Below are positions 1-58,661 of a stretch of 58,661 nucleotides of DNA, one piece after another. A program made the translations under genes and the position numbers. The DNA is from Candidatus Omnitrophota bacterium. GTDB taxonomy: Bacteria > Omnitrophota > Gorgyraeia > Gygaellales > Profunditerraquicolaceae. The notes beneath the pieces are model-generated. The model worked only from the letters and a program-made list of their open reading frames with translations. It ran no database searches and had not been told where the DNA came from. The stretch spans positions 1-58,661 of the forward strand of contig JBAZGE010000003.1 in the NCBI GenBank assembly GCA_041653035.1, written 5' to 3'. Each line of letters starts with the position of its first letter. The first letter of the stretch is position 1.

Positions 1-1
1 G

Positions 2-130
2 ATAACCGACCACCGCATTAATTTTACGCTGTATAAGATGGAAGCGGTCCTGGAAGGAGATCTGGACGAGTTGTCCGATGCTTTGATCAAAGCGAGCGAA
101 GCGGCGGAGAAAAATGTTAAAGAAGGTTAA
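2..130 (+). CDS. prfA: peptide chain release factor 1, C-terminal fragment (5' part lies outside the window)
   Basis: Frame-2 translation [42 protein letters not shown] resembles the conserved RF1 C-terminus. It is followed by prmC, the usual prfA-prmC arrangement. Confidence 0.75.
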
Positions 131-157
131 AGTTAGGTTAATGATTGTTAAAGGCAG

Positions 158-994
158 TTGCCAAAAATATTTAATCTTTTTTCTATGACGGAAGCGGAAC
201 TGGTATTTACTCATGTTATGCGATGCGACAGGACGGCATTATATCTCGACAGGGATAGTGTTCTGGATAAAACCGTTTCCGGGCGGCTGTCGGCTGTTTT
301 ACGCAGACGCGCGGGCGGAGAACCGCTCGCGTATATCCTCGGCACACAGGAATTCATGGGGTTTAGTTTCGAGGTTGATCAGGTGGTATTGATCCCGCGA
401 ATGGAGACTGAGATACTGGTGGAGACGGCGGTAAATTATGCCGCCGGAGCACCGGAGCACCGGGGCACCGGTTTGAAAATCCTGGATGTGGGGACGGGAA
501 GCGGGAATATCTCGGTGTCTTTGGCGCGGTTATTGCCGGATGCTGCGATCGACGCGCTCGATATTTCCGAAGAAGCGTTATCGGTTGCGCGAAAAAACGC
601 GCGCTTGAACAATGTCGAGCAGAGGGTTAGGTTTATTCATAGCGATTTATTTAATTGTTCCTACGAGCGACGAGCCACGAGCTACGAGCTCATCGTGAGC
701 AACCCTCCATACATTCCCGCGGGAGAGATCGCGCGATTACAGCCGGAAGTCCGGCGTGAGCCGCGTATCGCTCTGGATGGGGGAAAAGACGGCCTGGATT
801 TTTACCGCAGGATAATCAAGGATTCGCCCTGTTGTTTGAAAGAAGGCGGATATTTATTGATGGAGATAGGTTTCGGACAGCGGGAAGCGGTGGAAGAAAT
901 TCTCAAGGAGAGTAAAAGATTTGACATTGAAGAGATCGTAAAGGATTATAGCGGGATTGAGCGGGTCGTTGTCGCTCAGAAGCGGAGATTTTAG
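158..994 (+). CDS. prmC: release factor glutamine N5-methyltransferase (HemK/PrmC)
   Basis: NPPY catalytic motif (VSNPPYIP) and SAM-binding DVGTGSGNI. TTG start taken from the ORF track; an alternative ATG lies at 185. The frame contains an in-frame heptamer repeat at 661-688. Confidence 0.9.
   Translation: MPKIFNLFSMTEAELVFTHVMRCDRTALYLDRDSVLDKTVSGRLSAVLRRRAGGEPLAYILGTQEFMGFSFEVDQVVLIPRMETEILVETAVNYAAGAPEHRGTGLKILDVGTGSGNISVSLARLLPDAAIDALDISEEALSVARKNARLNNVEQRVRFIHSDLFNCSYERRATSYELIVSNPPYIPAGEIARLQPEVRREPRIALDGGKDGLDFYRRIIKDSPCCLKEGGYLLMEIGFGQREAVEEILKESKRFDIEEIVKDYSGIERVVVAQKRRF
661..688 (+). repeat. 7-nt tandem array CTACGAG CGACGAG CCACGAG CTACGAG inside the prmC coding sequence
   Basis: Four exact-period heptamers translated as (S)YERRATSYE(L), just upstream of the NPPY motif. 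Related (C)GAGCGAC strings recur at 25433-25447 and 25737-25750. Confidence 0.8.
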
Positions 995-1084
995 TTTGTA
1001 AGTTAGTAAGTGTGTAAGTGTAAAAAAAGTAAAACCGGCTTTTCTTTATCCTTATATACTTTACACTTACAAACTTACACACTA
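992..1084. repeat. short-tandem-repeat palindrome, GTAAGT type (prmC-murA spacer)
   Basis: Left arm TAGTTTGTAAGTTAGTAAGTGTGTAAGTGTAAA starts at the prmC stop codon. Right arm TTTACACTTACAAACTTACACACTA (1060-1084) is its imperfect reverse complement. Confidence 0.85.
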
Positions 1085-1101
1085 TTAATCGAGGATAATT
1101 T

Positions 1102-2373
1102 ATGGATAAACTTGTTATCGAGGGCGGCGTGCGGCTGAAAGGGGAAGTCAGGGTTTCCGGGTCGAAGAATTCGGTCCTGCCGATATTGGCGGCGACTTTA
1201 TTGACGGATTGTCCGTGTGTCATCAGAAATGTTCCCAGCTTGCGGGATACCAATACCATGATAAAGATACTGCGTTCACTGGGCAAGAACGCGGCATTGA
1301 ACAAAGGAGTGGTATCGGTCCTTCCTTCTAAAAATCACACCCGGCATAACTGGGTGGCCGATTATAAACTGGTTTCCACCATGCGGGCGTCTTTCTGCGT
1401 GCTCGGCCCGTTGTTGAGCAGGTACAAGGCGGCCAAAGTTTCTTTGCCCGGAGGGTGTGTTATCGGGATCCGGCCGGTTGACCTGCATCTGAAAGGCATC
1501 AAGGCTTTGGGCGCGGATATCAGCATGGATTCCGGTTATGTGCTCGCAAACGCGAAACAGCTTAAAGGCGGCCATATCTATCTGGGCGGTGTGTACGGTT
1601 CTTCCGTCCTGGCAACCGGAAATGTGATGATGGCCGCGGTGATGGCAAAAGGAAAAACAGTCATTGAATCCGCGGCGTGTGAACCGGAAGTGGAAGACCT
1701 GGCCGATTTTTTGGTCAAAATGGGCGCTCAGATCAAAGGGCACGGCACGCCGGTCATAGAAGTTGAAGGTGTTAAGAGTCTCAGCGGGGTTGAACATTCG
1801 GTCATTCCCGACCGGATAGAAGCGGGAACATTCATGATCGCCGCGTTAGCCACCCGGGGGGATATTACCATTAAAAATGTTGTTTTCCGTCATTTAGGGG
1901 CGTTGATCGACAAGCTGGAGGAAGCCGGCGCTTCGCTGGTAAAGAGCGGAGATTCCATGCGTGTCTGTTATAAAAAACAACCGACATCGGTGAATGTTTC
2001 GACTCTGCCGTATCCGGGTTTTCCCACGGATATGCAGGCTCAGCTGATGAGCCTGATGAGTATAACTCCCGGTATAAGTATTATCACCGAAAAGATATAT
2101 CCCGACCGTTTTATGCATGTCGCGGAATTGAACCGTATGGGGGCGCTTATCCAGCGTGAAGGCCCGCATGCCATTGTTTCCGGGGTGAAGAAATTGAGCG
2201 GCGCCCCGGTCATGGCTTCGGATCTGCGCGCGTCGGCCTGCCTGGTACTGGCGGGGCTGGCGGCGTCGGGGAAAACCTCGATATCCCGGATCTATCATCT
2301 TGAACGCGGATATGAGAACATAGAGAGAAAGTTGCAGGGGTTGGGAGCGAAAATTTGGAGAGAGAAGGAATAG
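1102..2373 (+). CDS. murA: UDP-N-acetylglucosamine 1-carboxyvinyltransferase
   Basis: 423 aa. N-terminus MDKLVIEGG..LKGEVRVSGSKNS, active-site Cys loop LPGGCVIGIRPVDLH. GAGGA Shine-Dalgarno upstream. Confidence 0.95.
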   Translation: MDKLVIEGGVRLKGEVRVSGSKNSVLPILAATLLTDCPCVIRNVPSLRDTNTMIKILRSLGKNAALNKGVVSVLPSKNHTRHNWVADYKLVSTMRASFCVLGPLLSRYKAAKVSLPGGCVIGIRPVDLHLKGIKALGADISMDSGYVLANAKQLKGGHIYLGGVYGSSVLATGNVMMAAVMAKGKTVIESAACEPEVEDLADFLVKMGAQIKGHGTPVIEVEGVKSLSGVEHSVIPDRIEAGTFMIAALATRGDITIKNVVFRHLGALIDKLEEAGASLVKSGDSMRVCYKKQPTSVNVSTLPYPGFPTDMQAQLMSLMSITPGISIITEKIYPDRFMHVAELNRMGALIQREGPHAIVSGVKKLSGAPVMASDLRASACLVLAGLAASGKTSISRIYHLERGYENIERKLQGLGAKIWREKE

Positions 2374-2446
2374 TAGTGTAAAGTGTATAAGTGTAAAGTT
2401 TGTAAGTGTGGGACTTACACACTTTACACTTAAAAACTTAAACACT
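2374..2446. repeat. short-tandem-repeat palindrome, GTAAGT type (murA-trpG spacer)
   Basis: AGTGTAAAGTGTATAAGTGTAAAGTTTGTAAGTGTG / CTTACACACTTTACACTTAAAAACTTAAACACT form a long imperfect hairpin. Confidence 0.85.
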
Positions 2447-2457
2447 AAGGAGCAACT

Positions 2458-3033
2458 ATGGTCTTAGTGATTGATAATTACGACTCATTCACCTACAACC
2501 TGGTACAGTACCTGCAGGAATTAGGGCAGCAGGTATCGGTATACCGGAACGACAAGATTACCATCGATGAGATCGGGAGACTGAGCCCTGACAGGATACT
2601 CGTCTCGCCGGGACCCGGCGGCCCGCCTGATGCCGGTATTTCCTGCGATGTGATACGGGAATTCGCCGGGAAGGTCCCTTTACTGGGGGTATGCCTGGGG
2701 CACCAGTGTATAGGTTTTACGTTCGGCGGCAGGATCAAGATCGCCCAAAAGATCATGCACGGAAAAACCTCGTTTATTTACCATAACCGGCGGGAGATTT
2801 TTCATAACATTCCTAATCCTTTTGAGGCTACCCGGTATCATTCCCTGCTGGTGGAGAATAAGAGCCTGCCTTCCTGTCTGGAAATTACCGCCTGGACCAA
2901 AGATAAAGAGATCATGGGGCTGAGGCATAAAAAATACCCGGTCTGGGGCGTTCAGTTCCATCCCGAATCAATTTTGACCAGGGCGGGTAAGGATATACTG
3001 GCTAATTTTCTCAAGGAGAAAAATAAGGGGTGA
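2458..3033 (+). CDS. trpG: anthranilate synthase component II (class-I glutamine amidotransferase, TrpG/PabA)
   Basis: GVCLGHQ nucleophile elbow and FHPES His-Glu pair. Sits immediately upstream of trpD. Confidence 0.9.
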
Positions 3034-3037
3034 AAAA

Positions 3038-4054
3038 ATGATCAAAGAAGCGACGGAAAAGATCACCGGGCATGAGCATTTATCCCGGGCGGAGATGGAA
3101 ACGGTTATCGAAGAGATCATGAGCGGTGAAACCGAAACCCCGCTTATCGTTTCCTTTCTTACCGCGCTCAGCGATAAAGGCGAAACTATCGAAGAGCTTA
3201 CCGGCGCGGTCACCGTCATGCGCCGGCATGTGACCGCGATCAATGTGCGGAAAAAGGAAGTGGTCCTGGATACCTGCGGTACCGGCGGTGACAAGAAGGG
3301 GACGTTCAATATTTCCACGGTGGTCGCTTTTGTGACCAGCGGCTGCGGGATTATTGTCGCCAAGCACGGGAACCGGTCTGTTTCCAGCCGCTGCGGAAGC
3401 GCGGACATCCTGGAAGCGCTGGGCGTCAATATCCACCTGACCAAGGAACAGATCGAGTCTTGCCTGAATGATATCGGTATTTGTTTTCTTTTCGCGCAGA
3501 ACCTGCATCCGGCCATGAAACACGTGATGCCTGCCCGGAAAACCATAGGTAAACGCACCATGTTCAACATCCTCGGCCCTTTGACCAATCCGGCGGGAGC
3601 GGCGCATCAATTACTGGGTGTTTATAACAGCGCTCTTACGGAGACCCTGGCACGGGTGCTCGCCAATCTGGGGACTGTGCACGCGCTCCTGGTGCACGGG
3701 CAGGATGGCCTGGACGAAGTCAGTACCATCGCCGGAACAACGATCTGTGAATTGCGGAAGGGGGAATTTAAAAATTTCGAGTTACAACCGGAGGATTACG
3801 GGTTTAAAAAGACCAGCTTGGAATCCCTGGCCGGCGGTTCTGCGCAGGAGAATGCCGCTATCCTTTTGGAATTGTTAAAAGGGAAAAAGGGCCCTCAAAG
3901 GGATATCGTTATTTTGAATGCCGCCTGCGCCTTGTACGCCGCGGATAAAACAAATTCGATCATAGAAGGTATTGCGCTTGCCGAGCGATCCATTGATTCA
4001 GGCAAAGCTTTTGAAAAACTGGAATTGCTGAAAGAATATTCGAACAGGAAATAA
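3038..4054 (+). CDS. trpD: anthranilate phosphoribosyltransferase
   Basis: 338 aa with the CGTGGDKKGTFNIST motif. Lies between trpG and trpC. Confidence 0.95.
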   Translation: MIKEATEKITGHEHLSRAEMETVIEEIMSGETETPLIVSFLTALSDKGETIEELTGAVTVMRRHVTAINVRKKEVVLDTCGTGGDKKGTFNISTVVAFVTSGCGIIVAKHGNRSVSSRCGSADILEALGVNIHLTKEQIESCLNDIGICFLFAQNLHPAMKHVMPARKTIGKRTMFNILGPLTNPAGAAHQLLGVYNSALTETLARVLANLGTVHALLVHGQDGLDEVSTIAGTTICELRKGEFKNFELQPEDYGFKKTSLESLAGGSAQENAAILLELLKGKKGPQRDIVILNAACALYAADKTNSIIEGIALAERSIDSGKAFEKLELLKEYSNRK

Positions 4055-4058
4055 CCGT

Positions 4059-4847
4059 ATGGCTCACGACGCTTTAAAAGAGATAATCGCCAAAAAGCGG
4101 GAGCGGGTCCTGCAGGCGAAACAGCAGCTGCCGGAGGCGGAACTGCAGGCGCGGATCAGGGATATTCCTCCGTCCCGCCGTTTTATCGAGTCGGTGGTCA
4201 AACCGAAATCGTTGACTTTGATCGCCGAGATAAAGAAGGCGTCTCCTTCTCAGGGAATCATCCGTGAGAATTTCGATCCCGTTGCCATCGCCGGGACCTA
4301 TCAGGAAGCCGGGGCCTCTGCGCTTTCCGTGCTCACCGAAGAGGATTTTTTTCAGGGGAGCCTTTCGTTCATTCCTATGGTCAAAGCAGCAGTAACCCTG
4401 CCGGTTTTAAGAAAAGATTTTATCGTGGAGCCGTATCAGGTGTATGAAGCCAGGTATTTTCAGGCAGATGCGGTGTTGCTTATTGCCGATCTTCTATCTA
4501 AAGACAAACTTATAGAGTTAATACATGTCGCCGAAGAGCTGGGGCTTGATTGTTTAGTTGAGGTTCATACCGAAAAAGAACTTAAAAAGGCCGTCGGGCT
4601 TAAGGGGCCGGTGCTTATCGGTATCAATAACCGGGATCTGCACAGCCTGGCGGTTGATTTTAAGACCACCGAGCGGCTCTTCCCGTTGATCCCCAAGGAA
4701 AAAACGGTGGTCGTGGAAAGCGGGATACGCACGTATCAGGATATCCTGTTCCTTAAAATACTGGGAGCGAGCAGCGTTCTGATCGGCCAGGCGTTCATGA
4801 GTTCTCCGGATATCAAGGCCAGCGTTCAGGAAGTGATGGGGTGGTAG
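4059..4847 (+). CDS. trpC: indole-3-glycerol phosphate synthase
   Basis: 262 aa TIM-barrel with IAEIKKASPSQG and LRKDFI motifs typical of IGPS. Confidence 0.95.
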   Translation: MAHDALKEIIAKKRERVLQAKQQLPEAELQARIRDIPPSRRFIESVVKPKSLTLIAEIKKASPSQGIIRENFDPVAIAGTYQEAGASALSVLTEEDFFQGSLSFIPMVKAAVTLPVLRKDFIVEPYQVYEARYFQADAVLLIADLLSKDKLIELIHVAEELGLDCLVEVHTEKELKKAVGLKGPVLIGINNRDLHSLAVDFKTTERLFPLIPKEKTVVVESGIRTYQDILFLKILGASSVLIGQAFMSSPDIKASVQEVMGW

Positions 4848-4875
4848 AATAGTGTAAAGTTTGTTCCGTTCCTTT

Positions 4876-4960
4876 TGTCATGCCCGCGCAAGCGGGAATC
4901 CAAAGGGGTAAACTCCAGAGGGAATCCAGATTCTGGATGCCCGCTTGCGCGGGCATGACA
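4876..4960. repeat. REP-like 85-nt palindrome (two inverted GC-rich hairpin modules)
   Basis: TGTCATGCCCGCGCAAGCGGGAATCC ... GGATGCCCGCTTGCGCGGGCATGACA. The arms are complementary except at one position, and each arm also self-folds (CCCGC-GCAA-GCGGG). Confidence 0.85.
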
Positions 4961-4999
4961 CTACTATAGATTTATGTCACAGAGCAGTAGGGTGCGTAT

Positions 5000-5650
5000 A
5001 TGAGCCGGCTTAAAGTCAAGATATGCGGTATCACCAATTTGGAGGACGCGAAAGCATCGATAGCTGCGGGGTGTGACGCGCTTGGGTTCATATTTTTCAA
5101 ACGGAGCCCGCGGTATATTCCTCCGCCGGAGGCGCGGGAGATCATAAAACGCCTGCCGGCGGGAGTCCCGAAGATCGGGGTATTTGTTAACGCCCGGGAG
5201 AAAAGCATAAAACGGACAGCCCGCCTGTGCGGCCTTGATATACTGCAATTTCACGGGAATGAATCGCCTGAATTCTGCCGCCGCTTCCGGGGAAACAAGA
5301 TCATCAAGGCGTTCAGGGTAAAGAATTCCCTGGACGTAAAAAAGATTTCGGGATACCGTGTTTTTGCGTATCTCTTCGACACTTATTCCGGTACCCAAGC
5401 CGGAGGCACCGGCAGGAAATTCGACTGGAAACTGATGGAGCGTTTACACGGCAGCACGGCCGCGGTTTTTTTATCGGGCGGCCTGAATGAAAAAAATGTA
5501 TCGCGGGCGGTCCGGACCGTGAAGCCGGAGTGGGTGGATGCCTGCAGTTCGTTGGAGATCTCCCCGGGGAGAAAAGACCACGATAAGATCAGAAAGTTTG
5601 TGCGCGCCGCAAAGTCGGGCGCAGGCATTGACAGGGCCGGACGACTCTGA
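5000..5650 (+). CDS. trpF: phosphoribosylanthranilate isomerase
   Basis: N-terminus KVKICGITNLEDA, then LQFHGNES. trp operon context. Confidence 0.9.
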   Translation: MSRLKVKICGITNLEDAKASIAAGCDALGFIFFKRSPRYIPPPEAREIIKRLPAGVPKIGVFVNAREKSIKRTARLCGLDILQFHGNESPEFCRRFRGNKIIKAFRVKNSLDVKKISGYRVFAYLFDTYSGTQAGGTGRKFDWKLMERLHGSTAAVFLSGGLNEKNVSRAVRTVKPEWVDACSSLEISPGRKDHDKIRKFVRAAKSGAGIDRAGRL

Positions 5651-5656
5651 TACAAT
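5628..5656 (+). promoter_or_regulatory. near-consensus sigma70-type promoter in front of acsC
   Basis: TTGACA (5628-5633), 17 nt, TACAAT (5651-5656). The -35 box lies in the last trpF codons and the -10 box starts right after the trpF stop codon. Confidence 0.6.
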
Positions 5657-5691
5657 GACTCAAAACTTTATTTAACAAGGGAGACGAAACC

Positions 5692-7044
5692 ATGGCGCTT
5701 TCCGGACTTGATATCTATAAATTATTGCCGAAAACCAATTGCCGCGAATGCGGCTTTCCCACGTGTCTTGCTTTTGCCATGCAACTGGCTAAGAAATCGG
5801 CGGTAATCGATAAATGTCCGTATGTCACCGCGGATGCCAAAGCGGCTTTGGATTCGGCCAGCCAGCCGCCGATACGGCTGGTTTCTATAGGAAGCGGGGA
5901 GAAAAAACTCGACATCGGCAATGAGACCGTGATGTTCCGCCACGAGGAAAAATTCCGCAATCCCTGCGGTATCGGGTTTATTATCGATGACAGCCTGACG
6001 GACCCGGAGATAAAGAAAACGCTCCAGCGCATAAACGAGCTTACCTTTGAACGTGTCGGGCAGGTGCTTGCGGTGAATCTGGCCGCGGTCAGGCAGAATT
6101 CAAATAAAAAAAGATTTTGCGATGTGGTAAAGACGGTTTCCGGCGGTACCGCCTGCGGGATGGTGCTTATGACCGAAAACAAGGAAGCTTTGCAGGAAGC
6201 CCTTGAGCTGACTAAAGGGAAGAATCCTCTTGTGTACCGGGTGACCGCGGAAAACATTTTTTCCCTGGCCGAGACGGTTAAAAAATACAAGGTGCCCGTG
6301 GTTGCCGCTTCCGCTACCCTGGAGGGGATTTCCGGATTGACCCAGGAACTGATCAAACAGGGGATAACCGAACTGGTGCTTGATGCGGGGACGAAACCGT
6401 TGGCTGAGAAGATCGGGGATGTGACGCAGATGAGAAGGCTCGCCCTGAAGAAGTCGGCGCGCAGTTTAGGTTACCCGACGCTGGCCGTGGTGGAGAGGGC
6501 CGATCGTTTTGAAGAATGCCTGGAAGCCGCGACGTTTATCCTGAAATACGGCGGCATCGCTCTTTTAAAGGGAACCGAGAGCTGGCAGGCGCTGGCGCTT
6601 CTGACCCTGCGGCAGAATATATACTCCGATCCCCAGAAACCCCTGCAGATCGAACCCAAGGTTTATCCGATCGGGGCGGTTACCGATTCTTCTCCGGCGC
6701 TGGTCACCACGAATTTTTCGCTTTCCTATTATACCGTTCTGGGAGAGGTTGAGGCCAGTAAAGTCCCGTCATATATCTTAAGCGTGGATACCGAAGGGAT
6801 GTCGGTTTTGACCGCCTGGGCGGCGGAAAAGTTCACTCCTTCGCAAGTCAGCGCTTCCATGAAAAAATCGGGTTTGGAAAACATGGTCGGCCACCGCACG
6901 TTGATCATTCCCGGGTATGTGGCGGTGATGAGCGGAGAACTCGAAGATGTCTCGGGCTGGAAAATTGTGGTCGGCCCGAAAGAAGCGGCGGGGCTCCCGT
7001 CGTTCCTTAAGAATTTATCCGTTCCGTGCGCAGTTAAAAATTAA
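5692..7044 (+). CDS. acsC: corrinoid iron-sulfur protein large subunit (CFeSP gamma; acetyl-CoA pathway)
   Basis: N-terminal CX2CX4CX16C 4Fe-4S motif (CRECGFPTC...16 aa...C). 450 aa. Clustered with acsD and acsE. Confidence 0.9.
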   Translation: MALSGLDIYKLLPKTNCRECGFPTCLAFAMQLAKKSAVIDKCPYVTADAKAALDSASQPPIRLVSIGSGEKKLDIGNETVMFRHEEKFRNPCGIGFIIDDSLTDPEIKKTLQRINELTFERVGQVLAVNLAAVRQNSNKKRFCDVVKTVSGGTACGMVLMTENKEALQEALELTKGKNPLVYRVTAENIFSLAETVKKYKVPVVAASATLEGISGLTQELIKQGITELVLDAGTKPLAEKIGDVTQMRRLALKKSARSLGYPTLAVVERADRFEECLEAATFILKYGGIALLKGTESWQALALLTLRQNIYSDPQKPLQIEPKVYPIGAVTDSSPALVTTNFSLSYYTVLGEVEASKVPSYILSVDTEGMSVLTAWAAEKFTPSQVSASMKKSGLENMVGHRTLIIPGYVAVMSGELEDVSGWKIVVGPKEAAGLPSFLKNLSVPCAVKN

Positions 7045-8967
7045 ATGAACAAATTTAAAGTGGTTTTTTATCCCGATAACAAGAGCGTGGAAGTCCCTGA
7101 CGATACCACCATCTTGTTCGCCGCCCTTTCCGCGGGAGTTTCCCTGAATTCCACCTGCGGCGGGGACGGAGTGTGCGGCAGGTGCAAGGTTGTCCTGAAA
7201 AAAGGGCGGGTGGTGACTCAGCCTACCGGCAGGATCAGCGTGGAGGAGAAGAACAGGGGGGTGTATCTTGCCTGTTTGACCTCCATTCACAGCGATGTGG
7301 AGATCGAGGTCCCTCCTGAATCGCGGCTGGACCTGGAAAATCTTTCTCAGCAGGATGCGGAACTGCGTTTGAAAGGCATGTTCGCGCGGGCTGAAGAAGT
7401 GGAAGCCGCAATGCCGGATCTGGTGGACGGGATATTTGTCCACGCTCCGCTGGTCAGGAAAATATCCGTTACACTGCCTCGTCCCACGCACCAGGACAGG
7501 ATAAGCGATCTGGAACGATTGTACCGCGCGGTCGGTTCCGGAAAGGAACCGGCGCCGGTATTGACCGGATTGAGCAATATCCGCAGGCTGGGCGAGCTCT
7601 TGCGCGCCGCCGACTGGAATGTGACCGTGACCGTTAATTTGAAAGAGGGTGTGCGGGAGATCGTTTCCATAGAACCGGGGGATACGGAGAAAAAGAATTT
7701 CGGTTTTGCTTTTGATATCGGGACGACCACCATTTCCGGGCAGCTGGTGGATCTGAATAATAAGAAAGTATTGGGCACGAAAGCGGCGTACAATAAACAG
7801 GCCAGTTTCGGGAGCGACGTTATCACCCGTATCATTTACGCCCAGAAGACGGACGGGCTGGAAAAACTGCACCACGCGGTCATCGATACCATGAATGAGA
7901 TCATCCATGATCTGGCCGCGGAACACCAGGTGGACCTTAATGACGCCTCCGGTGTTACCTGCGCGGGCAACACCACCATGATCCACCTTTTATTACGCAT
8001 CGATCCCGCGTATATCAGGAGAGAGCCGTACGTGCCGACGGCAAATGCCGTGCCGGTGATCCGCGCGGCGGAGAGCGGGATAAAAATAAGCCCGCGCGGC
8101 CTCTTATATTGTGTTCCCGGCGTAGCCAGTTATATCGGGGGGGATGTTACCGCGGGGGTTTTATCCTGCGGCCTTGACCGGGAGAACGAGGTATGCATGT
8201 TGATCGATATCGGTACCAACGGCGAGATCGTGGTGGGGAACAGGGATTTCCTGATCGCCGCTTCCGCTTCCGCGGGGCCGGCTTTTGAAGGCTCGGGGGT
8301 GAGCTGCGGAATGCGCTCAAGCAAAGGGGCCATCCAGAAAGTGCGCTTGGAGAGGACGTCTCCGCCCGTGTATGAAACCATCGGCGGCGGAAAACCGCGC
8401 GGCATATGCGGTTCCGGATACATTGATGGTATCGCGGCAATGCTCAGGGCAGGCCTTCTGGATAAAGACGGTAAGATAAAAGACGGGACTAATGAACGGG
8501 TGCGGGAAGGGCAATTCGGCCGGGAGTTCGTGCTGGCCTGCAAGAATGAAGCGGATGCCGATTCGGATATTTTTATAACCGAAGCCGATATCGAGAACAT
8601 CAAGCGCGCCAAAGCCGCTATTTACGCGGCGGCGCATATCCTCCTGCGGCATTGCGATATGGATTTTAAGGATGTGAAAAAGATTTTTATTGCCGGCGGT
8701 TTCGGCACTTGCATAGACATGGAAAATGCCGTTACCTTGGGGCTCTTGCCCGATATAGAACGGAAGAAATTCCTGTTTGTGGGTAATAGTTCTCTCGCGG
8801 GGAGCCGTTCCACGCTCCTGTCGGAGGAAGCGTTCCATAAAAGCTATGAGATCGCCGGGAAGATAACCTATTTTGAACTTTCCGTTGAACCGGAATATAT
8901 GGATGAATATATGGCGGCGTTGTTTTTTCCGCATACCGACCTGAACCGGTTCCCGACAGTCCTATGA
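7045..8967 (+). CDS. reductive activator of corrinoid proteins (RACo/AcsV-like: 2Fe-2S ferredoxin plus ASKHA ATPase)
   Basis: N-terminal plant-type ferredoxin motif STCGGDGVCGRCKV...ACLT, followed by an ASKHA-type FDIGTTTISG phosphate-binding motif. 640 aa. Its start abuts the acsC stop. Confidence 0.8.
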   Translation: MNKFKVVFYPDNKSVEVPDDTTILFAALSAGVSLNSTCGGDGVCGRCKVVLKKGRVVTQPTGRISVEEKNRGVYLACLTSIHSDVEIEVPPESRLDLENLSQQDAELRLKGMFARAEEVEAAMPDLVDGIFVHAPLVRKISVTLPRPTHQDRISDLERLYRAVGSGKEPAPVLTGLSNIRRLGELLRAADWNVTVTVNLKEGVREIVSIEPGDTEKKNFGFAFDIGTTTISGQLVDLNNKKVLGTKAAYNKQASFGSDVITRIIYAQKTDGLEKLHHAVIDTMNEIIHDLAAEHQVDLNDASGVTCAGNTTMIHLLLRIDPAYIRREPYVPTANAVPVIRAAESGIKISPRGLLYCVPGVASYIGGDVTAGVLSCGLDRENEVCMLIDIGTNGEIVVGNRDFLIAASASAGPAFEGSGVSCGMRSSKGAIQKVRLERTSPPVYETIGGGKPRGICGSGYIDGIAAMLRAGLLDKDGKIKDGTNERVREGQFGREFVLACKNEADADSDIFITEADIENIKRAKAAIYAAAHILLRHCDMDFKDVKKIFIAGGFGTCIDMENAVTLGLLPDIERKKFLFVGNSSLAGSRSTLLSEEAFHKSYEIAGKITYFELSVEPEYMDEYMAALFFPHTDLNRFPTVL

Positions 8968-8970
8968 GTA

Positions 8971-9046
8971 GTGCGCCGTGACATTAATTTTTAATCACGG
9001 CGCACTGGAGTTCCGCCCTTGACATCGTAGATGTCAAGGGCGGAAC
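8971..9046. repeat. two consecutive perfect hairpins downstream of the RACo gene
   Basis: GTGCGCCGTGA-13 nt-TCACGGCGCAC (11 bp) followed by GTTCCGCCCTTGACATC-GTA-GATGTCAAGGGCGGAAC (17 bp). No U tract follows. The CCCTTGACA core recurs at 12003-12028. Confidence 0.85.
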
Positions 9047-9093
9047 GGTCTATTGTCGATTTTCTATTGTTCACGCAAAACGTTTAGAAATTT

Positions 9094-9849
9094 ATGGTAC
9101 AAGGTAATAGAGTTATCGCGGTGGCGGGAAAAGGCGGCACGGGCAAGACCACTATCGCTTCCCTTATTGTCGGGATACTCGGCGCGAAAACGGATTCGGT
9201 GCTGGGTATCGATGCCGATCCAAACAGTAATTTGGCCGAATCCCTGGGGCTTTTCGTCCAGGAGACCATCGGCGGGATGCTCGATGATATCGCGGCTCAT
9301 CCCGATACCGTCCCCAAAGGGATGACTAAGGACCGGTTTATCGATTATAAGGTGCAGACTCTGGTCCAGGAATCGAAGGGGTTCGATATTTTATCCATGG
9401 GCAGGCCGGAAGGATCGGGGTGTTATTGTTACGTGAATAATGTCCTGCGCGGCGCCATGGGTAAACTTATCAAGGATTACGAATACACGGTGATCGATAA
9501 CGAGGCGGGGCTGGAACATTTTTCCCGCCGGACCACCCGGCAGGCGGATGTCTTGTTCGTGGTTTCGGATGCCTCGGCTATGGGGCTGAAGGCGGCACGG
9601 CGCATCCATGATCTGGTCAAAGAGTTGAAAATAAAAATTAAGCACAGTTACCTGTTGGTCAACCGTTTCAGCGGCACGCTCGAGGAAAAAAAAGTGCAGG
9701 ACACCGGCCTGGAGTACATCGGTAGTATTCCCGAAGACCCGCAGGTCGCTTCTTTGAGTTTGAACGGTGAATCTCTGCTGATGCTGAACAAGGATGCGGT
9801 AAGTTTGAAGTCTTTGCGGGCGCTTTTAGAGAAAACAAAAATACTTTAA
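9094..9849 (+). CDS. cooC: CooC/AcsF-type Ni-insertion ATPase (MinD/ParA-like P-loop)
   Basis: Deviant Walker A GKGGTGKTT and the CXC metal motif GSGCYCY. Located inside the acs cluster. Confidence 0.85.
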   Translation: MVQGNRVIAVAGKGGTGKTTIASLIVGILGAKTDSVLGIDADPNSNLAESLGLFVQETIGGMLDDIAAHPDTVPKGMTKDRFIDYKVQTLVQESKGFDILSMGRPEGSGCYCYVNNVLRGAMGKLIKDYEYTVIDNEAGLEHFSRRTTRQADVLFVVSDASAMGLKAARRIHDLVKELKIKIKHSYLLVNRFSGTLEEKKVQDTGLEYIGSIPEDPQVASLSLNGESLLMLNKDAVSLKSLRALLEKTKIL

Positions 9850-9861
9850 AAGGAGTCGGAT

Positions 9862-10836
9862 ATGGCGATTGAAATGCTGACTGAAAAATGGCCGGGGAAA
9901 GTGAACGAAGTGATCATTGGGGCCGATAAAAGCGAAGGGGGAACCCGTTCAACCGTGGTCAAAGTGGGGGGGGAAGCAACCATGCCGTTTTTATTCCGCG
10001 AAGGAACTGTCCCGCATAACCCGGTCATCGCTTTTGAAATATGGGATACTGCCCCGGCCGACTGGTCCGATGAGCTGAATAAATCCCTGGGGAGCGTTTA
10101 TCAGGATCCTCTGGCATGGGCGGAGAAGTGCGTTAAGGAATATAAAGCCCGGCTTTTGTGCGTGAAACTGCAGGGCGCGCATCCGGATTCCGGGAACCGC
10201 TCCGCGGATGCCGAAGCCAAGTTTATCTCCCGGTTGTTGAAAAAGGTCTCTGTTCCTTTGATCATAACCGGATGCGGCGATGATGCCAAGGATAACCAGG
10301 TTCTTCCTGCCTGCTGCGAAGCCGCCAAAGGCGAACGCTGCCTGATCGGCGACGCGGTGCAGGATAATTATAAGACCCTGGCCGCCGCGGTTTCCGCTGA
10401 CGGGCACAGTATAATCGCCGAATCGCCTATCGATATAAATATAGCCAAACAATTGAATATCCTTATTTCGGATATGGGATTGCCGGTGGAACGTATTGCC
10501 ATAAACCCGACCATCGGCGCGATGGGCTATGGCCTGGAATACGCGTATTCGATCATGGAACGCGCCCGGCTGGCCGCACTTTCCGGGGATAAAATGATGG
10601 CTTCGCCGTTCATCTGTTTCGTGGGACAGGAAACATGGAAGACCAAGGAAGCAAATGCCTCGGCCGTCGAATTCCCTTCCTGGGGCCCGGAAGCGGAACG
10701 GGGGATTGCCTGGGAGATGATGACCGCCGCGGCTTTACTGCAGGCAGGAGCGGATATCTTAGTTATGCGGCATCCGAAAGCCGTGGAGAAAGTTCAAAAG
10801 TACATAGACGAGTTGATGGCGGGGAGCAAGGCGTAG
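9862..10836 (+). CDS. acsD: corrinoid iron-sulfur protein small subunit (CFeSP delta)
   Basis: 324 aa. Recognisable CdhD/AcsD-type sequence (EIWD..., PLIITGCGD...). Cluster context with acsC and acsE. Confidence 0.85.
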   Translation: MAIEMLTEKWPGKVNEVIIGADKSEGGTRSTVVKVGGEATMPFLFREGTVPHNPVIAFEIWDTAPADWSDELNKSLGSVYQDPLAWAEKCVKEYKARLLCVKLQGAHPDSGNRSADAEAKFISRLLKKVSVPLIITGCGDDAKDNQVLPACCEAAKGERCLIGDAVQDNYKTLAAAVSADGHSIIAESPIDINIAKQLNILISDMGLPVERIAINPTIGAMGYGLEYAYSIMERARLAALSGDKMMASPFICFVGQETWKTKEANASAVEFPSWGPEAERGIAWEMMTAAALLQAGADILVMRHPKAVEKVQKYIDELMAGSKA

Positions 10837-10883
10837 GAGTAAAAGAACCCGGGAGCACCAGAACACCGGTGCGCCAGATCACC

Positions 10884-10958
10884 AGTTAGTGCATAAGTCT
10901 GGCTCTTAGCTCGCGGATTAGAGTTAAACTTATGCACTTACGCACCCATGCACTAACC
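10884..10958. repeat. palindrome of the GTGCATAAG type (acsD-acsE spacer)
   Basis: AGTTAGTGCATAAGT ... ACTTATGCACTTACGCACCCATGCACTAACC. The stem is at least 11 bp (GTGCATAAGT/ACTTATGCAC). Confidence 0.8.
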
Positions 10959-10997
10959 TATGCTCCAGGTTGAAATTTTTAAAAGGAGGGATTGAAC

Positions 10998-11786
10998 GTG
11001 TTCATCATCGGCGAACTTATAAACGGGATGTACGCGGATATCGGCAAGGCCATAAAGGCCAAGGATAAGGCGCCGGTTCAAGCCTGTGCTTTGAAACAGG
11101 TGCACAGCGGGGCACACGCTTTGGACGTGAATTGCGGCCCGGTTTCCCGCGATCCGGTACAGGATATCAAATGGCTGGTGGAGGCTATTCAGGAAGTCAC
11201 CGATATCCCGCTGGTACTGGATTCAAGCAAACCGCAGGTTATTCAAGCGGGTTTGGACGCGGCCGGGAACAAGGTGATCATTAATTCTACGACTGCCGAT
11301 GCAGATAAATTAAAAGTCCTTGTTCCTCTGGCAAAAAAATATAATGCCGGGCTCATCGGTTTGACCATGAGCGCCAAGGGTATCCCGCAGAATAAAGATC
11401 AGCGCCTGGAATTGGCCGCGGAGATAGTAGCTTTCTGTGTGGACCAGGGTTTTCCGGTGGATGAGCTGTATCTCGACCCGGTGGTCATGCCGGTCAAGGT
11501 CGCCCAGTCCCAGATGAAGGATATCCTGGAGTCGATGCAGGAGTTCAAGCTTATTTCCGACCCCGCTCCCAAGACGGTTGTGGGGTTGAGCAATGTTTCT
11601 CAAGGCGCCTGCGGCAGGAAATTGATCAACCGGACGTTCCTGATAATGGCCGCCGCCTTCGGGCTGGATGCGGCCATCCTGGACCCGACCGACCAGGACC
11701 TGATGGACGCGCTGATAACCGCCGAGCTGGTCCTGGACAAACAGATCTACTGCGACTCGTATTTAGACGCATATCGCAAAAAATAG
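10998..11786 (+). CDS. acsE: methyltetrahydrofolate:corrinoid/iron-sulfur protein Co-methyltransferase (pterin-binding, DHPS-like)
   Basis: N-terminus (M)FIIGELINGMYADIGKAI is typical of MeTr/AcsE. GTG at 10998 is better spaced from the GGAGGG Shine-Dalgarno than the ORF-track TTG at 10992. Confidence 0.85.
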   Translation: MFIIGELINGMYADIGKAIKAKDKAPVQACALKQVHSGAHALDVNCGPVSRDPVQDIKWLVEAIQEVTDIPLVLDSSKPQVIQAGLDAAGNKVIINSTTADADKLKVLVPLAKKYNAGLIGLTMSAKGIPQNKDQRLELAAEIVAFCVDQGFPVDELYLDPVVMPVKVAQSQMKDILESMQEFKLISDPAPKTVVGLSNVSQGACGRKLINRTFLIMAAAFGLDAAILDPTDQDLMDALITAELVLDKQIYCDSYLDAYRKK

Positions 11787-11795
11787 CAGGCACCC

Positions 11796-12192
11796 GGCAT
11801 TTTGCCTGCGGACTTATGGCCGTCACGAAAATTTTTGCCGTCGGCTGCGGCTTACGCTTCGCTGCAGGCGCGAAAGATAAAAGCCCCGGAAGAAATCGGG
11901 GCATTTCCTCGCTCAGAAAGATTTTTCCCCGCCGCTTTGCTGCGCAAAGCGAAACGCGGGGACCGCAAAATTTATTCCGCGTTTTCGGCGGCTGCGGAAC
12001 TCGCCCTTGACACTTCTGTGTCAAGGGCTCAGACATCCTCGCCGTCCCGGTATTGTCGCTTCGCTCCACCGGGATACCCGAAACCGCAGAATAAATTTTG
12101 CTAAAATCTTAATTCGCGAATAAACGCCCCGATTTTTTCCCGGGCTAAATGTGGAGAAGATGTGCCGGCCATAACTCCTCCGGCAAAATGCC
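11796..12192 (+). mobile_element. MITE-like element, copy A (397 bp, with extra internal hairpin modules)
   Basis: Terminal inverted repeats GGCATTTTGCCTGCGG ... CCTCCGGCAAAATGCC. The first ~77 nt and last ~35 nt are near-identical to copies B and C. No coding capacity. Confidence 0.75.
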
Positions 12193-12282
12193 TTGAGATT
12201 TGCGGAAGCTACTTTGCCTAAAAGCCCCATTCGCAAAAATTCCGTCAGATTCATTAAAGGTTGTGTTAAAATAAGGTTGCTT

Positions 12283-12864
12283 GTGAAAAATAAGAATGTT
12301 TATATAATCGCCGGGCCGAATGGGGCGGGTAAAACTACTTTTGCGACTATGTTTTTACCCGATTACGCCCAATGTCCACATTTCGTAAATGCCGATTTGA
12401 TCGCTCTGGGGTTGGCGCCGTTTGAGCCGCGCAGCGCGGCCATTAAAGCCGGCAAGCTTGTGTTACAGCAGATTCATGATTTTTCCGCGCGGGGAATTGA
12501 TTTTGCTTTTGAAACAACCCTTTCCGGCATGTCATATGTTAAATTACTTACTGAATTAAAGGCAAAGGGATATGGTTTGCATCTTTTTTTTCTCTGGATA
12601 CCGAATCCGGAGTTAGCCATAGTTCGCATCAAAGAGAGGGTTTTAGAAGGCGGGCATGATGTTCCGTCCCAGGATGTCCGGCGGCGTTTTATTAGGGGGA
12701 TCAGTCATTTTTTTAATTTATATGAGTCTTTATTTGATTCCTGGATGTTGTTCGATAATTCAAAAGCAAAACCGGTTTTGATTGCGAAAAGGCGTAATGG
12801 TCATAACGAGATTCTGGATGAAGAATTATTCGCGCGTGTTCAAAAAATGCGGGGGAATAGATGA
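12283..12864 (+). CDS. zeta-toxin-like / COG4185-type P-loop kinase-fold protein
   Basis: Walker A GPNGAGKTT near the N-terminus, then NADLIA and GGHDVP..VRRRF segments typical of zeta-toxin-family ATPases. Probable GTG start at 12283; the ORF-track extension back to 12193 runs into a MITE end. Confidence 0.7.
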   Translation: MKNKNVYIIAGPNGAGKTTFATMFLPDYAQCPHFVNADLIALGLAPFEPRSAAIKAGKLVLQQIHDFSARGIDFAFETTLSGMSYVKLLTELKAKGYGLHLFFLWIPNPELAIVRIKERVLEGGHDVPSQDVRRRFIRGISHFFNLYESLFDSWMLFDNSKAKPVLIAKRRNGHNEILDEELFARVQKMRGNR

Positions 12865-13013
12865 AAAAACGGATGTCGTTACAGGATAAGGCGGAAGCGG
12901 CGATGAAGGCGGCGGTTCGCGGGGTTGTGGAGCGGCATAAGAAGTCTGGCCGCCCGTTGGCTATTTGGGAAAAAGGCAGGGTTGTTCGTATTTCTCCTTA
13001 TTCCGTGAAGTAA
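12861..13013 (+). CDS. unannotated 50-aa ORF coupled to the zeta-like gene (candidate partner or antitoxin)
   Basis: An ATGA overlap joins its ATG (12861) to the TGA of the upstream gene (12862-12864). Translation: MKKRMSLQDKAEAAMKAAVRGVVERHKKSGRPLAIWEKGRVVRISPYSVK*. It falls below the ORF-track length cutoff. Confidence 0.4.
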   Translation: MKKRMSLQDKAEAAMKAAVRGVVERHKKSGRPLAIWEKGRVVRISPYSVK

Positions 13014-13037
13014 TTCCAGGTACCCCTTGCGGGGCTC

Positions 13038-13220
13038 GGCATTTTGCCGGAGGATGTATGGCCGGCACAATTAGAAATTTTTTGGCATAATTGTAGTTAA
13101 ACTGTCGGTCGGCAAGGAATTACGCTGAGCGGAAGGCGAGGGGAGATAACTATCTCGCGCCTGCAGCGAAGCGTAAGCCGCAGCCGACGGCAAAAATTAT
13201 ACACCCGCAGGCAAAATGCC
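13038..13220 (-). mobile_element. MITE-like element, copy B (183 bp, inverted relative to A and C)
   Basis: Begins GGCATTTTGCCGGAGG and ends CCGCAGGCAAAATGCC. Its reverse complement aligns along its whole length with copy C. Confidence 0.8.
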
Positions 13221-13242
13221 TCGGGTCGATGAAGGTGGAGAA

Positions 13243-14427
13243 ATGATGCTACCAAACAAACGGGGATATTTCGGGGAGTTCGGCGGGCGGTTTGTGCCGG
13301 AGACGCTGGTCAACGCGCTGGAGGAGTTGGAGACGGCGTATGAAAAGGCGCGGCGCGATGTTTCATTCCGCCGGGAACTGGCGTATTACCTTCGGGAATA
13401 TGCCGGTCGTCCCACGTCGCTGTACCTGGCCCGTAATCTGAGCAGGCATTTCGGCATAGAAAAGATCTATCTGAAGAGGGAAGATCTTCTGCATACCGGC
13501 GCCCATAAGATCAATAATACGCTCGGCCAGGCATTGCTGGCGAAGCGCATGGGAAAGAAGCGGGTCATTGCCGAGACCGGAGCGGGACAGCATGGGGTTG
13601 CCACCGCTACTGTGGCGGCTTTGTTCGGGATGAGCTGCAGCGTGTATATGGGTGAGGAAGATATCGAACGGCAGAAACTCAATGTGTTTCGCATGAAGCT
13701 TCTGGGGGCGGAGGTCGTACCGGTAAAAAGCGGCTCAAAGACTTTAAAGGATGCCATCAATGAGGCGATGCGGGAGTGGGTCACTACGGTAAAGGATACG
13801 TTCTACATTTTCGGGACGGTAGGCGGCCCGCATCCCTATCCGTTGATAGTAAGGGATTTTCAGTCTATAATCGGCAGGGAAGTCAGGAGGCAGATAGTGG
13901 AGAAAGAAGGAAAGCTTCCGGATTACTTAGTTGCCTGTGTCGGAGGGGGAAGCAATTCCATAGGTTTGTTTTACCCGTTTTATAAAGACGCGAAGGTGCG
14001 GTTTATCGGCGTGGAAGCCGGGGGATCGGGAATCTCGACCGGGAAACATTCGGCGACCCTGTCTGCCGGAAAACCGGGCGTTTTGCACGGGGCGAAGTCA
14101 TACCTGTTGTCCGATCCCTACGGGCAGATCAAGCCCACTCATTCCATTGCCGCCGGGCTCGATTATCCGGGAGTGGGGCCGGAACACTCCTATTATAAGG
14201 AAAGCGGCAGGGCGGAGTATGTTTCGGTGACGGATACCGAAGCATTGAAGGCGCTGTCCCTTCTTTCGCGCGAAGAGGGGATTATCCCGGCGCTGGAATC
14301 ATCGCACGCGCTGGCCTATCTTGAAAAAATGGCGAAAAAAATAAACAAACGGTCGATCGTGATCGTCGGCTTATCCGGCAGAGGCGATAAGGATATGCAT
14401 ACCGTGGTGGAGAGATTAATTGAATAG
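13243..14427 (+). CDS. trpB: tryptophan synthase beta chain
   Basis: [14 protein letters not shown]-terminus and the PLP lysine motif [19 protein letters not shown] Shine-Dalgarno precedes ATG 13243. The ORF-track ATG at 13216 lies inside a MITE terminal repeat. Confidence 0.95.
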
Positions 14428-15211
14428 AATAGATAAAAAATTCCAGGAGTTAAAGAAACAGGGGAAAAAGGCGTTCATCGCGTTCTTGACTGCCGGGTAT
14501 CCCAGCTTGGACGTTACCGGGCGGCTGATCACGGAATTGGGCAGGGAGCAGGCGGATATTATCGAGATCGGCGTCCCTTTTTCGGATCCGATCGCGGACG
14601 GCCCGGTCATCCAGGAAGCTTCCCATGCAGCCCTCAAGAAGGGCGTTACCATGGAAAAGATCTTTGCCATGGTCGGGAAACTGCGTTCACGGACGCAGGT
14701 GCCGGTATGCCTGATGTTGTATTACAACATAATATTTACCTATGGCGAGAAACGTTTTATCGATCGCGCGGCTGCCTGCGGTATCGACGGGGTTATTATC
14801 CCGGATCTGCCTGCTGAAGAAAGCGGTGTGTTTTCGAAGTACGCCCGCGCGCGCGGCATACATACCATCAATTTTATATCGCCCACGTCTTCCCGGGAAC
14901 GCATAAAGAAGACGGCTTTGTCCGCGAAAGGGTTTATTTATTATATTTCGCTGACCGGGGTCACCGGGCCCCGGATGAAGCTTCCGGCCGATCTTGCCGC
15001 GAAGGTGCGCGCGGTCAAACGGATGACCGGGACTCCCGTGTGCGTGGGGTTCGGGGTTTCTTCGCCGGAGCAGGTTAAAGATGTCTGCCGGTTCGCGGAT
15101 GGGGTGATCGTGGGCAGTGCGTTGATCAGGATGATCAAGTCCTGCATGGGCAGGGCGGATCTGGTTAAAAAAATATGTTCGTACGTGTCATTCCTGCGGG
15201 CGCAGGAATGA
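14420..15211 (+). CDS. trpA: tryptophan synthase alpha chain
   Basis: [18 protein letters not shown] motif. 8-nt overlap with trpB. The last codons and the stop run into a REP-like hairpin. Confidence 0.93.
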
Positions 15212-15213
15212 CA
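15186..15213. repeat. REP-like single hairpin related to 4876-4960
   Basis: TGTCATTCCTGCG-GGC-GCAGGAATGACA. Same TGTCAT...ATGACA ends. Overlaps the trpA stop codon at 15209-15211. Confidence 0.8.
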
Positions 15214-15234
15214 ACGGAATTCGCGGGAGCGTGC

Positions 15235-16497
15235 ATGTATCATAAAACAAAATCTAAGAACGGGTTGAATATCGTAACGCGGGCAATGCCTGACCGGAAG
15301 TCGGTTGCTCTGGGGATCTGGATAAAAACCGGCGGGAGGTATGAATCTCCGAAGAACAGCGGGATAAGCCATTTCCTGGAGCACCTGCTTTTTAAGGGAA
15401 GCAAAAAATATTCATGCCGTAAGATAAAGGAATCGATCGAAGGCGTGGGCGGGGCGCTGAACGGCTTTACTTCGGAGGAAGTAACCTGTTATCTGGTCAA
15501 GATCCCTGCCCAGTACCTGGGGCGGGGCGCGGATATTTTGTCGGATATGGTCATCAATCCGTTGTTCCCGCAGGAAGAGATCGAAAAGGAGCGTTTTGTT
15601 ATCCTCGAAGAGCTCAAAATGTACAAAGACCTTCCTCAGAGTTATGTCCATGAATTGCTTGACGGTTTGCTCTGGCCGGGGCAGCCCTTGGGCATGAGCA
15701 TTATCGGGGAGGAGAAAACGGTCCGGAATTTCAGCCGGGAAGATTTTTCCGCGTATAAAAAGCGGCAGTATACCCCCGCCAATATCATTGTCAGCGCCGC
15801 CGGTCATCTGGAGCACGCGGAGTTTGCCGCGCTCATAGAGGAGAAATTTTCCTCACTCGGCAGGTCGGGGCGGAATGCCTGTATCCCCGCGAAGGAATTT
15901 CAGGAGAGCCCGCGAGTGAATTTATTCCATAAAGAGACCGAACAGACGCATCTCGCCCTGGGGTTTCACGGTTTGAAACGGACACATCCTTTGAAATACG
16001 CCCAGGATCTTTTGAGCGTTATGCTGGGCGCGAACATGTCCAGCCGGCTGTTCAATGAAGTGAGGGAAAAAAGAGGCCTTGCGTATGAGATCGGTACCCA
16101 GGTCAAGTGCCTTTCTGATACCGGCGCTTTTATCGTGCATGCCGGGATGGACAATAAGAAAGTCGAGGAAACGATCAGGGTGATTCGGAAAGAACTGCGG
16201 AAGATCACGGAGAAACCCGTGGGCGCGGGTGAATTCAGGCGGGCGAAGGATTTTTTTACCGGCCAGCTTACTCTCGCGATGGAAGACACCATGGATACTA
16301 TGCTCTTGTTGGGAGAGTCCGAATGCCTGCTTGGAAAAACGGTGTCCCCGGAAGAGATCGTGAGTATGGTCAAGAAATTCACGCCTGAGGATATCCGCGG
16401 CGTGGCGCGGGATATCTTTAGGAAAGATAAGATAAACCTTGCCCTTATCGGACCGCTGAAAGGCAAGGAAGAACATATTAAAAAACTCCTGGAGTAA
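15235..16497 (+). CDS. M16-family (pitrilysin/insulinase-like) zinc peptidase
   Basis: Inverted zinc motif HFLEHLLFKG (HxxEH). Start moved to ATG 15235 because the ORF-track N-terminus translates the REP hairpin. Confidence 0.85.
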   Translation: MYHKTKSKNGLNIVTRAMPDRKSVALGIWIKTGGRYESPKNSGISHFLEHLLFKGSKKYSCRKIKESIEGVGGALNGFTSEEVTCYLVKIPAQYLGRGADILSDMVINPLFPQEEIEKERFVILEELKMYKDLPQSYVHELLDGLLWPGQPLGMSIIGEEKTVRNFSREDFSAYKKRQYTPANIIVSAAGHLEHAEFAALIEEKFSSLGRSGRNACIPAKEFQESPRVNLFHKETEQTHLALGFHGLKRTHPLKYAQDLLSVMLGANMSSRLFNEVREKRGLAYEIGTQVKCLSDTGAFIVHAGMDNKKVEETIRVIRKELRKITEKPVGAGEFRRAKDFFTGQLTLAMEDTMDTMLLLGESECLLGKTVSPEEIVSMVKKFTPEDIRGVARDIFRKDKINLALIGPLKGKEEHIKKLLE

Positions 16498-16513
16498 TGG
16501 CGAACAATAACGG

Positions 16514-17566
16514 ATGCACCCGATGAATTTACTCTATCACATTCCTCTGGTTATCGTTTTTTTGTTATTACTGGCGCTTATTTCGTTTTTCTTCTCCCTT
16601 TCGGAAACGGCGATCATCGCTTTGAGCAAGATCAAGCTTCGTCATATGGTCTCGCGCGGTTCCCGGCGCGCCCTCTCCGTACAGCGCCTGCTGATGATGT
16701 CGGACCGGTTCATCACCGCCATCCTGGTGGGGAATAACTTCGTGAATATCGCTATCTCGTCGGTTATCGCCGCGATCTTCGTGAAAATTTTCGGGGCGGA
16801 TTGGGGAGTGATCGTAGCCACATTCGTGTCGACCCTGTTTATCCTTATTGCCTGTGAGATCATTCCTAAAATGCTCGCTCTTAAACATACCGAGAAGACC
16901 GCGCTCTTCGTCTCTCCGCTTCTGGAGGGTTTTATACGGGTTTTCGACCCGGTTATCCGCGTGTTCAGCGCTATAGGTAACGGTGTCTTGCGGATCCTGA
17001 GGATAGAAACTCCTAAACGCTCCCCGCTGATAACCGAAGAGGAACTACGGCTCATGATAGAGGTGGGGAAAGAGGAGGGGGTTCTGACCGATGAGGAACG
17101 GAAGATGCTGCATCGTATCTTCGAATTCGGGGATATCAAGGTGCGCGATGTGATGGTTCCTCTGGACAAAATGGTATCTCTGAATGTTTTGTCCACGCTG
17201 GAAGATGTTCTGAATATGTTCGCCGAACAGGGGCATGCCCGCCTTCCGGTATATAAAGACAGCCCGGATGCCATTGTCGGTATCATGTACGCGCGGGACG
17301 TGCTGTATATGTTGAACGATAAACAGCTGTTTGTCCTGCAGGATTTGCTGCACGCGCCTTACTTTGTCCCGTCTTCGATGCGGGTAAGCGAGATACTGAG
17401 GAGATTCCAGGTGGAAAAGATCCAGATCGCCGTCGTGGTTGATGAGAATACAAAGGCTGTGGGGATGGTGACGCTTGAGGATTTGATCGAGGAGATCGTC
17501 GGTGAAATAGAGGAATCACCTTCGGCAAACGGCCGTCACCGCAGAAAGAAACGGGAGGATAAATAA
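16514..17566 (+). CDS. CNNM/DUF21 transmembrane protein with a CBS-domain pair (TlyC/CorC-like)
   Basis: N-terminal DUF21-type membrane region (SLSETAIIALS..., VGNNFVNI) followed by two CBS-like segments. No obvious CorC_HlyC C-terminal domain; the protein ends in a basic tail. Confidence 0.8.
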   Translation: MHPMNLLYHIPLVIVFLLLLALISFFFSLSETAIIALSKIKLRHMVSRGSRRALSVQRLLMMSDRFITAILVGNNFVNIAISSVIAAIFVKIFGADWGVIVATFVSTLFILIACEIIPKMLALKHTEKTALFVSPLLEGFIRVFDPVIRVFSAIGNGVLRILRIETPKRSPLITEEELRLMIEVGKEEGVLTDEERKMLHRIFEFGDIKVRDVMVPLDKMVSLNVLSTLEDVLNMFAEQGHARLPVYKDSPDAIVGIMYARDVLYMLNDKQLFVLQDLLHAPYFVPSSMRVSEILRRFQVEKIQIAVVVDENTKAVGMVTLEDLIEEIVGEIEESPSANGRHRRKKREDK

Positions 17567-17568
17567 GC

Positions 17569-17596
17569 GTTGACCTTCGGTAATTATGAGGTATAA
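17569..17596 (+). promoter_or_regulatory. sigma70-type promoter upstream of the DUF5679 gene
   Basis: TTGACC, 16 nt, TATAAT. This predicts a leader of roughly 85 nt containing a GCGCG...CGCGC hairpin. Confidence 0.6.
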
Positions 17597-17685
17597 TAAC
17601 TGCTGAGATTTCCGGGGTAAATTCGCGCCGATATCGTACGTTGTGTTTAGCCGCGCACGGTACGCGCGCATATAAGGAGGAAAAA

Positions 17686-17835
17686 ATGGCAGAAACGGGT
17701 TATTGTGTAAAGTGCAAGGCAAGTAAAGAAATGAAAGATGAACAGAAAGTGACCATGAAGAACGGCCGCGCCGCAATGAAGGGAAAATGCCCTGATTGCG
17801 GGACGGGGATGTATAAGATACTCGGAAAGAAGTAA
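17686..17835 (+). CDS. small zinc-ribbon protein (DUF5679-like)
   Basis: MAETGYCVKCKASKEMKDEQKVTMKNGRAAMKGKCPDCGTGMYKILGKK has CxxC...CxxC. AGGAGG Shine-Dalgarno upstream and a strong promoter at 17569-17596. Confidence 0.7.
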   Translation: MAETGYCVKCKASKEMKDEQKVTMKNGRAAMKGKCPDCGTGMYKILGKK

Positions 17836-17935
17836 GCGGTATTCATATTGCTCGGTACCGCCGGGAATTTGCGGCGGACACTAAGTTTTGAACACATCCC
17901 GCGGGCGCTTCTGCGCCCTCAGGATGTGCTTTTTT

Positions 17936-18319
17936 ATGGTACAGGAGGAGGGTATCGCCATCGATTCGAAAAAAATCGCTTTGCGTATTGCTCAAACCAT
18001 ACGAGATAAGAAAGCCGAGAAGGTTGTTGTTCTGGATATGCGCGCTCTTACCGGCTTTTGCGAATATTTTGTTATCTGCAGCTGTACTTCCCATAGGCAC
18101 GTTAACGCGTTGGCCAATACCGTTAAAGATGATCTTGCTCAAGAGGGGATTAAGCCTCTTTCCCGGGTATCTCCGGAAGACGGATCAGGCTGGGTTGTGC
18201 TTGATTTTTCCAGTGTGGTGGCGCATTTTTTCTCTAAAACGACCAGAGAATTTTACGCTTTAGAGCGTTTATGGTCTGACGCGAAAAGAGTGCGTATCCC
18301 CAAGAAAACAGTCTTGTAG
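17936..18319 (+). CDS. rsfS: ribosome silencing factor RsfS (iojap family)
   Basis: KKAEKVVVLDMRALTGFCEYFVICSCTSHRHVNALA is characteristic of RsfS. The start codon is uncertain (17888-17936). Confidence 0.85.
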   Translation: MVQEEGIAIDSKKIALRIAQTIRDKKAEKVVVLDMRALTGFCEYFVICSCTSHRHVNALANTVKDDLAQEGIKPLSRVSPEDGSGWVVLDFSSVVAHFFSKTTREFYALERLWSDAKRVRIPKKTVL

Positions 18320-18340
18320 ACGTAGTCATCCTCATTTCCA

Positions 18341-19969
18341 ATGAAAGATATACAGAGTATTCTTAACCTTGCCGTAAAAGACGCGCTCGGGGAGATTGCG
18401 CGTTCTTCCGATGCTCCTCTGCCTCCTTTCGAGGTTTCTCTCGCCGGAGGATTCGGGGATCTTTCTCTTAATATCGCTTTGAAACTGGGCAGCCTGCTGA
18501 AGTCGCCGCCCCGCACGATCGCCGATCAGCTGGTTGAGTCGTTCCGCAAGAACGGAGACCGGAGCGGCTTGTCGGCGTTTGTCCGCGAAATCAAAGTCGA
18601 GGGGCCCGGGTTCATAAATTTCTATCTGAAAGACGCTTATTTCTACGGCCAGCTGCACGAGATCCTTTCTGAAAAAAATGATTTCGGCAGGAGCGGCGAG
18701 GGCGCGGGGAAAAAAGTGTTGATCGAGTTCGTGAGCGCCAATCCTACCGGCCCGTTATCGGTAGCACACGCCCGGCAGGCGGCAGTAGGGGATGCCCTTG
18801 CCAATGTCCTGTCTTTCCTGGGATTTTCGGTACAGCGTGAATATTACCTGAACGATGAAGGGAACCAGATCAACATACTGGGGAGATCCATCGAGACGCG
18901 GCTGTCCGCGTTGAACGGAGCGAACGTCGAATTTCCCGAGAACTATTATCAGGGCGATTATATAATCGAGCTTGCCCGGCAGATAAAAGAAAAGAACCTT
19001 CCGGTGAAGGATTTTTCCGAATACGGGGTAAAGGAGATACTGTCTACCATCGAAAAAGAACTGCGGGATTTCGGGGTGGTTTTTGACTGTTGGTACAGCC
19101 AGAAGGCGCTGCGGGAATGCGGGAAGATCGATGCGGCGTTCGCCCTTTTAAAAGATCATCTGTATAAAGAAGAAGGCGCGACCTGGTTCAGGTCCACGCC
19201 GTTAGGCGACGATAAAGACCGGGTTGTCATCAAGAGCGACGGTTCATATACGTATCTCGCTCCGGATATCGCCTATCATTACGATAAATATAAACGGGGT
19301 TTTAACTGGCTGATAAATCTCTGGGGGCCGGACCATCACGGGTATATAAACCGTCTCAAGGCTTCGGTCAAGGCTTTAGGCCATGAGCCGGATTCTCTTT
19401 CCGTCATCATTGTTCAGTTGGCTTCGATCTTCAGGGACGGCAAGCCGGTTGAAATGTCTACCCGGCGCGGACAGTATATTTCCCTCCGGGAAGTACTCGA
19501 TGAAGTGGGGGTGGATGCGGCCAGGTTCTTTTTCCTGATGCGCCGGACTTCCAGCCAGCTGAGTTTTGACCTGGAGGTCGCCAAAAAGCAGACTGCCGAG
19601 AATCCGGTGTATTACGTGCAATACGCCTACGCGAGGATATGCAGTATCCTGCGTTCGGGCCCGGAGAACTGCGCCTATGATCATGCTGACCTGACTTTGT
19701 TAAAGGAAGAAGAAGAGCTCCAGGTGATACGCAAGCTCTGGCAGTTTCCGTATACCCTGCAGATCTGTCAGAATACCATCGATCCGTATATGCTGACGGT
19801 GTATCTCCAGGAAACTGCGGAGGTGTTTCATAAATTTTACGATAAACACCGGGTGTTGGGGCAGGCGGAAGATTTGACCAACGCACGGCTGGCTTTGATC
19901 AAAGGAGTGGAGACCGTTATCGGAATAAGCTTAGGACTGCTGGGAGTGTCCAAGCCCCAAAAGATGTAA
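18341..19969 (+). CDS. argS: arginine--tRNA ligase
   Basis: 542 aa. Class-I signature region SANPTGPLSVAHARQA and a KMSKS-like MSTRRG. Confidence 0.95.
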   Translation: MKDIQSILNLAVKDALGEIARSSDAPLPPFEVSLAGGFGDLSLNIALKLGSLLKSPPRTIADQLVESFRKNGDRSGLSAFVREIKVEGPGFINFYLKDAYFYGQLHEILSEKNDFGRSGEGAGKKVLIEFVSANPTGPLSVAHARQAAVGDALANVLSFLGFSVQREYYLNDEGNQINILGRSIETRLSALNGANVEFPENYYQGDYIIELARQIKEKNLPVKDFSEYGVKEILSTIEKELRDFGVVFDCWYSQKALRECGKIDAAFALLKDHLYKEEGATWFRSTPLGDDKDRVVIKSDGSYTYLAPDIAYHYDKYKRGFNWLINLWGPDHHGYINRLKASVKALGHEPDSLSVIIVQLASIFRDGKPVEMSTRRGQYISLREVLDEVGVDAARFFFLMRRTSSQLSFDLEVAKKQTAENPVYYVQYAYARICSILRSGPENCAYDHADLTLLKEEEELQVIRKLWQFPYTLQICQNTIDPYMLTVYLQETAEVFHKFYDKHRVLGQAEDLTNARLALIKGVETVIGISLGLLGVSKPQKM

Positions 19970-20000
19970 GCATAATAGTTATGTGAGTCGAGAGGGCCGT

Positions 20001-21692
20001 ATGTACTCGCAGAAAATAATAAGGATCGCTTCGCAGGAAAGTAATTTACAGGCCCAATTAAGCCGGGAACTCGGTATCAGCAGGATTCTTGCCCAGGTGC
20101 TGATCAACCGGGGGATACGCAGTGCCTCGGAAGCGCAGAAATTCCTGAATGTTGAACTTGGTCAGCTTCAGGATCCTTTCCTTTTTGCCCAGATGGACCA
20201 GGCCGTGGGTTTCATCAAAAAATCGATCGAGCAGAAAGAAAAAATCCTTATTTTCAGCGATTACGACGTGGACGGGGTGACCGCGCTGACTTTGTTGGAA
20301 ACCACCCTTTCCTCGATGGGGGCGGAAACATTTCATTATATCCCCAACCGGATCAAGGAAGGGTATGGCCTCAATCCCGCCATTTTAACCCTGGTAAAAG
20401 AAAAGAATATAAAACTGCTTATTACCGCCGATTGCGGGACGAACAGTCATGAACTCATCCGGGAACTCCGGAAGAATGGGATCACCGTGATTGTTACCGA
20501 TCATCATGAACCCCAGGAAGACGGGGTTCTGCATGCCGCCACCGCCATGATCAATCCGAAACTAAAAGATTCGAATTACTCTTACCGCGACCTGGCGGGA
20601 GTGGGCGTGGCCTATAAGTTATGCCAGGCTCTCACGGGAAAATTTTTGAAGGATGACCTGGATATCGTTGCTTTGGGTACGGTGGCGGATTGTGTTCCCT
20701 TGACCGGGGAGAACCGGGTTTTGGTCAAGGAGGGATTGACCAGCCTGGCTCAGACGAAACGGATCGGATTGCGGGCGCTTATGGAAGTCAGCCGTTTACG
20801 GAACAAAAAGATCACTCCCGAATTCATCAGTTTTATACTCGGCCCGCGCATCAATGCCGGCGGCCGTATGGATACCGCCGAGATATCCTTTGACCTGTTG
20901 ATGAGCCAAAACGGGGAAGAGGCGGAACAGTTGGCCCGGACTATCGAAGATTGTAACCGTCAGCGGCAGAAAGTGGAGAATAATATTCTTGAGGAAGCCG
21001 GGAGTTTGATCGACCGGGAGGTTAATTTTAAGGATCATAAGATCGTGGTATTGGCCAAAGAAGGCTGGCATCCGGGGGTTCTGGGGATCGTGGCCGCCAA
21101 GTTGGTCGACCGGTTTTACCGTCCTACCATACTCATATCTTTGTCCGAGCGTCTCTGCCGGGGATCCGGCCGTTCCATAAAGAACTTCCATCTTTTTGAG
21201 GGGATCGAACAATGCAGCGAACTGCTCAGTAGTTTCGGGGGGCATCAGCATGCCGTAGGCATGGTTATAGAGCGGGATAATATCGATGTTTTCAGGGACA
21301 GGATCAATAAAGTGGCGCACGAAAAAATGATCTTTGAAGACCTGCTTCCCAGTTATGAGGTGGATATGGAATTGTCCCTCGAGGAACTGACCGATGATTT
21401 GATCCGTGAACTTGCGGCTTTGGAGCCGTTCGGCTCCGGGAATACGGAGCCGTTATTCTATACCCGCGGCCTGGAATTAAAAGGGGAATCCCGCCTTTTA
21501 GGCAGAGAGACGCTTAAGTTCTGGGTAACCGATGGAAAAAATACTTTTCCGGCTATCGGATTCGGTAAGGCGGGCATGAACGAGAGCCTGCAGGACGCCG
21601 ATTCTTTCGATATGGTCTATAAACTGCGCATCGATACCTGGAACGGGGAAGAATCCCTCATCCTCGAGATCAAAGATATGTTTTTTCGGTAA
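20001..21692 (+). CDS. recJ: single-stranded-DNA-specific exonuclease RecJ
   Basis: DHH-family motifs DYDVDGVT, ITADCG and VTDHH. ATG 20001 follows a GAGGG Shine-Dalgarno; the ORF-track GTG at 19983 is an alternative. Confidence 0.9.
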   Translation: MYSQKIIRIASQESNLQAQLSRELGISRILAQVLINRGIRSASEAQKFLNVELGQLQDPFLFAQMDQAVGFIKKSIEQKEKILIFSDYDVDGVTALTLLETTLSSMGAETFHYIPNRIKEGYGLNPAILTLVKEKNIKLLITADCGTNSHELIRELRKNGITVIVTDHHEPQEDGVLHAATAMINPKLKDSNYSYRDLAGVGVAYKLCQALTGKFLKDDLDIVALGTVADCVPLTGENRVLVKEGLTSLAQTKRIGLRALMEVSRLRNKKITPEFISFILGPRINAGGRMDTAEISFDLLMSQNGEEAEQLARTIEDCNRQRQKVENNILEEAGSLIDREVNFKDHKIVVLAKEGWHPGVLGIVAAKLVDRFYRPTILISLSERLCRGSGRSIKNFHLFEGIEQCSELLSSFGGHQHAVGMVIERDNIDVFRDRINKVAHEKMIFEDLLPSYEVDMELSLEELTDDLIRELAALEPFGSGNTEPLFYTRGLELKGESRLLGRETLKFWVTDGKNTFPAIGFGKAGMNESLQDADSFDMVYKLRIDTWNGEESLILEIKDMFFR

Positions 21693-21840
21693 CCGCGGCT
21701 GTGTTTTTTTGATATTGTTTTGCTATCGGGTTTTATTCCGGCCAGGCGGCTTTTTTCTGGTGGTTGATCATCGGTTTGTTTTGAGGGGGCAAACGAAAGA
21801 CGCACAAGGAAATACCGGGAGGCTTTGGGCCGGGAGTGTG

Positions 21841-21876
21841 AAAAATATCCCCGGTTTCGTTATACGTGAAACTGGA
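21841..21876 (-). terminator. candidate intrinsic terminator of rpmB
   Basis: On the minus strand: CCAGTTTC-loop-GAAACCGG hairpin (8 bp including one G-U pair), followed by GGATATTTTTC. Confidence 0.45.
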
Positions 21877-21907
21877 GATATTTTTAGGTATATGCCCGGG
21901 TGGGAAG

Positions 21908-22135
21908 TTACACTTTTTTGATCTCGCCCTTTTTGATACATTTTGTGCAGACGTATACCCGTTGAGGGGATACCCCTACGATAATGCGGATCCTCTTGAG
22001 GTTGGGCAGGAATTGGCGTTTAGTGCTTCGGACTATTTTGCTGCCGGTGCCGCCTTTCTTTTTGATAAGGCCCTTTCGCACGACTTTCATGCCGGTCATC
22101 GCCCCTTTTCCGCAGATGAAACATTTCCGTAACAT
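21908..22135 (-). CDS. rpmB: 50S ribosomal protein L28
   Basis: 75 aa, MLRKCFICGKGAMTGMKV..., typical of L28. AAGGAG Shine-Dalgarno. This is the only minus-strand gene I call in the window. Confidence 0.9.
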   Translation of the reverse strand: MLRKCFICGKGAMTGMKVVRKGLIKKKGGTGSKIVRSTKRQFLPNLKRIRIIVGVSPQRVYVCTKCIKKGEIKKV

Positions 22136-22163
22136 AGTTCACTCCTTTATGCTATTATAGCCT

Positions 22164-22268
22164 TAATCCCCTCCGCAAAATCCTCGGTCTTCAGACCGGG
22201 GATAGGAATCTATGGATGTGTTTTTTTGCTTCGGGGAGGGAGCCTTGCCTTTAAGCTGAGGGGCTCCC
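22164..22268 (+). repeat. structured ~105-nt repeat, copy E1 (candidate sRNA or small mobile palindrome)
   Basis: Near-identical to 58501-58606. Predicted helices: CCCTCC..GCAAAA / TTTTGC..GGAGGG; CCTCGGTC-TTCA-GACCGGGG; GGAGCC...GGCTCC. Confidence 0.6.
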
Positions 22269-22358
22269 TTAGGTGATTATTCTTAACAAGTATACTGGAA
22301 AGCCGCGTATTGTCAAGAATTCATTTTTCTCCGGAGCAGAATTATTTCTTAAAAAGAG

Positions 22359-22386
22359 TTGCACAAAACAATAATTATGTTATACT
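22359..22386 (+). promoter_or_regulatory. sigma70-type promoter (extended -10) upstream of rpsB
   Basis: TTGCAC, 16 nt, TATACT, preceded by TGT (TGn extended -10). The leader of roughly 85 nt has hairpins GTACTTTT..AAAAGTAC and AGCAG..CTGCT. Confidence 0.55.
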
Positions 22387-22476
22387 AAACTTCTTTAAGA
22401 ATATGTACTTTTTCGAGTTAAAAGTACCTGTGAAAAAATAAGCAGCAGTTTCCTGCTCAATAAAGGAGGAGTAACG

Positions 22477-23361
22477 TTGTCACTAGAATTGATCAAACAG
22501 TTATTGGAAGCCGGGGTCCATTTCGGCCATAGAACGTCGCGCTGGAACCCAAAAATGAAGAAGTTTATTTTTGGCCACCGCAGCGGTATTTATATAATCG
22601 ACCTGGAAAAGACCGTGGAGTGCTTGAATAAAGCGCGGGATTTCCTGCTGGAGATTACCTCCAAGGGCGAGGTAGTGCTTTTTGTGGGGACCAAAAAGCA
22701 GGCGCAGGAGATTATTCAGCAGGAAGCGATCCGCTGTGGTATGTATTATGTCACGGAACGCTGGCCGGGCGGATTGCTGACCAATTTTTCGACCATCAAA
22801 AAGCGGATCGCCCGCATGAAAGAGATCGAGCGGATGAAGGGCGATGGAACTTTCGAAAAGCTGACCAAAAAAGAAGTCGCTCTTTTGGAAAAAGAGCTGG
22901 CGAAGTTAAAGAAGAACTTTTTCGGGATCGTGCAGATGGAACATATGCCGAAAGCGGTTTTTATCGTTGATACGAAAAAGGAGGAGACCGCTGTCAGGGA
23001 AGCCCGGCGGCTGCTTATCCCGGTCATCGGTTTTATCGATACGAATTCGGATCCCGACCTGGTCGATTTTCCCATTCCCGGGAATGATGACGCGACCAAA
23101 TCGATCCGTATCGTGGCCGGCCTTATCGCCGATAGTGTCATTGAAGGCAGGAAAAAATTCCTTTCGTATCTGACCCAGGAAGGCGGGATTGTCAAGGAGC
23201 AGAAAAAGGGTGATGATGCCGCGCTGGTTTTACCGGCAGAAGAAGTCGGAATCAAGGAAATCGAGGAGATTGTTGAAAAGGCCGAGCCTCCCAGTGAAGA
23301 ATCAAAGGCCGCGCGGAAGGGGCGTACGGGGGTACCGGTGCGGAAGAAGGATGGAGCATAA
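22477..23361 (+). CDS. rpsB: 30S ribosomal protein S2
   Basis: LLEAGVHFGHRTSRWNPKM N-terminus. TTG start after AGGAGG. Charged C-terminal extension. Confidence 0.95.
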   Translation: MSLELIKQLLEAGVHFGHRTSRWNPKMKKFIFGHRSGIYIIDLEKTVECLNKARDFLLEITSKGEVVLFVGTKKQAQEIIQQEAIRCGMYYVTERWPGGLLTNFSTIKKRIARMKEIERMKGDGTFEKLTKKEVALLEKELAKLKKNFFGIVQMEHMPKAVFIVDTKKEETAVREARRLLIPVIGFIDTNSDPDLVDFPIPGNDDATKSIRIVAGLIADSVIEGRKKFLSYLTQEGGIVKEQKKGDDAALVLPAEEVGIKEIEEIVEKAEPPSEESKAARKGRTGVPVRKKDGA

Positions 23362-23389
23362 TAATTACTCAGGAAGGAGCAATAAAGAG

Positions 23390-23914
23390 ATGGTTGTTTC
23401 GGTAGATCAGATCAAGGAATTACGCAGAGTGAGTTTGGCGAGCATTGCCGATTGCCGGAAGGCTTTGATGGAGGCTGACGGCGATTTCGATAAAGCAATT
23501 CAATTGTTGCGCAAGCGGGGCCTGGAGATCGCCGCCAAGAGGCAGGGCAGCACGGCAAAAGAAGGCCGGGTGGAAGTCTATCTGCACATGGGCAATAAAA
23601 TAGGTGTTTTAGTGGAAGTTTCCAGCGAGACGGATTTCGTGGCGCGCAATGAGGATTTTATCCAGTTTACCAAAGATATTGCCATGCAGATAGCCGCCTG
23701 TGACCCGGCGTATGTCAAGGGTGAAGAAGTCCCGGCTGAAATGCTTGAAACGGCGAAGGATAAAGAGCAGTTCCTGAAGGCGAATTGCCTTATGGAACAG
23801 CCGTTCATAAAGGATCCCAGCTTGAGTATTAAGGATCTCTTGGGCGGCTTGGTCGCGAAATACAAAGAAAATATCGTCATTCGTAGATTTGTCCGCTATA
23901 AGATCGGTGGATAA
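23390..23914 (+). CDS. tsf: elongation factor Ts (short form, 174 aa)
   Basis: UBA-like N-terminus [36 protein letters not shown] and [11 protein letters not shown]. The ORF-track start at 23189 overlaps rpsB in another frame; ATG 23390 follows GGAAGGAG. Confidence 0.9.
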
Positions 23915-24636
23915 TGCCTGAAACCGTTTATAAAAGAATAGTCCTTAAATTAAGCGGAGAGGCTCTGCAGGGAAAAAGAGCCCACGGGATCGATCATAAT
24001 ATTCTTCTTTCTATAGCCCATCAGATACGGGATCTCAGGGAATTAGGCGTCGATGTGGCTATCGTTTTGGGCGGAGGAAACATCCTGAGGGGACAGGAAA
24101 ATACCGCTTCTCTGGGGTTGGATCTGGACCGCTCGGTCGCGGATTATATGGGGATGCTGGCTACGGTCATAAACGGCCTGGCTTTTCAGGATGTTCTGGA
24201 GAAAATCGGGATACCCACCCGGGTAATGACCGCTATCGAGATACAGCGGATCGCGGAACCCTACATACGCAGAAAGGCGATCCGTCATTTGGAAAAAGAA
24301 AGGGTGGTTATTTTCGTTGCCGGTACCGGTAATCCGTTTTTTACCACCGATACCGCGGCGGCCCTGCGCGCGGTAGAGATCAACGCGCAGGCGCTTTTAA
24401 AAGCTACCAAGGTGGACGGGGTGTATACCGCCGATCCGGTCAAGGTGAAGGAAGCTCAGAAATTCGAGACTATAAAATACATAGAGGTACTTCAGCAGGA
24501 TCTTCGATTCATGGACGCGACAGCGGTAAGTCTGTGCATGGATAATAAATTGCCTATTATCGTTTTTAATTTAACCCAGGAGGGGAATATCAAGCGTCTT
24601 CTCCTGGGAGAAAAAATCGGTACGGTTATTAACTGA
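23914..24636 (+). CDS. pyrH: UMP kinase
   Basis: [13 protein letters not shown]-terminus and GGGNILRG. 1-nt overlap (TAATG) with tsf. Confidence 0.95.
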
Positions 24637-24656
24637 TCTCCACAAGGGAGGTGCGT

Positions 24657-25217
24657 ATGACGGTCAGGGAAGTGCTGCATACAACAGAGGATAAGTTGAA
24701 GAAGATGCTGGATTTTCTTCTGCGGGAATTTTCCGAGATCCGGACCGGCAGGGCAAGCCCGCATCTGGTGGAAGGCATGCATGTGGATTATTACGGTACC
24801 CCGACAATTCTAAAACAGTTGGCTTCAATTTCCGTGCCTGATGCGCATATGGTGGTCATCCAGCCGTGGGATCCCAAGGTTATTCCCGAGATCGAAAAAG
24901 CCATCTTGAAATCGAATCTGGGGATTACCCCGTTCAATGACGGCAAAGCGATAAAACTGCCTGTTCCGCAGTTATCCAAGGAACGGCGGCTGGAGCTTAC
25001 TAAAATGGTGAATAAGATCTCTGAAGAAGGCAAGATTTCGGTCAGGACAATCCGCCGTGATTCAAAAGAGCTTCTGGAGAAGCTTGAGAAGGATAAATTG
25101 ATCTCGGAAGACGAAAAATTCAAAGGTATTGAAGAACTTCAGAAAATCGTCGATAAGTATGCCGCCAAGATAGAAGAAATACTCAAGAACAAAGACAAAG
25201 AGATCCTCGAAATTTAA
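24657..25217 (+). CDS. frr: ribosome recycling factor
   Basis: Canonical rpsB-tsf-pyrH-frr order and typical RRF sequence (IRTGRASPHLVE..., LPVPQLSKERR). ATG 24657 after GGGAGG. Confidence 0.95.
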   Translation: MTVREVLHTTEDKLKKMLDFLLREFSEIRTGRASPHLVEGMHVDYYGTPTILKQLASISVPDAHMVVIQPWDPKVIPEIEKAILKSNLGITPFNDGKAIKLPVPQLSKERRLELTKMVNKISEEGKISVRTIRRDSKELLEKLEKDKLISEDEKFKGIEELQKIVDKYAAKIEEILKNKDKEILEI

Positions 25218-25254
25218 GGAGTTTTTTTAATAAGCAGATTTTTTATCGTTCTTT

Positions 25255-25286
25255 CTGACAACCGACAACTGATAACTGACAACTAA
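25255..25286 (+). repeat. 7-nt tandem array CTGACAA CCGACAA CTGATAA CTGACAA CTAA between frr and tRNA-Lys
   Basis: Exact 7-nt period, one arm only, with TGA/TAA in the units. Confidence 0.75.
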
Positions 25287-25290
25287 ATTC

Positions 25291-25363
25291 GGGCCTCTAG
25301 CTCATCTGGTAGAGCACCACCCTTTTAAGGTGACTGTGCCGCGTTCGACTCGCGGGAGGCTCA
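25291..25363 (+). tRNA. tRNA-Lys (anticodon UUU)
   Basis: Hand-folded cloverleaf: acceptor GGGCCTC/GAGGCTC, D arm GCTC..GAGC, anticodon loop CTTTTAA, T arm CCGCG-TTCGACT-CGCGG, discriminator A. CCA is not encoded. Confidence 0.9.
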
Positions 25364-25380
25364 TTTAATTTGTTGCACGA

Positions 25381-25406
25381 GTGCATAGGTGCAGGAGTGC
25401 ATAAGT
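25381..25406 (+). repeat. GTGCATAAG-type array (one arm only) downstream of tRNA-Lys
   Basis: GTGCATAGGTGCAGGAGTGCATAAGT. Compare AGTGCATAGGTGCATAAGT at 37370-37389. Confidence 0.7.
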
Positions 25407-25748
25407 AAAGTCAAAAGATGGTTTGAGAAAAGCTTCGAGCGAGCGACATGTTTTTAACGGCTGTCCGCCGCAGGCGGACAAAGAGTTTTTGATTAAGGTT
25501 AGTGCCGTTAAAAACATCACAAAAGGGATTTTAAGGGAAAAAGTACGTTTTTCCCTTAAAGGAACTTGTTCAGGTGTGAAGGAAGGGGATGACAGCGACC
25601 GAGCGGTTTCTGCGAGGGAGCGCCAGAAGGGGAAACGTAGTTTCCCCTATGGGGAGCGAGCGTCCTTGCCAAGCGAGATAAGCAGGAAAATAAGCCTCAA
25701 CCGTTACAGGTTTACTATACAAGTACTGCAATAGCTACAGCGAGCGAC

Positions 25749-25830
25749 GGGCGGATGGCGGAATTGGCATACGCGATAGCCTTAGGAGCTATTGGGGCGA
25801 CCCTTGGAGGTTCAAATCCTCTTCCGCCCA
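25749..25830 (+). tRNA. tRNA-Leu (anticodon UAG), type II with a long variable arm
   Basis: Acceptor GGGCGGA/TCCGCCC, anticodon stem ATAGC/GCTAT with loop CTTAGGA, variable arm GGG-GCGA-CCC, T loop TTCAAAT. 82 nt. Confidence 0.88.
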
Positions 25831-25883
25831 GGATTATTACACGCGGAAGAGTTGATGAGAGCGTAGATATACCAGTAAATAAT

Positions 25884-25958
25884 GCGGCGGTAATTCAGCG
25901 GTAGAATGCTTGCTTGCCAAGCAAGATGGCACGGGTTCAAATCCCGTCCGCCGCTCCA
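25884..25958 (+). tRNA. tRNA-Gly (anticodon GCC), CCA encoded
   Basis: Acceptor GCGGCGG/CCGCCGC, anticodon stem CTTGC/GCAAG with loop TTGCCAA, T arm ACGGG-TTCAAAT-CCCGT, then TCCA. Confidence 0.9.
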
Positions 25959-26003
25959 AATTTTCACTTTAGGCTAACAACAGTGTTCCAGGGAGGAAGC
26001 GGT

Positions 26004-26471
26004 ATGAAAATTATGGATTTTTTGTCTAGAAAAGCTATCTTGCCGGATCTGAGAACTTCTAGAAAAGAAGATGTCATTAAGGAGCTTGTAGACGCTCTGG
26101 TGTCCGCCGGTGATATAGAAAAAAGCAGCCGCGCCAAGCTTATCGAGGCGCTTATGGAGAGGGAGTCCCTTGGGTCAACCGCTATCGGTCAGGGTATCGC
26201 TATCCCGCATGCCAAATCCGATTGCGTGAGCAAACTCGTCGGTGCGTTCGGTTTGTCAAAAAAAGGGGTGGATTTCGATTCGTTGGACGGAGAACCCGTT
26301 TACATTTTTTTTCTGCTCGTCGCACCCCATGATTCCGCCGGTTCGCATTTGAAAGCACTTGCCCGAATTTCCCGTCTTTTTAGAGATAAGTATTTCCGCG
26401 ACAGTCTGCGCGGTTGTGAGGATGATAAAAGCATTACCAGGATAATCAGCCAGGAAGATGAGAAGTTTTAA
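26004..26471 (+). CDS. ptsN: PTS EIIA-Ntr-like regulatory protein (PtsN family)
   Basis: EIIA(Fru/Ntr)-type sequence with phosphorylatable His in GQGIAIPHAK. ATG 26004 after GGAGG. The ORF-track extension overlaps tRNA-Gly. Confidence 0.85.
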   Translation: MKIMDFLSRKAILPDLRTSRKEDVIKELVDALVSAGDIEKSSRAKLIEALMERESLGSTAIGQGIAIPHAKSDCVSKLVGAFGLSKKGVDFDSLDGEPVYIFFLLVAPHDSAGSHLKALARISRLFRDKYFRDSLRGCEDDKSITRIISQEDEKF

Positions 26472-27723
26472 CCTTACGCGAGTCAGGGGAAAAGTCGAAC
26501 GCATCTTCAAATGGTTATATCCCGGGATAGGCATTAAACGCTGGGTTTTTGTTATCGCGTTGGGCGTTGTTCTGGTAATACTGGGTGCCAGTTATCTGGG
26601 AACCGAAGAATACTGGCTGCCGCAGGTTTTTGATTTTATCGTTGTGGTTTCAGGTGTCATTATTCTGGCGCTGGGCATACAGAATATGCTGCATTCTTTT
26701 ATAGCGGCATTTATGCCCCCGTCAAAAGAGAACGAATTAGTCAACATTTTATATCTTCGAAGTCAGCTGAGTAAAGGGCCGAAAATTATCACCGTGGGGG
26801 GCGGTACGGGCCTTTCCACGCTTTTAACCGGCCTTAAAGAATACACCTCAAATATAACCGCGGTTGTAACGGTCGCGGATGAAGGGGGGTCTTCCGGGAG
26901 ATTACGGCAGCAATTCGATATATTGCCGCCCGGAGATATCCGGAACTGCCTGGTAGCCTTGGCAGACGCTTCATCCTTGATGCAGAACTTGTTCCAGTTC
27001 CGTTTTGACAAGGGGTCGGAACTGGCCGGGCATAATTTCGGGAACCTGTTCATAACGGTTATGACGCAGGTGACCGGTGATTTCGAGAAGGCTATTAAAG
27101 AAACAAGCAAGGTTTTGGCGTTGCGCGGGCAGGTGATCCCTTCGACCCTGGATAATGTGGCGTTGGTAGCCGAATATAAGGATGGAACCCGCGTTGAGGG
27201 CGAAGATAAAATTCCCAAGGCTTTAAAGCCTATCGACAGGATTTCTCTGAAGCCCGATTCTTCGGTGGCTACGCCGGAAGCGGTCAAGGCGATCGAAGAA
27301 GCCGATCTTATCATCCTGGGGCCGGGTTCTTTGTACACGAGTATTATTCCCAACCTTTTGATCAAAGGGATAACCGAGGCGATTGTCGCGTCAAAGGCGT
27401 TAAAAGTTTATGTGTGTAATATCATGACCCAGCCCGGAGAGACAGACGGGTACAGCGCTTTTACGCACGTAAAAGCGCTGGTGAAACACAGCCATACTCG
27501 TATCTTTGATTATTGTATCGTGAATACCGGCGAGATATCGCCCGAGATCATTAAGCGTTATGAGAAAGAGAGCGCTTGTTTGGTAGCAGGCGACCAAAGG
27601 AACATTGAAAATATGGGGTATCGGGTGATCGGTGAAGATATCGCCGCGGTGAATGACGGCATTATACGGCACGATCCCATGAAACTGGCCAAAATGATAC
27701 TCGGTTTTATAGAAGAAATATAG
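26458..27723 (+). CDS. yvcK: YvcK/CofD-family gluconeogenesis-factor-like protein with an N-terminal membrane anchor
   Basis: IITVGGGTGLSTLLTGLK and VTVADEGGSSGRLR, with PPGDIRNC, are characteristic of UPF0052/YvcK. Two hydrophobic N-terminal segments. Confidence 0.85.
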   Translation: MRSFNLTRVRGKVERIFKWLYPGIGIKRWVFVIALGVVLVILGASYLGTEEYWLPQVFDFIVVVSGVIILALGIQNMLHSFIAAFMPPSKENELVNILYLRSQLSKGPKIITVGGGTGLSTLLTGLKEYTSNITAVVTVADEGGSSGRLRQQFDILPPGDIRNCLVALADASSLMQNLFQFRFDKGSELAGHNFGNLFITVMTQVTGDFEKAIKETSKVLALRGQVIPSTLDNVALVAEYKDGTRVEGEDKIPKALKPIDRISLKPDSSVATPEAVKAIEEADLIILGPGSLYTSIIPNLLIKGITEAIVASKALKVYVCNIMTQPGETDGYSAFTHVKALVKHSHTRIFDYCIVNTGEISPEIIKRYEKESACLVAGDQRNIENMGYRVIGEDIAAVNDGIIRHDPMKLAKMILGFIEEI

Positions 27724-27748
27724 GAATAATGAGTTATAGGGGATTCAG

Positions 27749-28009
27749 ATGACGAAAGTGGTTAAACAGATCGTGGTGCAGAAAAAAGAGGGCCTCCATG
27801 CCAGGCCGGCGGCTCTTTTTGTGCAGGTCGCGAATAAATTCGACGCCAAGATCACCGTTAAACGGGACGCTGATGAAGTGAACGGCAAGTCGATCATGGG
27901 GATCCTTATGCTGGGTGCCGAGAAAGGCAGTGTTATTATTATCGAAGCGGAGGGGAAAGACGCTCCGCAGGCTATGAAAGAACTGGAAAAGATCGTCGAA
28001 AGCGAATAA
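27749..28009 (+). CDS. ptsH: phosphocarrier protein HPr
   Basis: 86 aa. His15 context GLHARPA and Ser46 context NGKSIMG. Confidence 0.9.
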   Translation: MTKVVKQIVVQKKEGLHARPAALFVQVANKFDAKITVKRDADEVNGKSIMGILMLGAEKGSVIIIEAEGKDAPQAMKELEKIVESE

Positions 28010-28011
28010 CT

Positions 28012-29742
28012 ATGATTACTTTAAAAGGAATAGCGGCGGCACCGGGTATTACCGTTGGTCCGGCCTATAAATTGGGCAGGGAAGATTATGTCGTTCCCCT
28101 CGAAAGCATCCGGCCTGAAGATATTCCTCTGCAGATACAGATTTTCGAAGAGGCTTTAATAAAGACCCGCCGCGAGATTATTGAACTGCAGAAACGGATC
28201 TCAGTCGATATGGGGCAGGAAGAGGCTCAGATATTTGACGCGCATTTGCTGGTTCTCGAGGACCGCATGCTTATTGAGGAGGTTATTTCCCGCCTGAAAA
28301 AGGACCAGGTGAACGTCGCCTATATCTTTCAGGAAGTTTTAAAAAAATATATCTCTGTTTTTTCGAAAATCGAAGATGAATACCTGAAAGAGCGGATATC
28401 CGACGTTAACGACGTAGGGAAACGGATTTTGCGTAATCTTCTGGGGCGCGAGCGCAAGAACCTGAAAGACCTGCAGGAGAAGGCGGTGGTGGTGGCGCAT
28501 GACCTTTCTCCTTCCGATACCGCGGCAATGTATAAGCAGAAAGTGTGCGCTTTTGTGACCGATATCGGAGGCAAGACTTCGCATACCGCGATCATAGCTA
28601 AATCCCTCGAGATCCCCGCGGTCGTGGGTACCGAATCGATTACCGCCAAAACGCAGTCCGGCGATATGCTTATTGTCGACGGGAACACCGGGATGGTGAT
28701 TATCAATCCCGATGAGGAGACCCTGAATTTATATTTGCAGGAAGAACAGAAGTTCAAGGGTTTTTCAGAGAAGTTTTGGGCGGTAAAGGACCTGCCTGCC
28801 CAGACGGTAGACGGGGTGACGGTTGAGATCGCCAGCAATATTGAATTTCCCGACGAAGTGCCTTCGGTCAAGCTGCATGGCGGGCAGAGTATAGGATTGT
28901 ACCGCACGGAATTTTTTTACATGAACAGGAAAGACCTTCCTACTGAAGAAGAGCATTTTCAGGCGTATAAATTCGTGGCGGAACAGATGATCCCTTATCG
29001 GGTAATCATTCGCACTTTAGACCTGGGAGGGGATAAATTCCTTTCGCAGTTCGATATCCCCAAAGACATGCAGCCGTTTCTGGGATGGCGCGCTATCCGG
29101 TTTTGTCTCGCGCGGCCGGACATATTCAAGCTGCAGCTGCGGGCTATTCTTCGCGCGTCGGCGTTCGGCAATCTGAAATTGATGTATCCGATGATCTCCG
29201 GCGTGGAAGAATTGCGGCAGGCAAATAAGATTCTGGGCGATTGCCGTGAAGAATTGAGCAGAGAGGGCACCGTGTTCAACAAAGATCTTGAAGTAGGGGT
29301 GATGATAGAAGTGCCTTCAGCGGCAATGACCGCCGACCTGCTGGCAAAGGAAGCGGATTTTTTCAGTATCGGTACCAACGATCTTATCCAGTATGCTTTG
29401 GCGGTAGACCGTACCAACGAAAAAGTGGCGTATTTATATGAACCCGCGCATCCCGCGGTACTGCGTATGGTCAGGGATGTCATTGAGGCCGCACACGCGA
29501 ACAAGATATGGGTGGGTATGTGCGGAGAAATGGCCTCTGATCCGATCTTCGCGTTGATACTTCTGGGGCTCGGGCTGGATGAGTTCAGTATGCCGTCGCT
29601 GGCGATCCCGCAGATGAAATATATGATCCGTTCGGTCTCTGCCGCGGACGCCCGGAACATAGCCCGTGAAGCGTTAAGTTTGTCGACCGCGAAAGAGGTC
29701 GAATCGTTCGTCCACGACAGGGTCAGGGATATTCTGAAATAA
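28012..29742 (+). CDS. ptsI: phosphoenolpyruvate--protein phosphotransferase (Enzyme I)
   Basis: 576 aa. Active-site His in GGKTSHTAIIAKSLEIPAVVG and a PEP-utilising C-terminal domain (FFSIGTNDLIQY). Confidence 0.95.
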   Translation: MITLKGIAAAPGITVGPAYKLGREDYVVPLESIRPEDIPLQIQIFEEALIKTRREIIELQKRISVDMGQEEAQIFDAHLLVLEDRMLIEEVISRLKKDQVNVAYIFQEVLKKYISVFSKIEDEYLKERISDVNDVGKRILRNLLGRERKNLKDLQEKAVVVAHDLSPSDTAAMYKQKVCAFVTDIGGKTSHTAIIAKSLEIPAVVGTESITAKTQSGDMLIVDGNTGMVIINPDEETLNLYLQEEQKFKGFSEKFWAVKDLPAQTVDGVTVEIASNIEFPDEVPSVKLHGGQSIGLYRTEFFYMNRKDLPTEEEHFQAYKFVAEQMIPYRVIIRTLDLGGDKFLSQFDIPKDMQPFLGWRAIRFCLARPDIFKLQLRAILRASAFGNLKLMYPMISGVEELRQANKILGDCREELSREGTVFNKDLEVGVMIEVPSAAMTADLLAKEADFFSIGTNDLIQYALAVDRTNEKVAYLYEPAHPAVLRMVRDVIEAAHANKIWVGMCGEMASDPIFALILLGLGLDEFSMPSLAIPQMKYMIRSVSAADARNIAREALSLSTAKEVESFVHDRVRDILK

Positions 29743-29776
29743 CGTTTTTGGCTGACGCTTAACTAATAACTCGACT

Positions 29777-30517
29777 ATGAAAGCTTTGATACTTGCTGCC
29801 GGCTACGGCACGCGGTTATATCCATACACACGGTTCTTGCCCAAACCGCTCTTGAAGGTAAATAAGCGGCCGATCATCGAATATCTGCTGGATAAGATTA
29901 TTGAGTTGGACGGTCTTTCCGAGATAATCGTGGTGACCAACGACCGTTTTTTCAAACGGTTCGGGGCCTGGCGGGAGACACTGCCGTTCAAGAAAAAAGT
30001 CCGTGTATTGAACGATATGACTAAAAACCCGAAGGAACGGCTGGGTGCGGTCGGCGACATGAATTGGGTGTTCCGCAAAACGGGTTTTGACGAAGATTAT
30101 CTGGTATTGGGCGGGGACAATTTTTTCAAGGCACCGTTAACGGATTTTGTCAGGGAGGGAAAGAAGAACGCTCCCTCTGTGACGGTGGGGGTTTTTGATG
30201 TTAAGGATAGGGAAGAAGCCTGCCATTACGGCGTGGTTACCGTTGGGCGGGGCAATCGCATCGTGAAATTTGTCGAAAAACCCGCACATCCCGAGTCGAG
30301 CCTGATAGCTATGTGCTTGTATTATTTGCCGGTTGAAAAAGCGGGTTTGATCGCGGAATATTTCAAGACCACGAACTCGAAAGACTCTATCGGGGTATTT
30401 ATAGATTGGGTGACGAAGCAGGATAAAGTGTTCGGTTCCACATTTCATGATTTCTGGATAGATATCGGGCGTATTCAAACGTACCGAAAATTGAAGAGTT
30501 TATTCAAAAAAAATTAA
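29777..30517 (+). CDS. sugar-phosphate nucleotidyltransferase (NTP_transferase fold)
   Basis: N-terminal MKALILAAGYGTRLYPYT..PKPLL signature of glucose-1-phosphate nucleotidyltransferases. Substrate specificity not assignable. Confidence 0.75.
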   Translation: MKALILAAGYGTRLYPYTRFLPKPLLKVNKRPIIEYLLDKIIELDGLSEIIVVTNDRFFKRFGAWRETLPFKKKVRVLNDMTKNPKERLGAVGDMNWVFRKTGFDEDYLVLGGDNFFKAPLTDFVREGKKNAPSVTVGVFDVKDREEACHYGVVTVGRGNRIVKFVEKPAHPESSLIAMCLYYLPVEKAGLIAEYFKTTNSKDSIGVFIDWVTKQDKVFGSTFHDFWIDIGRIQTYRKLKSLFKKN

Positions 30518-30608
30518 TCCGGCTGGTAAACCCGGGCACGCGGTCCGGGAGGAAATGCCGGCATCATCCCGTTGTACGGGATTGTTAAACAATGAAGGAG
30601 GTTTTTAG

Positions 30609-31772
30609 ATGCGTAAGATTTATTTTACATCGGAATCAGTGGCGGAGGGGCATCCGGATAAGGTTTGTGATCAGATATCGGACGGGGTGCTCGATGATGT
30701 TCTGCGCCAGGACCCGTACGGCAGGGTAGCTTGTGAAACCTACGTGACCATGGGGCTGCTTATTGTCGGAGGTGAAATTACCACTACGGGATATGTGGAC
30801 GTGCACAATCTTACGCGGAATATATTGAAAGAGATCGGGTATACCCATCCCAAGTACGGGTTTGATTATCATACCTGTGCGGTTATCAATACCATACACA
30901 CACAGTCGCCGGATATCGCCCAGGGGGTTGATAAAGGCGGCGCCGGGGACCAGGGGTTCATGGTGGGGTATGCCTGCCGTGAAACGGAGGAACTCATGCC
31001 GCTGCCTATTATGCTTGCCCATAAACTGGTAAAGCGTATGGCGGAAGTGAGGAAAAAAGGCGAATTGAAATACCTGGGCCCGGACGGTAAATCGCAGGTG
31101 ACCGTGGAATATCACGACGGTGTTCCCAAAAGGGTGGATTGCTGTGTCCTCGCCTGCCAGCATACCGATGATATATTGGATTCAACCAAAGAAAGGATCA
31201 CCAAACAGGCACGGCAGGATATCATTGATTTGATCGCCAAACCGATTTTGAAGGAATATATGGATAAAGACACGAAATTTTTCGTGAATGAGACCGGGAA
31301 GTTCGTGATCGGTGGGCCTCAATCCGATACCGGAATGACCGGGAGGAAGATCGTCGTGGATACCTACGGCGGTATGGTAGCCAGCGGCGGCGGGGCTTTT
31401 TCCGGGAAGGATCCAACTAAAGTTGATCGTTCAGCCGCGTATATGGTCCGGTATGTTGCCAAGAATATCGTAGCCGCCGGATTGGCGGACAAATGTTTGA
31501 TACATGTCGCTTACGTTATCGGCCGCGCCGAACCGCTGGCGATCATGGTTGATACTTTCGGAACGGGGAAACTTTCCGAGGCGTCGTACGTTAAGCTCAT
31601 CCGTGATAATTTCGATCTGACCCCTTCGGGAATGATCAAGTCCCTGGATCTTCTCAGGCCTATTTACCGGAAAACCGCTTGCTGCGGACATTTCGGAAGA
31701 ACGGAACCGGAATTCAGCTGGGAGAGCACGGATAAGGCGGCGGCGTTGAAGAAACAGGCGGCAAAACTATAA
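30609..31772 (+). CDS. metK: S-adenosylmethionine synthase
   Basis: [21 protein letters not shown]-terminus and [19 protein letters not shown]. Confidence 0.95.
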
Positions 31773-31783
31773 TTAAACGAGAA

Positions 31784-31873
31784 CTTAGTGTATAAGTTTG
31801 TAAGTGTAAAAAAAAGACTGAGCACTTAGTGCGGCAGCGCTTACACACTTTATACTTACAAACTTACACACTA
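31784..31873. repeat. short-tandem-repeat palindrome, GTAAGT type (metK-ahcY spacer)
   Basis: Left arm TAGTGTATAAGTTTGTAAGTGTAAA. The right arm's reverse complement reads TAGTGTGTAAGTTTGTAAGTATAAAGTGTGTAAGC (2 mismatches in 25). Confidence 0.88.
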
Positions 31874-31893
31874 TTTGAAGACAGGAGGATGAT

Positions 31894-33153
31894 TTGAACT
31901 ACGACGTCAAGGATATGAAACTTGCGCATAAGGGGGCGTTGCGCATCGAGTGGGCGCGTAACAATATGCCGGTACTCCGGCTGATCGCCGAACGTTTTAA
32001 AAAAGAAAAGCCGTTATCCGGCGTAAAGGTTGCCTGTTGTCTGCACGTGACCACGGAGACAGCGGTATTGATGGAGGTTTTGAAAGCGGGCGGCGCGCAG
32101 ATAACTTTATGCGCTTCCAATCCGTTATCCACCCAGGATGATGTTGCCGCTTCTCTGGTCAAAGACCTTAAGATACCGGTTTTCGCGATCAAAGGCGAAA
32201 ATACCAAGGTATATTACAGCCATATAGCGGCAGTATTGTCAATGGCTCCCGTCGTCACTATGGACGACGGAGCGGACCTGGTTTCCACCATCCATCAGAA
32301 ACCGGATACCTACAAACTGAAAAGTATTATCGGCGGGACCGAAGAGACCACTACGGGCGTGATTCGTTTGCGTTCCCTGGCCGGCGAGGGGAAATTGGGA
32401 TATCCTATTATCGCGGTGAACGACGCCCAGACCAAACATTTGTTCGATAACCGGTATGGGACCGGTCAGTCCTCTATTGACGGCATCGTGCGCGCCACCA
32501 ACAAATTACTGAGCGGTGCCGCGTTCGTGGTTTGCGGGTACGGCTGGTGCGGGAAAGGCGTTGCCATGCGTGCGAAAGGCATGGGATCGCGGGTGATCAT
32601 AGTCGAAGTGGACCCGCTGCGCGCTTTGGAGGCTTCCATGGACGGTTTTGAGGTGATGCCCATAGCCGCCGCCGCCAAAATCGGGGATGTGTTCCTGACT
32701 GTAACCGGGGATATTAACGTTATCAGGCGCGAGCATTTCCCAATCATGAAAGACGGGGCCATCCTTGCCAATTCCGGGCATTTTAACGTTGAGATCGATG
32801 TCCCTTCACTGGAAAAGCTCAGCAAACAGAAACGGACGATACGGGAGTTTGTGGAAGAATATACGCTTTCAAACGGCCGCAGGATCTATGTGTTGGGAGA
32901 AGGCAGGTTGATCAATCTGGCCGCGGCAGAAGGGCATCCGGCGCAGGTCATGGATATGTCTTTCGCGAATCAGGCCTTAAGCGCCGAATACATGCTTAAA
33001 CATTACAAGGAATTGAACCATGAAGTATATAAAGTCCCCGAGGATATCGACAAAAATATCGCGGCTTTAAAACTGAAATCGATGGGGATTACCGTCGATA
33101 CGTTAACTGCGGAGCAGAAAAAATATTTAGCGAGCTGGGAAATCGGCACGTAG
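31894..33153 (+). CDS. ahcY: adenosylhomocysteinase
   Basis: 419 aa. NAD-binding [10 protein letters not shown] and [15 protein letters not shown] start after AGGAGG. Confidence 0.95.
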
Positions 33154-33243
33154 AGTAAGTAGTGTGTAAGTTTTTAAGTGTACAGTGTGTAAGTGATCAA
33201 TGTGTTTTTACTTACAAACTTTACACTTACACACTTTACACTA
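33154..33243. repeat. short-tandem-repeat palindrome, GTAAGT type (ahcY-DUF4139 spacer)
   Basis: Left arm AGTAAGTAGTGTGTAAGTTTTTAAGTGTACAGTGTGTAAGTG. Right arm CTTACAAACTTTACACTTACACACTTTACACTA. Confidence 0.88.
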
Positions 33244-33258
33244 ACGAGGGGGGATGCG

Positions 33259-34932
33259 ATGAGAAAAGTATTGTTTCTTTTCTTGATAGGAATGTTTCTT
33301 ACTGGTGTGTATGTCTGTTCTTACGCGTCGCAGGTCACCGTTGATTCGAGAATCTCGCAGGTGATGCTTTATGCCGATTCCGTGTTGATCACCAGGACCG
33401 CGGAGGTTTCCCTGGATGCCGGAGAATTTAATCTTGTTTTTCCCGATATCATTCCCGAAGTGGACGAAAATTCCTTGAAGGTTACGGCATCGGGGGAAGC
33501 CGGGTTTAAATTGTTCGGAGCGCAGGTAAAAAAAGAGTTCCTGGAAGAAACTCCTTCGGCGAGAATAAAAGAAATACAGGCTCAGATTCGTTCTTTGAAT
33601 GATGAAAACAGGCAGTTTGAGGATCAGCGAAAGCTGCTCTTCGAGGAAAAAGCATTTCTCGACTCCATCCGGTTATTCTCGGGCGGGCAGATACCTAAAG
33701 ATTTGGTGACTAAAGTTCCCACGCCCCAGGAACTGGAGGGAACTCTGGGGTTTCTTGACGCGAAGCTGCGGTCCCATTATTCCGCGGTCATGGATTGCGA
33801 GTTGAAGATGAGGGCACTGGCTGAGAAGATCGATGTTTTGGAACGGGAATTGGCGCAGATATCCGGGCCGGTGGATAAAATAAAACGGTCGATCATCGTG
33901 GACGCGCAGGTGAACAAGGGCGGGAAGTTCTCTATAAACGTGGCGTATCTGGTCAGGGGAGGCGCGGAATGGCAGCCGTTGTATGACGCGCGCGCGTCTT
34001 TTGAGAAGAACGAAGTAGAACTTGTTTCTTACGGCGTGGTACGTCAATTTACGGGAGAAGACTGGAATGACGTGGAAATGTCCCTGTCGACCGCGAAACC
34101 TTCGATTGGCGGGAATATTCCGTATATTTCTCCTTGGGTCTTGAAGCCGTTCCAGCCGCGTATGTTTTCCCGGGATAAAATGGCTTCCATGCCCATGGCG
34201 GCCAGGATGCAGAACCAGGCTCTTGAGATGAAAGACGAGGCGGTAACCGGCGCCGCGGCTCCGGAAGAAGCCGCGTATGCCGACGCCCAGGAACGGGGTA
34301 TATCCGTGGTTTATAAACTCCCGCGGAAAGTAAGCGTTAAATCCGACGGTTCGGAATATAAACTTCCGGTGTCGAACCAGGTTTTGAAAGCGAATTTCGA
34401 ATACGCGGCCTACCCGCGGATAAGCCCGTTCGCCTATCTCGGTTCGCGGGTAACCAACAGCAAGGAATTGCAGCTCCTGGCCGGGAAGGTGAATATATTC
34501 CTCGATGGTGATTTTGTCGGCGCTTCGAATATCAATAATATCAGCCCGGGGGAAGAATTCGATTTGTACCTGGGCGCGGATGAAAATGTAAAGATTAAGA
34601 GGGAGATTATCGAAAAGAAATCCGACGAGACCCTGTTCGCGAACATCCCGTCTCCGGTAAAACAAATAGCCTTTAAATATAAACTGAGCGCGGAAAATTA
34701 TAAATCGCGCAGGATCAGAGTGAAGTTGTTTGACGCTGTTCCGGTTTCCGAAGAGGACCGTATCAAAGTAAAGATAAACCAGGTAAGCCTTGAGCCTAAG
34801 GAAAAAGACTGGAAGGATAGAAAAGGCATCTGGTTGTGGGAATTGGAACTGGAGCCAAAAGCGAAGCAGGAAATATTCCTGAATTTCACGATTTCTCATC
34901 CGAGAGAAATGCAGGTGGAGGGGCTGGAGTAG
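33259..34932 (+). CDS. secreted DUF4139/DUF4140 protein (MuiA-like, function unknown)
   Basis: Signal-peptide-like MRKVLFLFLIGMFLTGVYVCSYA, then the VTVDSRISQVMLYADSVLITRTAEV..G.N.LVF pattern typical of this family. The ORF-track N-terminus translates a repeat arm. Confidence 0.75.
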   Translation: MRKVLFLFLIGMFLTGVYVCSYASQVTVDSRISQVMLYADSVLITRTAEVSLDAGEFNLVFPDIIPEVDENSLKVTASGEAGFKLFGAQVKKEFLEETPSARIKEIQAQIRSLNDENRQFEDQRKLLFEEKAFLDSIRLFSGGQIPKDLVTKVPTPQELEGTLGFLDAKLRSHYSAVMDCELKMRALAEKIDVLERELAQISGPVDKIKRSIIVDAQVNKGGKFSINVAYLVRGGAEWQPLYDARASFEKNEVELVSYGVVRQFTGEDWNDVEMSLSTAKPSIGGNIPYISPWVLKPFQPRMFSRDKMASMPMAARMQNQALEMKDEAVTGAAAPEEAAYADAQERGISVVYKLPRKVSVKSDGSEYKLPVSNQVLKANFEYAAYPRISPFAYLGSRVTNSKELQLLAGKVNIFLDGDFVGASNINNISPGEEFDLYLGADENVKIKREIIEKKSDETLFANIPSPVKQIAFKYKLSAENYKSRRIRVKLFDAVPVSEEDRIKVKINQVSLEPKEKDWKDRKGIWLWELELEPKAKQEIFLNFTISHPREMQVEGLE

Positions 34933-34957
34933 GAAAAAAGGTTGTTGTTTTCTTTTG

Positions 34958-34975
34958 TCATTAACCGCCATTAAC
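34958..34975. repeat. two-unit TTAACC fragment (10-nt period) upstream of pfkA
   Basis: CATTAACCGCCATTAACC, same flavour and spacing as the right arms at 52266-52312 and 55734-55759. Confidence 0.6.
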
Positions 34976-34985
34976 CTTATCGACG

Positions 34986-35951
34986 ATGAAGATCAAGCGA
35001 ATAGGAGTTCTTACTTCGGGCGGCGATGCGCCGGGCATGAACGCGGCGATCCGCGCGGTTGTCCGCTCCGCGCTCTTTAATAAAGTGGAAGTCATGGGGA
35101 TTTATCGCGGCTACGAAGGGCTTATCCAGGAGGATATAAAACTTTTGGATCATCGTTCTGTTTCCAATATTATCAATCGCGGCGGTACCATTCTAAAGAC
35201 TGCCCGTTCCGAGAAGTTCCTGAAGCGTGAAGGGCAAAAACGGGCGGTGGAAAACTTAAAGAGGAATAAGATCGACGCCGTGGTTGTGATAGGCGGGGAC
35301 GGCACGTACCGGGGCGGGATTGCTTTGAGCGAACGGTGGCATATTCCCTGTATCGGCGTGCCGGGAACCATAGATAACGATGTGTACGGTACCGATTCCA
35401 CCATTGGTTCCGATACCGCGGTCAATACGGCGGTTGAGGCAATCGATAAGATACGGGATACCGCGACCTCCATGGAACGGGTTTTCGTGGTCGAGGTCAT
35501 GGGAAGGGACAGCGGATATATCGCTTTGCAGGTGGCGGTGAGCGGCGGCGCGGAGGAAGTATTGCTCCCGGAACAGAAGTTCAGCATGTATGATATGTGC
35601 CATGCTATCGTGGAGGGGAATCTGCGGGGCAAGATCAGCTGGATCATTATTACCGCTGAAGGCCGGGCAAAGGCGGCGGATGTAGCGCGCCGGATCAACG
35701 AGATGACCACGCTGGAGACCAGAGAAGTGGTCCTGGGGCATGTACAGCGGGGAGGCAGTCCCACGGCACGGGACAGGATCCTTGCTTCGCTTTTCGGAGC
35801 GGCCGCGGTTGATCTTTTGTTGAAAGGGAAAAGCGGCAAAGCCGTGGGGATCATTTCCGACAAGATCAATATCGTCGATCTGAAGGATGCGGTGAAAAAA
35901 ACGAAACTGCAGGCGGGCAGTCTTTATAAATTGATAAAGATACTCACGTAA
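34986..35951 (+). CDS. pfkA: ATP-dependent 6-phosphofructokinase
   Basis: IGVLTSGGDAPGMNAAIRAVVR, GGDGTYRG and PGTIDND motifs. Confidence 0.95.
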   Translation: MKIKRIGVLTSGGDAPGMNAAIRAVVRSALFNKVEVMGIYRGYEGLIQEDIKLLDHRSVSNIINRGGTILKTARSEKFLKREGQKRAVENLKRNKIDAVVVIGGDGTYRGGIALSERWHIPCIGVPGTIDNDVYGTDSTIGSDTAVNTAVEAIDKIRDTATSMERVFVVEVMGRDSGYIALQVAVSGGAEEVLLPEQKFSMYDMCHAIVEGNLRGKISWIIITAEGRAKAADVARRINEMTTLETREVVLGHVQRGGSPTARDRILASLFGAAAVDLLLKGKSGKAVGIISDKINIVDLKDAVKKTKLQAGSLYKLIKILT

Positions 35952-36018
35952 TACTAAGCGGGAAAATGACAAAACTGATTTTGTGATTTGACATTGAAAA
36001 AAGAGAGGAGATAAGACA

Positions 36019-37344
36019 ATGGGAAGAAAAGGAATCGATATCGGTATTTTTGCCATGGATTTGATCATGAGCGACGACATGGACAGGAAGAAGGAACTGG
36101 CAAAGAAGATTTTTGCCGTTGCTTATAAAAAGGGTGTTTATCCTTCGAGTATTCATGAGTTGTATATGGCGCGCGGGAAGGGTGAATTCGGCGGGTTCAC
36201 GGTGCCGGCGTTCAATCTGCGGAGCATGACCTATGACCTCGCCCGTGCCATGTTCAGGGTCGCCAAACGGAATAATTCCGGGGCGTTCATTTTCGAGATC
36301 GCCAAATCGGAAATGGGTTATACCGGCCAGCCGCCGGTGGAATACGCGGCGGTGGTCCTGGCCGCGGCGGTCAAGGAAGAATACGCGGGGCCGGTATTCA
36401 TTCAAGGCGATCATGTCCAGGTGAATGCCAGGAAATACAAAGAAAATCCGGAAGCGGAACTGGCAGCGTTACAGGCATTGATCGAGGACGCGGTTTCCGC
36501 CGGGTTCTATAATATCGATATAGATTCTTCAACCCTGGTCGACCTCGGGCAGTCCACCGTTAAAAAACAGCAGTATGATAATTTCGACGTGTGCGCGAAA
36601 CTCACCCAGTTCATCCGCCGTATCGAGCCTAAGGGCGTTACGGTGTCGGTGGGCGGAGAGATCGGGGAGGTCGGGCATAAAAATTCCACGCCCGAGGAAC
36701 TGCGGATATTTATGGGGGGGTATAAGGACAGGCTGCGCAAGGGATTGGCCGGGATCAGCAAGATCTCCGTCCAGACCGGGACATCTCACGGCGGCGTGGT
36801 GCTTCCCGATGGTTCGATCGCGCAGGTGAAACTTGATTTTGATACCTTGAAGACCTTGTCCCAGATAGCCAAGACTGAATTCGGCCTTGGCGGCGCGGTA
36901 CAGCACGGCGCATCCACGTTGCCCGCGGAGGCATTCCACAAATTCCCGGAATGCGATACGGCGGAAGTCCATCTGGCTACCGAATTCCAGAATATGATCT
37001 ATGACAGCAAACATTTTCCGCAGGATCTGAAGAGCAAAATATATGAGTGGTTGAAAGTCAATGCCGCTTCGGAGCGCAAAGAAGGCGAGACTGAAGAACA
37101 GTTCTTCTATAAATCGCGCAAAAAAGCGCTGGGCCCATTCAAGAAAGATATCATGAGGCTTCCCGATGAAACCCGGGATGCTATTGCCAAAGAAATAGAG
37201 GATAAGTTCGAATTCCTTTTCAAACAGCTCAACGCGGTGAACAATAAGGAGCTCGTAGACAAATACGTTACCTTGAAGAGAGTGATCTCCCGTAAACGCA
37301 AAGAAGGGAAAGAAATAGTGCATGACGGAGAGGGCGCAGATTAG
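36019..37344 (+). CDS. fba: class II fructose-bisphosphate aldolase (long form)
   Basis: Class-II aldolase elements FIQGDHVQV, GGEIGEVGHKNS and QTGTSHGG. Adjacent to pfkA. Confidence 0.8.
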   Translation: MGRKGIDIGIFAMDLIMSDDMDRKKELAKKIFAVAYKKGVYPSSIHELYMARGKGEFGGFTVPAFNLRSMTYDLARAMFRVAKRNNSGAFIFEIAKSEMGYTGQPPVEYAAVVLAAAVKEEYAGPVFIQGDHVQVNARKYKENPEAELAALQALIEDAVSAGFYNIDIDSSTLVDLGQSTVKKQQYDNFDVCAKLTQFIRRIEPKGVTVSVGGEIGEVGHKNSTPEELRIFMGGYKDRLRKGLAGISKISVQTGTSHGGVVLPDGSIAQVKLDFDTLKTLSQIAKTEFGLGGAVQHGASTLPAEAFHKFPECDTAEVHLATEFQNMIYDSKHFPQDLKSKIYEWLKVNAASERKEGETEEQFFYKSRKKALGPFKKDIMRLPDETRDAIAKEIEDKFEFLFKQLNAVNNKELVDKYVTLKRVISRKRKEGKEIVHDGEGAD

Positions 37345-37407
37345 TTCGTAAGTTCCTAAGTGCGTATTTTAGTGCATAGGTGCATAAGTAGACTGAACTT
37401 ATGCACT
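37342..37407. repeat. palindrome of the GTGCATAAG type (fba-ilvD spacer)
   Basis: The left arm starts at the fba stop codon (TAGTTCGTAAGTTCCTAAGTGCG...GTGCATAGGTGCATAAGT). 10-bp perfect stem GTGCATAAGT-AGACTGA-ACTTATGCAC. Confidence 0.8.
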
Positions 37408-37459
37408 GTAACTTTTGCGAGTTTACGGATAATTAGCTGGAATTTTTGCGGAGGTTGTG

Positions 37460-39115
37460 ATGAGATCAGATAATATCAAAAAGGGATTAGAGCGGGTTCC
37501 GCACCGCGCGCTTCTGCATGCCACGGGGTTGAGCAGAAAAGATCTTTCCAAACCGTTTATCGGGGTGGCGACTTCTTTTACCGACCTGGTTCCCGGGCAT
37601 ATCGGGATGCGCGACCTGGAACGGTTTATTGAACGCGGCGTCTGCGCAGGCGGCGGAGTTCCGTTCTTTTTCGGCATTCCCGCGATCTGCGACGGCCTGG
37701 CTATGGGGCATTTGGGGATGTGTTATCCCTTGGCTGCGCGGGAGCTTATTGCCGATTCTATCGAGGCGGTGTGCAATGCCCACAGCCTTGACGGGATCGT
37801 GTGCCTTACCAATTGCGATAAGATGACTCCCGGGATGATCATGGCCGCGGTCCGTTTGAACATCCCGGCGATCGTTGTGACTGCCGGGCCCATGCTTTCG
37901 GGACGGCTTCGCACCCGGAAACTCGCGTTTGTTCATGATACCTACGAGGGGCTGGCGCGCGCGAAAAAAGGGGATATTTCACCGGAAGACCTGGAATGCC
38001 TGGAGATGGAGGCCTGCCCGGGCGCGGGTTCCTGCCAGGGGTTATACACGGCTAATACCATGGCCTGTCTGACTGAAACCATGGGAATGTCCCTGCCCGG
38101 CTGCGGCACTGCCCTGGCTGTTTCCGCCAGAAAACGCAGGATCGCCGAGGCCAGCGGTGAACGTATCATTGAGTTGGTGAAAAAGAATGTCACTCCCCGG
38201 GATATTATTACCCGGGAATCATTAGAGAATGCGGTTACCGTGGATATGGCGCTGGGAGGCTCGAGCAATACGGTACTGCATCTTATGGCTATCGCTCACG
38301 AAGCGGGTATATCGCTGGACTTGCGGACATTTGACCGGATCGGCAAGGCCACGCCGCATATTACGAACATAGAACCCGCGGGGACGCATTTTATGGAAGA
38401 TGTCGATTTTGCCGGCGGTATCCCGGCGGTGCTCAAACGGCTGAAGAAATATTTGCACAATACGCCGACCGTCAGCGGCCGGAAGACCTTTGCCATAGCC
38501 GATGCCGCGGAGATCTGCGATGAAGAAGTGATACGGCCGTTTGACAGGGCGTATCATAAGCAGGGAGGGATTGCGGTTCTTTTCGGGAATCTCTCGCCCA
38601 ACGGCGCGGTGGTAAAACAGGCGGCGGTGAACCCTTCGATGATGAAGTTCACCGGGAAGGCGAAAGTATTCAACCGTGAAGAAGAAGCAATGCAGGCGAT
38701 CCTGAACGGTCAGATAAAATCCGGGCACGTGGTGGTCATCAGGTATGAAGGGCCGAGCGGCGGCCCGGGGATGCGTGAAATGCTCGCGCCGACATCGGCC
38801 ATCGTCGGTATGGGGCTGGCGGATTCCGTGGCCCTGATCACCGATGGAAGGTTTTCCGGGGGTACGAAGGGGCCGTGCATCGGGCATATATCGCCGGAAG
38901 CGGCTGCCGGAGGGCCTATTGCAATTTTAAAAGACGGTGATATAATTAATATCGATATTCCCGGTCGAAAGATCGAGGTTGTTTTGTCCAGGGCAGAGAT
39001 AGCAAAAAGATTCAAAATCTGGAAAGCTGTTCCACCTAAAATAACTACCGGTTATCTTGCCCGTTATTCGAGAATGGTCAGTTCCGCGGACAAGGGAGCG
39101 GTGTTAGAAGTTTAA
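37460..39115 (+). CDS. ilvD: dihydroxy-acid dehydratase
   Basis: [10 protein letters not shown] Fe-S ligand region, [10 protein letters not shown] and [11 protein letters not shown] 37460 after GGAGG; GTG 37457 is also possible. Confidence 0.95.
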
Positions 39116-39154
39116 CGAGATCGTTATTGCGGCCGATGTATCGATTTAATAATT

Positions 39155-39182
39155 CTAAACGAGAAACGCAAAACGCTAAACG
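39155..39182 (+). repeat. four 7-nt units CTAAACG AGAAACG CAAAACG CTAAACG upstream of ilvB
   Basis: Exact 7-nt period. The complementary flavour (GCGTTTT/GCGTTTG) occurs at 46774-46810. Confidence 0.75.
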
Positions 39183-39185
39183 AAG

Positions 39186-40853
39186 ATGACCGGCGCAGAG
39201 ATAATCATTGAATGTTTGAAACGAGAAGGCGTAGAGGTGATCTTCGGTTACCCGGGCGGACAGGTTTTGCCGCTTTTTGATAAGCTTTATGATTGCGGTA
39301 TCCGTTTCATTCTTCCCCGTCATGAACAGGCCGCCGCGCATGCCGCGGACGGATATGCGCGGGCCACCGGAAAAACGGGGGTTTGTATCGCGACCTCCGG
39401 GCCGGGGGCGACCAATCTGGTTACCGGTATCGCGACCGCGTATATGGATTCTATTCCCATGGTGGCGATAACCGGACAGGTCAAGACCTCCGTGATCGGC
39501 AACGACGCTTTTCAGGAAGCGGATATTACCGGGATCACCCGGCCGATCACCAAACATAATTACCTGGTTAAAAATGTGAAGGACCTGGCGCTTATTATCC
39601 GCGAGGCTTTTCTTATCGCGTCAACCGGGCGTCCGGGGCCGGTGGTCATCGATATTCCGTCCGATGTACAACAGAAGGAAACCGAATTCATCTGGCCCGA
39701 GGAAGTGCATATCCGGGGGTACAAACCGACCTATTTCGGCCATCCCGGACAGATCAAAAAAGCGGCCGGTCTGATAAAACGTTCGAAACGGCCGATTATT
39801 TATGCCGGCGGCGGGGTGATCACCTCGGGCGCGCACCTGGAGCTCAAAGCGTTGGCTGAGAAGATACAGGCTCCGGTGACCTGGACGCTGATGGGGATAG
39901 GCGGGTTCCCCACGATGCATAAACTGAGCGTGGGCATGCTGGGGATGCACGGGACGGTTCCCGCCAATTATGCAATAACCGAATCGGATCTGATCCTTGC
40001 CGTGGGCGCGCGTTTTGACGACCGGGTTACCGGAAGATTGGATGCCTTTGCTCCGAACGCCAAGATAATCCATATCGATATCGATCCATCGTCCATAAGC
40101 AAGAACGTAAAAGTGGATGTTCCTATTGTGGGTGATGCGAAAAATATACTCGGCCAGTTGATCGAAGAGGTCAATAAACCCCCGGATACGGCCGAATGGC
40201 TGAAAACCGTGGACAGTTGGAAAAAGAAAAGCCCGTTGAAATACAATAATGAAGGCACGAAGATCAAACCGCAGTATGTGATCGAACAGATCTGTGAAGT
40301 CACCAAGGGGGAAGCGCTCATTGCCACGGAAGTCGGCCAGCACCAGATGTGGGCCTGTCATTGGTATCGATATTCCCATCCGCGCACCTTCATCTCTTCC
40401 GGAGGACTGGGAACCATGGGGTTCGGTTTCCCGGCGGCCATGGGGGTGAAACTGGGGTGTCCCGATAAGATTGTTTTCGATATTGCCGGCGACGGTTCTA
40501 TCCAGATGAATATACAGGAACTGGCCACGTGCGTGTGCAATAAGATCCCGGTCAAAGTGGCCATATTAAATAACGGATTTTTGGGGATGGTGAGGCAGTG
40601 GCAGGAATTGTTCTACAACCGTCGTTATTCGCATACCAGTCTTTACAACCCCGATTTTGTTAAACTCGCCGAAAGCTACGGGGCAGCGGGTATAAAGATC
40701 ACCCGGAAAGAGGATGTGCGCCACGCCCTGGAAAAGGCGATCGCTATCGATAACGTGGTTTTTCTTGATTTTCACGTGGAATCCGAGGAAAATGTTTTTC
40801 CGATGGTCCCCGCGGGAGAAGCGGTGAACAGGATGATCGGAGGAATGGCGTAA
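39186..40853 (+). CDS. ilvB: acetolactate synthase large subunit
   Basis: [26 protein letters not shown]-terminus and ThDP motif [12 protein letters not shown]...NNG. Confidence 0.95.
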
Positions 40854-40956
40854 GTTCGTAATTCGTAATCAGTAAATCGTAATCCGTAATTACGAGGAAT
40901 TCTTAATATATAACATTTTCCTTTTACGAATTACCAATTACGGATTACGATTTACG
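40854..40956. repeat. short-tandem-repeat palindrome, CGTAAT type, exact 7-nt period (ilvB-ilvN spacer)
   Basis: (C/A)GTAA starts at 40857, 40864, 40871, 40878, 40885. The inverted TTAC starts at 40924, 40931, 40938, 40945, 40952. Confidence 0.9.
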
Positions 40957-40986
40957 AAAAAAGTGTGAATGAGGGGATTTACAAAG

Positions 40987-41460
40987 ATGAAACATATCAT
41001 TTCAGTTTTAGTGGATAACAAGCCGGGGGTACTGGCACGGGTTGCGGGTCTTTTCAGCGCCCGGGGATATAATATTTGTTCGTTGGCGGTTGGCGAGACC
41101 GAAGATCCGGCTATCTCGCGCATGACCATTGTTTCGGAAGCGGCGGACATCCGGATACTGGAACAGATCATCAAGCAGCTGCGCAAGCTTATCGATACCA
41201 TCACCGTGACCGATCTGACGCGGAAAGATTTTCTGGACAGGGAAATGGTGCTGCTCAAGGTGAAGTTCCCTGCCGAGCAGCAGCGGGCGATTGCCGCCGC
41301 GGCGAATAAATTCAATGCCAAGATAGTTAAACATAACCGTGATTTTGCGGTGTTTGAGCTTTGCGCGGCATCGGAAGATGTGGAGTCGTTCCTTAAAAGT
41401 ATCAAACAATTCGAGATCGTAGAGCTTATGCGCACCGGAAGGGTTGCTGTAGTTTTATAA
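40987..41460 (+). CDS. ilvN: acetolactate synthase small (regulatory) subunit
   Basis: ACT domain start [30 protein letters not shown]. The ORF-track start at 40969 is probably too early. Confidence 0.9.
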
Positions 41461-41477
41461 ACAACGGAGGAGAAAAC

Positions 41478-42470
41478 ATGGCTAAGATCTATTATGATAA
41501 GGACGCTGATTTGAATGTGTTAAAAAACAAAAAAGTCGCCATTATCGGTTACGGGATCCAGGGGCGCGGGCAGAGCTTGTGCCTGAGGGACAGCGGGGTA
41601 CAGGTTATTGTTTCGGAATTAGAAGGTACCGTGAATTATGCGAAGGCAAAGGAAGATAAGTTCATTCCCGTGAGCGTGAAGGCTGCGGCTCAGAATGCGG
41701 ATGTCATTCAGATCCTTACGCAGGACCACGTACAGGCAAAGGTCTATAAGGACTCGATCGAACCGAATCTGGTCAAGGGAAAGTCGCTTTGTTTTTCGCA
41801 CGGGTTTAACATTCATTTTAAGCAGATCGTTCCTCCGAAATTCGTAGATGTTTTTATGATCGCTCCCAAAGGGCCCGGAGCGCTGGTGCGCAGGATGTAC
41901 GAAGAGGGTAAAGGCGTGCCTTGTTTGGTCGCTGTTCATCAGGATGCCAGCGGCAAGGCTTTAGATATCGCTTTGGCCTACGCGAAAGCTTTAAAAGCGA
42001 CCACGGCGGGTGTGATCGGGACCACTTTCAAGGAGGAGACCGAAACCGACCTTTTCGGCGAACAGGCGGTATTGTGCGGAGGTGTTTCGGAATTGATAAC
42101 CGCGGGTTTCGATACTTTGATCAAAGCCGGGTATCAGCCGGAAATCGCTTATTTCGAAGTCCTGCACGAGTTGAAATTGATCACCGATCTCATACAGGAA
42201 AGGGGCATTTCCGGGATGAGGCGGAGCGTTTCCAATACCGCCTGCTACGGCGATTTGAGCAGAGGGAAAAGGATAATCAACGCCAAGACACGCGCCGAGA
42301 TGAAGAAGATACTTAAAGAGATACAGAGCGGTAAGTTCGCCAAGGAATGGATACGGGAGAACGAGAAGGGCAGGCCGAACTTCAATAAACTTTTGAAGAA
42401 AGGCGACGAACATAAGATTGAAGAAGTAGGACGAAAGTTGCGAGAGATGATGCCGTGGATGAAAAAATGA
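41478..42470 (+). CDS. ilvC: ketol-acid reductoisomerase
   Basis: [19 protein letters not shown] Rossmann motif. 330 aa, class I KARI. Confidence 0.95.
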
Positions 42471-42477
42471 TTTAAAA

Positions 42478-42574
42478 AACGTAAACCGTAATTCGTAATA
42501 CGTAAAAGGAAAGTGCGATATGACACAATTCCTTTTTGTTGCGGATTACGATTTACGGATTACGATTTACGATT
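42478..42574. repeat. short-tandem-repeat palindrome, CGTAAT type (ilvC-leuA spacer)
   Basis: CGTAA at 42480, 42487, 42494, 42501. TTACG at 42546, 42553, 42560, 42567. The right arm ends at the leuA ATG. Confidence 0.9.
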
Positions 42575-44080
42575 ATGGATAAGATAATTATTTTTGATAC
42601 CACACTTCGCGATGGGGAACAGGCTCCGGGGGCTTCTTTGAATCATCGGGAGAAACTGGAGATCGCCGAAGCGCTTGCCGATCTGGGGGTGGATGTTATC
42701 GAGGCCGGGTTTCCTATCAGCAGTACCGGTGATTTTGAGTCCGTGAAGCAGATCGCTAAAGCGGTCAAGGGGCCGGTTATCTGCGGCCTTGCCCGTTGTC
42801 TCAAGGCGGACATTGACGCCGCCTCTGAAGCGGTGAAATACGCCAAACGTCCGCGCATCCATGTGTTCCTGGCGACTTCGAAGATCCATATGCAGTATAA
42901 ATTGAAGAAGCCGGAAGAGGAAATTTTAAAAATAGCCGTGGACTGGGTTACGTACGCGAAGAAATTCTGCGCGGACATAGAGTTTTCTCCCGAAGACGCC
43001 TCGCGCACCGAACGGGTTTTTTTGTACCGGGTGCTTGAGGCGGTCATTGATGCCGGAGCCACGACGGTCAATATCCCCGACACCGTGGGGTATTCCGAAC
43101 CCCGGGAATTCGGCACGCTCATCGGATCGATCAAAGAGAACGTCCCGAATATCGATAAGGCCGTGATTTCCGTGCATTGCCATAATGATCTGGGGCTGGC
43201 GGTTGCCAATTCCCTGGCCGCGGTCACCAGCGGTGCCCGGCAGGTTGAATGTACCATAAACGGCATCGGCGAACGAGCGGGGAATGCTTCTTTGGAGGAA
43301 ACGGTGATGGGGGTTAAAACCCGCAGGGATATTTTTAGCGGTGTGTATACCGATATCAAGACTCGGAATATTTTCAAAGTATCGCGGCTGGTGAGTAAAC
43401 TGACCGGATTCCTGATCGCTCCCAACAAGGCGATCGTGGGGAACAACGCTTTCAGGCATGAATCGGGCATTCACCAGGACGGTGTCTTGAAAGAACGTTC
43501 CACCTATGAGATAATCCGCCCGGAAGATGTGGGTTTTACCGGACGGGGTATTGTCCTCGGTAAGCATTCCGGGAGGCATGCCCTGGATGAAAAAATGAAA
43601 GATCTGGGTTTTCATCTTACTCCGGACCAACTGGAAAAAGCCAATGTGTTATTTAAACAGCTTGCGGATAAAAAGAAAAATATTTTCGACAGCGACCTGA
43701 TCTCTCTTTTGGAAGGCCAGGTGGGGCTGGAAAAACCGCTTTTTATCCTGGAAGATTTCACGATAACTTCCGGGACACACGTGAAACCCTTGGCGAAGGT
43801 CGCTTTGCGCTGTAAAAACAAATCTCTCTCAGCGCAATCCTCCGGTGACGGCCCGGTTGACGCCTGTTTCAAGGCTATCGATAAAGCCACCGGGATCAAA
43901 GGGACGCTTGAAGATTACCGTATCGAGGCGGTTACCCGGGGGAAAGACGCCCTGGGAGAAGTGAGCCTTAAACTTACCGCTCAAGGAAAGACCGTTACTT
44001 CCCGCAGTTCAAGTACCGATATAATTGAGGCATCGGTGCTGGCATATGTGAATGCGTTGAACAAAATCGAGAGTTTGTAG
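42575..44080 (+). CDS. leuA: 2-isopropylmalate synthase (LeuA/CimA family)
   Basis: MDKIIIFDTTLRDGEQ and HCHNDLGLAVAN. The ORF-track start at 42536 translates the repeat arm. No Shine-Dalgarno upstream of ATG 42575. Confidence 0.9.
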   Translation: MDKIIIFDTTLRDGEQAPGASLNHREKLEIAEALADLGVDVIEAGFPISSTGDFESVKQIAKAVKGPVICGLARCLKADIDAASEAVKYAKRPRIHVFLATSKIHMQYKLKKPEEEILKIAVDWVTYAKKFCADIEFSPEDASRTERVFLYRVLEAVIDAGATTVNIPDTVGYSEPREFGTLIGSIKENVPNIDKAVISVHCHNDLGLAVANSLAAVTSGARQVECTINGIGERAGNASLEETVMGVKTRRDIFSGVYTDIKTRNIFKVSRLVSKLTGFLIAPNKAIVGNNAFRHESGIHQDGVLKERSTYEIIRPEDVGFTGRGIVLGKHSGRHALDEKMKDLGFHLTPDQLEKANVLFKQLADKKKNIFDSDLISLLEGQVGLEKPLFILEDFTITSGTHVKPLAKVALRCKNKSLSAQSSGDGPVDACFKAIDKATGIKGTLEDYRIEAVTRGKDALGEVSLKLTAQGKTVTSRSSSTDIIEASVLAYVNALNKIESL

Positions 44081-44195
44081 AAATCGTAATCCGTAAATCG
44101 TAATTCGTAATTCGTAAATCGTAATAATAAGGCATGCTTTAAATAGAATAATTCCAAACAATTACGATTTACGCATTACCAATTACGGATTACGA
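44081..44195. repeat. short-tandem-repeat palindrome, CGTAAT type (leuA-aroE spacer)
   Basis: Six CGTAA units at an exact 7-nt spacing (TAA at 44087, 44094, 44101, 44108, 44115, 44122). Inverted arm AATTACGATTTACGCATTACCAATTACGGATTACG. Confidence 0.9.
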
Positions 44196-44218
44196 AAATA
44201 AATGATTTCCTTTTATTT

Positions 44219-45070
44219 ATGTCCGATATTTACGGTGTCCTCGGATTTCCCGTCAAACACAGTTTCTCGCCGGCAATGCACAATGCCGCTTTCAAAACCC
44301 TTAATTTAGACGCCGAGTACAGGCTTTTTGAAAAAGAATCCGGTGAACTCCGGGAGTTTTTCGCTTCGGCGGCCCGGGAGTCTATTAAAGGTTTTAATGT
44401 CACCATCCCCTATAAAGAAACGGCTAAACAATTTATAGACGTATTTACCGAAGAAGCCATGCTTATCGGTGCGGTAAATACCGTAAAGATCGGCGCGCGT
44501 ACGATAACCGGGCATAATACCGATGGGAACGGTTTTCTCCGGCATTTGTCCGAGGTATACCGGCAAAATCTGAAAGGGCTTTCTGTTTCTCTTTTGGGAG
44601 CGGGCGGAGCGGCCAGGGCAGTGGCTTATTCTCTGTCCGCCGCAGGGGTAGGCCGGATCCTGATATTTGATGCCTTGAAAGAGAGGGCCGGGGTATTATC
44701 AGGTGAGATCAACCGGGCGTTTCACGCCGGTTTGACCTCGGCTGCCGCCGGTATCGGGGAGTTGCAGAGTTGTAACCCGGAATTGTTCATCAATGCCACC
44801 CCGGTCGGCATGAAGGAAGATGATCCGTTATTGATCAACGCCGATAAATTGTTTCCCTGTACGTTCGTATACGACGTTGTTTACAACATCCCGGAAACCA
44901 GATTACTGCGTACGGCAAAAGCCAGAGGATGCAATTGCGCGAACGGCCTGGGGATGCTTTTGTATCAGGGAGTCCAGGCATTTGAGTTCTGGACCGGCAG
45001 GCAGGCTCCCGTAGATGTGATGCGCAGGGCTCTTGAAGAGGCGGTATATGGGAAAGGCTATGGGGTATAG
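44219..45070 (+). CDS. aroE: shikimate dehydrogenase
   Basis: GVLGFPVKHSFSP N-terminus, NVTIPYK and GAGGAARAV. The last codons lie in a CTATAGC-type repeat. Confidence 0.9.
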   Translation: MSDIYGVLGFPVKHSFSPAMHNAAFKTLNLDAEYRLFEKESGELREFFASAARESIKGFNVTIPYKETAKQFIDVFTEEAMLIGAVNTVKIGARTITGHNTDGNGFLRHLSEVYRQNLKGLSVSLLGAGGAARAVAYSLSAAGVGRILIFDALKERAGVLSGEINRAFHAGLTSAAAGIGELQSCNPELFINATPVGMKEDDPLLINADKLFPCTFVYDVVYNIPETRLLRTAKARGCNCANGLGMLLYQGVQAFEFWTGRQAPVDVMRRALEEAVYGKGYGV

Positions 45071-45162
45071 CCTTCAGGGGGCAGGAATATAAAAAGGAAG
45101 AATATAAGAAATTCTAATGAGATTATAAAGTTTTCCCTATAGTCCATAGCCTATAGCCTAAG
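45055..45162. repeat. palindrome of the CTATAGC/CCATAGC type (aroE 3' end to the prepilin peptidase gene)
   Basis: Left arm GGCTATGGGGTATAGCC lies within the last aroE codons and its stop. Right arm CTATAGT CCATAGC CTATAGC CTAAG has a 7-nt period. Confidence 0.8.
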
Positions 45163-45170
45163 TAAAATAT

Positions 45171-45995
45171 ATGATCAATCAAATTTTCGCTTTTTTGTTC
45201 GGTTCTATTGTGGGGAGTTTTCTGAACGTTTGTATCTATCGTCTCCCGAAAGGAGAATCGGTGGTAATGCCGCGCTCCCATTGCCCCGTTTGTAATAAGA
45301 CTATCCGCGGGTATGATAATATCCCGTTCCTGAGTTATATCCTGTTGGGAGGAAAATGCCGTTTTTGCAAAACCGGGATATCGGTGCGCTATTTTATAGT
45401 GGAATTGGTTACGGCTTTGTTTTTTCTCTTCCTCTACAACCAGTACGGCCGGTACGGCCTGGTATTCGATTGCCTGTCGTATGCTGTCCTTGGCTGTGGA
45501 TTGATCGTCGCCACTTTTGTGGACATACAGCTTAGGATCATCCCGGATGAGATCTCGGTGGGGGGATTGATCGTCGGTCTTCTCTTCGGTTTTTTAAAAG
45601 GTATCTCCCTGGAGCCTCTTGCCTATCGCCTATCGCCTTTTTTTCATGCTTTCTTGGGCGCAATCGTCGGAGGCGGTATAATCTTTCTTACCGGGTTCTT
45701 TTTCGACCTGGTATATTTTAAAATGCTTAAAAAACCGCCTGTTGAGGGGGAGACTTCTTCTATGGGAGGAGGGGATGTGAAATTACTGGCTATGATCGGC
45801 GCTTTCCTGGGCTGGCAGCATGCCGTACTCGTTTTTTTTCTCGCTCCTTTCTTTGGGATTTTTATCGCCATCGCCAATCTGCTGATAAAAAAACAGCACG
45901 TCATTCCCTATGGTCCGTTCTTGTCTTTGGCCGCTTTTCTGGCCATTTTCCGCGGAAGTGAGATAATCGGGTTCCTTCTGAGGGGAATTCCTTGA
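45171..45995 (+). CDS. prepilin peptidase (A24 family, PilD-like)
   Basis: N-terminal Cys cluster CPVCNKTI...CRFCK, polytopic membrane profile, GGGDVKLLA aspartyl protease motif. Confidence 0.85.
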   Translation: MINQIFAFLFGSIVGSFLNVCIYRLPKGESVVMPRSHCPVCNKTIRGYDNIPFLSYILLGGKCRFCKTGISVRYFIVELVTALFFLFLYNQYGRYGLVFDCLSYAVLGCGLIVATFVDIQLRIIPDEISVGGLIVGLLFGFLKGISLEPLAYRLSPFFHAFLGAIVGGGIIFLTGFFFDLVYFKMLKKPPVEGETSSMGGGDVKLLAMIGAFLGWQHAVLVFFLAPFFGIFIAIANLLIKKQHVIPYGPFLSLAAFLAIFRGSEIIGFLLRGIP

Positions 45996-46020
45996 CATAA
46001 ACCGCTAATTGTGATAGAGT
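45992..46020 (+). promoter_or_regulatory. candidate promoter for the TM-helix protein gene
   Basis: TTGACA (overlapping the prepilin peptidase stop region), 17 nt, TAGAGT. Confidence 0.4.
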
Positions 46021-46095
46021 TAAGAAAATTGGGCAGATGAGCCCAGGATCAATGGGTCCGTTTTAACGGGCGCATTGTTATTTAAGGAGGTCGAA

Positions 46096-46776
46096 ATGGG
46101 AGAATGGGGAACAGTTTTTCTGGAGCCGGCACGAGCGATTATTTATAACATCGGGGATTTTCTGGGAAAATTCCTTCTGGTTCTGCTGATATTGCTTATC
46201 GGTTGGCTGATCGCCAAGGTTATCAAATCCGTGGTGATAAAGACGTTTAAGTCCCTGAAACTTGATCAGCTGTCGGAAAAAATCGCTTTACATGATCTGT
46301 TGACTAAGGGGGGGATCAAGCATACTCTTTCCGAGCTTATCGGGATGATATGTTATTGGCTGGTCGTGCTGGTCGCTTTTGTTATCGCCATAAACTCCAT
46401 CAATTTGTTGATCGCTGCCGAACTTTTGAACAGGATCATTTTATACATTCCTAATATTATCGCCGCGATATTTATCCTGGTGCTGGGGATGTTTTTCGCG
46501 ACCTTGCTCAAGAATACGGTGAATACGGCGGCTACCAATGCCGGATTGACGCAGGCAGGTTTTTTGTCCAATATGGTTGAGATCGTGGTCATCGTGTTTA
46601 CTTTGATGATCGCCTTGGAACAACTTAATATCGGCGCCCGTATCATAGAATTGATGATCAGTATTATTCTGGCTTCTATCGGTTTAGGGTGCGCTCTGGC
46701 TTTTGGCCTGGGATGCCGGGATCAGGCAGGACGGTTTGTAGCCGAGTTGGTTGAGAAAATAAAGGCGAAAAAGTAG
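46096..46776 (+). CDS. polytopic membrane protein with repeated TM-helix modules (MscS-N-terminal-like conserved TM helix repeats)
   Basis: Several long hydrophobic helices, each followed by a basic stretch (e.g. LLILLIGWLIAKVIKSVV). AGGAGG Shine-Dalgarno before ATG 46096. Function unknown. Confidence 0.55.
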   Translation: MGEWGTVFLEPARAIIYNIGDFLGKFLLVLLILLIGWLIAKVIKSVVIKTFKSLKLDQLSEKIALHDLLTKGGIKHTLSELIGMICYWLVVLVAFVIAINSINLLIAAELLNRIILYIPNIIAAIFILVLGMFFATLLKNTVNTAATNAGLTQAGFLSNMVEIVVIVFTLMIALEQLNIGARIIELMISIILASIGLGCALAFGLGCRDQAGRFVAELVEKIKAKK

Positions 46777-46810
46777 CGTTTTGAGTTGTTGCGTTTGGCG
46801 TTTTGCGTAA
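46774..46810 (+). repeat. GCGTTT(T/G) tandem units downstream of the TM-helix protein gene
   Basis: TAGCGTTTTGAGTTGTTGCGTTTGGCGTTTTGCGTAA starts at the stop codon. It is the reverse-complement flavour of 39155-39182. Confidence 0.7.
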
Positions 46811-46819
46811 ATACAGAAG

Positions 46820-46858
46820 CCCCGCCTTTGTGGCTGGTTGGCCATAAAGGCGGGGTTT
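46820..46858 (+). terminator. terminator-like hairpin after the TM-helix protein gene
   Basis: CCCCGCCTTT-16 nt-AAAGGCGGGG (10-bp stem plus inner TGGC/GCCA pairing), followed by TTT. It ends 8 nt before the GH94-like ATG. Confidence 0.55.
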
Positions 46859-46865
46859 ACTCATT

Positions 46866-49517
46866 ATGGTTTACAAATTTATCGATAATTTCGGCACATT
46901 CAGGATTGATGATCCGTATGGTTATAATCTGTATTTTCCGCTTACCAATAAGGATGGGAGCCTTTTGAGTTCCATCAGCCCTAACCTGGCCGGAGATATT
47001 AAAAAAGATAACGAACATTTTCTTACCGTGCCTGCCGGAATTGAGGATCTTAGAAGTTCGCTTTTGTGCAGAAGAGAATTTTTCATCCGTACGGGGAGGC
47101 AGACCCTGCGTTTGTCTTTTCCCGGTAAACATGATGTTGTAGAGGCGGGTTTTCTCTATCATAAAGTAATTAAATCGGCGCCCGGGCTGGGTATAGAGAT
47201 CGTGAATTTCATCCCTTTTGACGCCGCGGTAGAAGTGATGTGGGTGAAGGTTTGTAATAAAAGCCGCGCGGCAGTTACCCTGTCCCCGACTTCATTCATC
47301 CCGTTATTCGGCAGGTCTGAAAAGAATCTGAGGGATCACCGGCATGTCAGCTCTCTCCTGAATCGCGTGTATCTTGACCAGTTTGGTATCCGTCTCAGGC
47401 CTACCATGGTGTTCGATGAGCGCGGGCACCGGATCAATACGGATGAGTATTTTGTCTATGGTTTTGAAGGCAGCGGAAAACCTCCGGAGGGGCAATTTCC
47501 CACGCTCGATTATTTTTATGGCAGGGGTGATATTCTGTCTCCGGACGCGGTTGAAAGGGAGGTTGTGCCGGCGAGGCAGAAGAGAACTGTTTTTGACGGG
47601 AAAGAGGCGTGTGCCGCCTTCCGTTTCGCCGATAAACGATTGCTTCCCGGGGAGGAAACCGGTTATTTTCTTGTCATGGGTGTGGAAGATTCTCCGGAAA
47701 AAGCCGGAAAGGCCTTTCAGCGGTTCAATACCGATTCAAAGATCAGGAAAAGCCTGGAAGATACCAAGGTGTATTGGCGCCGGTATCTTTCCACTCTTGC
47801 TTTTGATTTTAATGATGCGGTATTCAATAACTGGCTCTTGTGGGTTACGTTTCAGCCTACCTTAAGAAAACTTTTCGGATGTTCGTTTTTGCCTCATTTC
47901 GATTATGGGAAAGGAGGCAGGGGCTGGCGGGATCTATGGCAGGATGCCTTGACCCTTCTGGTGACGGAATCCGAAACGGCGGGAGGTTTGATTGTTTCCA
48001 ATTTCAAGGGTGTCAGGATTGACGGTTCCAATGCGACTATTATCACCAAAGACGGCGATTTCATTGCCGACCGCAACCGGATCAGCCGTGTGTGGATGGA
48101 TCACGGGGTCTGGCCGTATTTGACGCTCCGGGAATACGTACACCGGACAGGCGATATTCGTATCCTGCTTGAAGAAACAAGCTATTTCAGGGATCATCAG
48201 TTGAAACGGGCCCGGGCAGTGGATATCTCGTTCGTGCAGAAGGATTATCTGCTGCGATCTTCAAAGGGGGAGGTGCTCCGGGGGACTATCCTGGAACATG
48301 TCCTGGTTCAGATGCTGGCCCAGTTTTTTAATGTCGGCAGGCATAATGTCATCCGTCTGGAAAATGCGGATTGGAACGACGGCCTGGATATGGCTCCGAG
48401 CCGGGGAGAAAGCGCGGCTTTCAGTTTCATGTACGCGTATAATCTCCGTGACCTGTGCGTTCTTTTGACAAAACTTCGCGAGATTACCGCCGCAGTCACT
48501 GTCCCGGAAGAATTAGGTTTGCTCCTGGACCGCCTGCAATCTCCCGTGGATTATAATGATTTCCGCGAGAAACAAAAAAGACTGGGTCTGTACTTTGAGG
48601 CGGTGAAGAATATGAGCGGAGACAGGCGGAAGATATCCTTGGAAGATTTGATACGGGATCTTCAGGAAAAGGCTTCCCATATGTCGGCATGGTTACGGGA
48701 AAAACAATGGCTCAAGGAAGGTTTTTTCAACGGTTATTACGATGATGATTCTTTACCGGTGGAGGGGAGGATCAGAGGGGATATCCGTATGACCCTGCCT
48801 TCTCAGGTATTCGCGATCATGAGCGGCGTGGCAACGGATGAACAGACGAAAAGTATATGGCGTTCCGTGAATAAATATTTAAAAGATAAACGGTTGGGAT
48901 GTTTTCACCTGAATACCGACTTTGGTTCGGTATATATGAAGCTGGGGAGGGCATACGGTTTTTCATACGGGGATAAGGAAAACGGGGCTTTTTTCAGCCA
49001 TATGGTAGTTATGTTCGCGAACGCTCTTTATAAAAGGGGATTTGTTACGGAAGGATTTGAGGTAATTAATTCTTTATTCAAGATGGCTGTCGGGCCGCAG
49101 GCGTATATCAATCCCGTGCTTCCCGAATATTTTAACGCGGAAGGCAAGGGGCTCTATGCGTATCTTACCGGTTCCGCCAGCTGGTTTGTTCATACCCTGC
49201 TCGGAGAGGTTTTGGGCATAAAATTCAGGTTCGGAGATCTGGTCCTGGAACCGAAATTGCTGCCGGCTAATTTTTTCGCACAGGATATCCGGGTATCTTT
49301 GCGATCGGCGGGGGGAACTATGCGTTTTGTTTTTACCAGAGACAAAAATATCTCTCGAATTATCGGTAGGGGCACGGCATGCCGTGCCCCTACGGTTACT
49401 AAAGTCTTGCTTGGGGATTTGCCCGTTCCTGTTGTCCGGGGCGAATATCTGATCAAGCGGGCGGCCCTTCTCAGGGCCGGAAAGGAAGGCCGGGTCATAC
49501 AGGTAAATATAGACTAG
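46866..49517 (+). CDS. GH94-like glycoside phosphorylase / GH36-type glycosyl-hydrolase-domain protein
   Basis: 883 aa. NADWNDGLDM matches the catalytic-Asp region of cellobiose/chitobiose phosphorylase-like enzymes, and the N-terminal F..F.I.DP pattern fits the family. Substrate unknown. Confidence 0.7.
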   Translation: MVYKFIDNFGTFRIDDPYGYNLYFPLTNKDGSLLSSISPNLAGDIKKDNEHFLTVPAGIEDLRSSLLCRREFFIRTGRQTLRLSFPGKHDVVEAGFLYHKVIKSAPGLGIEIVNFIPFDAAVEVMWVKVCNKSRAAVTLSPTSFIPLFGRSEKNLRDHRHVSSLLNRVYLDQFGIRLRPTMVFDERGHRINTDEYFVYGFEGSGKPPEGQFPTLDYFYGRGDILSPDAVEREVVPARQKRTVFDGKEACAAFRFADKRLLPGEETGYFLVMGVEDSPEKAGKAFQRFNTDSKIRKSLEDTKVYWRRYLSTLAFDFNDAVFNNWLLWVTFQPTLRKLFGCSFLPHFDYGKGGRGWRDLWQDALTLLVTESETAGGLIVSNFKGVRIDGSNATIITKDGDFIADRNRISRVWMDHGVWPYLTLREYVHRTGDIRILLEETSYFRDHQLKRARAVDISFVQKDYLLRSSKGEVLRGTILEHVLVQMLAQFFNVGRHNVIRLENADWNDGLDMAPSRGESAAFSFMYAYNLRDLCVLLTKLREITAAVTVPEELGLLLDRLQSPVDYNDFREKQKRLGLYFEAVKNMSGDRRKISLEDLIRDLQEKASHMSAWLREKQWLKEGFFNGYYDDDSLPVEGRIRGDIRMTLPSQVFAIMSGVATDEQTKSIWRSVNKYLKDKRLGCFHLNTDFGSVYMKLGRAYGFSYGDKENGAFFSHMVVMFANALYKRGFVTEGFEVINSLFKMAVGPQAYINPVLPEYFNAEGKGLYAYLTGSASWFVHTLLGEVLGIKFRFGDLVLEPKLLPANFFAQDIRVSLRSAGGTMRFVFTRDKNISRIIGRGTACRAPTVTKVLLGDLPVPVVRGEYLIKRAALLRAGKEGRVIQVNID

Positions 49518-49524
49518 GAAGTCC

Positions 49525-49553
49525 TTGACTTATGGGGGTAAATTGCATATAAT
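49525..49553 (+). promoter_or_regulatory. consensus sigma70 promoter upstream of rpsO
   Basis: TTGACT, 17 nt, TATAAT. Predicts a 5' leader of roughly 165 nt before the rpsO start. Confidence 0.7.
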
Positions 49554-49726
49554 AGATAAAGTATATCGGCGTACAGGCAAGCGGTGTTTACCGGTTAGCG
49601 AGTTAGCGCGTTCATCGATTTAACTTCATGCACAGGTTTGCCTGGTACGGAAAAACACAGTAACAAAATACTGTATTACGAATAAAGACACGAACGCGGT
49701 TTGATGTTTGGAAGGAGGAAGGTAGA

Positions 49727-49996
49727 TTGAGTGTTGTTAGAAAAATGAAAACTCAGGTGATTGATTCGTTCAAGATACATTCTCAGGACACCGGCTCGGC
49801 ACAGGTGCAGATCGCGCTTTTGACCGAAAGGATTAACGGCCTTACTGATCATTTTAAAAGCCATAAGAAGGATTTTCATTCCCGCCGGGGCCTTTTGAAA
49901 CTTGTAGGAAAACGCCGCAGGCTTTTGAATTACCTTAAGTCCAAGGATGTCGAGAAGTACCAGAAGGTATTGGATAAACTGCACTTAAGAAAATAG
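49727..49996 (+). CDS. rpsO: 30S ribosomal protein S15
   Basis: 89 aa with [40 protein letters not shown] start after GGAAGGAGGAAGG. Confidence 0.93.
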
Positions 49997-50049
49997 TCTG
50001 TGCTTTTTCTCGCCGAAAAAATAACTTAAAAATTAGCGGGGTTATTATT

Positions 50050-52140
50050 ATGAATGAAAGTAAAATCAGAAAAATTACGTTTGGAAAAGAAGAATTCGTT
50101 TTTGAAACCGGCAGGATGGCGAAGCAGGCGAATGGTTCGGTTTTAGTTCAGTACGGCGGGACGGTTGTGCTGGTGACCGCCTGTGTGTCCCGGGAACCGC
50201 GGAGCGGTATAGATTTTTTTCCGTTGACGGTGGAATATCAGGAGAAAACGTATGCCGCGGGAAAGATTCCCGGCGGTTTTTTTAAGCGGGAAGGAAGGCC
50301 GACTGAGAGTGAGATCCTCACTTCGCGGCTTATTGACCGGCCTATCCGTCCGCTGTTTCCCAAGGGGATGTATAATGACGTGCAGATCATTGCGATCGTT
50401 GTTTCCAGCGACGGGGCGAACGATCCGGATGTCTTGGCGGTAAATGGCGCGTCTCTTGCTTTGTGCATGTCCGATATTCCTTTTAACGGGCCTGTGGCTT
50501 GCTGCCGGGTGGGAAGAGTGGAAGGGGAATTTATTCTGAATCCCACCTACGCGGAACTTGAGATTTCCGAAATTGATGTCGTGGTTGTTTTGAACGCCAA
50601 CGGCGTGGTGATGATCGAATGTAAAGCAAAAGAAGTATCCGAAGAGCTGTTCATAGAAGCGGTTCAATTCGGGGTCGATCAGGGGCAGGCGCTTCTGCGC
50701 TTTCAGAATGATTTCGCGAAGGAATTAGGCAAAGAAAAGATGCAGATTGCTTTGAAGGTGATTGATCCCGTTCTGGAAAAGAAAGTCGAGGAATTAGCCG
50801 GCGGGAAGCTCCGGGATATTTATAAATTATCCAAGAAAGATGATCGGGAAGAAGGAGTGGCGTTATTGTCTAAAGAACTTGCCGCTACCTTGGTTCCTGA
50901 AGGATACATTGAAACCGACGTGAAAATGGCCCTGGTGGATGTGGAGCAAGAACAGGTGCGGAATAAAATCCTTCATGAGAAAATTCGCATTGACGGCAGG
51001 GGATTTAAGGATATACGTCCGATAACCTGCGAAGTCTCGGTTTTGCCCAGGACGCACGGTTCCGCGCTTTTTACCCGCGGACAAACACAGAGCCTTGCGG
51101 TTACCACTTTGGGTACCGGCCAGGATGAACAGCTTATCGAGGGGTTGGAAGAGGAACGGTACAAATCGTTTATGCTGCATTACAGTTTCCCTCCGTTTAG
51201 TGTAGGGGAGACCAAACCCGTACGAGGCCCCGGCAGGAGAGAAATAGGCCATGGAGCTCTCGCGGAACGCGCCCTTTTGGCTGTTATTCCTTCAAAAGAT
51301 CAATTTCCGTATACCGTCAGGGTTGTGTCCGAGGTGTTGGAATCGAACGGGTCTTCAAGCATGGCGACCGTGTGCGCGGCGACATTGTCTTTGATGGACG
51401 CGGGCGTTCCCATTAAGGATTCGGTTGCCGGCGTAGCGATGGGATTGATCAAGGAAGGAGATACCGCTCTCATCTTGACCGATATTTCCGGCCTTGAGGA
51501 TCATTTTGGCGACATGGATTTTAAAGTCGCGGGTACAAAGAACGGTGTTAATGCCGTGCAGCTTGACCTGAAGATCGACGGGATTAGCGTGGAACTGTTG
51601 AAAAACTGTACTTTGCAGGCTAAAGAAGCGCGGTTTACCATATTGGATAAGATACGGCAGGCGTTACCGGCGCCGCGGCAGGAGTTATCCGTGCACGCGC
51701 CGCGCATAGAAAAACTGAAGATTCCTACCGATAAGATAGGAGAAGTCATCGGGCCCGGAGGTAAGAATATCAAGAAGATCATTGCCCAGACCGGCTGCGC
51801 CATCGATATTGAAGACGACGGGACTGTTCTTATTTCTTCGAGTGATTCCGCGAAATCCGCCGAAGCTATCGGTATGATCAAGGCTATCACCGATGAAGTG
51901 GAAATCGGCAAGATATATGCCGCTAAAGTAAAACGAATAGTTAATTTTGGAGCGTTTTGCGAGATCGCGCCCGGGAAAGAGGGCTTGGTGCATGTGTCTG
52001 AATTGTCCGATAAGTTCGTTAAAGACGTGGCTTCCGTGATCAAGATCGGCGATGAGATCAAGGTTAAGGTGGTCGGGATCGATGAGCTGGGTAGAATTAA
52101 CTTGAGTAAGAAGAAGGCTGAGGAACAGGAAAAAGGTTAA
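50050..52140 (+). CDS. pnp: polyribonucleotide nucleotidyltransferase (PNPase)
   Basis: 696 aa. Two RNase PH-like domains followed by KH (IGEVIGPGGKNIKKI) and S1 (GLVHVSEL) domains. Canonical rpsO-pnp pair. Confidence 0.95.
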   Translation: MNESKIRKITFGKEEFVFETGRMAKQANGSVLVQYGGTVVLVTACVSREPRSGIDFFPLTVEYQEKTYAAGKIPGGFFKREGRPTESEILTSRLIDRPIRPLFPKGMYNDVQIIAIVVSSDGANDPDVLAVNGASLALCMSDIPFNGPVACCRVGRVEGEFILNPTYAELEISEIDVVVVLNANGVVMIECKAKEVSEELFIEAVQFGVDQGQALLRFQNDFAKELGKEKMQIALKVIDPVLEKKVEELAGGKLRDIYKLSKKDDREEGVALLSKELAATLVPEGYIETDVKMALVDVEQEQVRNKILHEKIRIDGRGFKDIRPITCEVSVLPRTHGSALFTRGQTQSLAVTTLGTGQDEQLIEGLEEERYKSFMLHYSFPPFSVGETKPVRGPGRREIGHGALAERALLAVIPSKDQFPYTVRVVSEVLESNGSSSMATVCAATLSLMDAGVPIKDSVAGVAMGLIKEGDTALILTDISGLEDHFGDMDFKVAGTKNGVNAVQLDLKIDGISVELLKNCTLQAKEARFTILDKIRQALPAPRQELSVHAPRIEKLKIPTDKIGEVIGPGGKNIKKIIAQTGCAIDIEDDGTVLISSSDSAKSAEAIGMIKAITDEVEIGKIYAAKVKRIVNFGAFCEIAPGKEGLVHVSELSDKFVKDVASVIKIGDEIKVKVVGIDELGRINLSKKKAEEQEKG

Positions 52141-52312
52141 TGAAGGTTAAAGGAAGTTAAAGATGGTTAATGATGGTTAAAAGCAAATTCGTCTGAGACG
52201 ATGCTGCTGAAGTAAATATTAAAAAAATGTTCATTATAGGTTTATTATTTTAACAGGCATTTTTTTAACTTTCTTTAACCGCATTTAACCGTCTTTAACC
52301 AGCATTAACCTG
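52141..52312. repeat. inverted arrays of GGTTAA units with an exact 10-nt period (pnp-ftsK spacer)
   Basis: GTTAA at 52146, 52156, 52166, 52176. TTAAC at 52266, 52276, 52286, 52296, 52306. An AT-rich spacer of about 75 nt lies between the arrays. Confidence 0.9.
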
Positions 52313-52334
52313 ATTTTTTTACCCCTCCACGACT

Positions 52335-54551
52335 GTGAAAGAGAAAAGACTCAATGAGATCGAAGGGATTGTATTAATCGCGGCTGGCCTGATTATTTTA
52401 GCCAGCCTGGTTTCTTTTGATCCCAATGATATCAGCTGGCACACCTTTCCTCCTAATAATCCCCCGCATAATCTGGTACGGACCTTCGGCGCAAATCTGG
52501 CCGGAGTTCTGGTTTTTTTGTTCGGAAGGTTCTCCAGTTTGATCATTCCTTGTTATGTTCTCTGGGCGGGAGTCAGGTTGTTCCGGCATGAGCCGCCCTA
52601 TTGGAGCATTCCCCGTATCATAGGCCTGGTCGTTTTGATCTTATCCGCCAGTTCTCTCATAGGTTTGTTTTATTTACAAAAGGAGACTCCCGGTATTTAT
52701 GCGGGCGGTGGATTGGGATTTATTGTTTCCAAATTCGTTGCCGCTTATTTTGGAAAATTCGGGGGTTATGTGCTTTTTATTTCCCTCTTTTTGTTATCTT
52801 TGGCGATCGTAACTGAGGTGCTTATTTCCACGATCTTCGCCCGGGGAATTAAATTTTTGAAACAGGGGGGTGTATGGTTCACGGATTTCGGGTGGTTTAA
52901 ATTCAATAAGAAAAAAGCGCGCCGTCAATTCTCCCCGCAAGGGGGACGCGCCGTTCCGGAAGAAAAAGCCGCACGGGAAGAACGTGCCCGTCCGCGGGTT
53001 TCAGTTTCCGACGAACCTCTTCAAAAAGCTCCTGCGGAAAAATTCGCTTTCTTCAAGCCGAAAATTAAAATAGGCAAGGAATCCATTGAATCTTCCAAAC
53101 CCAAAGAGAAAGCCCCGGTGGTTAAAAAAGGCGATTATCATCTGCCTTCTTTGGATCTTTTGGCATCGCCGCCGCCTATGGAATCGCGGCAGATCAAAGA
53201 GGATCTTGCCGGCAATGCCCGCGTCCTGGAAGAGACTATGGACGATTTCGGCATTTCCGTTAAAGTTACCGATATAGAACGCGGCCCTATCATTACGCGG
53301 TATGAACTCGAACCTGCTCCGGGCGTTAAGTTGAACCGGATCGTGGCCCTGGGTGATGATATCGCGCTGGCTATGAAAGCGCAGTCGGTGCGTATCGAGG
53401 CCCCTATTCCCGGGAAAGCCCGGGTCGGGATCGAGGTCCCTAATTCGCACAGCAGTATCGTTTATCTGAAAGAGGTCCTTTCTTCCCCTGAATTCCAGAA
53501 TTCCGATTCAAAACTTCCTCTGGCGCTCGGAAAAGATATCTCCGGGAAATCGGTGATCTCGGACTTGACGCAGATGCCGCACATCTTGATCGCCGGCACA
53601 ACCGGTTCCGGGAAAACGGTGTGCGTGAATTCGCTTATTTTATCCCTGCTTTTCAAGGCCACTCCCGCGGAATTAAAAATGGTTATGGTCGATCCGAAGA
53701 TGGTGGAATTGGCGCCGTTTAACGGTTTGCCTCATCTTATGTGTCCCGTGGTGACTGATTCTAAAAAGGCGGCATTCGCCCTTAACTGGGTGGTTGAAGA
53801 GATGGAGCGCCGTTATCGCCTGTTAGCGGATGCCGGCTCCCGTAATATAGAAGCGTATAACCAGAAGAATGACCTCCTTCCGTATATCATTTTGATCATA
53901 GACGAGTTTGCCGACTTGATGGTTGTCGCCCGGGAACAGATCGAAAGCGCTATTACCCGCCTGGCACAGCTTTCCCGTGCCGTGGGAATACATTTGATAC
54001 TGGCGACCCAGCGGCCGTCCGTCGATGTCATTACCGGCGTCATAAAGGCGAATCTTCCCGCTCGTGTTTCTTTCAAGGTTGCCTCGAAGGTCGATTCCCG
54101 CACCGTGTTGGACATGAACGGCGCGGATAAACTTTTGGGAAGGGGCGATATGCTTTTCCTCAGGCCGCAGGACGCGAAGTTGGTACGGGCGCAGGGTGCC
54201 TTGGTAGGTGACGAGGAAATAGAGAAAGTCGTGGCTTTTGTTAAGGCGCAGGGAGAGCCGGTATATAACGAAGAGATACTGAAAGAGGGCCGTAAGACCG
54301 GTTCGGTCGACGGAGGCGAAAAGGACGAGATGTATGAAGAAGCGGTGCGCATAGTTATCGAGACCAATCAGGCTTCGGTGTCCATCCTGCAAAGGCGTTT
54401 GCGCCTGGGGTATACCCGTGCCGCGCGAATAATCGACATGATGGAACAGGATGGGCTGGTAGGCCCGTTTGAGGGCAGTAAAGCCCGCAAGCTCCTGGTC
54501 GACCGGAACGCATGGCTTGAACAGGATATGGCCAAGCGAGCGTCCGGTTAA
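52335..54551 (+). CDS. ftsK: DNA translocase FtsK/SpoIIIE
   Basis: N-terminal membrane helices, linker, Walker A GTTGSGKTV, Walker B IILIIDEFADL, and a C-terminal gamma winged-helix (SILQRRLRLGYTRAARIID). GTG start. Confidence 0.93.
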   Translation: MKEKRLNEIEGIVLIAAGLIILASLVSFDPNDISWHTFPPNNPPHNLVRTFGANLAGVLVFLFGRFSSLIIPCYVLWAGVRLFRHEPPYWSIPRIIGLVVLILSASSLIGLFYLQKETPGIYAGGGLGFIVSKFVAAYFGKFGGYVLFISLFLLSLAIVTEVLISTIFARGIKFLKQGGVWFTDFGWFKFNKKKARRQFSPQGGRAVPEEKAAREERARPRVSVSDEPLQKAPAEKFAFFKPKIKIGKESIESSKPKEKAPVVKKGDYHLPSLDLLASPPPMESRQIKEDLAGNARVLEETMDDFGISVKVTDIERGPIITRYELEPAPGVKLNRIVALGDDIALAMKAQSVRIEAPIPGKARVGIEVPNSHSSIVYLKEVLSSPEFQNSDSKLPLALGKDISGKSVISDLTQMPHILIAGTTGSGKTVCVNSLILSLLFKATPAELKMVMVDPKMVELAPFNGLPHLMCPVVTDSKKAAFALNWVVEEMERRYRLLADAGSRNIEAYNQKNDLLPYIILIIDEFADLMVVAREQIESAITRLAQLSRAVGIHLILATQRPSVDVITGVIKANLPARVSFKVASKVDSRTVLDMNGADKLLGRGDMLFLRPQDAKLVRAQGALVGDEEIEKVVAFVKAQGEPVYNEEILKEGRKTGSVDGGEKDEMYEEAVRIVIETNQASVSILQRRLRLGYTRAARIIDMMEQDGLVGPFEGSKARKLLVDRNAWLEQDMAKRASG

Positions 54552-54556
54552 TGAGC

Positions 54557-54763
54557 GTCTGCTGAAAAAGCCTCATCTGCGTTGTTGCGCAGAAAGCGCA
54601 CACCGGCCTTACCAATTAGGCCGGGTGCTGCGCGCCGCGTTCCTTTGTGCGGCGTATATGGTACATACGCCTGCGCAGAAGCGCGTACCAAACCGTCCTT
54701 ATAGGTTTGGGTGCTCCGCAGTCACTTGGCGCGCGCCTATCATCTGAGGCTTTTTGAGCAGAC
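54557..54763. mobile_element. second palindromic repeat family, long copy (D1)
   Basis: TIRs GTCTGCTGAAAAAGCCTCATCTGCG ... CATCTGAGGCTTTTTGAGCAGAC. The core is shared with D2, plus two extra internal hairpin modules. Confidence 0.75.
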
Positions 54764-54824
54764 TTCCTGAAATGGTTATTTTAACAAACTGTTGTATGTA
54801 CTCTTTAGAGCGGATGGGAGTAAT

Positions 54825-55640
54825 ATGGAATCAGTAGGCGCAAAACTCAAAAAGATCCGTCTTGAAAAAGGCATAAGTATCGAGGAAGTTCAGAAAAAAA
54901 CAAAGATCCATCCCAATATACTCAAGGCCATAGAAGAGGATAATTTCATTAATCTGAGCCCCGTGTACGTGAAGGGGTTCTTGAAAATATATTGTAAGTT
55001 TTTAGGTGTCGATTATTCCCAATACATTCTGGAATACTCGGAATTGGAAAAAAAACCTTCGGAATATGCTCCTGTTCAATCCCGATCCACATCCGTAAAA
55101 CTGTCTTCCGGCAGTTTTTCCCGGATCGTCAATATGCTGGTTAAGGCTGCGATATTCGTTGTTTTGATTTTTTTGGTTGCCGGCACGGGTATCTTTGTCT
55201 TTCGTAAAATTTCAGCGTTTATCAGGAATCAAAATAAAATCTCCTCAGCCGCCAGGAAAAATATGAGCAAACCCGGTTCAGGTAAGCCGTTAAAAAGGTC
55301 TTCAAAGGCGGTTAAACCCTCCGCTCCTGTTGAAAAACGGGCGTCCGCGGCGGTTCCACTGGTGAAAAAGATCAAGACAGGGACGCCTATCCGGCTGGGC
55401 ATACGCGCGAAAGAAGACTGTTGGATAAAATTGAGCCTTGACGGTAAAGTGATCTTCCAGAGTATCATCAGAAAAGGCAGATCGGAGAACTGGCAGGCGA
55501 AAAAAGAGATCGCTCTTTCCCTGGGGAACGCGGGTGGAGTTGACCTGGAAGTAAACGGGAGTTTGATCCCCTCGGTGGGCAGAAAAGGCCAGGCGGTCAA
55601 GAGTATCGTGATAAACGAGGACGGGTTGAAAGTGAATTAG
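54825..55640 (+). CDS. rodZ: RodZ-like cytoskeleton protein (XRE HTH, single TM helix, DUF4115)
   Basis: VGAKLKKIRLEKGISIEEVQKKTKIHPNILKAIEEDNF HTH, a central TM helix and a C-terminal beta-rich domain. ATG 54825 after GGGAG. Confidence 0.8.
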   Translation: MESVGAKLKKIRLEKGISIEEVQKKTKIHPNILKAIEEDNFINLSPVYVKGFLKIYCKFLGVDYSQYILEYSELEKKPSEYAPVQSRSTSVKLSSGSFSRIVNMLVKAAIFVVLIFLVAGTGIFVFRKISAFIRNQNKISSAARKNMSKPGSGKPLKRSSKAVKPSAPVEKRASAAVPLVKKIKTGTPIRLGIRAKEDCWIKLSLDGKVIFQSIIRKGRSENWQAKKEIALSLGNAGGVDLEVNGSLIPSVGRKGQAVKSIVINEDGLKVN

Positions 55641-55759
55641 AGAAATGGTTAATGAAAGTTAAAGAGGGTTAAAAGAAAAAACATATGGTTTTTTCGTAAC
55701 TACCTTCAACCGGTAGTGTCGACTTCATTTTCATTAACCGATTTTAACCGTCATTAACC
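55641..55759. repeat. inverted arrays of GGTTAA units with a 10-nt period (rodZ-rimO spacer)
   Basis: GTTAA at 55648, 55658, 55668. TTAACC at 55734, 55744, 55754. The right array abuts the rimO ATG. Confidence 0.9.
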
Positions 55760-57016
55760 ATGAAACATATTAAGCCAGCGATCGGCATTGTCAGCCTCGG
55801 GTGCCCCCGGAATCTGGTTGATTCGGAGAGTATTCTGGGGCGGCTGCGGCATAAAGGATACCGGGTCTCTGATATCGATAAGGCGGATGTTGCCTTGGTG
55901 AATACGTGCGCGTTCATCCAGGATTCCAAACGGGAATCTATCGACGCCATCCTTGATGTCATCGCGCTGAAAAAAGAAGGAAAGCTTAAAAAAATAATTG
56001 TGTGCGGGTGTCTCTCTCAGCGGTACAAGGACCAATTGTTGAAAGAGTTCCCTGAAATAGACGCCTTCGTAGGGACGCTTTCTCTTAATCATACGTCCCG
56101 CCGGTTTCCTCTGACGCCGGGGTATTACGCTTATCTGAAGATCTGCGAGGGGTGCGTGAATAATTGCAGTTACTGCGTCATTCCCCGCCTCAAACGAAAG
56201 TTTGAAAGCATAAGAATGGATGAAGTTTTTCAAAAGGCCGCAGGACTTGACCGGGGAAAAATATCCGAGCTTAACATTATCGGGCAGGATATTACCGGTT
56301 ATGGGATGGATCTGCGCGGGAATGCCCGTCTTGAGGTTTTATTGCGTAAGATTCTTGCGGCGGTAAAGCACGCCGGCTGGATACGTTTGTTGTATCTTTA
56401 TCCCAACCGGATTACCGATGAGCTGCTTTCGATCATCCGGGATGAACCGCGGATATGTAAATATATCGATCTTCCCCTACAGCATATCAGCGACAGGATT
56501 CTGAGAAAAATGAACAGAAAAACCACAAAAAAACAGGTTCTTTCTCTTGTCGACAGAATTAGGAAGAATATCCCGGGCGCGGCTTTGCGCACTTCTCTCA
56601 TCACGGGATTTCCTTCGGAAACAGACCGGGAGTTTAAAGAAATGCTGGCGTTTATGGAGGATGTGCGCTTCGAGCGCCTGGGCGCTTTTATGTATTCCCG
56701 GGAAGAAGGGACACGGGCGTATTCTTTTACGGGACAGATCCCCCGGAAAACAAAAATTGAGCGTTTTAACCGGATCATGGGTTTACAGCAATCTATTTCC
56801 GTGGAAGTAAACAAGAATATGATGGGAAAGACGATCAAGGCGCTGGTTGAGGAAAAAGAGGAAGGCCATTATGTGGGGCGCAGCCAGTATGATGCCCCGG
56901 AAGTAGACGGCCAGGTGTATATACATTCGAGCAAAGAGTTGAAACCCGGAGATTTTGTTTCGGTTGAGATCATTGATACGCTTGAATATGATCTCGTGGG
57001 GAGGGCCATTCCGTGA
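55760..57016 (+). CDS. rimO: ribosomal protein S12 methylthiotransferase RimO (radical SAM MTTase)
   Basis: SLGCPRNLVDSE N-terminus, radical-SAM CVNNCSYC and a TRAM C-terminus. No Shine-Dalgarno; the repeat arm abuts the ATG. Confidence 0.88.
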   Translation: MKHIKPAIGIVSLGCPRNLVDSESILGRLRHKGYRVSDIDKADVALVNTCAFIQDSKRESIDAILDVIALKKEGKLKKIIVCGCLSQRYKDQLLKEFPEIDAFVGTLSLNHTSRRFPLTPGYYAYLKICEGCVNNCSYCVIPRLKRKFESIRMDEVFQKAAGLDRGKISELNIIGQDITGYGMDLRGNARLEVLLRKILAAVKHAGWIRLLYLYPNRITDELLSIIRDEPRICKYIDLPLQHISDRILRKMNRKTTKKQVLSLVDRIRKNIPGAALRTSLITGFPSETDREFKEMLAFMEDVRFERLGAFMYSREEGTRAYSFTGQIPRKTKIERFNRIMGLQQSISVEVNKNMMGKTIKALVEEKEEGHYVGRSQYDAPEVDGQVYIHSSKELKPGDFVSVEIIDTLEYDLVGRAIP

Positions 57017-57591
57017 ATATAGCTAATATTTTAACCTTAATGCGGATCGTTCTGACATTCGTATTCATGTTTTTTCTTTCTCTTCAGGGTATGGCCGCGA
57101 AGATAGCTGCCCTGATAGTTTTCGCGCTGGCCGCTTTTACCGACCTTTTGGACGGCAGGATCGCGCATAAGAGGAATATGGTCACTGATTTCGGTAAATT
57201 GATGGACCCGATCGCGGATAAAATCCTGGTTTTGGCGGCCTTTATCGCTTTTGTGCAGATGGGGCTTATCAAGGGATGGATGATCATGATTATAATTTCG
57301 CGGGAGCTCCTGATCACTTCCCTGAGGCTGTTCGCTTTGAATAAAGGCAAGGTTTTGTCGGCGGGAAAAGCGGGGAAACAGAAGACCGTTTCTCAAATGG
57401 TGGTCATATTTTTTATAATGGGATTTATTATTTTCCGGGAAGTCAGATTGAACTTTTTTACCTGGAATCCCGGCTGGGAGAATTTTTTCCGGGAGGGGAT
57501 CGATATATTCATGTGGATCACCATTGCCTTGACCCTGTATTCCGGCTTCACCTATCTATGGGAGAACCGCAAACTTATCGCCAATATCTAA
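57013..57591 (+). CDS. pgsA: CDP-diacylglycerol--glycerol-3-phosphate 3-phosphatidyltransferase
   Basis: CDP-alcohol phosphatidyltransferase motif DLLDGRIAHKRNMVTDFGKLMDPIADK. 4-nt overlap with rimO (GTGA). Confidence 0.9.
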   Translation: MNIANILTLMRIVLTFVFMFFLSLQGMAAKIAALIVFALAAFTDLLDGRIAHKRNMVTDFGKLMDPIADKILVLAAFIAFVQMGLIKGWMIMIIISRELLITSLRLFALNKGKVLSAGKAGKQKTVSQMVVIFFIMGFIIFREVRLNFFTWNPGWENFFREGIDIFMWITIALTLYSGFTYLWENRKLIANI

Positions 57592-57593
57592 CA

Positions 57594-57714
57594 GTCTGCT
57601 GAAAAATCCTCATCTGCGTCGTTGCGCGCCGCGTGGCTTTGTGCGGCGTATATGTAACATACGCCTCCGCAGCCACTTGGCGCGCGCCTAGCATCTGAGT
57701 CTTTTTGAGCAGAC
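57594..57714. mobile_element. second palindromic repeat family, short copy (D2)
   Basis: GTCTGCTGAAAAATCCTCATCTGCG ... CATCTGAGTCTTTTTGAGCAGAC. Shares the core GTGCGGCGTATATG.(T/A)ACATACGCCT.CGCAG with D1. Confidence 0.75.
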
Positions 57715-57730
57715 TGCTACACTGAGCCCC

Positions 57731-57926
57731 GGCATTTTGCCTGCGGATTTATGTCCGTCACGAAAATTTTTGCCGTCGGCTGCGGTTTACGCTTCACTCC
57801 AGGCGCGGGATAATAGGCGGGTCATCGCCTTGCGCTTAGCGTAATTCCTTGCCGACCGAAAGTGCAGCAGGGGATATGGCAAAAATTTTCTAATTGTGCC
57901 GGCCATAACTCCTCCGGCAAAATGCC
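57731..57926 (+). mobile_element. MITE-like element, copy C (196 bp)
   Basis: Same TIRs and internal sequence as copy B (for example GCCGTCGGCTGCGG(C/T)TTACGCTTC and GCGTAATTCCTTGCCGACCGA). Ends 9 nt before the pgpA ATG. Confidence 0.8.
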
Positions 57927-57935
57927 CCGAGACAT

Positions 57936-58382
57936 ATGGGTTTCTCTACGGTTCTCATTAAACAAATAAGTACAGTTTTCGGCCTCGGCTATGTGCCGCG
58001 TATTCCGGGGACTGCGGCAAGTCTGGCGGCGGTGCTGGTTTTCCTGTTCGTACGCGACGACCGGGCGGTGGCGATCATCGCGCTGGTTTCGACGGTGCTG
58101 GGGTTCGCGGTCGCGGGCAAAGCGGAAAAACTCTTTCAAAAGAAGGACGCCCAGTGCATCGTGATCGACGAATTCGCGGGCATGATGGTGAGCCTGCTTT
58201 TTATCCCCGCTGAATTAAAGTTTGTCATCCCCGCCTTTGTCCTGTTCCGGGTAATGGATATCCTCAAGCCGTTCCCCGCCTACCGGCTTCAGTCTTTGAA
58301 AGGCAGTTTCGGGATCATGCTGGACGACATTGTGGCCGCGGTTTACACCAATTCTCTCCTGAGGCTTTTCCTCATCCTATAA
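57936..58382 (+). CDS. pgpA: phosphatidylglycerophosphatase A
   Basis: 148 aa. FGLGY.P..PGT N-terminal motif and VIDEFAGM, typical of PgpA. Confidence 0.85.
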   Translation: MGFSTVLIKQISTVFGLGYVPRIPGTAASLAAVLVFLFVRDDRAVAIIALVSTVLGFAVAGKAEKLFQKKDAQCIVIDEFAGMMVSLLFIPAELKFVIPAFVLFRVMDILKPFPAYRLQSLKGSFGIMLDDIVAAVYTNSLLRLFLIL

Positions 58383-58500
58383 AATATGAGACACAGCATT
58401 CGAATTCATAACTATAAGGGGTCGCGTCTTTACAGTTTACCCCGTTAGAGAAAGCCATCGATTTCAATCGGTGTTATTCCTTATAAAGCCGCCGGTGGTT

Positions 58501-58606
58501 TAATCCCCTCCGCAAAATCCCCCGGTCTTCAGATCGGGGATAGGAATCTGCGGAATGTGTTTTTTGCTTCGGGGAGGGAGCCTTGGCCTTTAGGCCGAGG
58601 GGCTCC
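58501..58606 (+). repeat. structured ~105-nt repeat, copy E2
   Basis: Second copy of E1. The differences inside the stems keep pairing intact (CCCCGGTC-TTCA-GATCGGGG; GGCC-TTTA-GGCC). Confidence 0.6.
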
Positions 58607-58661
58607 ACTGCCACCGTCGGCGTCAGCCGTTAGAGAACCGGGGTTCTCTAACGGGGTTTAC

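Follow-up and report, generated by a model that had tools for sequence, protein, structure and literature searches.

A palindromic repeat family around a zeta-toxin-like cassette between acsE and trpB in an Omnitrophota genome

Correia/NEMIS elements in Neisseria and ERIC sequences in enterobacteria are non-coding repeats of about 100-200 bp with terminal inverted repeats that fold over their whole length into hairpins. They are intergenic, often just upstream of genes, form subfamilies with internal rearrangements, and can be co-transcribed as long hairpins (PMC10969869). The Omnitrophota repeats described here resemble them in size, structure, placement and internal rearrangement. Unlike them, the Omnitrophota family has no similarity to these sequences and no element matched Rfam, no TA or regular target duplication was seen, no promoter or IHF site was found, and the host belongs to an uncultured lineage. 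Omnitrophota are known almost solely from metagenomes, and we know of no repeat family described in them.

A second comparison is the REP/REPIN-RAYT system, whose extragenic repeats are palindromes folding into a single hairpin, as ours do. REPINs persist at orthologous sites, evolve much more slowly than neutral DNA and keep the complementarity of their arms (PMC3116915; 10.1101/2021.07.10.451892). One of our copies, element B, similarly persists at an orthologous site with a conserved hairpin, as seen in a single orthologous pair. Unlike REPINs, the Omnitrophota repeat is about twice the usual length, no GTAG-type REP head was recognised, and no RAYT or IS200-like gene lies within the window (the whole 58.7-kb stretch of DNA that was analysed).

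Third, non-autonomous elements can bound composite units, such as the 439-bp MITE pair around class 1 integrons in Acinetobacter and the Tn3-derived TIME-COMPs; there, the copies are identical or nearly so, a target duplication is present and the unit is seen as an insertion (PMC3934969, PMC4133298). Our locus also has two copies of one non-autonomous element around a cargo, with the transposase not inside. Unlike those composites, the two copies (A and B) differ structurally, there is no duplication, and the cargo appears older than one of the copies.

Finally, the cargo itself resembles zeta, PezT and AvrRxo1 in its kinase P-loop zeta fold, and a small gene follows immediately downstream, as AvrRxo1-ORF2 does, giving a toxin-first order like that of AvrRxo1 and unlike epsilon/zeta. 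The kinase differs from these proteins in length (193 aa vs. about 240-330 aa) and shares 13-19% identity with solved structures, whereas its 50-aa partner has no detectable relation to epsilon, PezA or Arc1. Unlike known zeta systems, the pair is unusually conserved (72-85%) in many Omnitrophota genomes, and its toxicity is putative.

An AT-rich toxin-antitoxin-like pair that lies between inverted repeats resembles a composite transposon, and our analysis corrects this attractive inference. In Omnitrophota it documents a new family of palindromic repeats, plus a second one that is mosaic, and one clear repeat copy (B) whose conservation at its orthologous site far exceeds the neutral rate.

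Repeat copies and their anatomy

The original prediction had delimited three related elements, and its coordinates were correct to the base:

11796..12192, + strand: element A, a 397-bp mosaic palindrome with family arms and a foreign nested-hairpin core (alignment with B and C)
13038..13220, - strand: element B, type-1, with 12 nt deleted internally and in the opposite orientation to A and C (orthologue L008:4774-4971)
57731..57926, + strand: element C, a complete type-1 element of 196 bp that stands alone between pgsA and pgpA

The three elements have GGCATTTTGCC termini in common, and GGCATTTTGCC(T/G)G(C/A)GG stands at both ends of every copy, with complementarity over about 45 nt. The terminal motif GGCATTTTGCCKGVGG occurs six times in the window (11796, 12177 on the minus strand, 13038, 13205 on the minus strand, 57731, and 57911 on the minus strand) against 0.33 expected, about 18-fold, and none of 100 shuffles reached six. 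The terminal inverted repeats are genuine, and A and B do lie in opposite orientations. The internal identity quoted for the two elements is also real and 100% complementary, but it is longer than first described, with 44 nt (11830-11873 against 13155-13198).

With an nhmmer profile of the family, A, B and C were the sole loci in the 58.7 kb. The repeat family occupies at least six independent sites overall. There are five full copies and several arms; the copies are pairwise 83-89% identical (differing by about 11-17%) in a star-like relationship. Type-1 copies are 183-198 bp long and non-coding, and the ORFs within the elements are frame-scan artefacts only. They are found at unrelated loci: between pgsA and pgpA, after an ftsW/rodA-family gene, in a hypothetical-gene context, and at acsE/zeta/trpB. 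Besides the three window loci, three of the copy contexts lie in landfill metagenome contigs from samples that contain the window organism, which is present in the same JGI sample series according to contig L002. Type-1 copies also occur in two related lineages (L008 and L026). The metagenome scan for copies returned three contigs, and most copies are known from short metagenome contigs. The family is real and multi-copy, as the prediction of a non-coding, MITE-like family had it. A, B and C are members of a previously undescribed, almost wholly palindromic family of about 196 bp in this Omnitrophota lineage.

The element pairs with itself over its full length (62 pairs), and double compensatory changes were observed at three pairs among only five copies. 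C, whose end lies 9 nt ahead of the pgpA ORF start, folds as a DNA hairpin with an MFE of -49 kcal/mol (z = -5.9).

The flanks of six insertions presented no consistent target duplication of fixed length, and the check for target-site duplications that had been proposed found none around the stretch from A to B either. Matches of 2 nt were limited to C (CC) and to the B pair (GA), and the flanks of A and of the copies in L003 and L005 had none; with few copies, this lack of a duplication is weak evidence. All six insertions have a conserved GAG, 0-2 nt outside one terminus. No transposase or integrase was detected among the roughly 50 window ORFs scanned against Pfam, in agreement with the prediction.

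Element A is built differently, from the following parts:

11796..11873, + strand: left arm, of the type-1 family (92-95% identity with C, L003, L026 and B across 66-78 nt)
11874..12146, + strand: core, a nested-hairpin module of about 270 nt, unrelated to the C-type interior, that recurs in L005 and L001/L004
12003..12028, + strand: apex hairpin GCCCTTGACA-N6-TGTCAAGGGC at the centre of A (pattern search)
12160..12192, + strand: right arm, a type-1 right terminus (nhmmer match to profile positions 164-196)

C had been taken as the unoccupied form of the element. It is an intact solo copy, but A is not an occupied C: A retains the left 78 nt and the right 32 nt of the family, and the middle 86 nt of the C type are replaced by the unrelated core. 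The right arm is 94% complementary to 13038-13069. A has nested inverted repeats and folds as one long hairpin (DNA MFE -118 kcal/mol, z = -12.4). Its core is 80% identical to L005:957-1208, where it forms part of a "type-2" element (the second element family), and 97% identical to L001; the hairpin arms of the core co-vary between variants. Three combinations of ends and core were found: L1-core-R1 in the window, L2-core-R1 in L001/L004 and L2-core-R2 in L005. The apex palindrome also stands alone at 9015-9041 (two pattern matches vs. 0 expected). A scan of A and B for promoter and terminator consensus sequences gave nothing above shuffle level. A simple nested insertion as the origin of A was rejected, with the C-type middle 86 nt missing and not split.

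The cassette and its neighbours

Between A and B lie only two coupled genes, and the flanking genes are acsE and trpB, all as predicted:

10992..11786, + strand: acsE, methyl-H4folate:corrinoid methyltransferase, left neighbour (Pfam Pterin_bind/CdhD; homologues so named by JGI)
12283..12864, + strand: zeta/AvrRxo1-like P-loop kinase gene, 193 aa, GTG start, Walker A GPNGAGKT (Pfam Zeta_toxin)
12861..13013, + strand: translationally coupled 50-aa partner ORF, presumed antitoxin (ATGA overlap with the kinase stop)
13246..14427, + strand: trpB, right neighbour (Pfam PALP; start by agreement with L008, MLPNKRGYF)

The unit had been described as sitting at the junction with trpB, with the repeat end supplying the sequence immediately upstream of the ribosome-binding site. 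It does lie between acsE and trpB, but the ribosome-binding site AAGGTGGAG at 13231-13239 is outside B, and the trpB start that agrees with L008 is the ATG at 13246 and not at 13216.

The kinase matched Pfam Zeta_toxin (PF06414, E=2.8e-11, 43.7 bits vs. a cutoff of 22.3) and has about 8000 homologues of 190-193 aa with 74-85% identity, chiefly in Omnitrophota MAGs. The best PDB folds for its AF2 model (pLDDT 84.5) were AvrRxo1-ORF1 (TM 0.80), PezT and zeta, with Foldseek E-values of 5.5e-10 for AvrRxo1-ORF1 and about 5e-9 for PezT and zeta (4z8q, 2p5t, 1gvn). The 50-aa partner lies directly 3' of the kinase in four other genomic contexts, with 72-82% identity, and a downstream ORF of 50-56 aa overlaps or abuts the kinase stop in five contexts. 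The partner had no Pfam, NCBIfam or PADLOC match, NCBIfam, PADLOC and PDB sequence searches were uninformative for the cassette proteins, and an exact-protein look-up of the 50-aa ORF and AcsE returned no record. The cassette most likely functions as a toxin-first toxin-antitoxin pair.

The cassette had been judged AT-rich by eye, and the computed values agree: GC 0.43 and GC3 0.43 for the zeta gene vs. GC 0.52-0.54 and GC3 0.63-0.69 in six neighbouring genes. Since L008 shows the same low GC3 as the window, and so do all other contexts in which the kinase family occurs, it is a property of this gene family rather than a sign of recent arrival. The pair of kinase and 50-aa ORF recurs in three other settings: in L006 between cysS and tmk, in L010 next to Fic/MpsC genes, and in L031 following an NTase/HEPN pair. 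The family repeat was absent from these three contexts, and the cassette seems to move independently of the family repeats.

One other context is tied to the repeats. In L004/L001, a 100% identical copy of the cassette (window 12176-12980) stands beside a different left context, joined via an element with the same right arm as A. Similarity to L004 begins within A, at about 11935, and is perfect from 12176; the L004 and L001 contigs break off at 12980, within the small ORF. At the join, there are five private differences from the window within 12076-12175, and the perfect match between L005 and the window at the crossover spans only about 51 nt. After the same ftsW/rodA-linked element, L004 has the zeta pair and L005 a MazE-like pair. 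The identical cassette beside a different left context points to recombination through the long elements, but it could also mean that core, right arm and cassette travel together. That L004 is an assembly chimera was judged unlikely; independent JGI and ENA assemblies give the same join.

The cassette and the two repeats in related genomes

The syntenic relative L008 (GCA_020047475.1, about 81% nucleotide identity) is collinear with the window from RACo to CNNM and holds the cassette at the same position between acsE and trpB. Its nucleotide identities to the window are 0.816 for acsE, 0.818 for zeta, 0.804 for the small ORF, 0.817 for trpB, 0.787 for trpA, 0.815 for cdhD and 0.795 for cooC. 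Four-fold sites of zeta are 0.65 identical between the two genomes. At the nucleotide level, non-syntenic zeta homologues (0.74-0.77) are less similar to the window gene than the L008 gene is. Because its divergence (0.82) equals that of its neighbours (0.79-0.82), the cassette was probably inherited with them, and the cargo would predate the bracket of repeats. The original prediction had named, as a finding that would count against it, a relative with the cassette at a conserved position but without the flanking repeats; L008, with B only, largely matches this.

The acsE-zeta spacer of L008 is 92 bp long and contains no repeat, so that A would account for at least one presence/absence difference between relatives. 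In the closer relative L026 (AcsE 92%), an ordinary type-1 element of the 196-bp type follows acsE in the orientation of A. By BLAST, L026 is collinear with window 10999-11883 from acsE through the repeat arm, and the left arm of A is probably orthologous to this element. The L027 contig terminates in GGCATTTT, 62 nt past the acsE stop, and L027 probably also carries a copy at the site of A. The repeats explain contig breaks at these spots in the lineage. Between the window and L008, the acsE-zeta spacer cannot be aligned (43% identity) and defines no nucleotide-precise empty site for A; thus, the absence of A from L008 could be a later deletion there.

B is present in L008 at the same insertion point and in the same orientation. 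Its junctions (marked ^) agree in both genomes, with ...CTC^GG(C/T)ATTTTGCCGGAGG on one side and CCGCAGGCAAAATGCC^TCG(G/A)G on the other. The two copies are identical at 157/182 positions (86%), compared with 51-59% (about 55%) at four-fold sites of the flanking genes and about 43% in other spacers (p ~5e-18). They have in common a compensatory change from T:A to G:C. The B pair has four shared exclusive sites, the most of any pair (0-3 in the others), including a paired change in both arms. Since all copies differ by about 11-17%, and window B is no nearer to L008 B (86%) than to paralogues (84-86%), the orthology of the two copies would rest on position and on only four shared exclusive sites. 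The identity far above that of four-fold sites and spacers, together with the shared compensatory G:C pair, suggests that the B hairpin is constrained as in REPINs; this slow evolution and persistence are those of a single orthologous pair. If the conservation of B generalises, vertically persistent hairpin repeats would have a second example here, outside Proteobacteria, and these elements could be useful as markers of recombination-driven reshuffling of toxin-antitoxin cassettes.

How the bracket may have formed

We consider it quite probable that the repeats settled separately around a resident cassette. As A and B would have been inserted independently, the bracket would be a by-product and not a vehicle. 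When the lineages of the window and L008 separated, the cassette would already have stood between acsE and trpB. B would have inserted ahead of trpB by that time at the latest, and would have persisted since. After acsE, a separate copy would have been gained later, or L008 would have lost one. In the window lineage, recombination with a longer, related palindrome would then have turned this copy into the mosaic A. Copies would settle one at a time in intergenic spacers, and the change of neighbourhood in L004/L001 would most likely reflect homologous recombination or gene conversion via the long repeats and the cassette. This order of events and the recombination origin of A are what we infer from the comparisons, together with transcribed hairpins that may affect the expression of trpBA or the cassette.

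A possible but doubtful alternative is that the repeats are not DDE-type MITEs at all, but host-maintained palindromes of the REP/REPIN or Correia/ERIC type, rarely copied and vertically inherited, with a role of the hairpin in DNA or mRNA. A single-copy tyrosine transposase that works on hairpins of single-stranded DNA could, for example, do the copying, and the role could be processing, stabilisation or termination between co-directional genes. The excess identity of B, the end-to-end pairing and the three double compensatory changes, including that of the B pair, are in line with this, as is the very long vertical persistence of REPINs (PMC3116915; bioRxiv 10.1101/2021.07.10.451892). So are the intergenic location of all copies among genes that are nearly all co-directional, and the lack of a consistent target duplication despite the GAG beyond one terminus. 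However, the window holds no RAYT or IS200-like gene, 196 bp exceeds the typical REPIN size, and B has no consensus promoter or terminator. Moreover, the terminal inverted repeats look ordinary, with TTTTGCC repeated subterminally in a way that is more like DDE binding sites, and gene conversion between copies could mimic constraint. Still more tentative is the wider proposal that the palindromes are REPIN-like long-term residents with hairpins under purifying selection, built of modular arms, cores and apex, and that recombination between them swaps neighbouring toxin-antitoxin cassettes; the zeta pair of L004 in place of the MazE-like pair of L005 would be an instance of such a swap.

It is improbable that the two B copies are non-orthologous, as they would be if a strong target preference had led to independent insertions upstream of trpB and nothing there were old or constrained. 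The similar distance of window B to its paralogues and to L008 B would fit such insertions, and the GAG-containing flank at all insertions hints at target selectivity. However, the nucleotides of both junctions and the orientation are identical, the B pair leads all pairs in shared exclusive sites, with its paired change in both arms, and elsewhere the spacer, at 43-70% identity, is too diverged to have kept a long specific target.

The original prediction had described a composite-transposon-like arrangement, with any mobilisation in trans. In this reading, A and B would be the ends of one composite non-autonomous transposon that a transposase supplied in trans moved, with the cassette as its cargo, to the acsE-trpB junction. 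This now seems very unlikely. The outer termini of A and B do form a perfect 16-nt inverted repeat (11796-11811 / 13205-13220), the cargo has a foreign-looking composition, the second occurrence of the cassette in L004/L001 adjoins an element with the same right arm, and there are precedents in the MITE-bounded integrons of Acinetobacter (PMC3934969) and the TIME-COMPs (PMC4133298). However, L008 has the cassette and B without A, the cassette and its neighbours are equally diverged, and both lineages have the same low GC3, as do the unrelated contexts. The unit from A to B also lacks a target duplication (flanks ...GGCACCC^ and ^TCGGGTC), A is a mosaic with a core unrelated to B, and neither boundary of the segment shared with L004 (about 11935 and 12980) falls at a repeat terminus. 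An integron gene cassette or attC array was rejected, with repeats in opposite orientation, GGCATTTTGCC and not GTTRRRY at the termini, and no integrase in the window.

Outside the genomes compared above, the strict 27-nt terminal pattern had 0 matches in GTDB representative genomes and 0 in viral contigs. A looser pattern of two termini with a gap had 14 matches in GTDB representatives, which is about chance level, and none was homologous by BLAST. One Spirochaetaceae MAG contains three unrelated palindromes of about 180 bp that have the same 11-nt tips.

A palindromic repeat family with a probable mosaic member

The original prediction described two inverted repeat copies around a two-gene zeta-toxin-like cassette, plus a solo copy, and read the unit as composite-transposon-like. 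The observation was confirmed; the mobile-unit interpretation was not.

Features of the window:
11796-12192 (+), repeat copy A, type-1 ends around an unrelated core
12283-12864 (+), kinase gene, GTG start, 193 aa, Pfam Zeta_toxin E=2.8e-11
12861-13013 (+), partner ORF, 50 aa, ATG overlapping the kinase stop (ATGA)
13038-13220 (-), repeat copy B
57731-57926 (+), repeat copy C, 196 bp, intact type-1 element

The terminal inverted repeats were confirmed: GGCATTTTGCCKGVGG occurred six times, as three inward-facing pairs (11796/12177, 13038/13205, and 57731/57911), vs. 0.33 occurrences expected from shuffled sequence. The long internal identity of A and B included a 44-nt perfect inverted match (11830-11873 vs. 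13155-13198), and B was inverted relative to both A and C. A profile search of the 58.7-kb window retrieved no further type-1 copy.

C pairs over nearly its full length as one hairpin (DNA MFE -49 kcal/mol, z=-5.9), with 62 consensus pairs over five type-1 copies, and B is a type-1 element with a 12-nt deletion. C had been proposed to show an unoccupied element, but A is no filled version of C: A retains 78 nt of type-1 sequence at its left end and 32 nt at its right, and between them an unrelated ~270-nt core of nested inverted repeats (apex hairpin at 12003-12028) replaces the middle 86 nt. This core was also found elsewhere, at 80% identity inside a different long element of metagenome contig L005 (variant termini, GGTATTTTGTCTGCGG at the left, degenerate at the right) and at 97% identity in L001 and L004, with an L005-type left end and an A-type right end. 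Three of the four end/core combinations are thus represented, and a recombinant mosaic is the best description of A.

A single metagenome scan retrieved the family on three contigs from two landfill samples, and in one of these samples a further contig matched window 8785-9951 at 100% identity. Additional solo type-1 copies lay after an ftsW/rodA-family gene (L005 and L004), and L003 carried one in an unrelated setting. Pairwise identity among type-1 copies was 83-89%, their relationships were star-like, and no family members were found in Rfam, GTDB representative genomes, or viral contigs. Across the sequences searched, the family has multiple copies and a lineage-restricted distribution.

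The elements are non-coding palindromes in spacers between co-directional genes, and the window genes are almost all on one strand. They share size, lack of coding capacity, terminal repeats, and multiple copies with MITEs, but not the target duplication: the flanks of six independent insertions presented no regular duplication, and two-nt matches were confined to C and B. GAG was found 0-2 nt outside the GGAGG-side terminus in 6/6 insertions. As predicted, no transposase or integrase was detected among the ~50 window ORFs scanned against Pfam, and all ORFs with matches were housekeeping genes. The elements would spread singly, copy by copy, via an enzyme encoded elsewhere. Once inserted, they would be transcribed within operons as long hairpins that could undergo processing, stabilise the transcript, or terminate it, effects shown for Correia and ERIC elements (PMC10969869).

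A conserved cassette inherited in place

A and B enclose just two genes, and the Pfam match of the first supports the predicted zeta-like cassette. The kinase family is very large and tightly conserved (~8000 matches of 190-193 aa, 74-85% identity), mostly from Omnitrophota MAGs and labelled 'zeta toxin family protein'. Sequence search retrieved no solved relative; the best fold match of the AlphaFold model (pLDDT 84.5) was AvrRxo1-ORF1 (TM 0.80, E=5.5e-10), followed by PezT and zeta. The partner ORF is directly 3' of the kinase in four other contexts, 72-82% conserved (cysS/tmk in L006, syntenic L008, Fic/MpsC in L010, and L032), and no type-1 repeats adjoin the pair in L006, L010, or L032. 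The AvrRxo1-ORF1:ORF2 order is toxin-first, in agreement with PDB entry titles, and the kinase-partner order resembles it. We infer that the two genes form a toxin-antitoxin pair.

The predicted AT-richness was evident on computing composition (GC 0.43; GC3 0.43 vs. 0.63-0.69 in six neighbouring genes). However, it is not evidence of recent entry. A kinase homologue (P0029, 79% identical) lies on L008, a 225-kb contig of GCA_020047475.1 collinear with the window (RACo, cooC, cdhD, acsE, kinase, small ORF, trpB, trpA, M16 peptidase, and CNNM). Nucleotide identity was uniform across the seven segments compared: cooC 0.795, cdhD 0.815, acsE 0.816, kinase 0.818, small ORF 0.804, trpB 0.817, and trpA 0.787. 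At the DNA level, the window kinase was nearer to the L008 copy than to homologues outside this synteny (0.74-0.77). Kinase GC3 was 0.45 in L008 and 0.39-0.46 in four other genomes, regardless of local GC. Judged by this uniform identity and the same low GC3 elsewhere, the cassette has been inherited where it lies, and its composition is characteristic of the kinase family.

The L008 acsE-kinase spacer (92 bp) has no repeat, and its small-ORF-trpB spacer holds a full-length type-1 copy in the exact position and orientation of B. With cassette and B present without A, and no target duplication, the reading of A, cassette, and B as a mobile unit is not supported. In layout it resembles MITE-bounded composites (PMC3934969, PMC4133298), but it lacks two of their defining features, target duplication and cargo arriving with the ends. 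Among other relatives, the closer L026 (AcsE 92%) has a type-1 element of the ordinary kind 3' of acsE, oriented like A, its arm aligning collinearly with A's left arm; L027 (87%) terminates in GGCATTTT, 62 nt past the acsE stop; and in the more distant L028 (78%) recA follows acsE, so the junction is specific to the window's clade.

For a toxin-antitoxin pair, both cassette proteins show unusual conservation (72-85% identity in many Omnitrophota genomes and in a Syntrophaceae MAG), and the GC3 of their genes stays at ~0.40-0.46 whatever the host GC. These values point to either frequent horizontal exchange or strong nucleotide-level constraint. In metagenome contig L031 (93-244 and 314-2140), a second small-ORF homologue is upstream of an NTase/HEPN pair, ~1.2 kb before that contig's zeta-like kinase gene, a layout that suggests an island of tandem toxin-antitoxin cassettes.

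Probable recombination near the cassette and conservation of B

L004 (JGI) and L001 (ENA), which are independent assemblies, both join an L005-type context (ftsW/rodA-family gene, solo type-1 copy, spacer, and the long element's left end) to a cassette identical to the window over 12176-12980. The half-element just upstream presented five differences (12076-12175), and both contigs end at 12980, within the small ORF. L005 shares this left context at 99% identity, and there it leads into L005's own element end, after which lies another small module of two genes (a weak MazE_antitoxin match and an overlapping 93-aa ORF). The shared segment is bounded within the A core on one side and within the small ORF on the other, and neither boundary coincides with a repeat terminus. 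We read the join as the probable product of gene conversion or homologous recombination, involving repeat-adjacent loci or strains, rather than of transposition; inversion, duplication, and conversion all fit. Similar elements could act as recombination substrates, making mosaics such as A and reshuffling adjacent cassettes.

The prediction that a MITE end lies just upstream of the trpB ribosome-binding site stood for position, since B ends 10 nt before the Shine-Dalgarno; the site itself is outside the repeat. B and its L008 orthologue were identical at 157/182 positions (86%; binomial p ~5e-18, or ~3e-11 with gaps counted as mismatches), vs. 51-59% at four-fold degenerate sites of neighbouring genes and 43%, effectively random, in other intergenic spacers. 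The two B copies had the most exclusive shared sites of any pair (4), including a paired both-arm change from T:A to G:C (alignment columns 19/181), and other copies presented double changes at two further stem pairs. For this single orthologous pair, either the hairpin may be under selection or the copies may be homogenised by conversion. Persistence and compensatory changes are in line with REPINs (PMC3116915; 10.1101/2021.07.10.451892).

Other repeats and gene order

The tryptophan operon is in two parts (trpG, trpD, trpC, and trpF at 2458-5650; trpB and trpA at 13246-15211), separated by five genes of an acetyl-CoA-synthase module (CdhD/FeS subunit, RACo, cooC, cdhD, and acsE; 5692-11786) followed by the zeta cassette. 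The right-hand junction is the same in L008. RACo and cooC overlap in L008, vs. a 126-nt spacer in the window with two strong hairpins (9015-9041 and 8972-9006). One is the same GCCCTTGACA...TGTCAAGGGC palindrome as the apex of A, which suggests a small REP-like unit, both solitary and nested.

A second, unrelated inverted-repeat family (termini GTCTGCTGAAAAAGCCTCA...TGAGGCTTTTTGAGCAGAC) occurs at 54557-54764, a 208-bp copy apparently with additional internal hairpins, and at 57594-57715, a 122-bp copy that stops 15 nt short of C. A third, intergenic dispersed repeat (79 nt, 82% identical; 22177-22255 and 58515-58593) contains a CCGGTCTTCAGACCGG hairpin. Another short repeat, …CTGTAGG(G/A)CGTGTTT(A/T)CCGAAC… and …CGC(A/G)CCGAATCTCAG(C/T)TTGA(A/G)GTT…, adjoins type-1 elements in two contigs (L003:505-535 and, twice within L005, 752-812 and 1300-1345).

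Many of the intergenic spacers contain tandem arrays with a short period (7-10 nt), often as inverted pairs flanking a gene boundary (993-1086, 2375-2449, 31840-31876, 33157-33246, 40849-40964, 42462-42575, 44081-44196, and 52121-52310), with units that vary between spacer groups (AGTGTAA/CTTACAC, CGTAATT/AATTACG, and AAGGTTAAAG/TTTAACC).

Finally, the Spirochaetaceae MAG Ncb351_bin73 contains three ~180-bp whole-length palindromes (L015:6124-6303, L018:205-382, and L022:3012-3190) whose tips (GGCATTTTGCC / GGCAAAATGCC) and CC...GG flanks are the same but whose sequence is otherwise unrelated; they may represent a separate family that uses a related enzyme.

What the first reader, a model, noticed from the sequence alone, without database searches (positions are those of the whole stretch)
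40851..44197. ilvN-ilvC and leuA are bracketed by palindromes built from exact 7-nt CGTAAT-type tandem units, including a perfect 24-nt inverted repeat spanning leuA
Three consecutive spacers (40854-40956, 42478-42574, 44081-44195) have the same architecture.
- A left array of NCGTAAN heptamers begins at or next to the upstream stop codon.
- A short unique loop region follows.
- An inverted array of NTTACGN heptamers ends at or near the next start codon.

The period is exactly 7 nt across up to six units.

Complementarity exists within each spacer and also across a whole gene. ATTACGATTTACGGATTACGATTT (42545-42568, just 5' of leuA) is the perfect reverse complement of AAATCGTAATCCGTAAATCGTAAT (44081-44104, just 3' of leuA). 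That 24-nt match is better than the local arm-to-arm match in the 44081-44195 spacer, which is about 12 + 14 nt with an internal loop.

ilvB and ilvN are normally tightly linked, but here they are separated by a 133-nt spacer made of this repeat. leuA has no Shine-Dalgarno; the array runs up to its ATG.

This resembles REP/BIME doublets, but the arms are microsatellite-like. I do not recognise it as a described family.
Basis: seen in the sequence. Interest (0 to 1): 0.72.

Follow-up and report, generated by a model that had tools for sequence, protein, structure and literature searches.

The report
Tandem-repeat hairpin spacers between genes
The spacers around ilvN-ilvC and leuA in this Omnitrophota genome are real, recently gained hairpin-forming palindromes whose arms are arrays of 7-nt repeats, but they are one local example of an already noticed and still unexplained class of paired, inverted short-tandem-repeat arrays found in many bacteria.

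Summary
Three spacers (ilvB|ilvN, ilvC|leuA, leuA|aroE) each hold a CGTAANN array, a unique core and an inverted NNTTACG array. The period is exactly 7 nt, and each spacer folds at about -35 kcal/mol.

The finding is too narrow. The same 58-kb window has at least 11 such palindromes in four or more unit families (7, 8 and 10 nt), plus unpaired arrays.

Relatives at 75-78% LeuA identity have tight junctions (0-31 nt, apart from REP-like hairpins in one) and no arrays. Relatives at 90-93% have arrays at many of the same junctions. Their units are often different, and each genome has its own dominant family.

The 24-nt match across leuA is real. However, every left arm pairs about equally well with every right arm, so it is a by-product of shared units.

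CGTAANN arrays are not a special family. They occur in at least 119 unrelated genomes, and three control heptamers are at least as common in viral contigs.

Paired inverted arrays of 7-9-nt units were already described in Xanthomonas and Geobacter metallireducens.

Most likely these are fast-turning-over, non-coding repeat palindromes tolerated inside operons. Any function is unproven.

The parts
40849..40891 (+). Spacer 1 (ilvB|ilvN) left array, six NCGTAAN units. The first unit contains the ilvB TAA stop (40851-40853) and is 8 nt from the next.
40892..40923 (.). Spacer 1 core or loop with inner stem GGAA...TTCC. It is in flipped orientation relative to the cores of spacers 2 and 3.
40924..40958 (+). 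Spacer 1 right array, five NTTACGN units (one is TTACC). It ends 28 nt before the ilvN ATG (40987), leaving the SD GAGGGG free.
42480..42506 (+). Spacer 2 (ilvC|leuA) left array, four CGTAANN units, starting 9 nt after the ilvC TGA.
42507..42538 (.). Spacer 2 core AAAAGGAAAGTG...AATTCCTTTTT. It is homologous to the spacer 1 core (reverse strand) and to the core of the orthologous element in L003.
42539..42573 (+). Spacer 2 right array, five units (the first is degenerate, TTGCG). It ends 1 nt before the leuA ATG (42575), and no SD is present.
44081..44126 (+). Spacer 3 (leuA|aroE) left array, six CGTAANN units, starting directly after the leuA TAG. It includes the 24-nt perfect complement of 42545-42568.
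44127..44161 (.). Spacer 3 loop or core (AAGG...AATTCC).
44162..44196 (+). Spacer 3 right array, five units (one is TTACC). It ends 22 nt before the aroE ATG (44219), and no SD is present.
993..1088 (+). Family A palindrome (GTGTAAN / NTTACAC units, about 7-8 nt) at prmC|murA. It is absent from relatives L586 and L587.
2374..2448 (+). Family A palindrome at murA|trpG. It is orthologous to a shorter copy in L586. L587 has a different family at this junction.
31784..31873 (+). Family A palindrome at metK|ahcY.
33154..33244 (+). Family A palindrome at ahcY|DUF4140-4139 gene (true start 33259).
52121..52312 (+). Family B palindrome (10-nt GGTTAAAGNN / NNCTTTAACC units) at pnp|ftsK. Its first unit supplies the pnp stop codon.
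55647..55759 (+). Family B palindrome, running right up to the ATG at 55760.
116..153 (+). Family B left-type array only, at prfA|prmC. The orthologous junction in L586 holds a full family B palindrome.
10850..10970 (+). Family D palindrome (8-nt GTGCATAN-type units) at cdhD|acsE. L585 has an AGCTNCTN palindrome at this junction.
37345..37410 (+). 8-nt array (TTCGTAAG, TTCCTAAG, GTGCATAN) plus hairpin at fba|ilvD.
39164..39185 (+). AAACGNN x4 array directly before the ilvB ATG. The L001 ortholog has a full CGTTANN...TAACGNN palindrome.
46777..46808 (+). CGTTTNN-type array directly after the mscS-like stop. It is the complement type of the 39164 array.
25255..25284 (+). Unpaired CTGACAA x4 array upstream of a tRNA.
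45136..45160 (+). Unpaired CCTATAG x3.6 array before the prepilin-peptidase gene.

Best explanation
These are non-coding intergenic palindromes whose two arms are short-tandem-repeat arrays of 7-10-nt units. They are a fast-turning-over repeat class that colonised the permissive gene junctions of one Omnitrophota sub-lineage.

Shown:
- They are gains relative to relatives whose junctions are tight.
- They sit inside operons, with no promoter-like or terminator-like signal in the spacers.
- The three CGTAANN copies descend from one element with a shared asymmetric core.
- Arm units and arm lengths change quickly. At one junction the core stays recognisable while the units change.
- Each related genome has its own dominant unit family, spread over many junctions.

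Inferred:
- Arrays grow and shrink by replication slippage.
- The two arms are kept alike by intra-strand template switching at the hairpin (quasi-palindrome correction or snap-back copying).
- Copies spread to other junctions by an unidentified copying or gene-conversion process.
- The elements are transcribed within the polycistronic mRNA, where each folds co-transcriptionally into a local hairpin of about -35 kcal/mol.
- They are tolerated because the insert loops out, leaving stop and start codons close in space.
- Likely side effects are a barrier to 3' exonucleases, segmental mRNA stability, and altered translational coupling. leuA and aroE lost their upstream SD context.

I see no evidence for a sequence-specific function of the CGTAA unit.
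For: Gain and loss:
- L004, L006 and L007 (75-78% LeuA identity) have ilvC|leuA gaps of 0-3 nt in L004 and L006. L007 has 160 nt there, holding an ordinary REP-like palindrome.
- Their ilvB|ilvN gaps are 21-31 nt or the genes overlap. None has arrays.
- L003 (92%) has only 3 nt at leuA|aroE, so spacer 3 is a recent gain.
- prmC|murA is empty in L586 and L587 but occupied in the window.

Turnover:
- The ilvC|leuA element in L003 keeps the core CGTAAAAG(C)AAA...TTTATTGTTG. Its arms are 8-nt GCTCGTAA units, and L001 has GCTNCTNA units.
- murA|trpG has orthologous family A copies in the window and L586, with a left arm that differs by 18 nt. L587 has a different family at the same junction.
- pfk|fba has a single small hairpin in the window and a 216-nt array palindrome of the same motif in L001.

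Paralogy: spacers 1-3 share their core and variant units such as TTGGTAAT.

Genome-specific dominant families: AGCTNCTN occupies at least 8 junctions in 43 kb of GCA_020047475.1.

No hairpin-specific coevolution: local arm pairs are no better than cross pairs, and there is no consistent sense-strand folding advantage.

No promoter-like or terminator-like sites lie in the spacers.

Generality:
- CGTAANN x4 occurs in at least 119 genome loci from many phyla and in 97 viral loci.
- About a fifth of the genome loci have paired inverted arrays.
- There is no strand bias relative to transcription: 36 versus 29.
Against: - Slippage plus template switching does not by itself explain why one unit family appears at many junctions of one genome with unrelated loops. 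A dispersal mechanism is needed and none was identified.
- Occupancy of the same junctions in three or four diverged genomes could mean selection for a hairpin there, rather than mere permissiveness.
- No unit-number polymorphism was seen among the three assemblies of the same strain.
- Transcription, folding in vivo and any effect on expression are untested.
Confidence: 0.5

Rival explanations
1. Selected RNA elements. The hairpins are intercistronic stabiliser or processing structures, acting as 3'-exonuclease barriers or RNase III-type sites. They set the relative abundance or translational coupling of neighbouring cistrons, and the structure matters rather than the sequence.
For: - They lie inside operons.
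- They fold very strongly.
- The same junctions are occupied in diverged genomes while the sequence is replaced.
- The hairpin feet lie next to stop and start codons.
- In L001 and L003 the last right-arm unit supplies AGGAG 8-9 nt before the leuA ATG, and it pairs with a CTCCT-containing left arm.
- Intercistronic stem-loops that set subunit stoichiometry are established in Clostridium cellulolyticum (PMC4423207, abstract seen).
Against: - They are absent from most relatives that have the same operons.
- Presence and absence vary among close relatives.
- Local arm complementarity is no better than cross-locus complementarity.
- There is no consistent sense-strand advantage.
- The same architecture occurs in convergent and divergent spacers in other phyla.
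- Closeness to stop and start codons is forced by the tiny ancestral spacers.
Confidence: 0.2
2. Mobile non-autonomous elements (REPIN, BIME, MITE or PATE-like). A trans-acting enzyme encoded elsewhere, such as a Y1 HUH transposase acting on single-strand hairpins, moves them. That would explain the absence of target-site duplications and terminal-repeat signatures.
For: - Each genome has a dominant family at many junctions.
- Spacers 1-3 are copies of one element with a shared core, one of them flipped.
- Insertions appear cleanly between stop and start codons with no duplication.
- New copies appear next to old ones.
Against: - No transposase or RAYT is found among about 45 window ORFs or in the annotated related loci.
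- Several unrelated unit families coexist, which one sequence-specific enzyme would not serve.
- The loops of the AGCTNCTN copies are unrelated to each other.
- The arms are arrays of variable length rather than a defined end.
Confidence: 0.13
3. Protein-binding arrays. The repeated units are iterated binding sites, in two orientations, for a nucleoid protein or regulator on DNA, or for a single-strand RNA binder such as S1, Csp or CsrA. This was proposed for the Geobacter and Beggiatoaceae repeats.
For: - Only 5 of the 7 positions are conserved in a unit, as expected for a binding site.
- This interpretation was proposed for the Geobacter paired sites and for the TAACTGA repeats (PMC2700814; PMC4679880).
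- Unpaired arrays next to start codons also exist in the window.
Against: - At least four to seven different unit sequences and three periods occur in one 58-kb window, and different ones in close relatives. That would need many binders or rapid co-evolution.
- A 7-nt period is out of phase with the DNA helix.
- No candidate protein was identified.
Confidence: 0.1
4. Functional gene-spanning pairing. The right arm upstream of a cistron pairs with the left arm downstream of it and loops out the whole cistron in the mRNA.
For: - The 24-nt perfect complement across leuA is real.
- Equilibrium minimum-free-energy folds of whole cistrons prefer the spanning arrangement: -622.5 versus -605.6 kcal/mol for leuA, and -579.1 versus -549.3 for ilvN-ilvC.
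Against: - All arm combinations pair about equally, so the match follows from shared units.
- The local hairpin forms first during transcription (inference).
- Translating ribosomes would keep a 1.5-kb coding region from staying looped (inference).
- Spacer 3 is absent in the closest relative, L003.
Confidence: 0.04

Closest known systems
Paired tandem-repeat 'global regulator binding sites', classes 1-3, of Geobacter metallireducens (Aklujkar et al. 2009, PMC2700814)
   Same: - Each site is 3-5 tandem units of 7-9 nt (GTTGCTYN, TCTCCGTS[Y], MTYCTGA).
- Sites come in pairs on opposite strands with a variable distance between them.
- Several classes coexist in one genome.
- They are present in one species and absent from its relative G. 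sulfurreducens.
- One pair lies between the cistrons proB and proA.
   Different: - The unit sequences and the phylum differ.
- The authors interpreted them as IHF/HU-type binding sites without testing.
- No evolutionary comparison of orthologous junctions was made.
- I could not inspect their sequences directly, only the text and figure legends.
Convergent GGGAATC heptamer-array pairs of Xanthomonas (Rehm et al. 2015, PMC4692102)
   Same: - They are intergenic heptamer arrays, mostly about 4 units, with only part of each unit conserved.
- In 70 cases in X. campestris (186 repeat patterns in all) and 75 in X. axonopodis (183), two repeat sites lie close together in convergent orientation on opposite strands.
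- The authors note that these can form stem-loops or cruciforms.
   Different: - The units are G-rich and were studied for G-quadruplex formation.
- There is one unit family rather than several.
- They were not described as splitting tight operons.
Heptamer-type long simple sequence repeats: cyanobacterial heptanucleotide repeats, and TAACTGA repeats of Beggiatoaceae, Cyanobacteria and Bacteroidetes (PMC4679880; Mrazek 2007 as cited there)
   Same: - They are tandem 7-nt units, intergenic, often directly before start codons.
- They are scattered across phyla.
- Heptamers are the commonest long simple-sequence-repeat class.
- My scans found CGTAANN arrays in Nostoc, Calothrix, Anaerolineae, Bacteroidales and others.
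   Different: - They are mostly unpaired direct arrays. Only one of 170 TAACTGA sets in the Beggiatoaceae genome is inverted.
- In this window most arrays are paired into hairpins.
REP / BIME / REPIN elements of proteobacteria
   Same: - They are extragenic, often intercistronic, imperfect palindromes present in many copies.
- They differ between related genomes.
- They are known to stabilise upstream mRNA (my own knowledge; REPINs in PMC3116915).
   Different: - REP arms are a single conserved sequence of about 35 nt, not an array of 7-10-nt units.
- REPINs are tied to a RAYT gene, and none was found here.
- No consensus is shared.
Intercistronic stem-loops for selective RNA processing and stabilisation (Clostridium cellulolyticum cip-cel operon, PMC4423207; phage T7 RNase III sites, from my own knowledge)
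   Same: They are strong hairpins between cistrons of one transcript. This is a model for what these hairpins could do at the RNA level.
   Different: Those are conserved, locus-specific structures with mapped processing sites. Here nothing has been mapped and the elements are repeats that turn over.

Membership tests
Heptamer-type long simple sequence repeats (5-11-nt units) | Head-to-tail tandem copies of a 5-11-nt unit, longer than chance allows | tested here: met
   TRF finds period-7 arrays of 4-6 units. There are 17 double-unit hits against 0.12 expected. The register is exactly 7 nt.
Heptamer-type long simple sequence repeats (5-11-nt units) | Mainly intergenic, with many loci per genome and several unit sequences | tested here: met
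   About 18 array-bearing spacers lie in 58 kb, with units of 7, 8 and 10 nt.
Paired inverted tandem-repeat sites (Xanthomonas / G. metallireducens type) | Two arrays of the same unit on opposite strands, close together, with a variable unique spacer between them | tested here: met
   for the window.
Paired inverted tandem-repeat sites (Xanthomonas / G. metallireducens type) | Lineage-specific: present in one genome and absent from a related one | tested here: met
   Absent in L004, L006 and L007; present in the window, L001, L003, L585, L586 and L587.
REP / BIME / REPIN | Single conserved imperfect palindrome of about 20-40 nt as the repeat unit | tested here: not met
   The arms are arrays of variable number, and the loops are mostly unrelated.
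REP / BIME / REPIN | Associated RAYT (IS200/IS605-like Y1 transposase) in the genome | tested here: inconclusive
   None is found among about 45 window ORFs or in about 60 kb of related loci. The whole genome was not available.
MITE | Defined terminal inverted repeats plus a target-site duplication | tested here: not met
   No duplication is seen at filled versus empty junctions, including leuA|aroE in the window versus L003 and prmC|murA. A genuine inverted-repeat-flanked element in the same window (11793-13198) looks quite different.
Intrinsic terminator | Short G+C-rich stem followed by a T-run | tested here: not met
   No terminator-like site lies in the three spacers. The stems are A+U-rich and are followed by A-runs.
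Any Rfam RNA family | Covariance-model match at the gathering score | tested here: not met
   Only three tRNAs are found in the window. In the relaxed search of 40700-44400 the only hits were two spurious eukaryotic microRNA-precursor models far below their gathering scores.
Integron attC sites | Imperfect palindrome after each cassette ORF with RYYYAAC...GTTRRRY cores, next to an integrase | tested here: not met
   The genes are conserved, syntenic housekeeping operons. No integrase is present (Pfam calls). The cores do not fit on reading the sequence.
Invertible-promoter switch (inverton) | Both orientations of the segment between the inverted repeats found at one locus | tested here: inconclusive
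   The spacer 1 core is flipped relative to spacers 2 and 3. At any given locus the three assemblies agree. No promoter-like site lies in the loops. Read-level data were not available.

The most novel reading that the evidence does not exclude
The repeat-armed palindromes are tunable RNA 'zippers'. Gain or loss of 7-10-nt units in an arm changes hairpin length and register without destroying pairing. A lineage could then rapidly adjust the decay, processing or translational coupling between neighbouring cistrons, a kind of contingency locus for operon stoichiometry. A structure-guided, sequence-independent copying mechanism would spread and homogenise them. This would make the scattered reports from Xanthomonas and Geobacter, and the many phyla hit in my scans, one widespread and unrecognised regulatory or element class.
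Probability: 0.12. Interest if true: 0.7.

Novelty: new member of a known kind. Interest (0 to 1): 0.4.

Why it matters
Paired inverted arrays of 7-10-nt units have been reported in passing in at least two bacterial lineages, and my scans show them in many phyla. Nobody knows how they arise, spread or act.

This Omnitrophota clade is a useful natural experiment, for four reasons:
- The elements split otherwise tight biosynthetic operons.
- Filled and empty junctions can be compared directly.
- Each genome carries its own dominant unit family.
- At one junction the core persists while the arm units change in concert.

That makes the origin and turnover of these elements testable with a few good genomes and a metatranscriptome.

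On the practical side, they break metagenome assemblies. Contigs end in the arrays or join wrongly there, and one assembly has a gap of Ns inside an array. They also displace start-codon calls.

If they are merely tolerated repeats, the finding is ordinary.

Tried and rejected
- Rfam, at gathering score and relaxed: nothing relevant.
- Promoter and terminator scan: nothing in the spacers.
- Strand test for RNA-level selection. Sense versus antisense fold energy favoured the sense strand in 12 of 17 elements, but not in two of the three CGTAANN spacers. G.U counts from minimum-free-energy folds are biased. I treat this as inconclusive.
- Idea that left-arm units exist to provide stop codons in all three frames. 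I dropped it because in other phyla both arrangements occur, 12 with CGTAA first and 6 with TTACG first, and right arms can also carry stop triplets.
- Idea that CGTAA is a special, horizontally spread unit. I rejected it because the controls GCTAANN, CAGTANN and ACTGANN are at least as frequent in viral contigs, and the hit loci carry 146 different heptamer consensus units.
- Metagenome scan with a pattern specific to the family C core. It mostly returned unrelated organisms (GC 0.22-0.69). Only L582 was the same strain.
- Automated count of inverted array pairs from TRF output. It undercounts because TRF reports periods of 14, 15 and 21 for the same arrays, so I used it only qualitatively.
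- Elhai et al. 2008, on small dispersed repeats in Nostoc, could not be read.
- Assembly artefact, integron attC sites, CRISPR and attenuator or T-box leaders were all considered and rejected (see the membership tests).

Full report
**1. The observation**

The region was read directly. The genes are ilvD (37457-39115), ilvB (39186-40853), ilvN (40987-41460), ilvC (41478-42470), leuA (42575-44080) and aroE (44219-45070). All are confirmed by Pfam.

Each of the three spacers holds a left array of NCGTAAN units, a unique core and an inverted array of NTTACGN units. The cores of the units sit at exact 7-nt spacing, with four to six units per arm. One exception is the unit that contains the ilvB stop codon, which is 8 nt from the next.

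CGTAANNCGTAA occurs 17 times in the window, all in these spacers, against 0.12 expected from shuffles. Each spacer folds as a long imperfect hairpin of -33.7 to -35.7 kcal/mol, z = -5.6 to -6.9. The 24-nt perfect inverted repeat across leuA exists.

Two independent assemblies contain the same sequence. L127 is identical and its contig ends inside the array 3' of leuA. L582 is 99.5% identical over 1.7 kb. The arrays are therefore not an assembly artefact.

**2. The finding is too narrow**

Tandem Repeats Finder and a read-through of all spacers show the same architecture elsewhere in the window with other units:
- Family A: GTGTAAN / NTTACAC at 993-1088, 2374-2448, 31784-31873 and 33154-33244.
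- Family B: the 10-nt unit GGTTAAAGNN at 52121-52312 and 55647-55759, with single arms at 116-153 and about 34959-34976.
- Family D: 8-nt GTGCATAN-type units at 10850-10970 and 37345-37410.
- Unpaired arrays: CTGACAA at 25255, AAACGNN at 39164, CCTATAG at 45136 and CGTTTNN at 46777.

These also fold strongly. About 18 of some 45 spacers carry arrays.

**3. Organism and relatives**

LeuA and MurA homologues are named Candidatus Omnitrophica or Omnitrophota by their sources.

Three syntenic relatives at 75-78% LeuA identity (L004/L005, L006, L007) have no arrays. In L004 and L006 the ilvC|leuA gap is 0-3 nt. Across the three, ilvB|ilvN is 21-31 nt or the genes overlap. L007 has only ordinary REP-like palindromes.

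Four loci from three genomes at 90-93% identity do have array palindromes. They are GCA_020047475.1 (L001, L585), GCA_028687525.1 (L586) and JGI 3300063055 (L003, L587). LeuA nucleotide identity within this clade is 83-88%.

**4. Junction-by-junction comparison**

| Junction | Window | Close relatives |
|---|---|---|
| ilvC\|leuA | CGTAANN (7 nt) | L003: GCTCGTAA (8 nt); L001: GCTNCTNA (8 nt) |
| leuA\|aroE | 138 nt | L003: 3 nt; L001: a simple G+C-rich hairpin |
| ilvB\|ilvN | CGTAANN | L001: AAATGTCAAAAT type |
| prmC\|murA | 107-nt family A palindrome | L586: 3 nt; L587: 18 nt |
| murA\|trpG | family A palindrome | L586: orthologous family A copy; L001 genome: left-arm remnant; L587: GCTCNTAA palindrome |
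| pfk\|fba | one small hairpin | L001: 216-nt array palindrome of the same motif |
| ilvD\|ilvB | AAACGNN x4 | L001: full CGTTANN...TAACGNN palindrome |

Further details:
- At ilvC|leuA the window and L003 still share core motifs (CGTAAAAG[G/C]AAA and TTTxTTGTTG). I read this as one ancestral element whose arm units were replaced in concert.
- At murA|trpG the window and L586 share the same right arm and Shine-Dalgarno, at about 84% identity by my reading. The window's left arm is 18 nt longer.
- Junctions with overlapping genes (trpG|trpD, ilvN|ilvC) are never occupied.
- GCA_020047475.1 has the AGCTNCTN family at at least eight junctions in 43 kb, each with a different loop.

**5. Relationship among the three CGTAANN elements**

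They share an asymmetric core, AAAAGGAAA(R)TG followed by about 12 nt and AATTCCT. They also share variant units such as TTGGTAAT. The spacer 1 core is inverted relative to those of spacers 2 and 3. They are therefore copies of one element, not three independent slippage products.

**6. Local versus gene-spanning pairing**

Equilibrium folding of whole cistrons does prefer the spanning arrangement. The values are -622.5 versus -605.6 kcal/mol for leuA and -579.1 versus -549.3 for ilvN-ilvC.

However, all nine left-by-right arm combinations are comparably stable. Local pairs give -33.5, -27.0 and -37.2 kcal/mol, and cross pairs give -25.8 to -45.0. Family A behaves the same way. The 24-nt match therefore follows from the shared 14-nt super-unit and is not evidence of a selected long-range helix. 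It also means there is no sign of hairpin-specific compensatory evolution.

Sense and antisense folds show no consistent difference.

**7. Signals**

No Rfam family matches. No sigma-70-like promoter or intrinsic-terminator-like site lies in the spacers. The arrays thus most likely lie inside one transcription unit. This is an inference, because promoter rules for this phylum are unknown.

leuA and aroE lack a Shine-Dalgarno, but so do most crudely called starts in the window.

**8. Is CGTAANN a special family?**

No. The hosts include Chloroflexota, Cyanobacteria, Bacteroidota, Acidobacteriota, Verrucomicrobiota, Planctomycetota and candidate-phyla-radiation bacteria. There are also 97 viral loci.

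The hit loci are generally rich in period-7 arrays: 312 arrays with 146 different consensus units in 0.85 Mb.

About 22 of the 119 loci have an inverted partner array close by and fold like the window's elements. Both arrangements occur, CGTAA first and TTACG first.

Orientation relative to flanking genes shows no bias, 36 versus 29. Arrays also lie in convergent and divergent spacers.

**9. Literature**

- Heptamers are the commonest class of long simple sequence repeats in prokaryotes. TAACTGA arrays sit just upstream of start codons in Beggiatoaceae, Cyanobacteria and Bacteroidetes (PMC4679880).
- In Xanthomonas, 70-75 cases per genome (of about 185 GGGAATC repeat patterns) have two repeat sites lying close together in convergent orientation on opposite strands (PMC4692102).
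- In Geobacter metallireducens, three classes of sites are made of tandem 7-9-nt units. They are mostly in pairs on opposite strands at variable distance. One pair lies between proB and proA. They are absent from G. sulfurreducens and were annotated as putative global-regulator binding sites (PMC2700814).

The architecture is therefore described, although unnamed and unexplained. I found no report for Omnitrophota.

**10. Interpretation**

Best supported (confidence 0.5): a fast-turning-over class of non-coding repeat-armed palindromes. They colonised the permissive junctions of one Omnitrophota sub-lineage, are transcribed within operons and fold locally. They are tolerated because the insert loops out.

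The gains, turnover, paralogy and generality are shown. Growth by slippage, arm homogenisation by template switching at the hairpin, and the mode of spread are inferred. The spread of one family over many junctions with unrelated loops is the weakest point.

Rivals are selected intercistronic RNA hairpins (0.2), transposase-driven elements (0.13), protein-binding arrays (0.1) and functional gene-spanning pairing (0.04).

**11. Verdict**

The claim of an undescribed family and the emphasis on the gene-spanning match are not upheld.

It is a new member, in a new phylum and with informative comparative data, of a known but poorly understood kind. Interest is moderate.

Noticed in passing
window 11793-13198, and 57728-57926: A 1.4-kb segment is flanked by perfect 44-nt inverted repeats (11830-11873 / 13155-13198). 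It carries a zeta-toxin-like gene (12193-12864) and sits between the acsE-like gene and trpB. A gene-less copy of its ends lies at 57728-57926. It looks like a classical inverted-repeat mobile element plus a miniature derivative, unrelated to the arrays.
   Followed up: partly
window 54552-54791 and 57592-57715: Two copies (90-94% identical over 50-nt blocks) of a G+C-rich, internally palindromic element. One starts TGAGCGTCTGCTGAAAAAGCCTCATCTGCG and the other CAGTCTGCTGAAAAATCCTCATCTGCG; both end in a related GAGCAGACT motif. They lie after ftsK and after the pgsA-like gene.
   Followed up: no
window 22177-22255 and 58515-58593: A 79-nt direct repeat (82% identical) containing small hairpins (CGGTCTTCAGACCG, GCTTCGGGGAGGGAGCC). 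Both copies are in long non-coding stretches.
   Followed up: no
window 660-690: A heptamer array, NACGAGC x4, lies inside the prmC coding sequence just before the NPPY motif. The unit resembles the TTACGAGC arm unit of relative L003.
   Followed up: no
L001 9778-9866: In GCA_020047475.1 a 62-nt insert with two small hairpins sits at the end of ilvC. It is flanked by a duplication of about 25 nt of the ilvC terminal codons (GAGATGATGCCNTGGATGAAG).
   Followed up: no
L582 about 1700-2011: A JGI contig of the same strain (99.5% identical over window 40860-42575) leaves the window sequence inside the spacer 2 right arm and continues into unrelated DNA. This is either an assembly chimera through the array or a rearrangement at another family C element.
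   Followed up: partly
window 52121-52140; L001 19490-19545: The pnp stop codon in the window lies in the first GGTTAA unit of the downstream array, and the C-terminus differs from the relative's (...EEQEKG* versus ...EEQS*, my translation). The array has overwritten the native gene end.
   Followed up: partly
window 4870-4960; L007 4869-4947 and 9841-10000: Ordinary REP-like palindromes also occur. One is a G+C-rich example, CATGCCCGCGCAAGCGGG...CCCGCTTGCGCGGGCATG, at trpC|trpF in the window. Another is an AAAATGGGGTCAGATTTATTTTT element present twice in the distant relative L007.
   Followed up: no
L001 4330-4390: The NCBI assembly has a run of Ns inside the fba|ilvD array palindrome, with duplicated sequence on both sides. 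These arrays break or confuse assemblies.
   Followed up: no
L563 (JGI Ga0194113_10000297), whole 14.6-kb locus: An unrelated metagenome contig (GC 0.47) carries about 18 heptamer arrays of many different units. Several are adjacent inverted pairs, for example TTGATTG / TCAATCA and CGTAATG / ATTACGC. This is another multi-family case.
   Followed up: partly
window 39164-39185 and 46777-46808: An AAACGNN array just before the ilvB start and its complement type, CGTTTNN, just after the mscS-like stop share CGCAAAACGC. They bracket the whole 7.6-kb ilv-leu-aro-pilD-mscS block. This is probably two half-elements of one family rather than a functional pair.
   Followed up: partly

Follow-up and report, generated by a model that had tools for sequence, protein, structure and literature searches.

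Paired arrays of short tandem repeats have been described in Geobacter metallireducens as 'global regulator binding sites', classes 1-3 (Aklujkar et al. 2009, PMC2700814), in which 3-5 tandem units (3-6 in the class definition) are followed at variable distance by an array on the opposite strand. These sites occur in tens of intergenic copies, also within operons (proB-proA), and are species-specific, with another sequence occupying the same spacer in the sister species; their units are 7-9 nt long (GTTGCTYN, TCTCCGTS[Y] and MTYCTGA) (PMC2700814). Binding of IHF or HU was put forward by the authors as a proposal without a test, and their paper reports neither a link to PF05635 nor an analysis of selection (PMC2700814). 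The GGTTAA family described here resembles classes 1-3 in having paired inverted arrays and variable, unconserved centres, and in being multicopy, intergenic and genus-specific, while its units, at 10 nt, are longer.

A second relevant system is the intervening sequence (IVS) of 23S rRNA genes in Coxiella and Leptospira, a selfish insert in which a long stem arises by pairing of terminal inverted repeats and the loop may hold an ORF for the four-helix-bundle protein S23p/PF05635 (PMC4990558). GGTTAA elements are likewise inserts in essential, presumably transcribed regions with long-stem inverted repeats, and sister flavours in the same genome match the IVS layout exactly. Unlike IVS, the GGTTAA copies lie between protein-coding genes, that is, in mRNA and not rRNA spacers, carry no ORF and have arms made of tandem arrays; moreover, IVS are excised by RNase III, whereas RNase III was not detected in this lineage: PF14622 and PF00636 are missing in the genome and in 10 relatives, and the six frames of the genome contain no signature motif.

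REP units are individual palindromes of 20-40 bp, headed by GTAG or CGTC. The arms studied here are instead arrays of 10-mers without such a head, their outer ends reading GGTTAATG...CATTAACC, and none of the six Y1_Tnp genes in the genome is flanked by tandem arrays, so that a RAYT/REPtron identity was rejected. The REP/BIME and REPIN-RAYT systems of proteobacteria (PMC3733652) share with the GGTTAA family that they are dispersed, lineage-specific extragenic palindromes, often between co-transcribed genes, and they form mRNA hairpins, as is predicted here. The TAACTGA repeats of Beggiatoaceae occur as 169 direct sets versus 1 inverted set, with a single unit shared across phyla (PMC4679880). 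Like these repeats and the cyanobacterial STRR heptamers, GGTTAA arrays are intergenic, have a period that is not a multiple of three and a stop triplet in the unit, and finish within a few nucleotides upstream of start codons, many of which have no Shine-Dalgarno site (PMC4679880). Unlike TAACTGA, they are paired, inverted and genus-specific.

Iterons and type II and Ib centromeres (parC of plasmid R1, the omega heptads of pSM19035) are single loci beside rep or par genes or at an origin, with the binder encoded by a neighbour. They too consist of contiguous short repeats of constant period, which may form two blocks and run in both directions, but the GGTTAA arrays are dispersed over about 18 loci in operon spacers without a rep or par neighbour. 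Integron attC sites were rejected because their order is RYYYAAC...GTTRRRY, while in the present elements GTTAA precedes TTAAC and the units, by inspection, do not fit GTTRRRY. Intrinsic terminators, GC-rich stems with a U-tract directly behind them, were also rejected, as no terminator-like site is present at the elements and promoter and terminator scan counts stay at shuffle level. An Rfam scan of positions 51900-56000 returned only chance-level miRNA matches (E of at least 0.07).

Repeat arrays in the window and across the genome

The window, a 58,661-nt stretch of a Candidatus Omnitrophota draft genome (G000, a 2.0-Mb MAG of 127 contigs), carries the repeat unit GGTTAAWGNN at a 10-nt period in inverted arrays 3' of pnp (5+5 units) and 3' of rodZ (3+3). 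Positions 1-6 and 8 of the unit are conserved (GGTTAA.G), A or T occurs at position 7, and positions 9-10 vary around an A-rich consensus. The pattern GTTAA-N5-GTTAA-N5-GTTAA matches 8 times in the window versus 0.00 expected from 100 dinucleotide-preserving shuffles, and the genome-wide spacing of successive GTTAA (or TTAAC) motifs has a sharp peak at 10 nt (61 pairs, as against 10 pairs each for 9 and 11 nt), which bears out the earlier note's description of GGTTAA units with a period of about 10 nt in inverted arrays after pnp and rodZ. The rodZ-side positions given there are the ones we find (Table 1). On the pnp side, the four 5' units it had listed (starts 52146-52176) are preceded by a fifth that overlaps the pnp stop, and the inverted array is present at starts one lower than had been given; the two-unit fragment before pfkA is also present, at positions shifted by one. 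A fourth locus, upstream of prmC, had been overlooked. Both arms are present in the orthologous spacer of the congener G001, so the prmC copy must have been stripped of its centre and of most of the 3' arm.

Table 1. Positions of the GGTTAA elements in the window
Feature	Position	Strand	GTTAA or TTAAC starts	Description
pnp-ftsK element, 5' arm	52135..52184	+	GTTAA 52136, 52146, 52156, 52166, 52176	units GGTTAATGAA GGTTAAAGGA AGTTAAAGAT GGTTAATGAT GGTTAAAAGC
pnp-ftsK element, centre (loop region)	52185..52260	+		76 nt
pnp-ftsK element, 3' arm	52261..52310	+	TTAAC 52265, 52275, 52285, 52295, 52305	five inverted units, ends CATTAACC, then TGATTTTTTT
rodZ-rimO element, 5' arm	55647..55676	+	GTTAA 55648, 55658, 55668	three units
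rodZ-rimO element, centre	55677..55729	+		two small local hairpins
rodZ-rimO element, 3' arm	55730..55759	+	TTAAC 55734, 55744, 55754	three inverted units
pfkA remnant element	34940..34976	+	TTAAC 34961, 34971	degenerate 5' unit GGTTG (34940-34944) and two 3' units CATTAACC (34959-34966, 34969-34976)
single 5' arm, upstream of prmC	115..155	+		four units

The pnp stop TAA (52138-52140) lies inside unit 1 of the pnp-ftsK element, and ftsK starts, without a Shine-Dalgarno site, at a GTG at 52335; the centre of this element aligns only with the orthologous G001 copy and not with the centres of other loci. The rodZ-rimO element begins 6 nt past the rodZ stop TAG (55638-55640), and its final base directly adjoins the rimO ATG at 55760. 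The pfkA remnant is placed between a stop TAG at 34930 and the pfkA ATG at 34986. The ftsK-rodZ spacer, between the two elements, holds a palindromic element of another kind.

About 18 GGTTAA loci were found on 11 contigs of the genome, some 12 of them paired, with unit counts of 5+5, 3+3 and similar. Every locus occupies a spacer, stop to start, between co-directional protein-coding genes, an enrichment that is not meaningful because co-directional pairs make up 85% of adjacent gene pairs genome-wide; about half of the downstream genes have no Shine-Dalgarno site. The location next to ftsK had suggested a role in chromosome organisation. The other ~14 loci adjoin unrelated housekeeping genes (leuB/icd-asd, etfB-etfA, hisH-hisB, icd-mdh, clpP, cysS, kdtA, prmC and pfkA), and GC skew is positive throughout the window, without an ori/ter switch near ftsK: the elements are hairpin-forming insertions at about 18 places and not a chromosome-organising site tied to ftsK.

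The earlier note had gone further and suggested that the 10-nt period could make a phased platform on DNA, in which a protein would occupy every GGTTAA core along a single face of the double helix and serve nucleoid or chromosome organisation or regulation. The 10-nt distance in 61 of 81 adjacent pairs agrees with this, as does, by analogy, the interpretation of the Geobacter metallireducens arrays as IHF/HU or global-regulator sites by their authors. However, periods of 7 and 8 nt occur in sister flavours built in the same way, so that the class as a whole is not characterised by helical-face phasing, and a separate specific binder would be needed for each of at least seven flavours; the loci sit by unrelated metabolic genes, always in stop-start spacers; and inspection of the units reveals no A-tract of length 4 or above, which makes strong intrinsic curvature unexpected. 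The strict repeat family of about 10 nt thus stands, while nothing specific supports binding at the DNA level.

Matches to the array pattern number 27 in G000 and 22 in G001, and 2 single matches were found among 400 other Omnitrophota genomes. A scan of a genome collection for four GGTTAA at 10 nt returned >118 loci in many phyla, a count made with no control core and from which chance recurrence is therefore not separable. Two genomes nominally of different phyla, L062 and L150, have near-identical genes, which suggests a binning error. A metagenome scan was dominated by minisatellites of a single sample, long perfect runs of (GGTTAATGAT)n that have no relation to the GGTTAA family, and viral contigs gave one match, which is unpaired. 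The organism was found only in DNA metagenomes; two metatranscriptomes share only 5% of words. Comparison at the level of DNA contigs brought up the source sample and a single short contig of identical sequence, and nothing else.

Insertion into a tight operon and turnover

In nine other genera of the family, pnp, ftsK, rodZ and rimO form a tight operon in which the pnp-ftsK and rodZ-rimO spacers measure 0-39 nt or the genes overlap, whereas in G000 and G001 the spacers are 194 and 189 nt (pnp-ftsK) and 119 and 159 nt (rodZ-rimO), and arrays fill both. Given this packing in nine relatives, the elements are insertions filling stop-to-start spacers, and comparison of the orthologous regions shows that they entered an ancestrally tight operon. 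A look at orthologous spacers in relatives, which the earlier note had itself recommended, does not support its reading: arrays occur in 0 of 23 other genera of the family, where these four genes are tightly packed.

Comparison of the two congeners also shows that the elements turn over, through presence and absence, loss of an arm, and replacement by another flavour in the same spacer. One G001 locus (C22) has an element where the matching stop-start spacer of G000 (C35) is 12 nt long; this one filled/empty pair displays no clear target-site duplication, and the 20 loci compared share no flanking repeat. At C5:8591-8754 of G000 another flavour (GTGTGTAA) is present in the same spacer, so that the flavour differs between congeners, contrary to what a DNA platform would lead one to expect. 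Arms have been deleted at C7:22159 and at window positions 115-155. Centres range from 17 to 102 nt and are alike only between orthologous loci, save for short matches to embedded repeat units. No mobility enzyme was identified for the GGTTAA elements. Unlike in a MITE, the centres are unrelated between loci, and no parent IS with a transposase was found.

These observations might also describe purely selfish or neutral palindromic DNA without a role in RNA or in protein binding, generated and homogenised by slippage and gene conversion, in which conservation of the core would reflect concerted evolution and not selection. Unit numbers that differ between orthologues (3+3 vs 5+1+3), arms lost through deletion, flavour turnover with presence/absence variation, the lineage-specific distribution and a mild clustering of loci (5 pairs within 12 kb vs 1.24 expected, P=0.012) are all in line with it. 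Yet conversion would homogenise the variable positions too, and neighbouring units differ at positions 7, 9 and 10; G000-G001 orthology is visible unit by unit; and the elements at C28 and C86 are ~96-97% identical between the species, compared with 83-89% for the flanking genes.

Core constraint, folding and strand asymmetry

Between G000 and G001, identity is 92-100% at core positions 1-6, 86-88% at positions 7-8, 78-80% at positions 9-10 and 83% in the centre, as opposed to 73% at 4-fold sites of the flanking genes. This comparison provides evidence that the repeat core is under purifying selection, and with cores so far above neutral sites we regard a purely selfish or neutral nature of the elements as unlikely.

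What the core is selected for is a separate matter, as a conserved core with drifting positions 7, 9 and 10 also resembles the weight matrix of a binding site, and the solo array at C5:26694 has kept all of its cores in both genomes without a partner array, both of which would suit a DNA-binding protein. In-register covariation between the arms (positions 7, 9 and 10) was not detected, matches at position 7 reaching 32% vs 41% when permuted, in registers that are uncertain because degenerate units break the chains. With no such covariation, sequence alone leaves room for a DNA-level array, and the case for arm pairing is built on the core that both arms share, for which a sequence-specific binder would account too.

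Long interrupted hairpins are predicted for both elements, with minimum free energies of -58.5 kcal/mol (pnp-ftsK) and -38.7 kcal/mol (rodZ-rimO) and z scores of -5.2 and -4.9, and in these predictions the arms can pair with 2x2 internal loops, much as had been foreseen from the periodic variable positions. The A and U of the rimO start codon are paired at the predicted stem base. The inner units, next to the loop, change to GGTTGC, which has more GC and pairs with GCAACC or GTAACC, and do likewise in unrelated genomes.

In each of the 20 paired GGTTAA elements the sense strand folds more stably than the antisense strand (G:U pairs, 105 vs 45). Taking all flavours together, the sense fold is the more stable in 22 cases vs 19 for the antisense, and the RNA-strand signal is thus specific to the GGTTAA flavour; a better fold on the sense strand is, moreover, found for 71% of ordinary co-directional spacers. 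At the variable positions of both arms G/(G+C) is ~0.75 on the sense strand, compared with 0.52 at 4-fold sites and 0.56 in spacers, and because the sense strand is the G-rich strand at 16 of 16 loci, strand-specific mutation is a confounder. Degenerate units supply only 3 transitions that bear on the keeping or breaking of G:U pairing, too few to be informative. AA precedes the 5' arm in ~17 of 20 copies, while TT follows the 3' arm in only ~5 of 20. Such asymmetries are not expected from duplex binding; the available strand-specific evidence favours RNA, and we consider a phased DNA platform distinctly unlikely.

We lean towards the view that each pair of GGTTAA arrays represents both arms of a fold-back insertion, and that these insertions form a genus-specific, gene-less and IVS-like family which would act, if at all, in mRNA. 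The element would be transcribed within the operon mRNA, where its arms are predicted to form a long hairpin in which helices of 6-8 bp alternate with 2x2 loops; by looping the insert out, this hairpin may keep the upstream stop and the downstream start close, and translation of downstream genes lacking a Shine-Dalgarno site could stay coupled to that of the upstream gene. As the rimO AUG would be paired 5 nt from the rodZ stop, downstream translation could remain coupled there.

Sister flavours, PF05635 genes and wider meaning

GGTTAA is one of many 7-, 8- and 10-nt flavours in G000, where at least six other paired inverted short-tandem-repeat flavours have 7-8-nt units. In three of the large sister flavours, a copy has a small PF05635 gene between its arms, coding for the four-helix-bundle protein of 23S-rRNA intervening sequences, and six of the nine PF05635 genes in G000 lie between a tandem array and its inverted partner, including the flavours AGTTGTC, GTTCGTGT and AGTGTGTA. 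Elsewhere, a PF05635 gene is enclosed by 5+5 GGTTAA-core 10-nt arms in the Bacteroidales MAG L115, and another lies beside GGTTAA-core arrays in L062. A PF05635 gene with GGTTAA arms was found neither in G000 nor in the two G001 copies examined. The GGTTAA copies may be gene-less members of this class, analogous to empty IVS or MITE-like derivatives.

Alternatively, the units could be per-subunit sites for oligomeric PF05635 (Avd/S23p-like) proteins on the single-stranded or folded arm, a binding that would let the cassette persist or spread. The arm, as RNA or ssDNA, would be wrapped by the protein in the way that TRAP wraps GAG repeats; each paralogue would match its own unit flavour, which covers the 7-8-nt sister arms too, and GGTTAA would be the flavour of a paralogue that was lost or not assembled. 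Most of the nine PF05635 genes in G000 are indeed framed by their own array flavour, one in another genome is framed by GGTTAA-core 10-nt arms, arms have 3-5 units here and 3-5 in Geobacter, and S23p is reported as a homopentamer (PMC4990558). We nevertheless see this as a long shot, given that a GGTTAA-armed gene copy was not found in the genus, that unit counts range from 2 to 10, and that the Coxiella S23p ORF is reported as probably not expressed (PMC4990558). If it were true, a widespread and unrecognised class of IVS-like cassettes would be colonising rRNA, tRNA-operon and mRNA spacers, and the idea of a phased binding platform would be right in kind and wrong in molecule and purpose.

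Spacers made of paired inverted short tandem repeats have been in print since at least 2009. The GGTTAA family offers a before/after comparison, a tight essential operon in nine genera versus 120-190-nt inserts in one genus, and the sister flavours with a PF05635 gene tie its 'empty' hairpins to IVS-like cassettes. In the annotation of such MAGs, this kind of spacer accounts for absent Shine-Dalgarno sites, for contig breaks and for odd start-codon calls. Lacking a detectable RNase III, the lineage also offers a natural setting in which to see whether long hairpins between cistrons are tolerated, or act, when they are not cleaved.

Phased GGTTAA arrays in the window and across the genome

A family of 10-nt GGTTAA units, set as paired inverted arms in stop-start spacers, was confirmed both in the window and across the source assembly (G000; 2.03 Mb in 127 contigs, of which the window is contig C3), with eight triple phased GTTAA matches in the window against 0.00 in shuffled sequence. 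The array behind pnp is real and phased at 10 nt, as the earlier note had claimed, but it has five units rather than four, and its TTAAC motifs had been placed one position too high. The array behind rodZ was found as described there, as was the fragment before pfkA except for a shift of one position, and a lone arm forms a fourth locus.

Coordinates of arrays, related repeats and PF05635 genes (window positions, or G000 contigs, unless another genome is named)
Feature	Location	Composition
pnp-ftsK 5' arm	GTTAA 52136-52176	five GGTTAA-type units, exact 10-nt period; pnp stop codon within first unit
pnp-ftsK 3' arm	TTAAC 52265-52305	five inverted units, 76 nt beyond 5' arm
rodZ-rimO element	55648-55668; 55734-55754	three units; three inverted units, final base abutting rimO ATG at 55760
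Fragment before pfkA	34961, 34971	two inverted units
Fourth window locus	115-155	lone four-unit arm
ftsK-rodZ palindrome	54552-54791	240-nt spacer; TGAGCGTCTGCTGAAAAAGCCTCA ... TGAGGCTTTTTGAGCAGAC
Element with nested insert	C86:1756-2050	terminal inverted repeats of the insert: CCCCGTTAGAG...CTCTAACGGGG
Exchanged hairpin, G000	C5:8591-8754	8-nt GTGTGTAA
Exchanged hairpin, G001	G001:C125 (L028:8567-8690)	GGTTAA
ftsK-rodZ spacer, G014	L016 (G014:C29), 4331-4546	10-nt GATTACA/GATTAAA units, then inverted GTAATC units
Separate repeat family	C24:2149-2219	AAAAAAAGGGGACGGTTCTATTTTT...AAAAATAGAACCGTCCCCTTTTTTTT
Separate repeat family	C38:63-150	same
Separate repeat family	C63:9374-9464	same
Separate repeat family	C29:14969-15082	same
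PF05635 gene	C50:3694-4011	
PF05635 gene	C25:319-636	
PF05635 gene	C6:17651-17965	
PF05635 gene	C29:11876-12190	
PF05635 gene	C2:80372-80683	
PF05635 gene	C1:57093-57410	
PF05635 gene	C17:14325-14639	
PF05635 gene	C22:27696-27983	
PF05635 gene	C15:29231-29470	

Over the whole genome, the spacing of successive GTTAA or TTAAC motifs has a sharp maximum at 10 nt, the distance in 61 pairs, while 9 and 11 nt account for 10 pairs each. The unit reads GGTTAA-W-G-N-N; its conserved positions are 1 to 6 and 8, with A or T at position 7 and variable but A-rich sequence at positions 9 and 10. Arrays of this type occupy about 18 loci on 11 contigs, and the usual element comprises a forward arm of 2 to 5 units, a centre of 17 to 102 nt and an inverted arm; the outermost units are almost always GGTTAATG ... 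CATTAACC, while the innermost often decay to GGTTGC, pairing with GCAACC or GTAACC. The arms typically start 0 to 10 nt past the upstream stop and end 0 to 32 nt ahead of the downstream start, and roughly half of the downstream genes lack a Shine-Dalgarno sequence. Centres resemble each other only among orthologues and are otherwise unrelated between loci, except for embedded repeat units, so these are not MITEs of the classical kind, which have a conserved core.

Co-directional genes lie on both sides of every locus, though with 85% of all adjacent gene pairs in this genome co-directional the placement says little. The neighbours are everyday genes with no relation to one another and encode PNPase, FtsK, RodZ, a RimO/MiaB-type methylthiotransferase, PrmC, PfkA, isocitrate and isopropylmalate dehydrogenases, Asd, EtfB/EtfA, HisF, HisH, HisB, Mdh, ClpP, CysS, KdtA and others. 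With nothing tying the family to ftsK, the role in chromosome organisation that the earlier note drew from that neighbour is unsupported; GC skew, which that note proposed for placing ori and ter, runs from +0.10 to +0.18 throughout the window without a switch. Across the genome the phased loci are mildly clustered: five pairs lie less than 12 kb apart, where 1.24 would be expected (P=0.012).

Gain, turnover and constraint

The three-unit pattern was counted 27 times in G000 and 22 times in G001, the sole other genome of the genus; it is absent from all 23 of the other genera of the family, and 400 further genomes of the phylum yielded two single matches. The order pnp-ftsK-rodZ-rimO is kept in nine other genera, where the spacers measure 0 to 39 nt or the genes overlap, whereas arrays fill the pnp-ftsK spacer (194 and 189 nt) and the rodZ-rimO spacer (119 and 159 nt) in G000 and G001, respectively. 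Comparison of orthologous spacers, as proposed earlier, finds the arrays lacking in the nine genera and present in G001; both elements are therefore insertions gained on the stem of the genus. Eight loci are common to G000 and G001 and are orthologous unit by unit, with differing unit counts. G001 also has one element where the G000 stop-start spacer is 12 nt, an arm has been deleted from two copies in G000, and one stop-start spacer holds hairpins of different unit types in the two genomes. These last differences show element turnover.

Units picked out in one genome were read off in the other, giving G000-G001 identities of 92-100% at core positions 1 to 6, 86-88% at positions 7-8, 78-80% at positions 9-10, 83% in the alignable element centre and 73% at 4-fold degenerate sites of four flanking genes; the core value is inflated somewhat by the preference of alignment for matching cores, and the gap to the 4-fold sites is still large. 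Since adjacent units differ at their variable positions, simple homogenisation fails to account for this, and the core is under purifying selection. Such conservation fits a constrained stem and also a sequence-specific binding site.

Other repeats were seen nearby and elsewhere. The ftsK-rodZ spacer of the window holds another long palindrome, missing in G001, whose spacer at this point measures 23 nt. A GGTTAA element on C86 carries within its 3' arm an insert of about 117 nt with terminal inverted repeats and TTTAC duplicated on either side; the insert is absent from the G001 orthologue and is a true MITE, complete with target-site duplication, lying within the array. The separate repeat family, found partly in convergent spacers, looks like a bidirectional intrinsic terminator. 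Dozens of Ga0126342_* metagenome contigs (L177-L256), all from one sample, contain minisatellites, (GGTTAATGAT)n or (GGTTAATGTT)n, that are long and perfect; these have no relation to the paired elements, and a single repeat-rich organism is their probable source.

Action at the RNA or the DNA level

The pnp-ftsK and rodZ-rimO elements are each predicted to fold into a long hairpin (-58.5 kcal/mol, z = -5.2, and -38.7 kcal/mol, z = -4.9, respectively) in which 2x2 loops interrupt helices of 6-9 bp, and this supports the earlier expectation of periodic internal loops between the arms. At the predicted base of the rodZ-rimO stem, the rimO start codon pairs through its A and U with a site 5 nt past the rodZ stop.

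With sense assigned from the orientation of the flanking genes, the sense fold was the more stable in 20 of 20 paired elements (105 G:U pairs against 45), although 71% of ordinary co-directional spacers are also more stable in sense and all repeat-unit types, or flavours, pooled gave 22 against 19. On the sense strand, G/(G+C) at the variable unit positions reaches about 0.75 in either arm, compared with 0.52 for 4-fold sites and 0.56 for spacers, although that strand is the G-rich one at every GGTTAA locus. AA stands ahead of the 5' arm in about 17 of 20 copies, and TT behind the 3' arm in about 5 of 20; no in-register covariation was found between GGTTAA arms. Weighing these asymmetries together with their caveats, we consider action at the RNA level more likely than action at the DNA level. 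The DNA-level reading had relied on a 10-nt period that puts every core on one face of the helix; sister flavours have 7- and 8-nt periods, so this phasing belongs to the length of the GGTTAA unit and is not a general geometry of the class.

Paired arrays, PF05635 cassettes and RNase III

Tandem Repeats Finder showed G000 to be rich in short arrays with 7-, 8- and 10-nt periods (units CGTAATT, AGTTGTC, AAGTGCAT, AGTGTGTA, GTTCGTGT and GGTTAAAGAA), dozens of which are followed by their own inverted copy within stop-start spacers. Every compositionally skewed flavour (AGTGTGTA, GTTCGTGT, AGTTGTC, TCGTTAGTT and AGTGCATA) places a G/T-rich arm 5' and an A/C-rich arm 3', on either strand, the exception at C8:9 being a neighbouring element cut by a contig end. 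In G014, which represents another genus of the family, the ftsK-rodZ spacer, which is 0-4 nt in most other genera and 67 nt in one, also contains a paired array. The layout matches the published one of classes 1-3 in Geobacter metallireducens, where 3-5 tandem 7-9-nt units form opposite-strand pairs at variable distance; these are species-specific, one copy lies between proB and proA, and binding by IHF/HU or global regulators was offered by the authors as a proposal only (PMC2700814). Direct TAACTGA repeats in Beggiatoaceae lie just 5' of start codons without ribosome-binding sites (PMC4679880). The GGTTAA family is new and genus-specific, while paired arrays as a kind are already known but unexplained.

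The 2-Mb genome encodes nine proteins of PF05635, the 23S rRNA intervening-sequence (IVS) or S23p family. Six of the nine genes sit between a tandem array and the inverted copy of that array, each in its own flavour, including AGTTGTC, GTTCGTGT and AGTGTGTA, which are three of the large gene-less flavours, and a complete array hairpin stands directly upstream of two or three further genes. Three framed genes adjoin tRNA genes, two lying between tRNA genes and one ahead of one. [quoted passage not shown] None of the nine genes, nor the two G001 copies, has GGTTAA arms; loci of other genomes that were fetched by the GGTTAA pattern include five PF05635-like ORFs at most 400 nt from arrays, and one of these, in a Bacteroidales MAG (L115), has 5+5 GGTTAA-core 10-nt units on its two sides. 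By analogy, we read the GGTTAA elements as putative gene-less members of an IVS-like class of fold-back inserts. Near-identical PF05635 gene tails with the same GGTTAAYAAC-type arrays were also seen in MAGs labelled Brocadiaceae (L062) and Bacteroidota (L150), a likeness across assigned phyla that suggests misbinning or a recent transfer.

The expected fate of such hairpins is cleavage by RNase III. Searches with PF14622 and PF00636 gave no match in G000 or ten relatives (G001-G006, G025-G028; seven at least 90% complete), and the ERLEFLGD-type signature is missing from all six G000 reading frames; the same searches detected the enzyme in 8 of 14 control genomes, including E. coli and B. subtilis. 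If real, the absence would argue against IVS-type excision in this host and would leave the hairpins in mRNA, where they may serve in looping-out or coupling or may simply be tolerated.

The most useful new points are the comparison with tight operons, the evidence for selection on the core, the link to PF05635 cassettes within the same genome and the apparent lack of RNase III. An Omnitrophota family without this enzyme would be unusual, and its absence bears on how these bacteria handle long mRNA hairpins.
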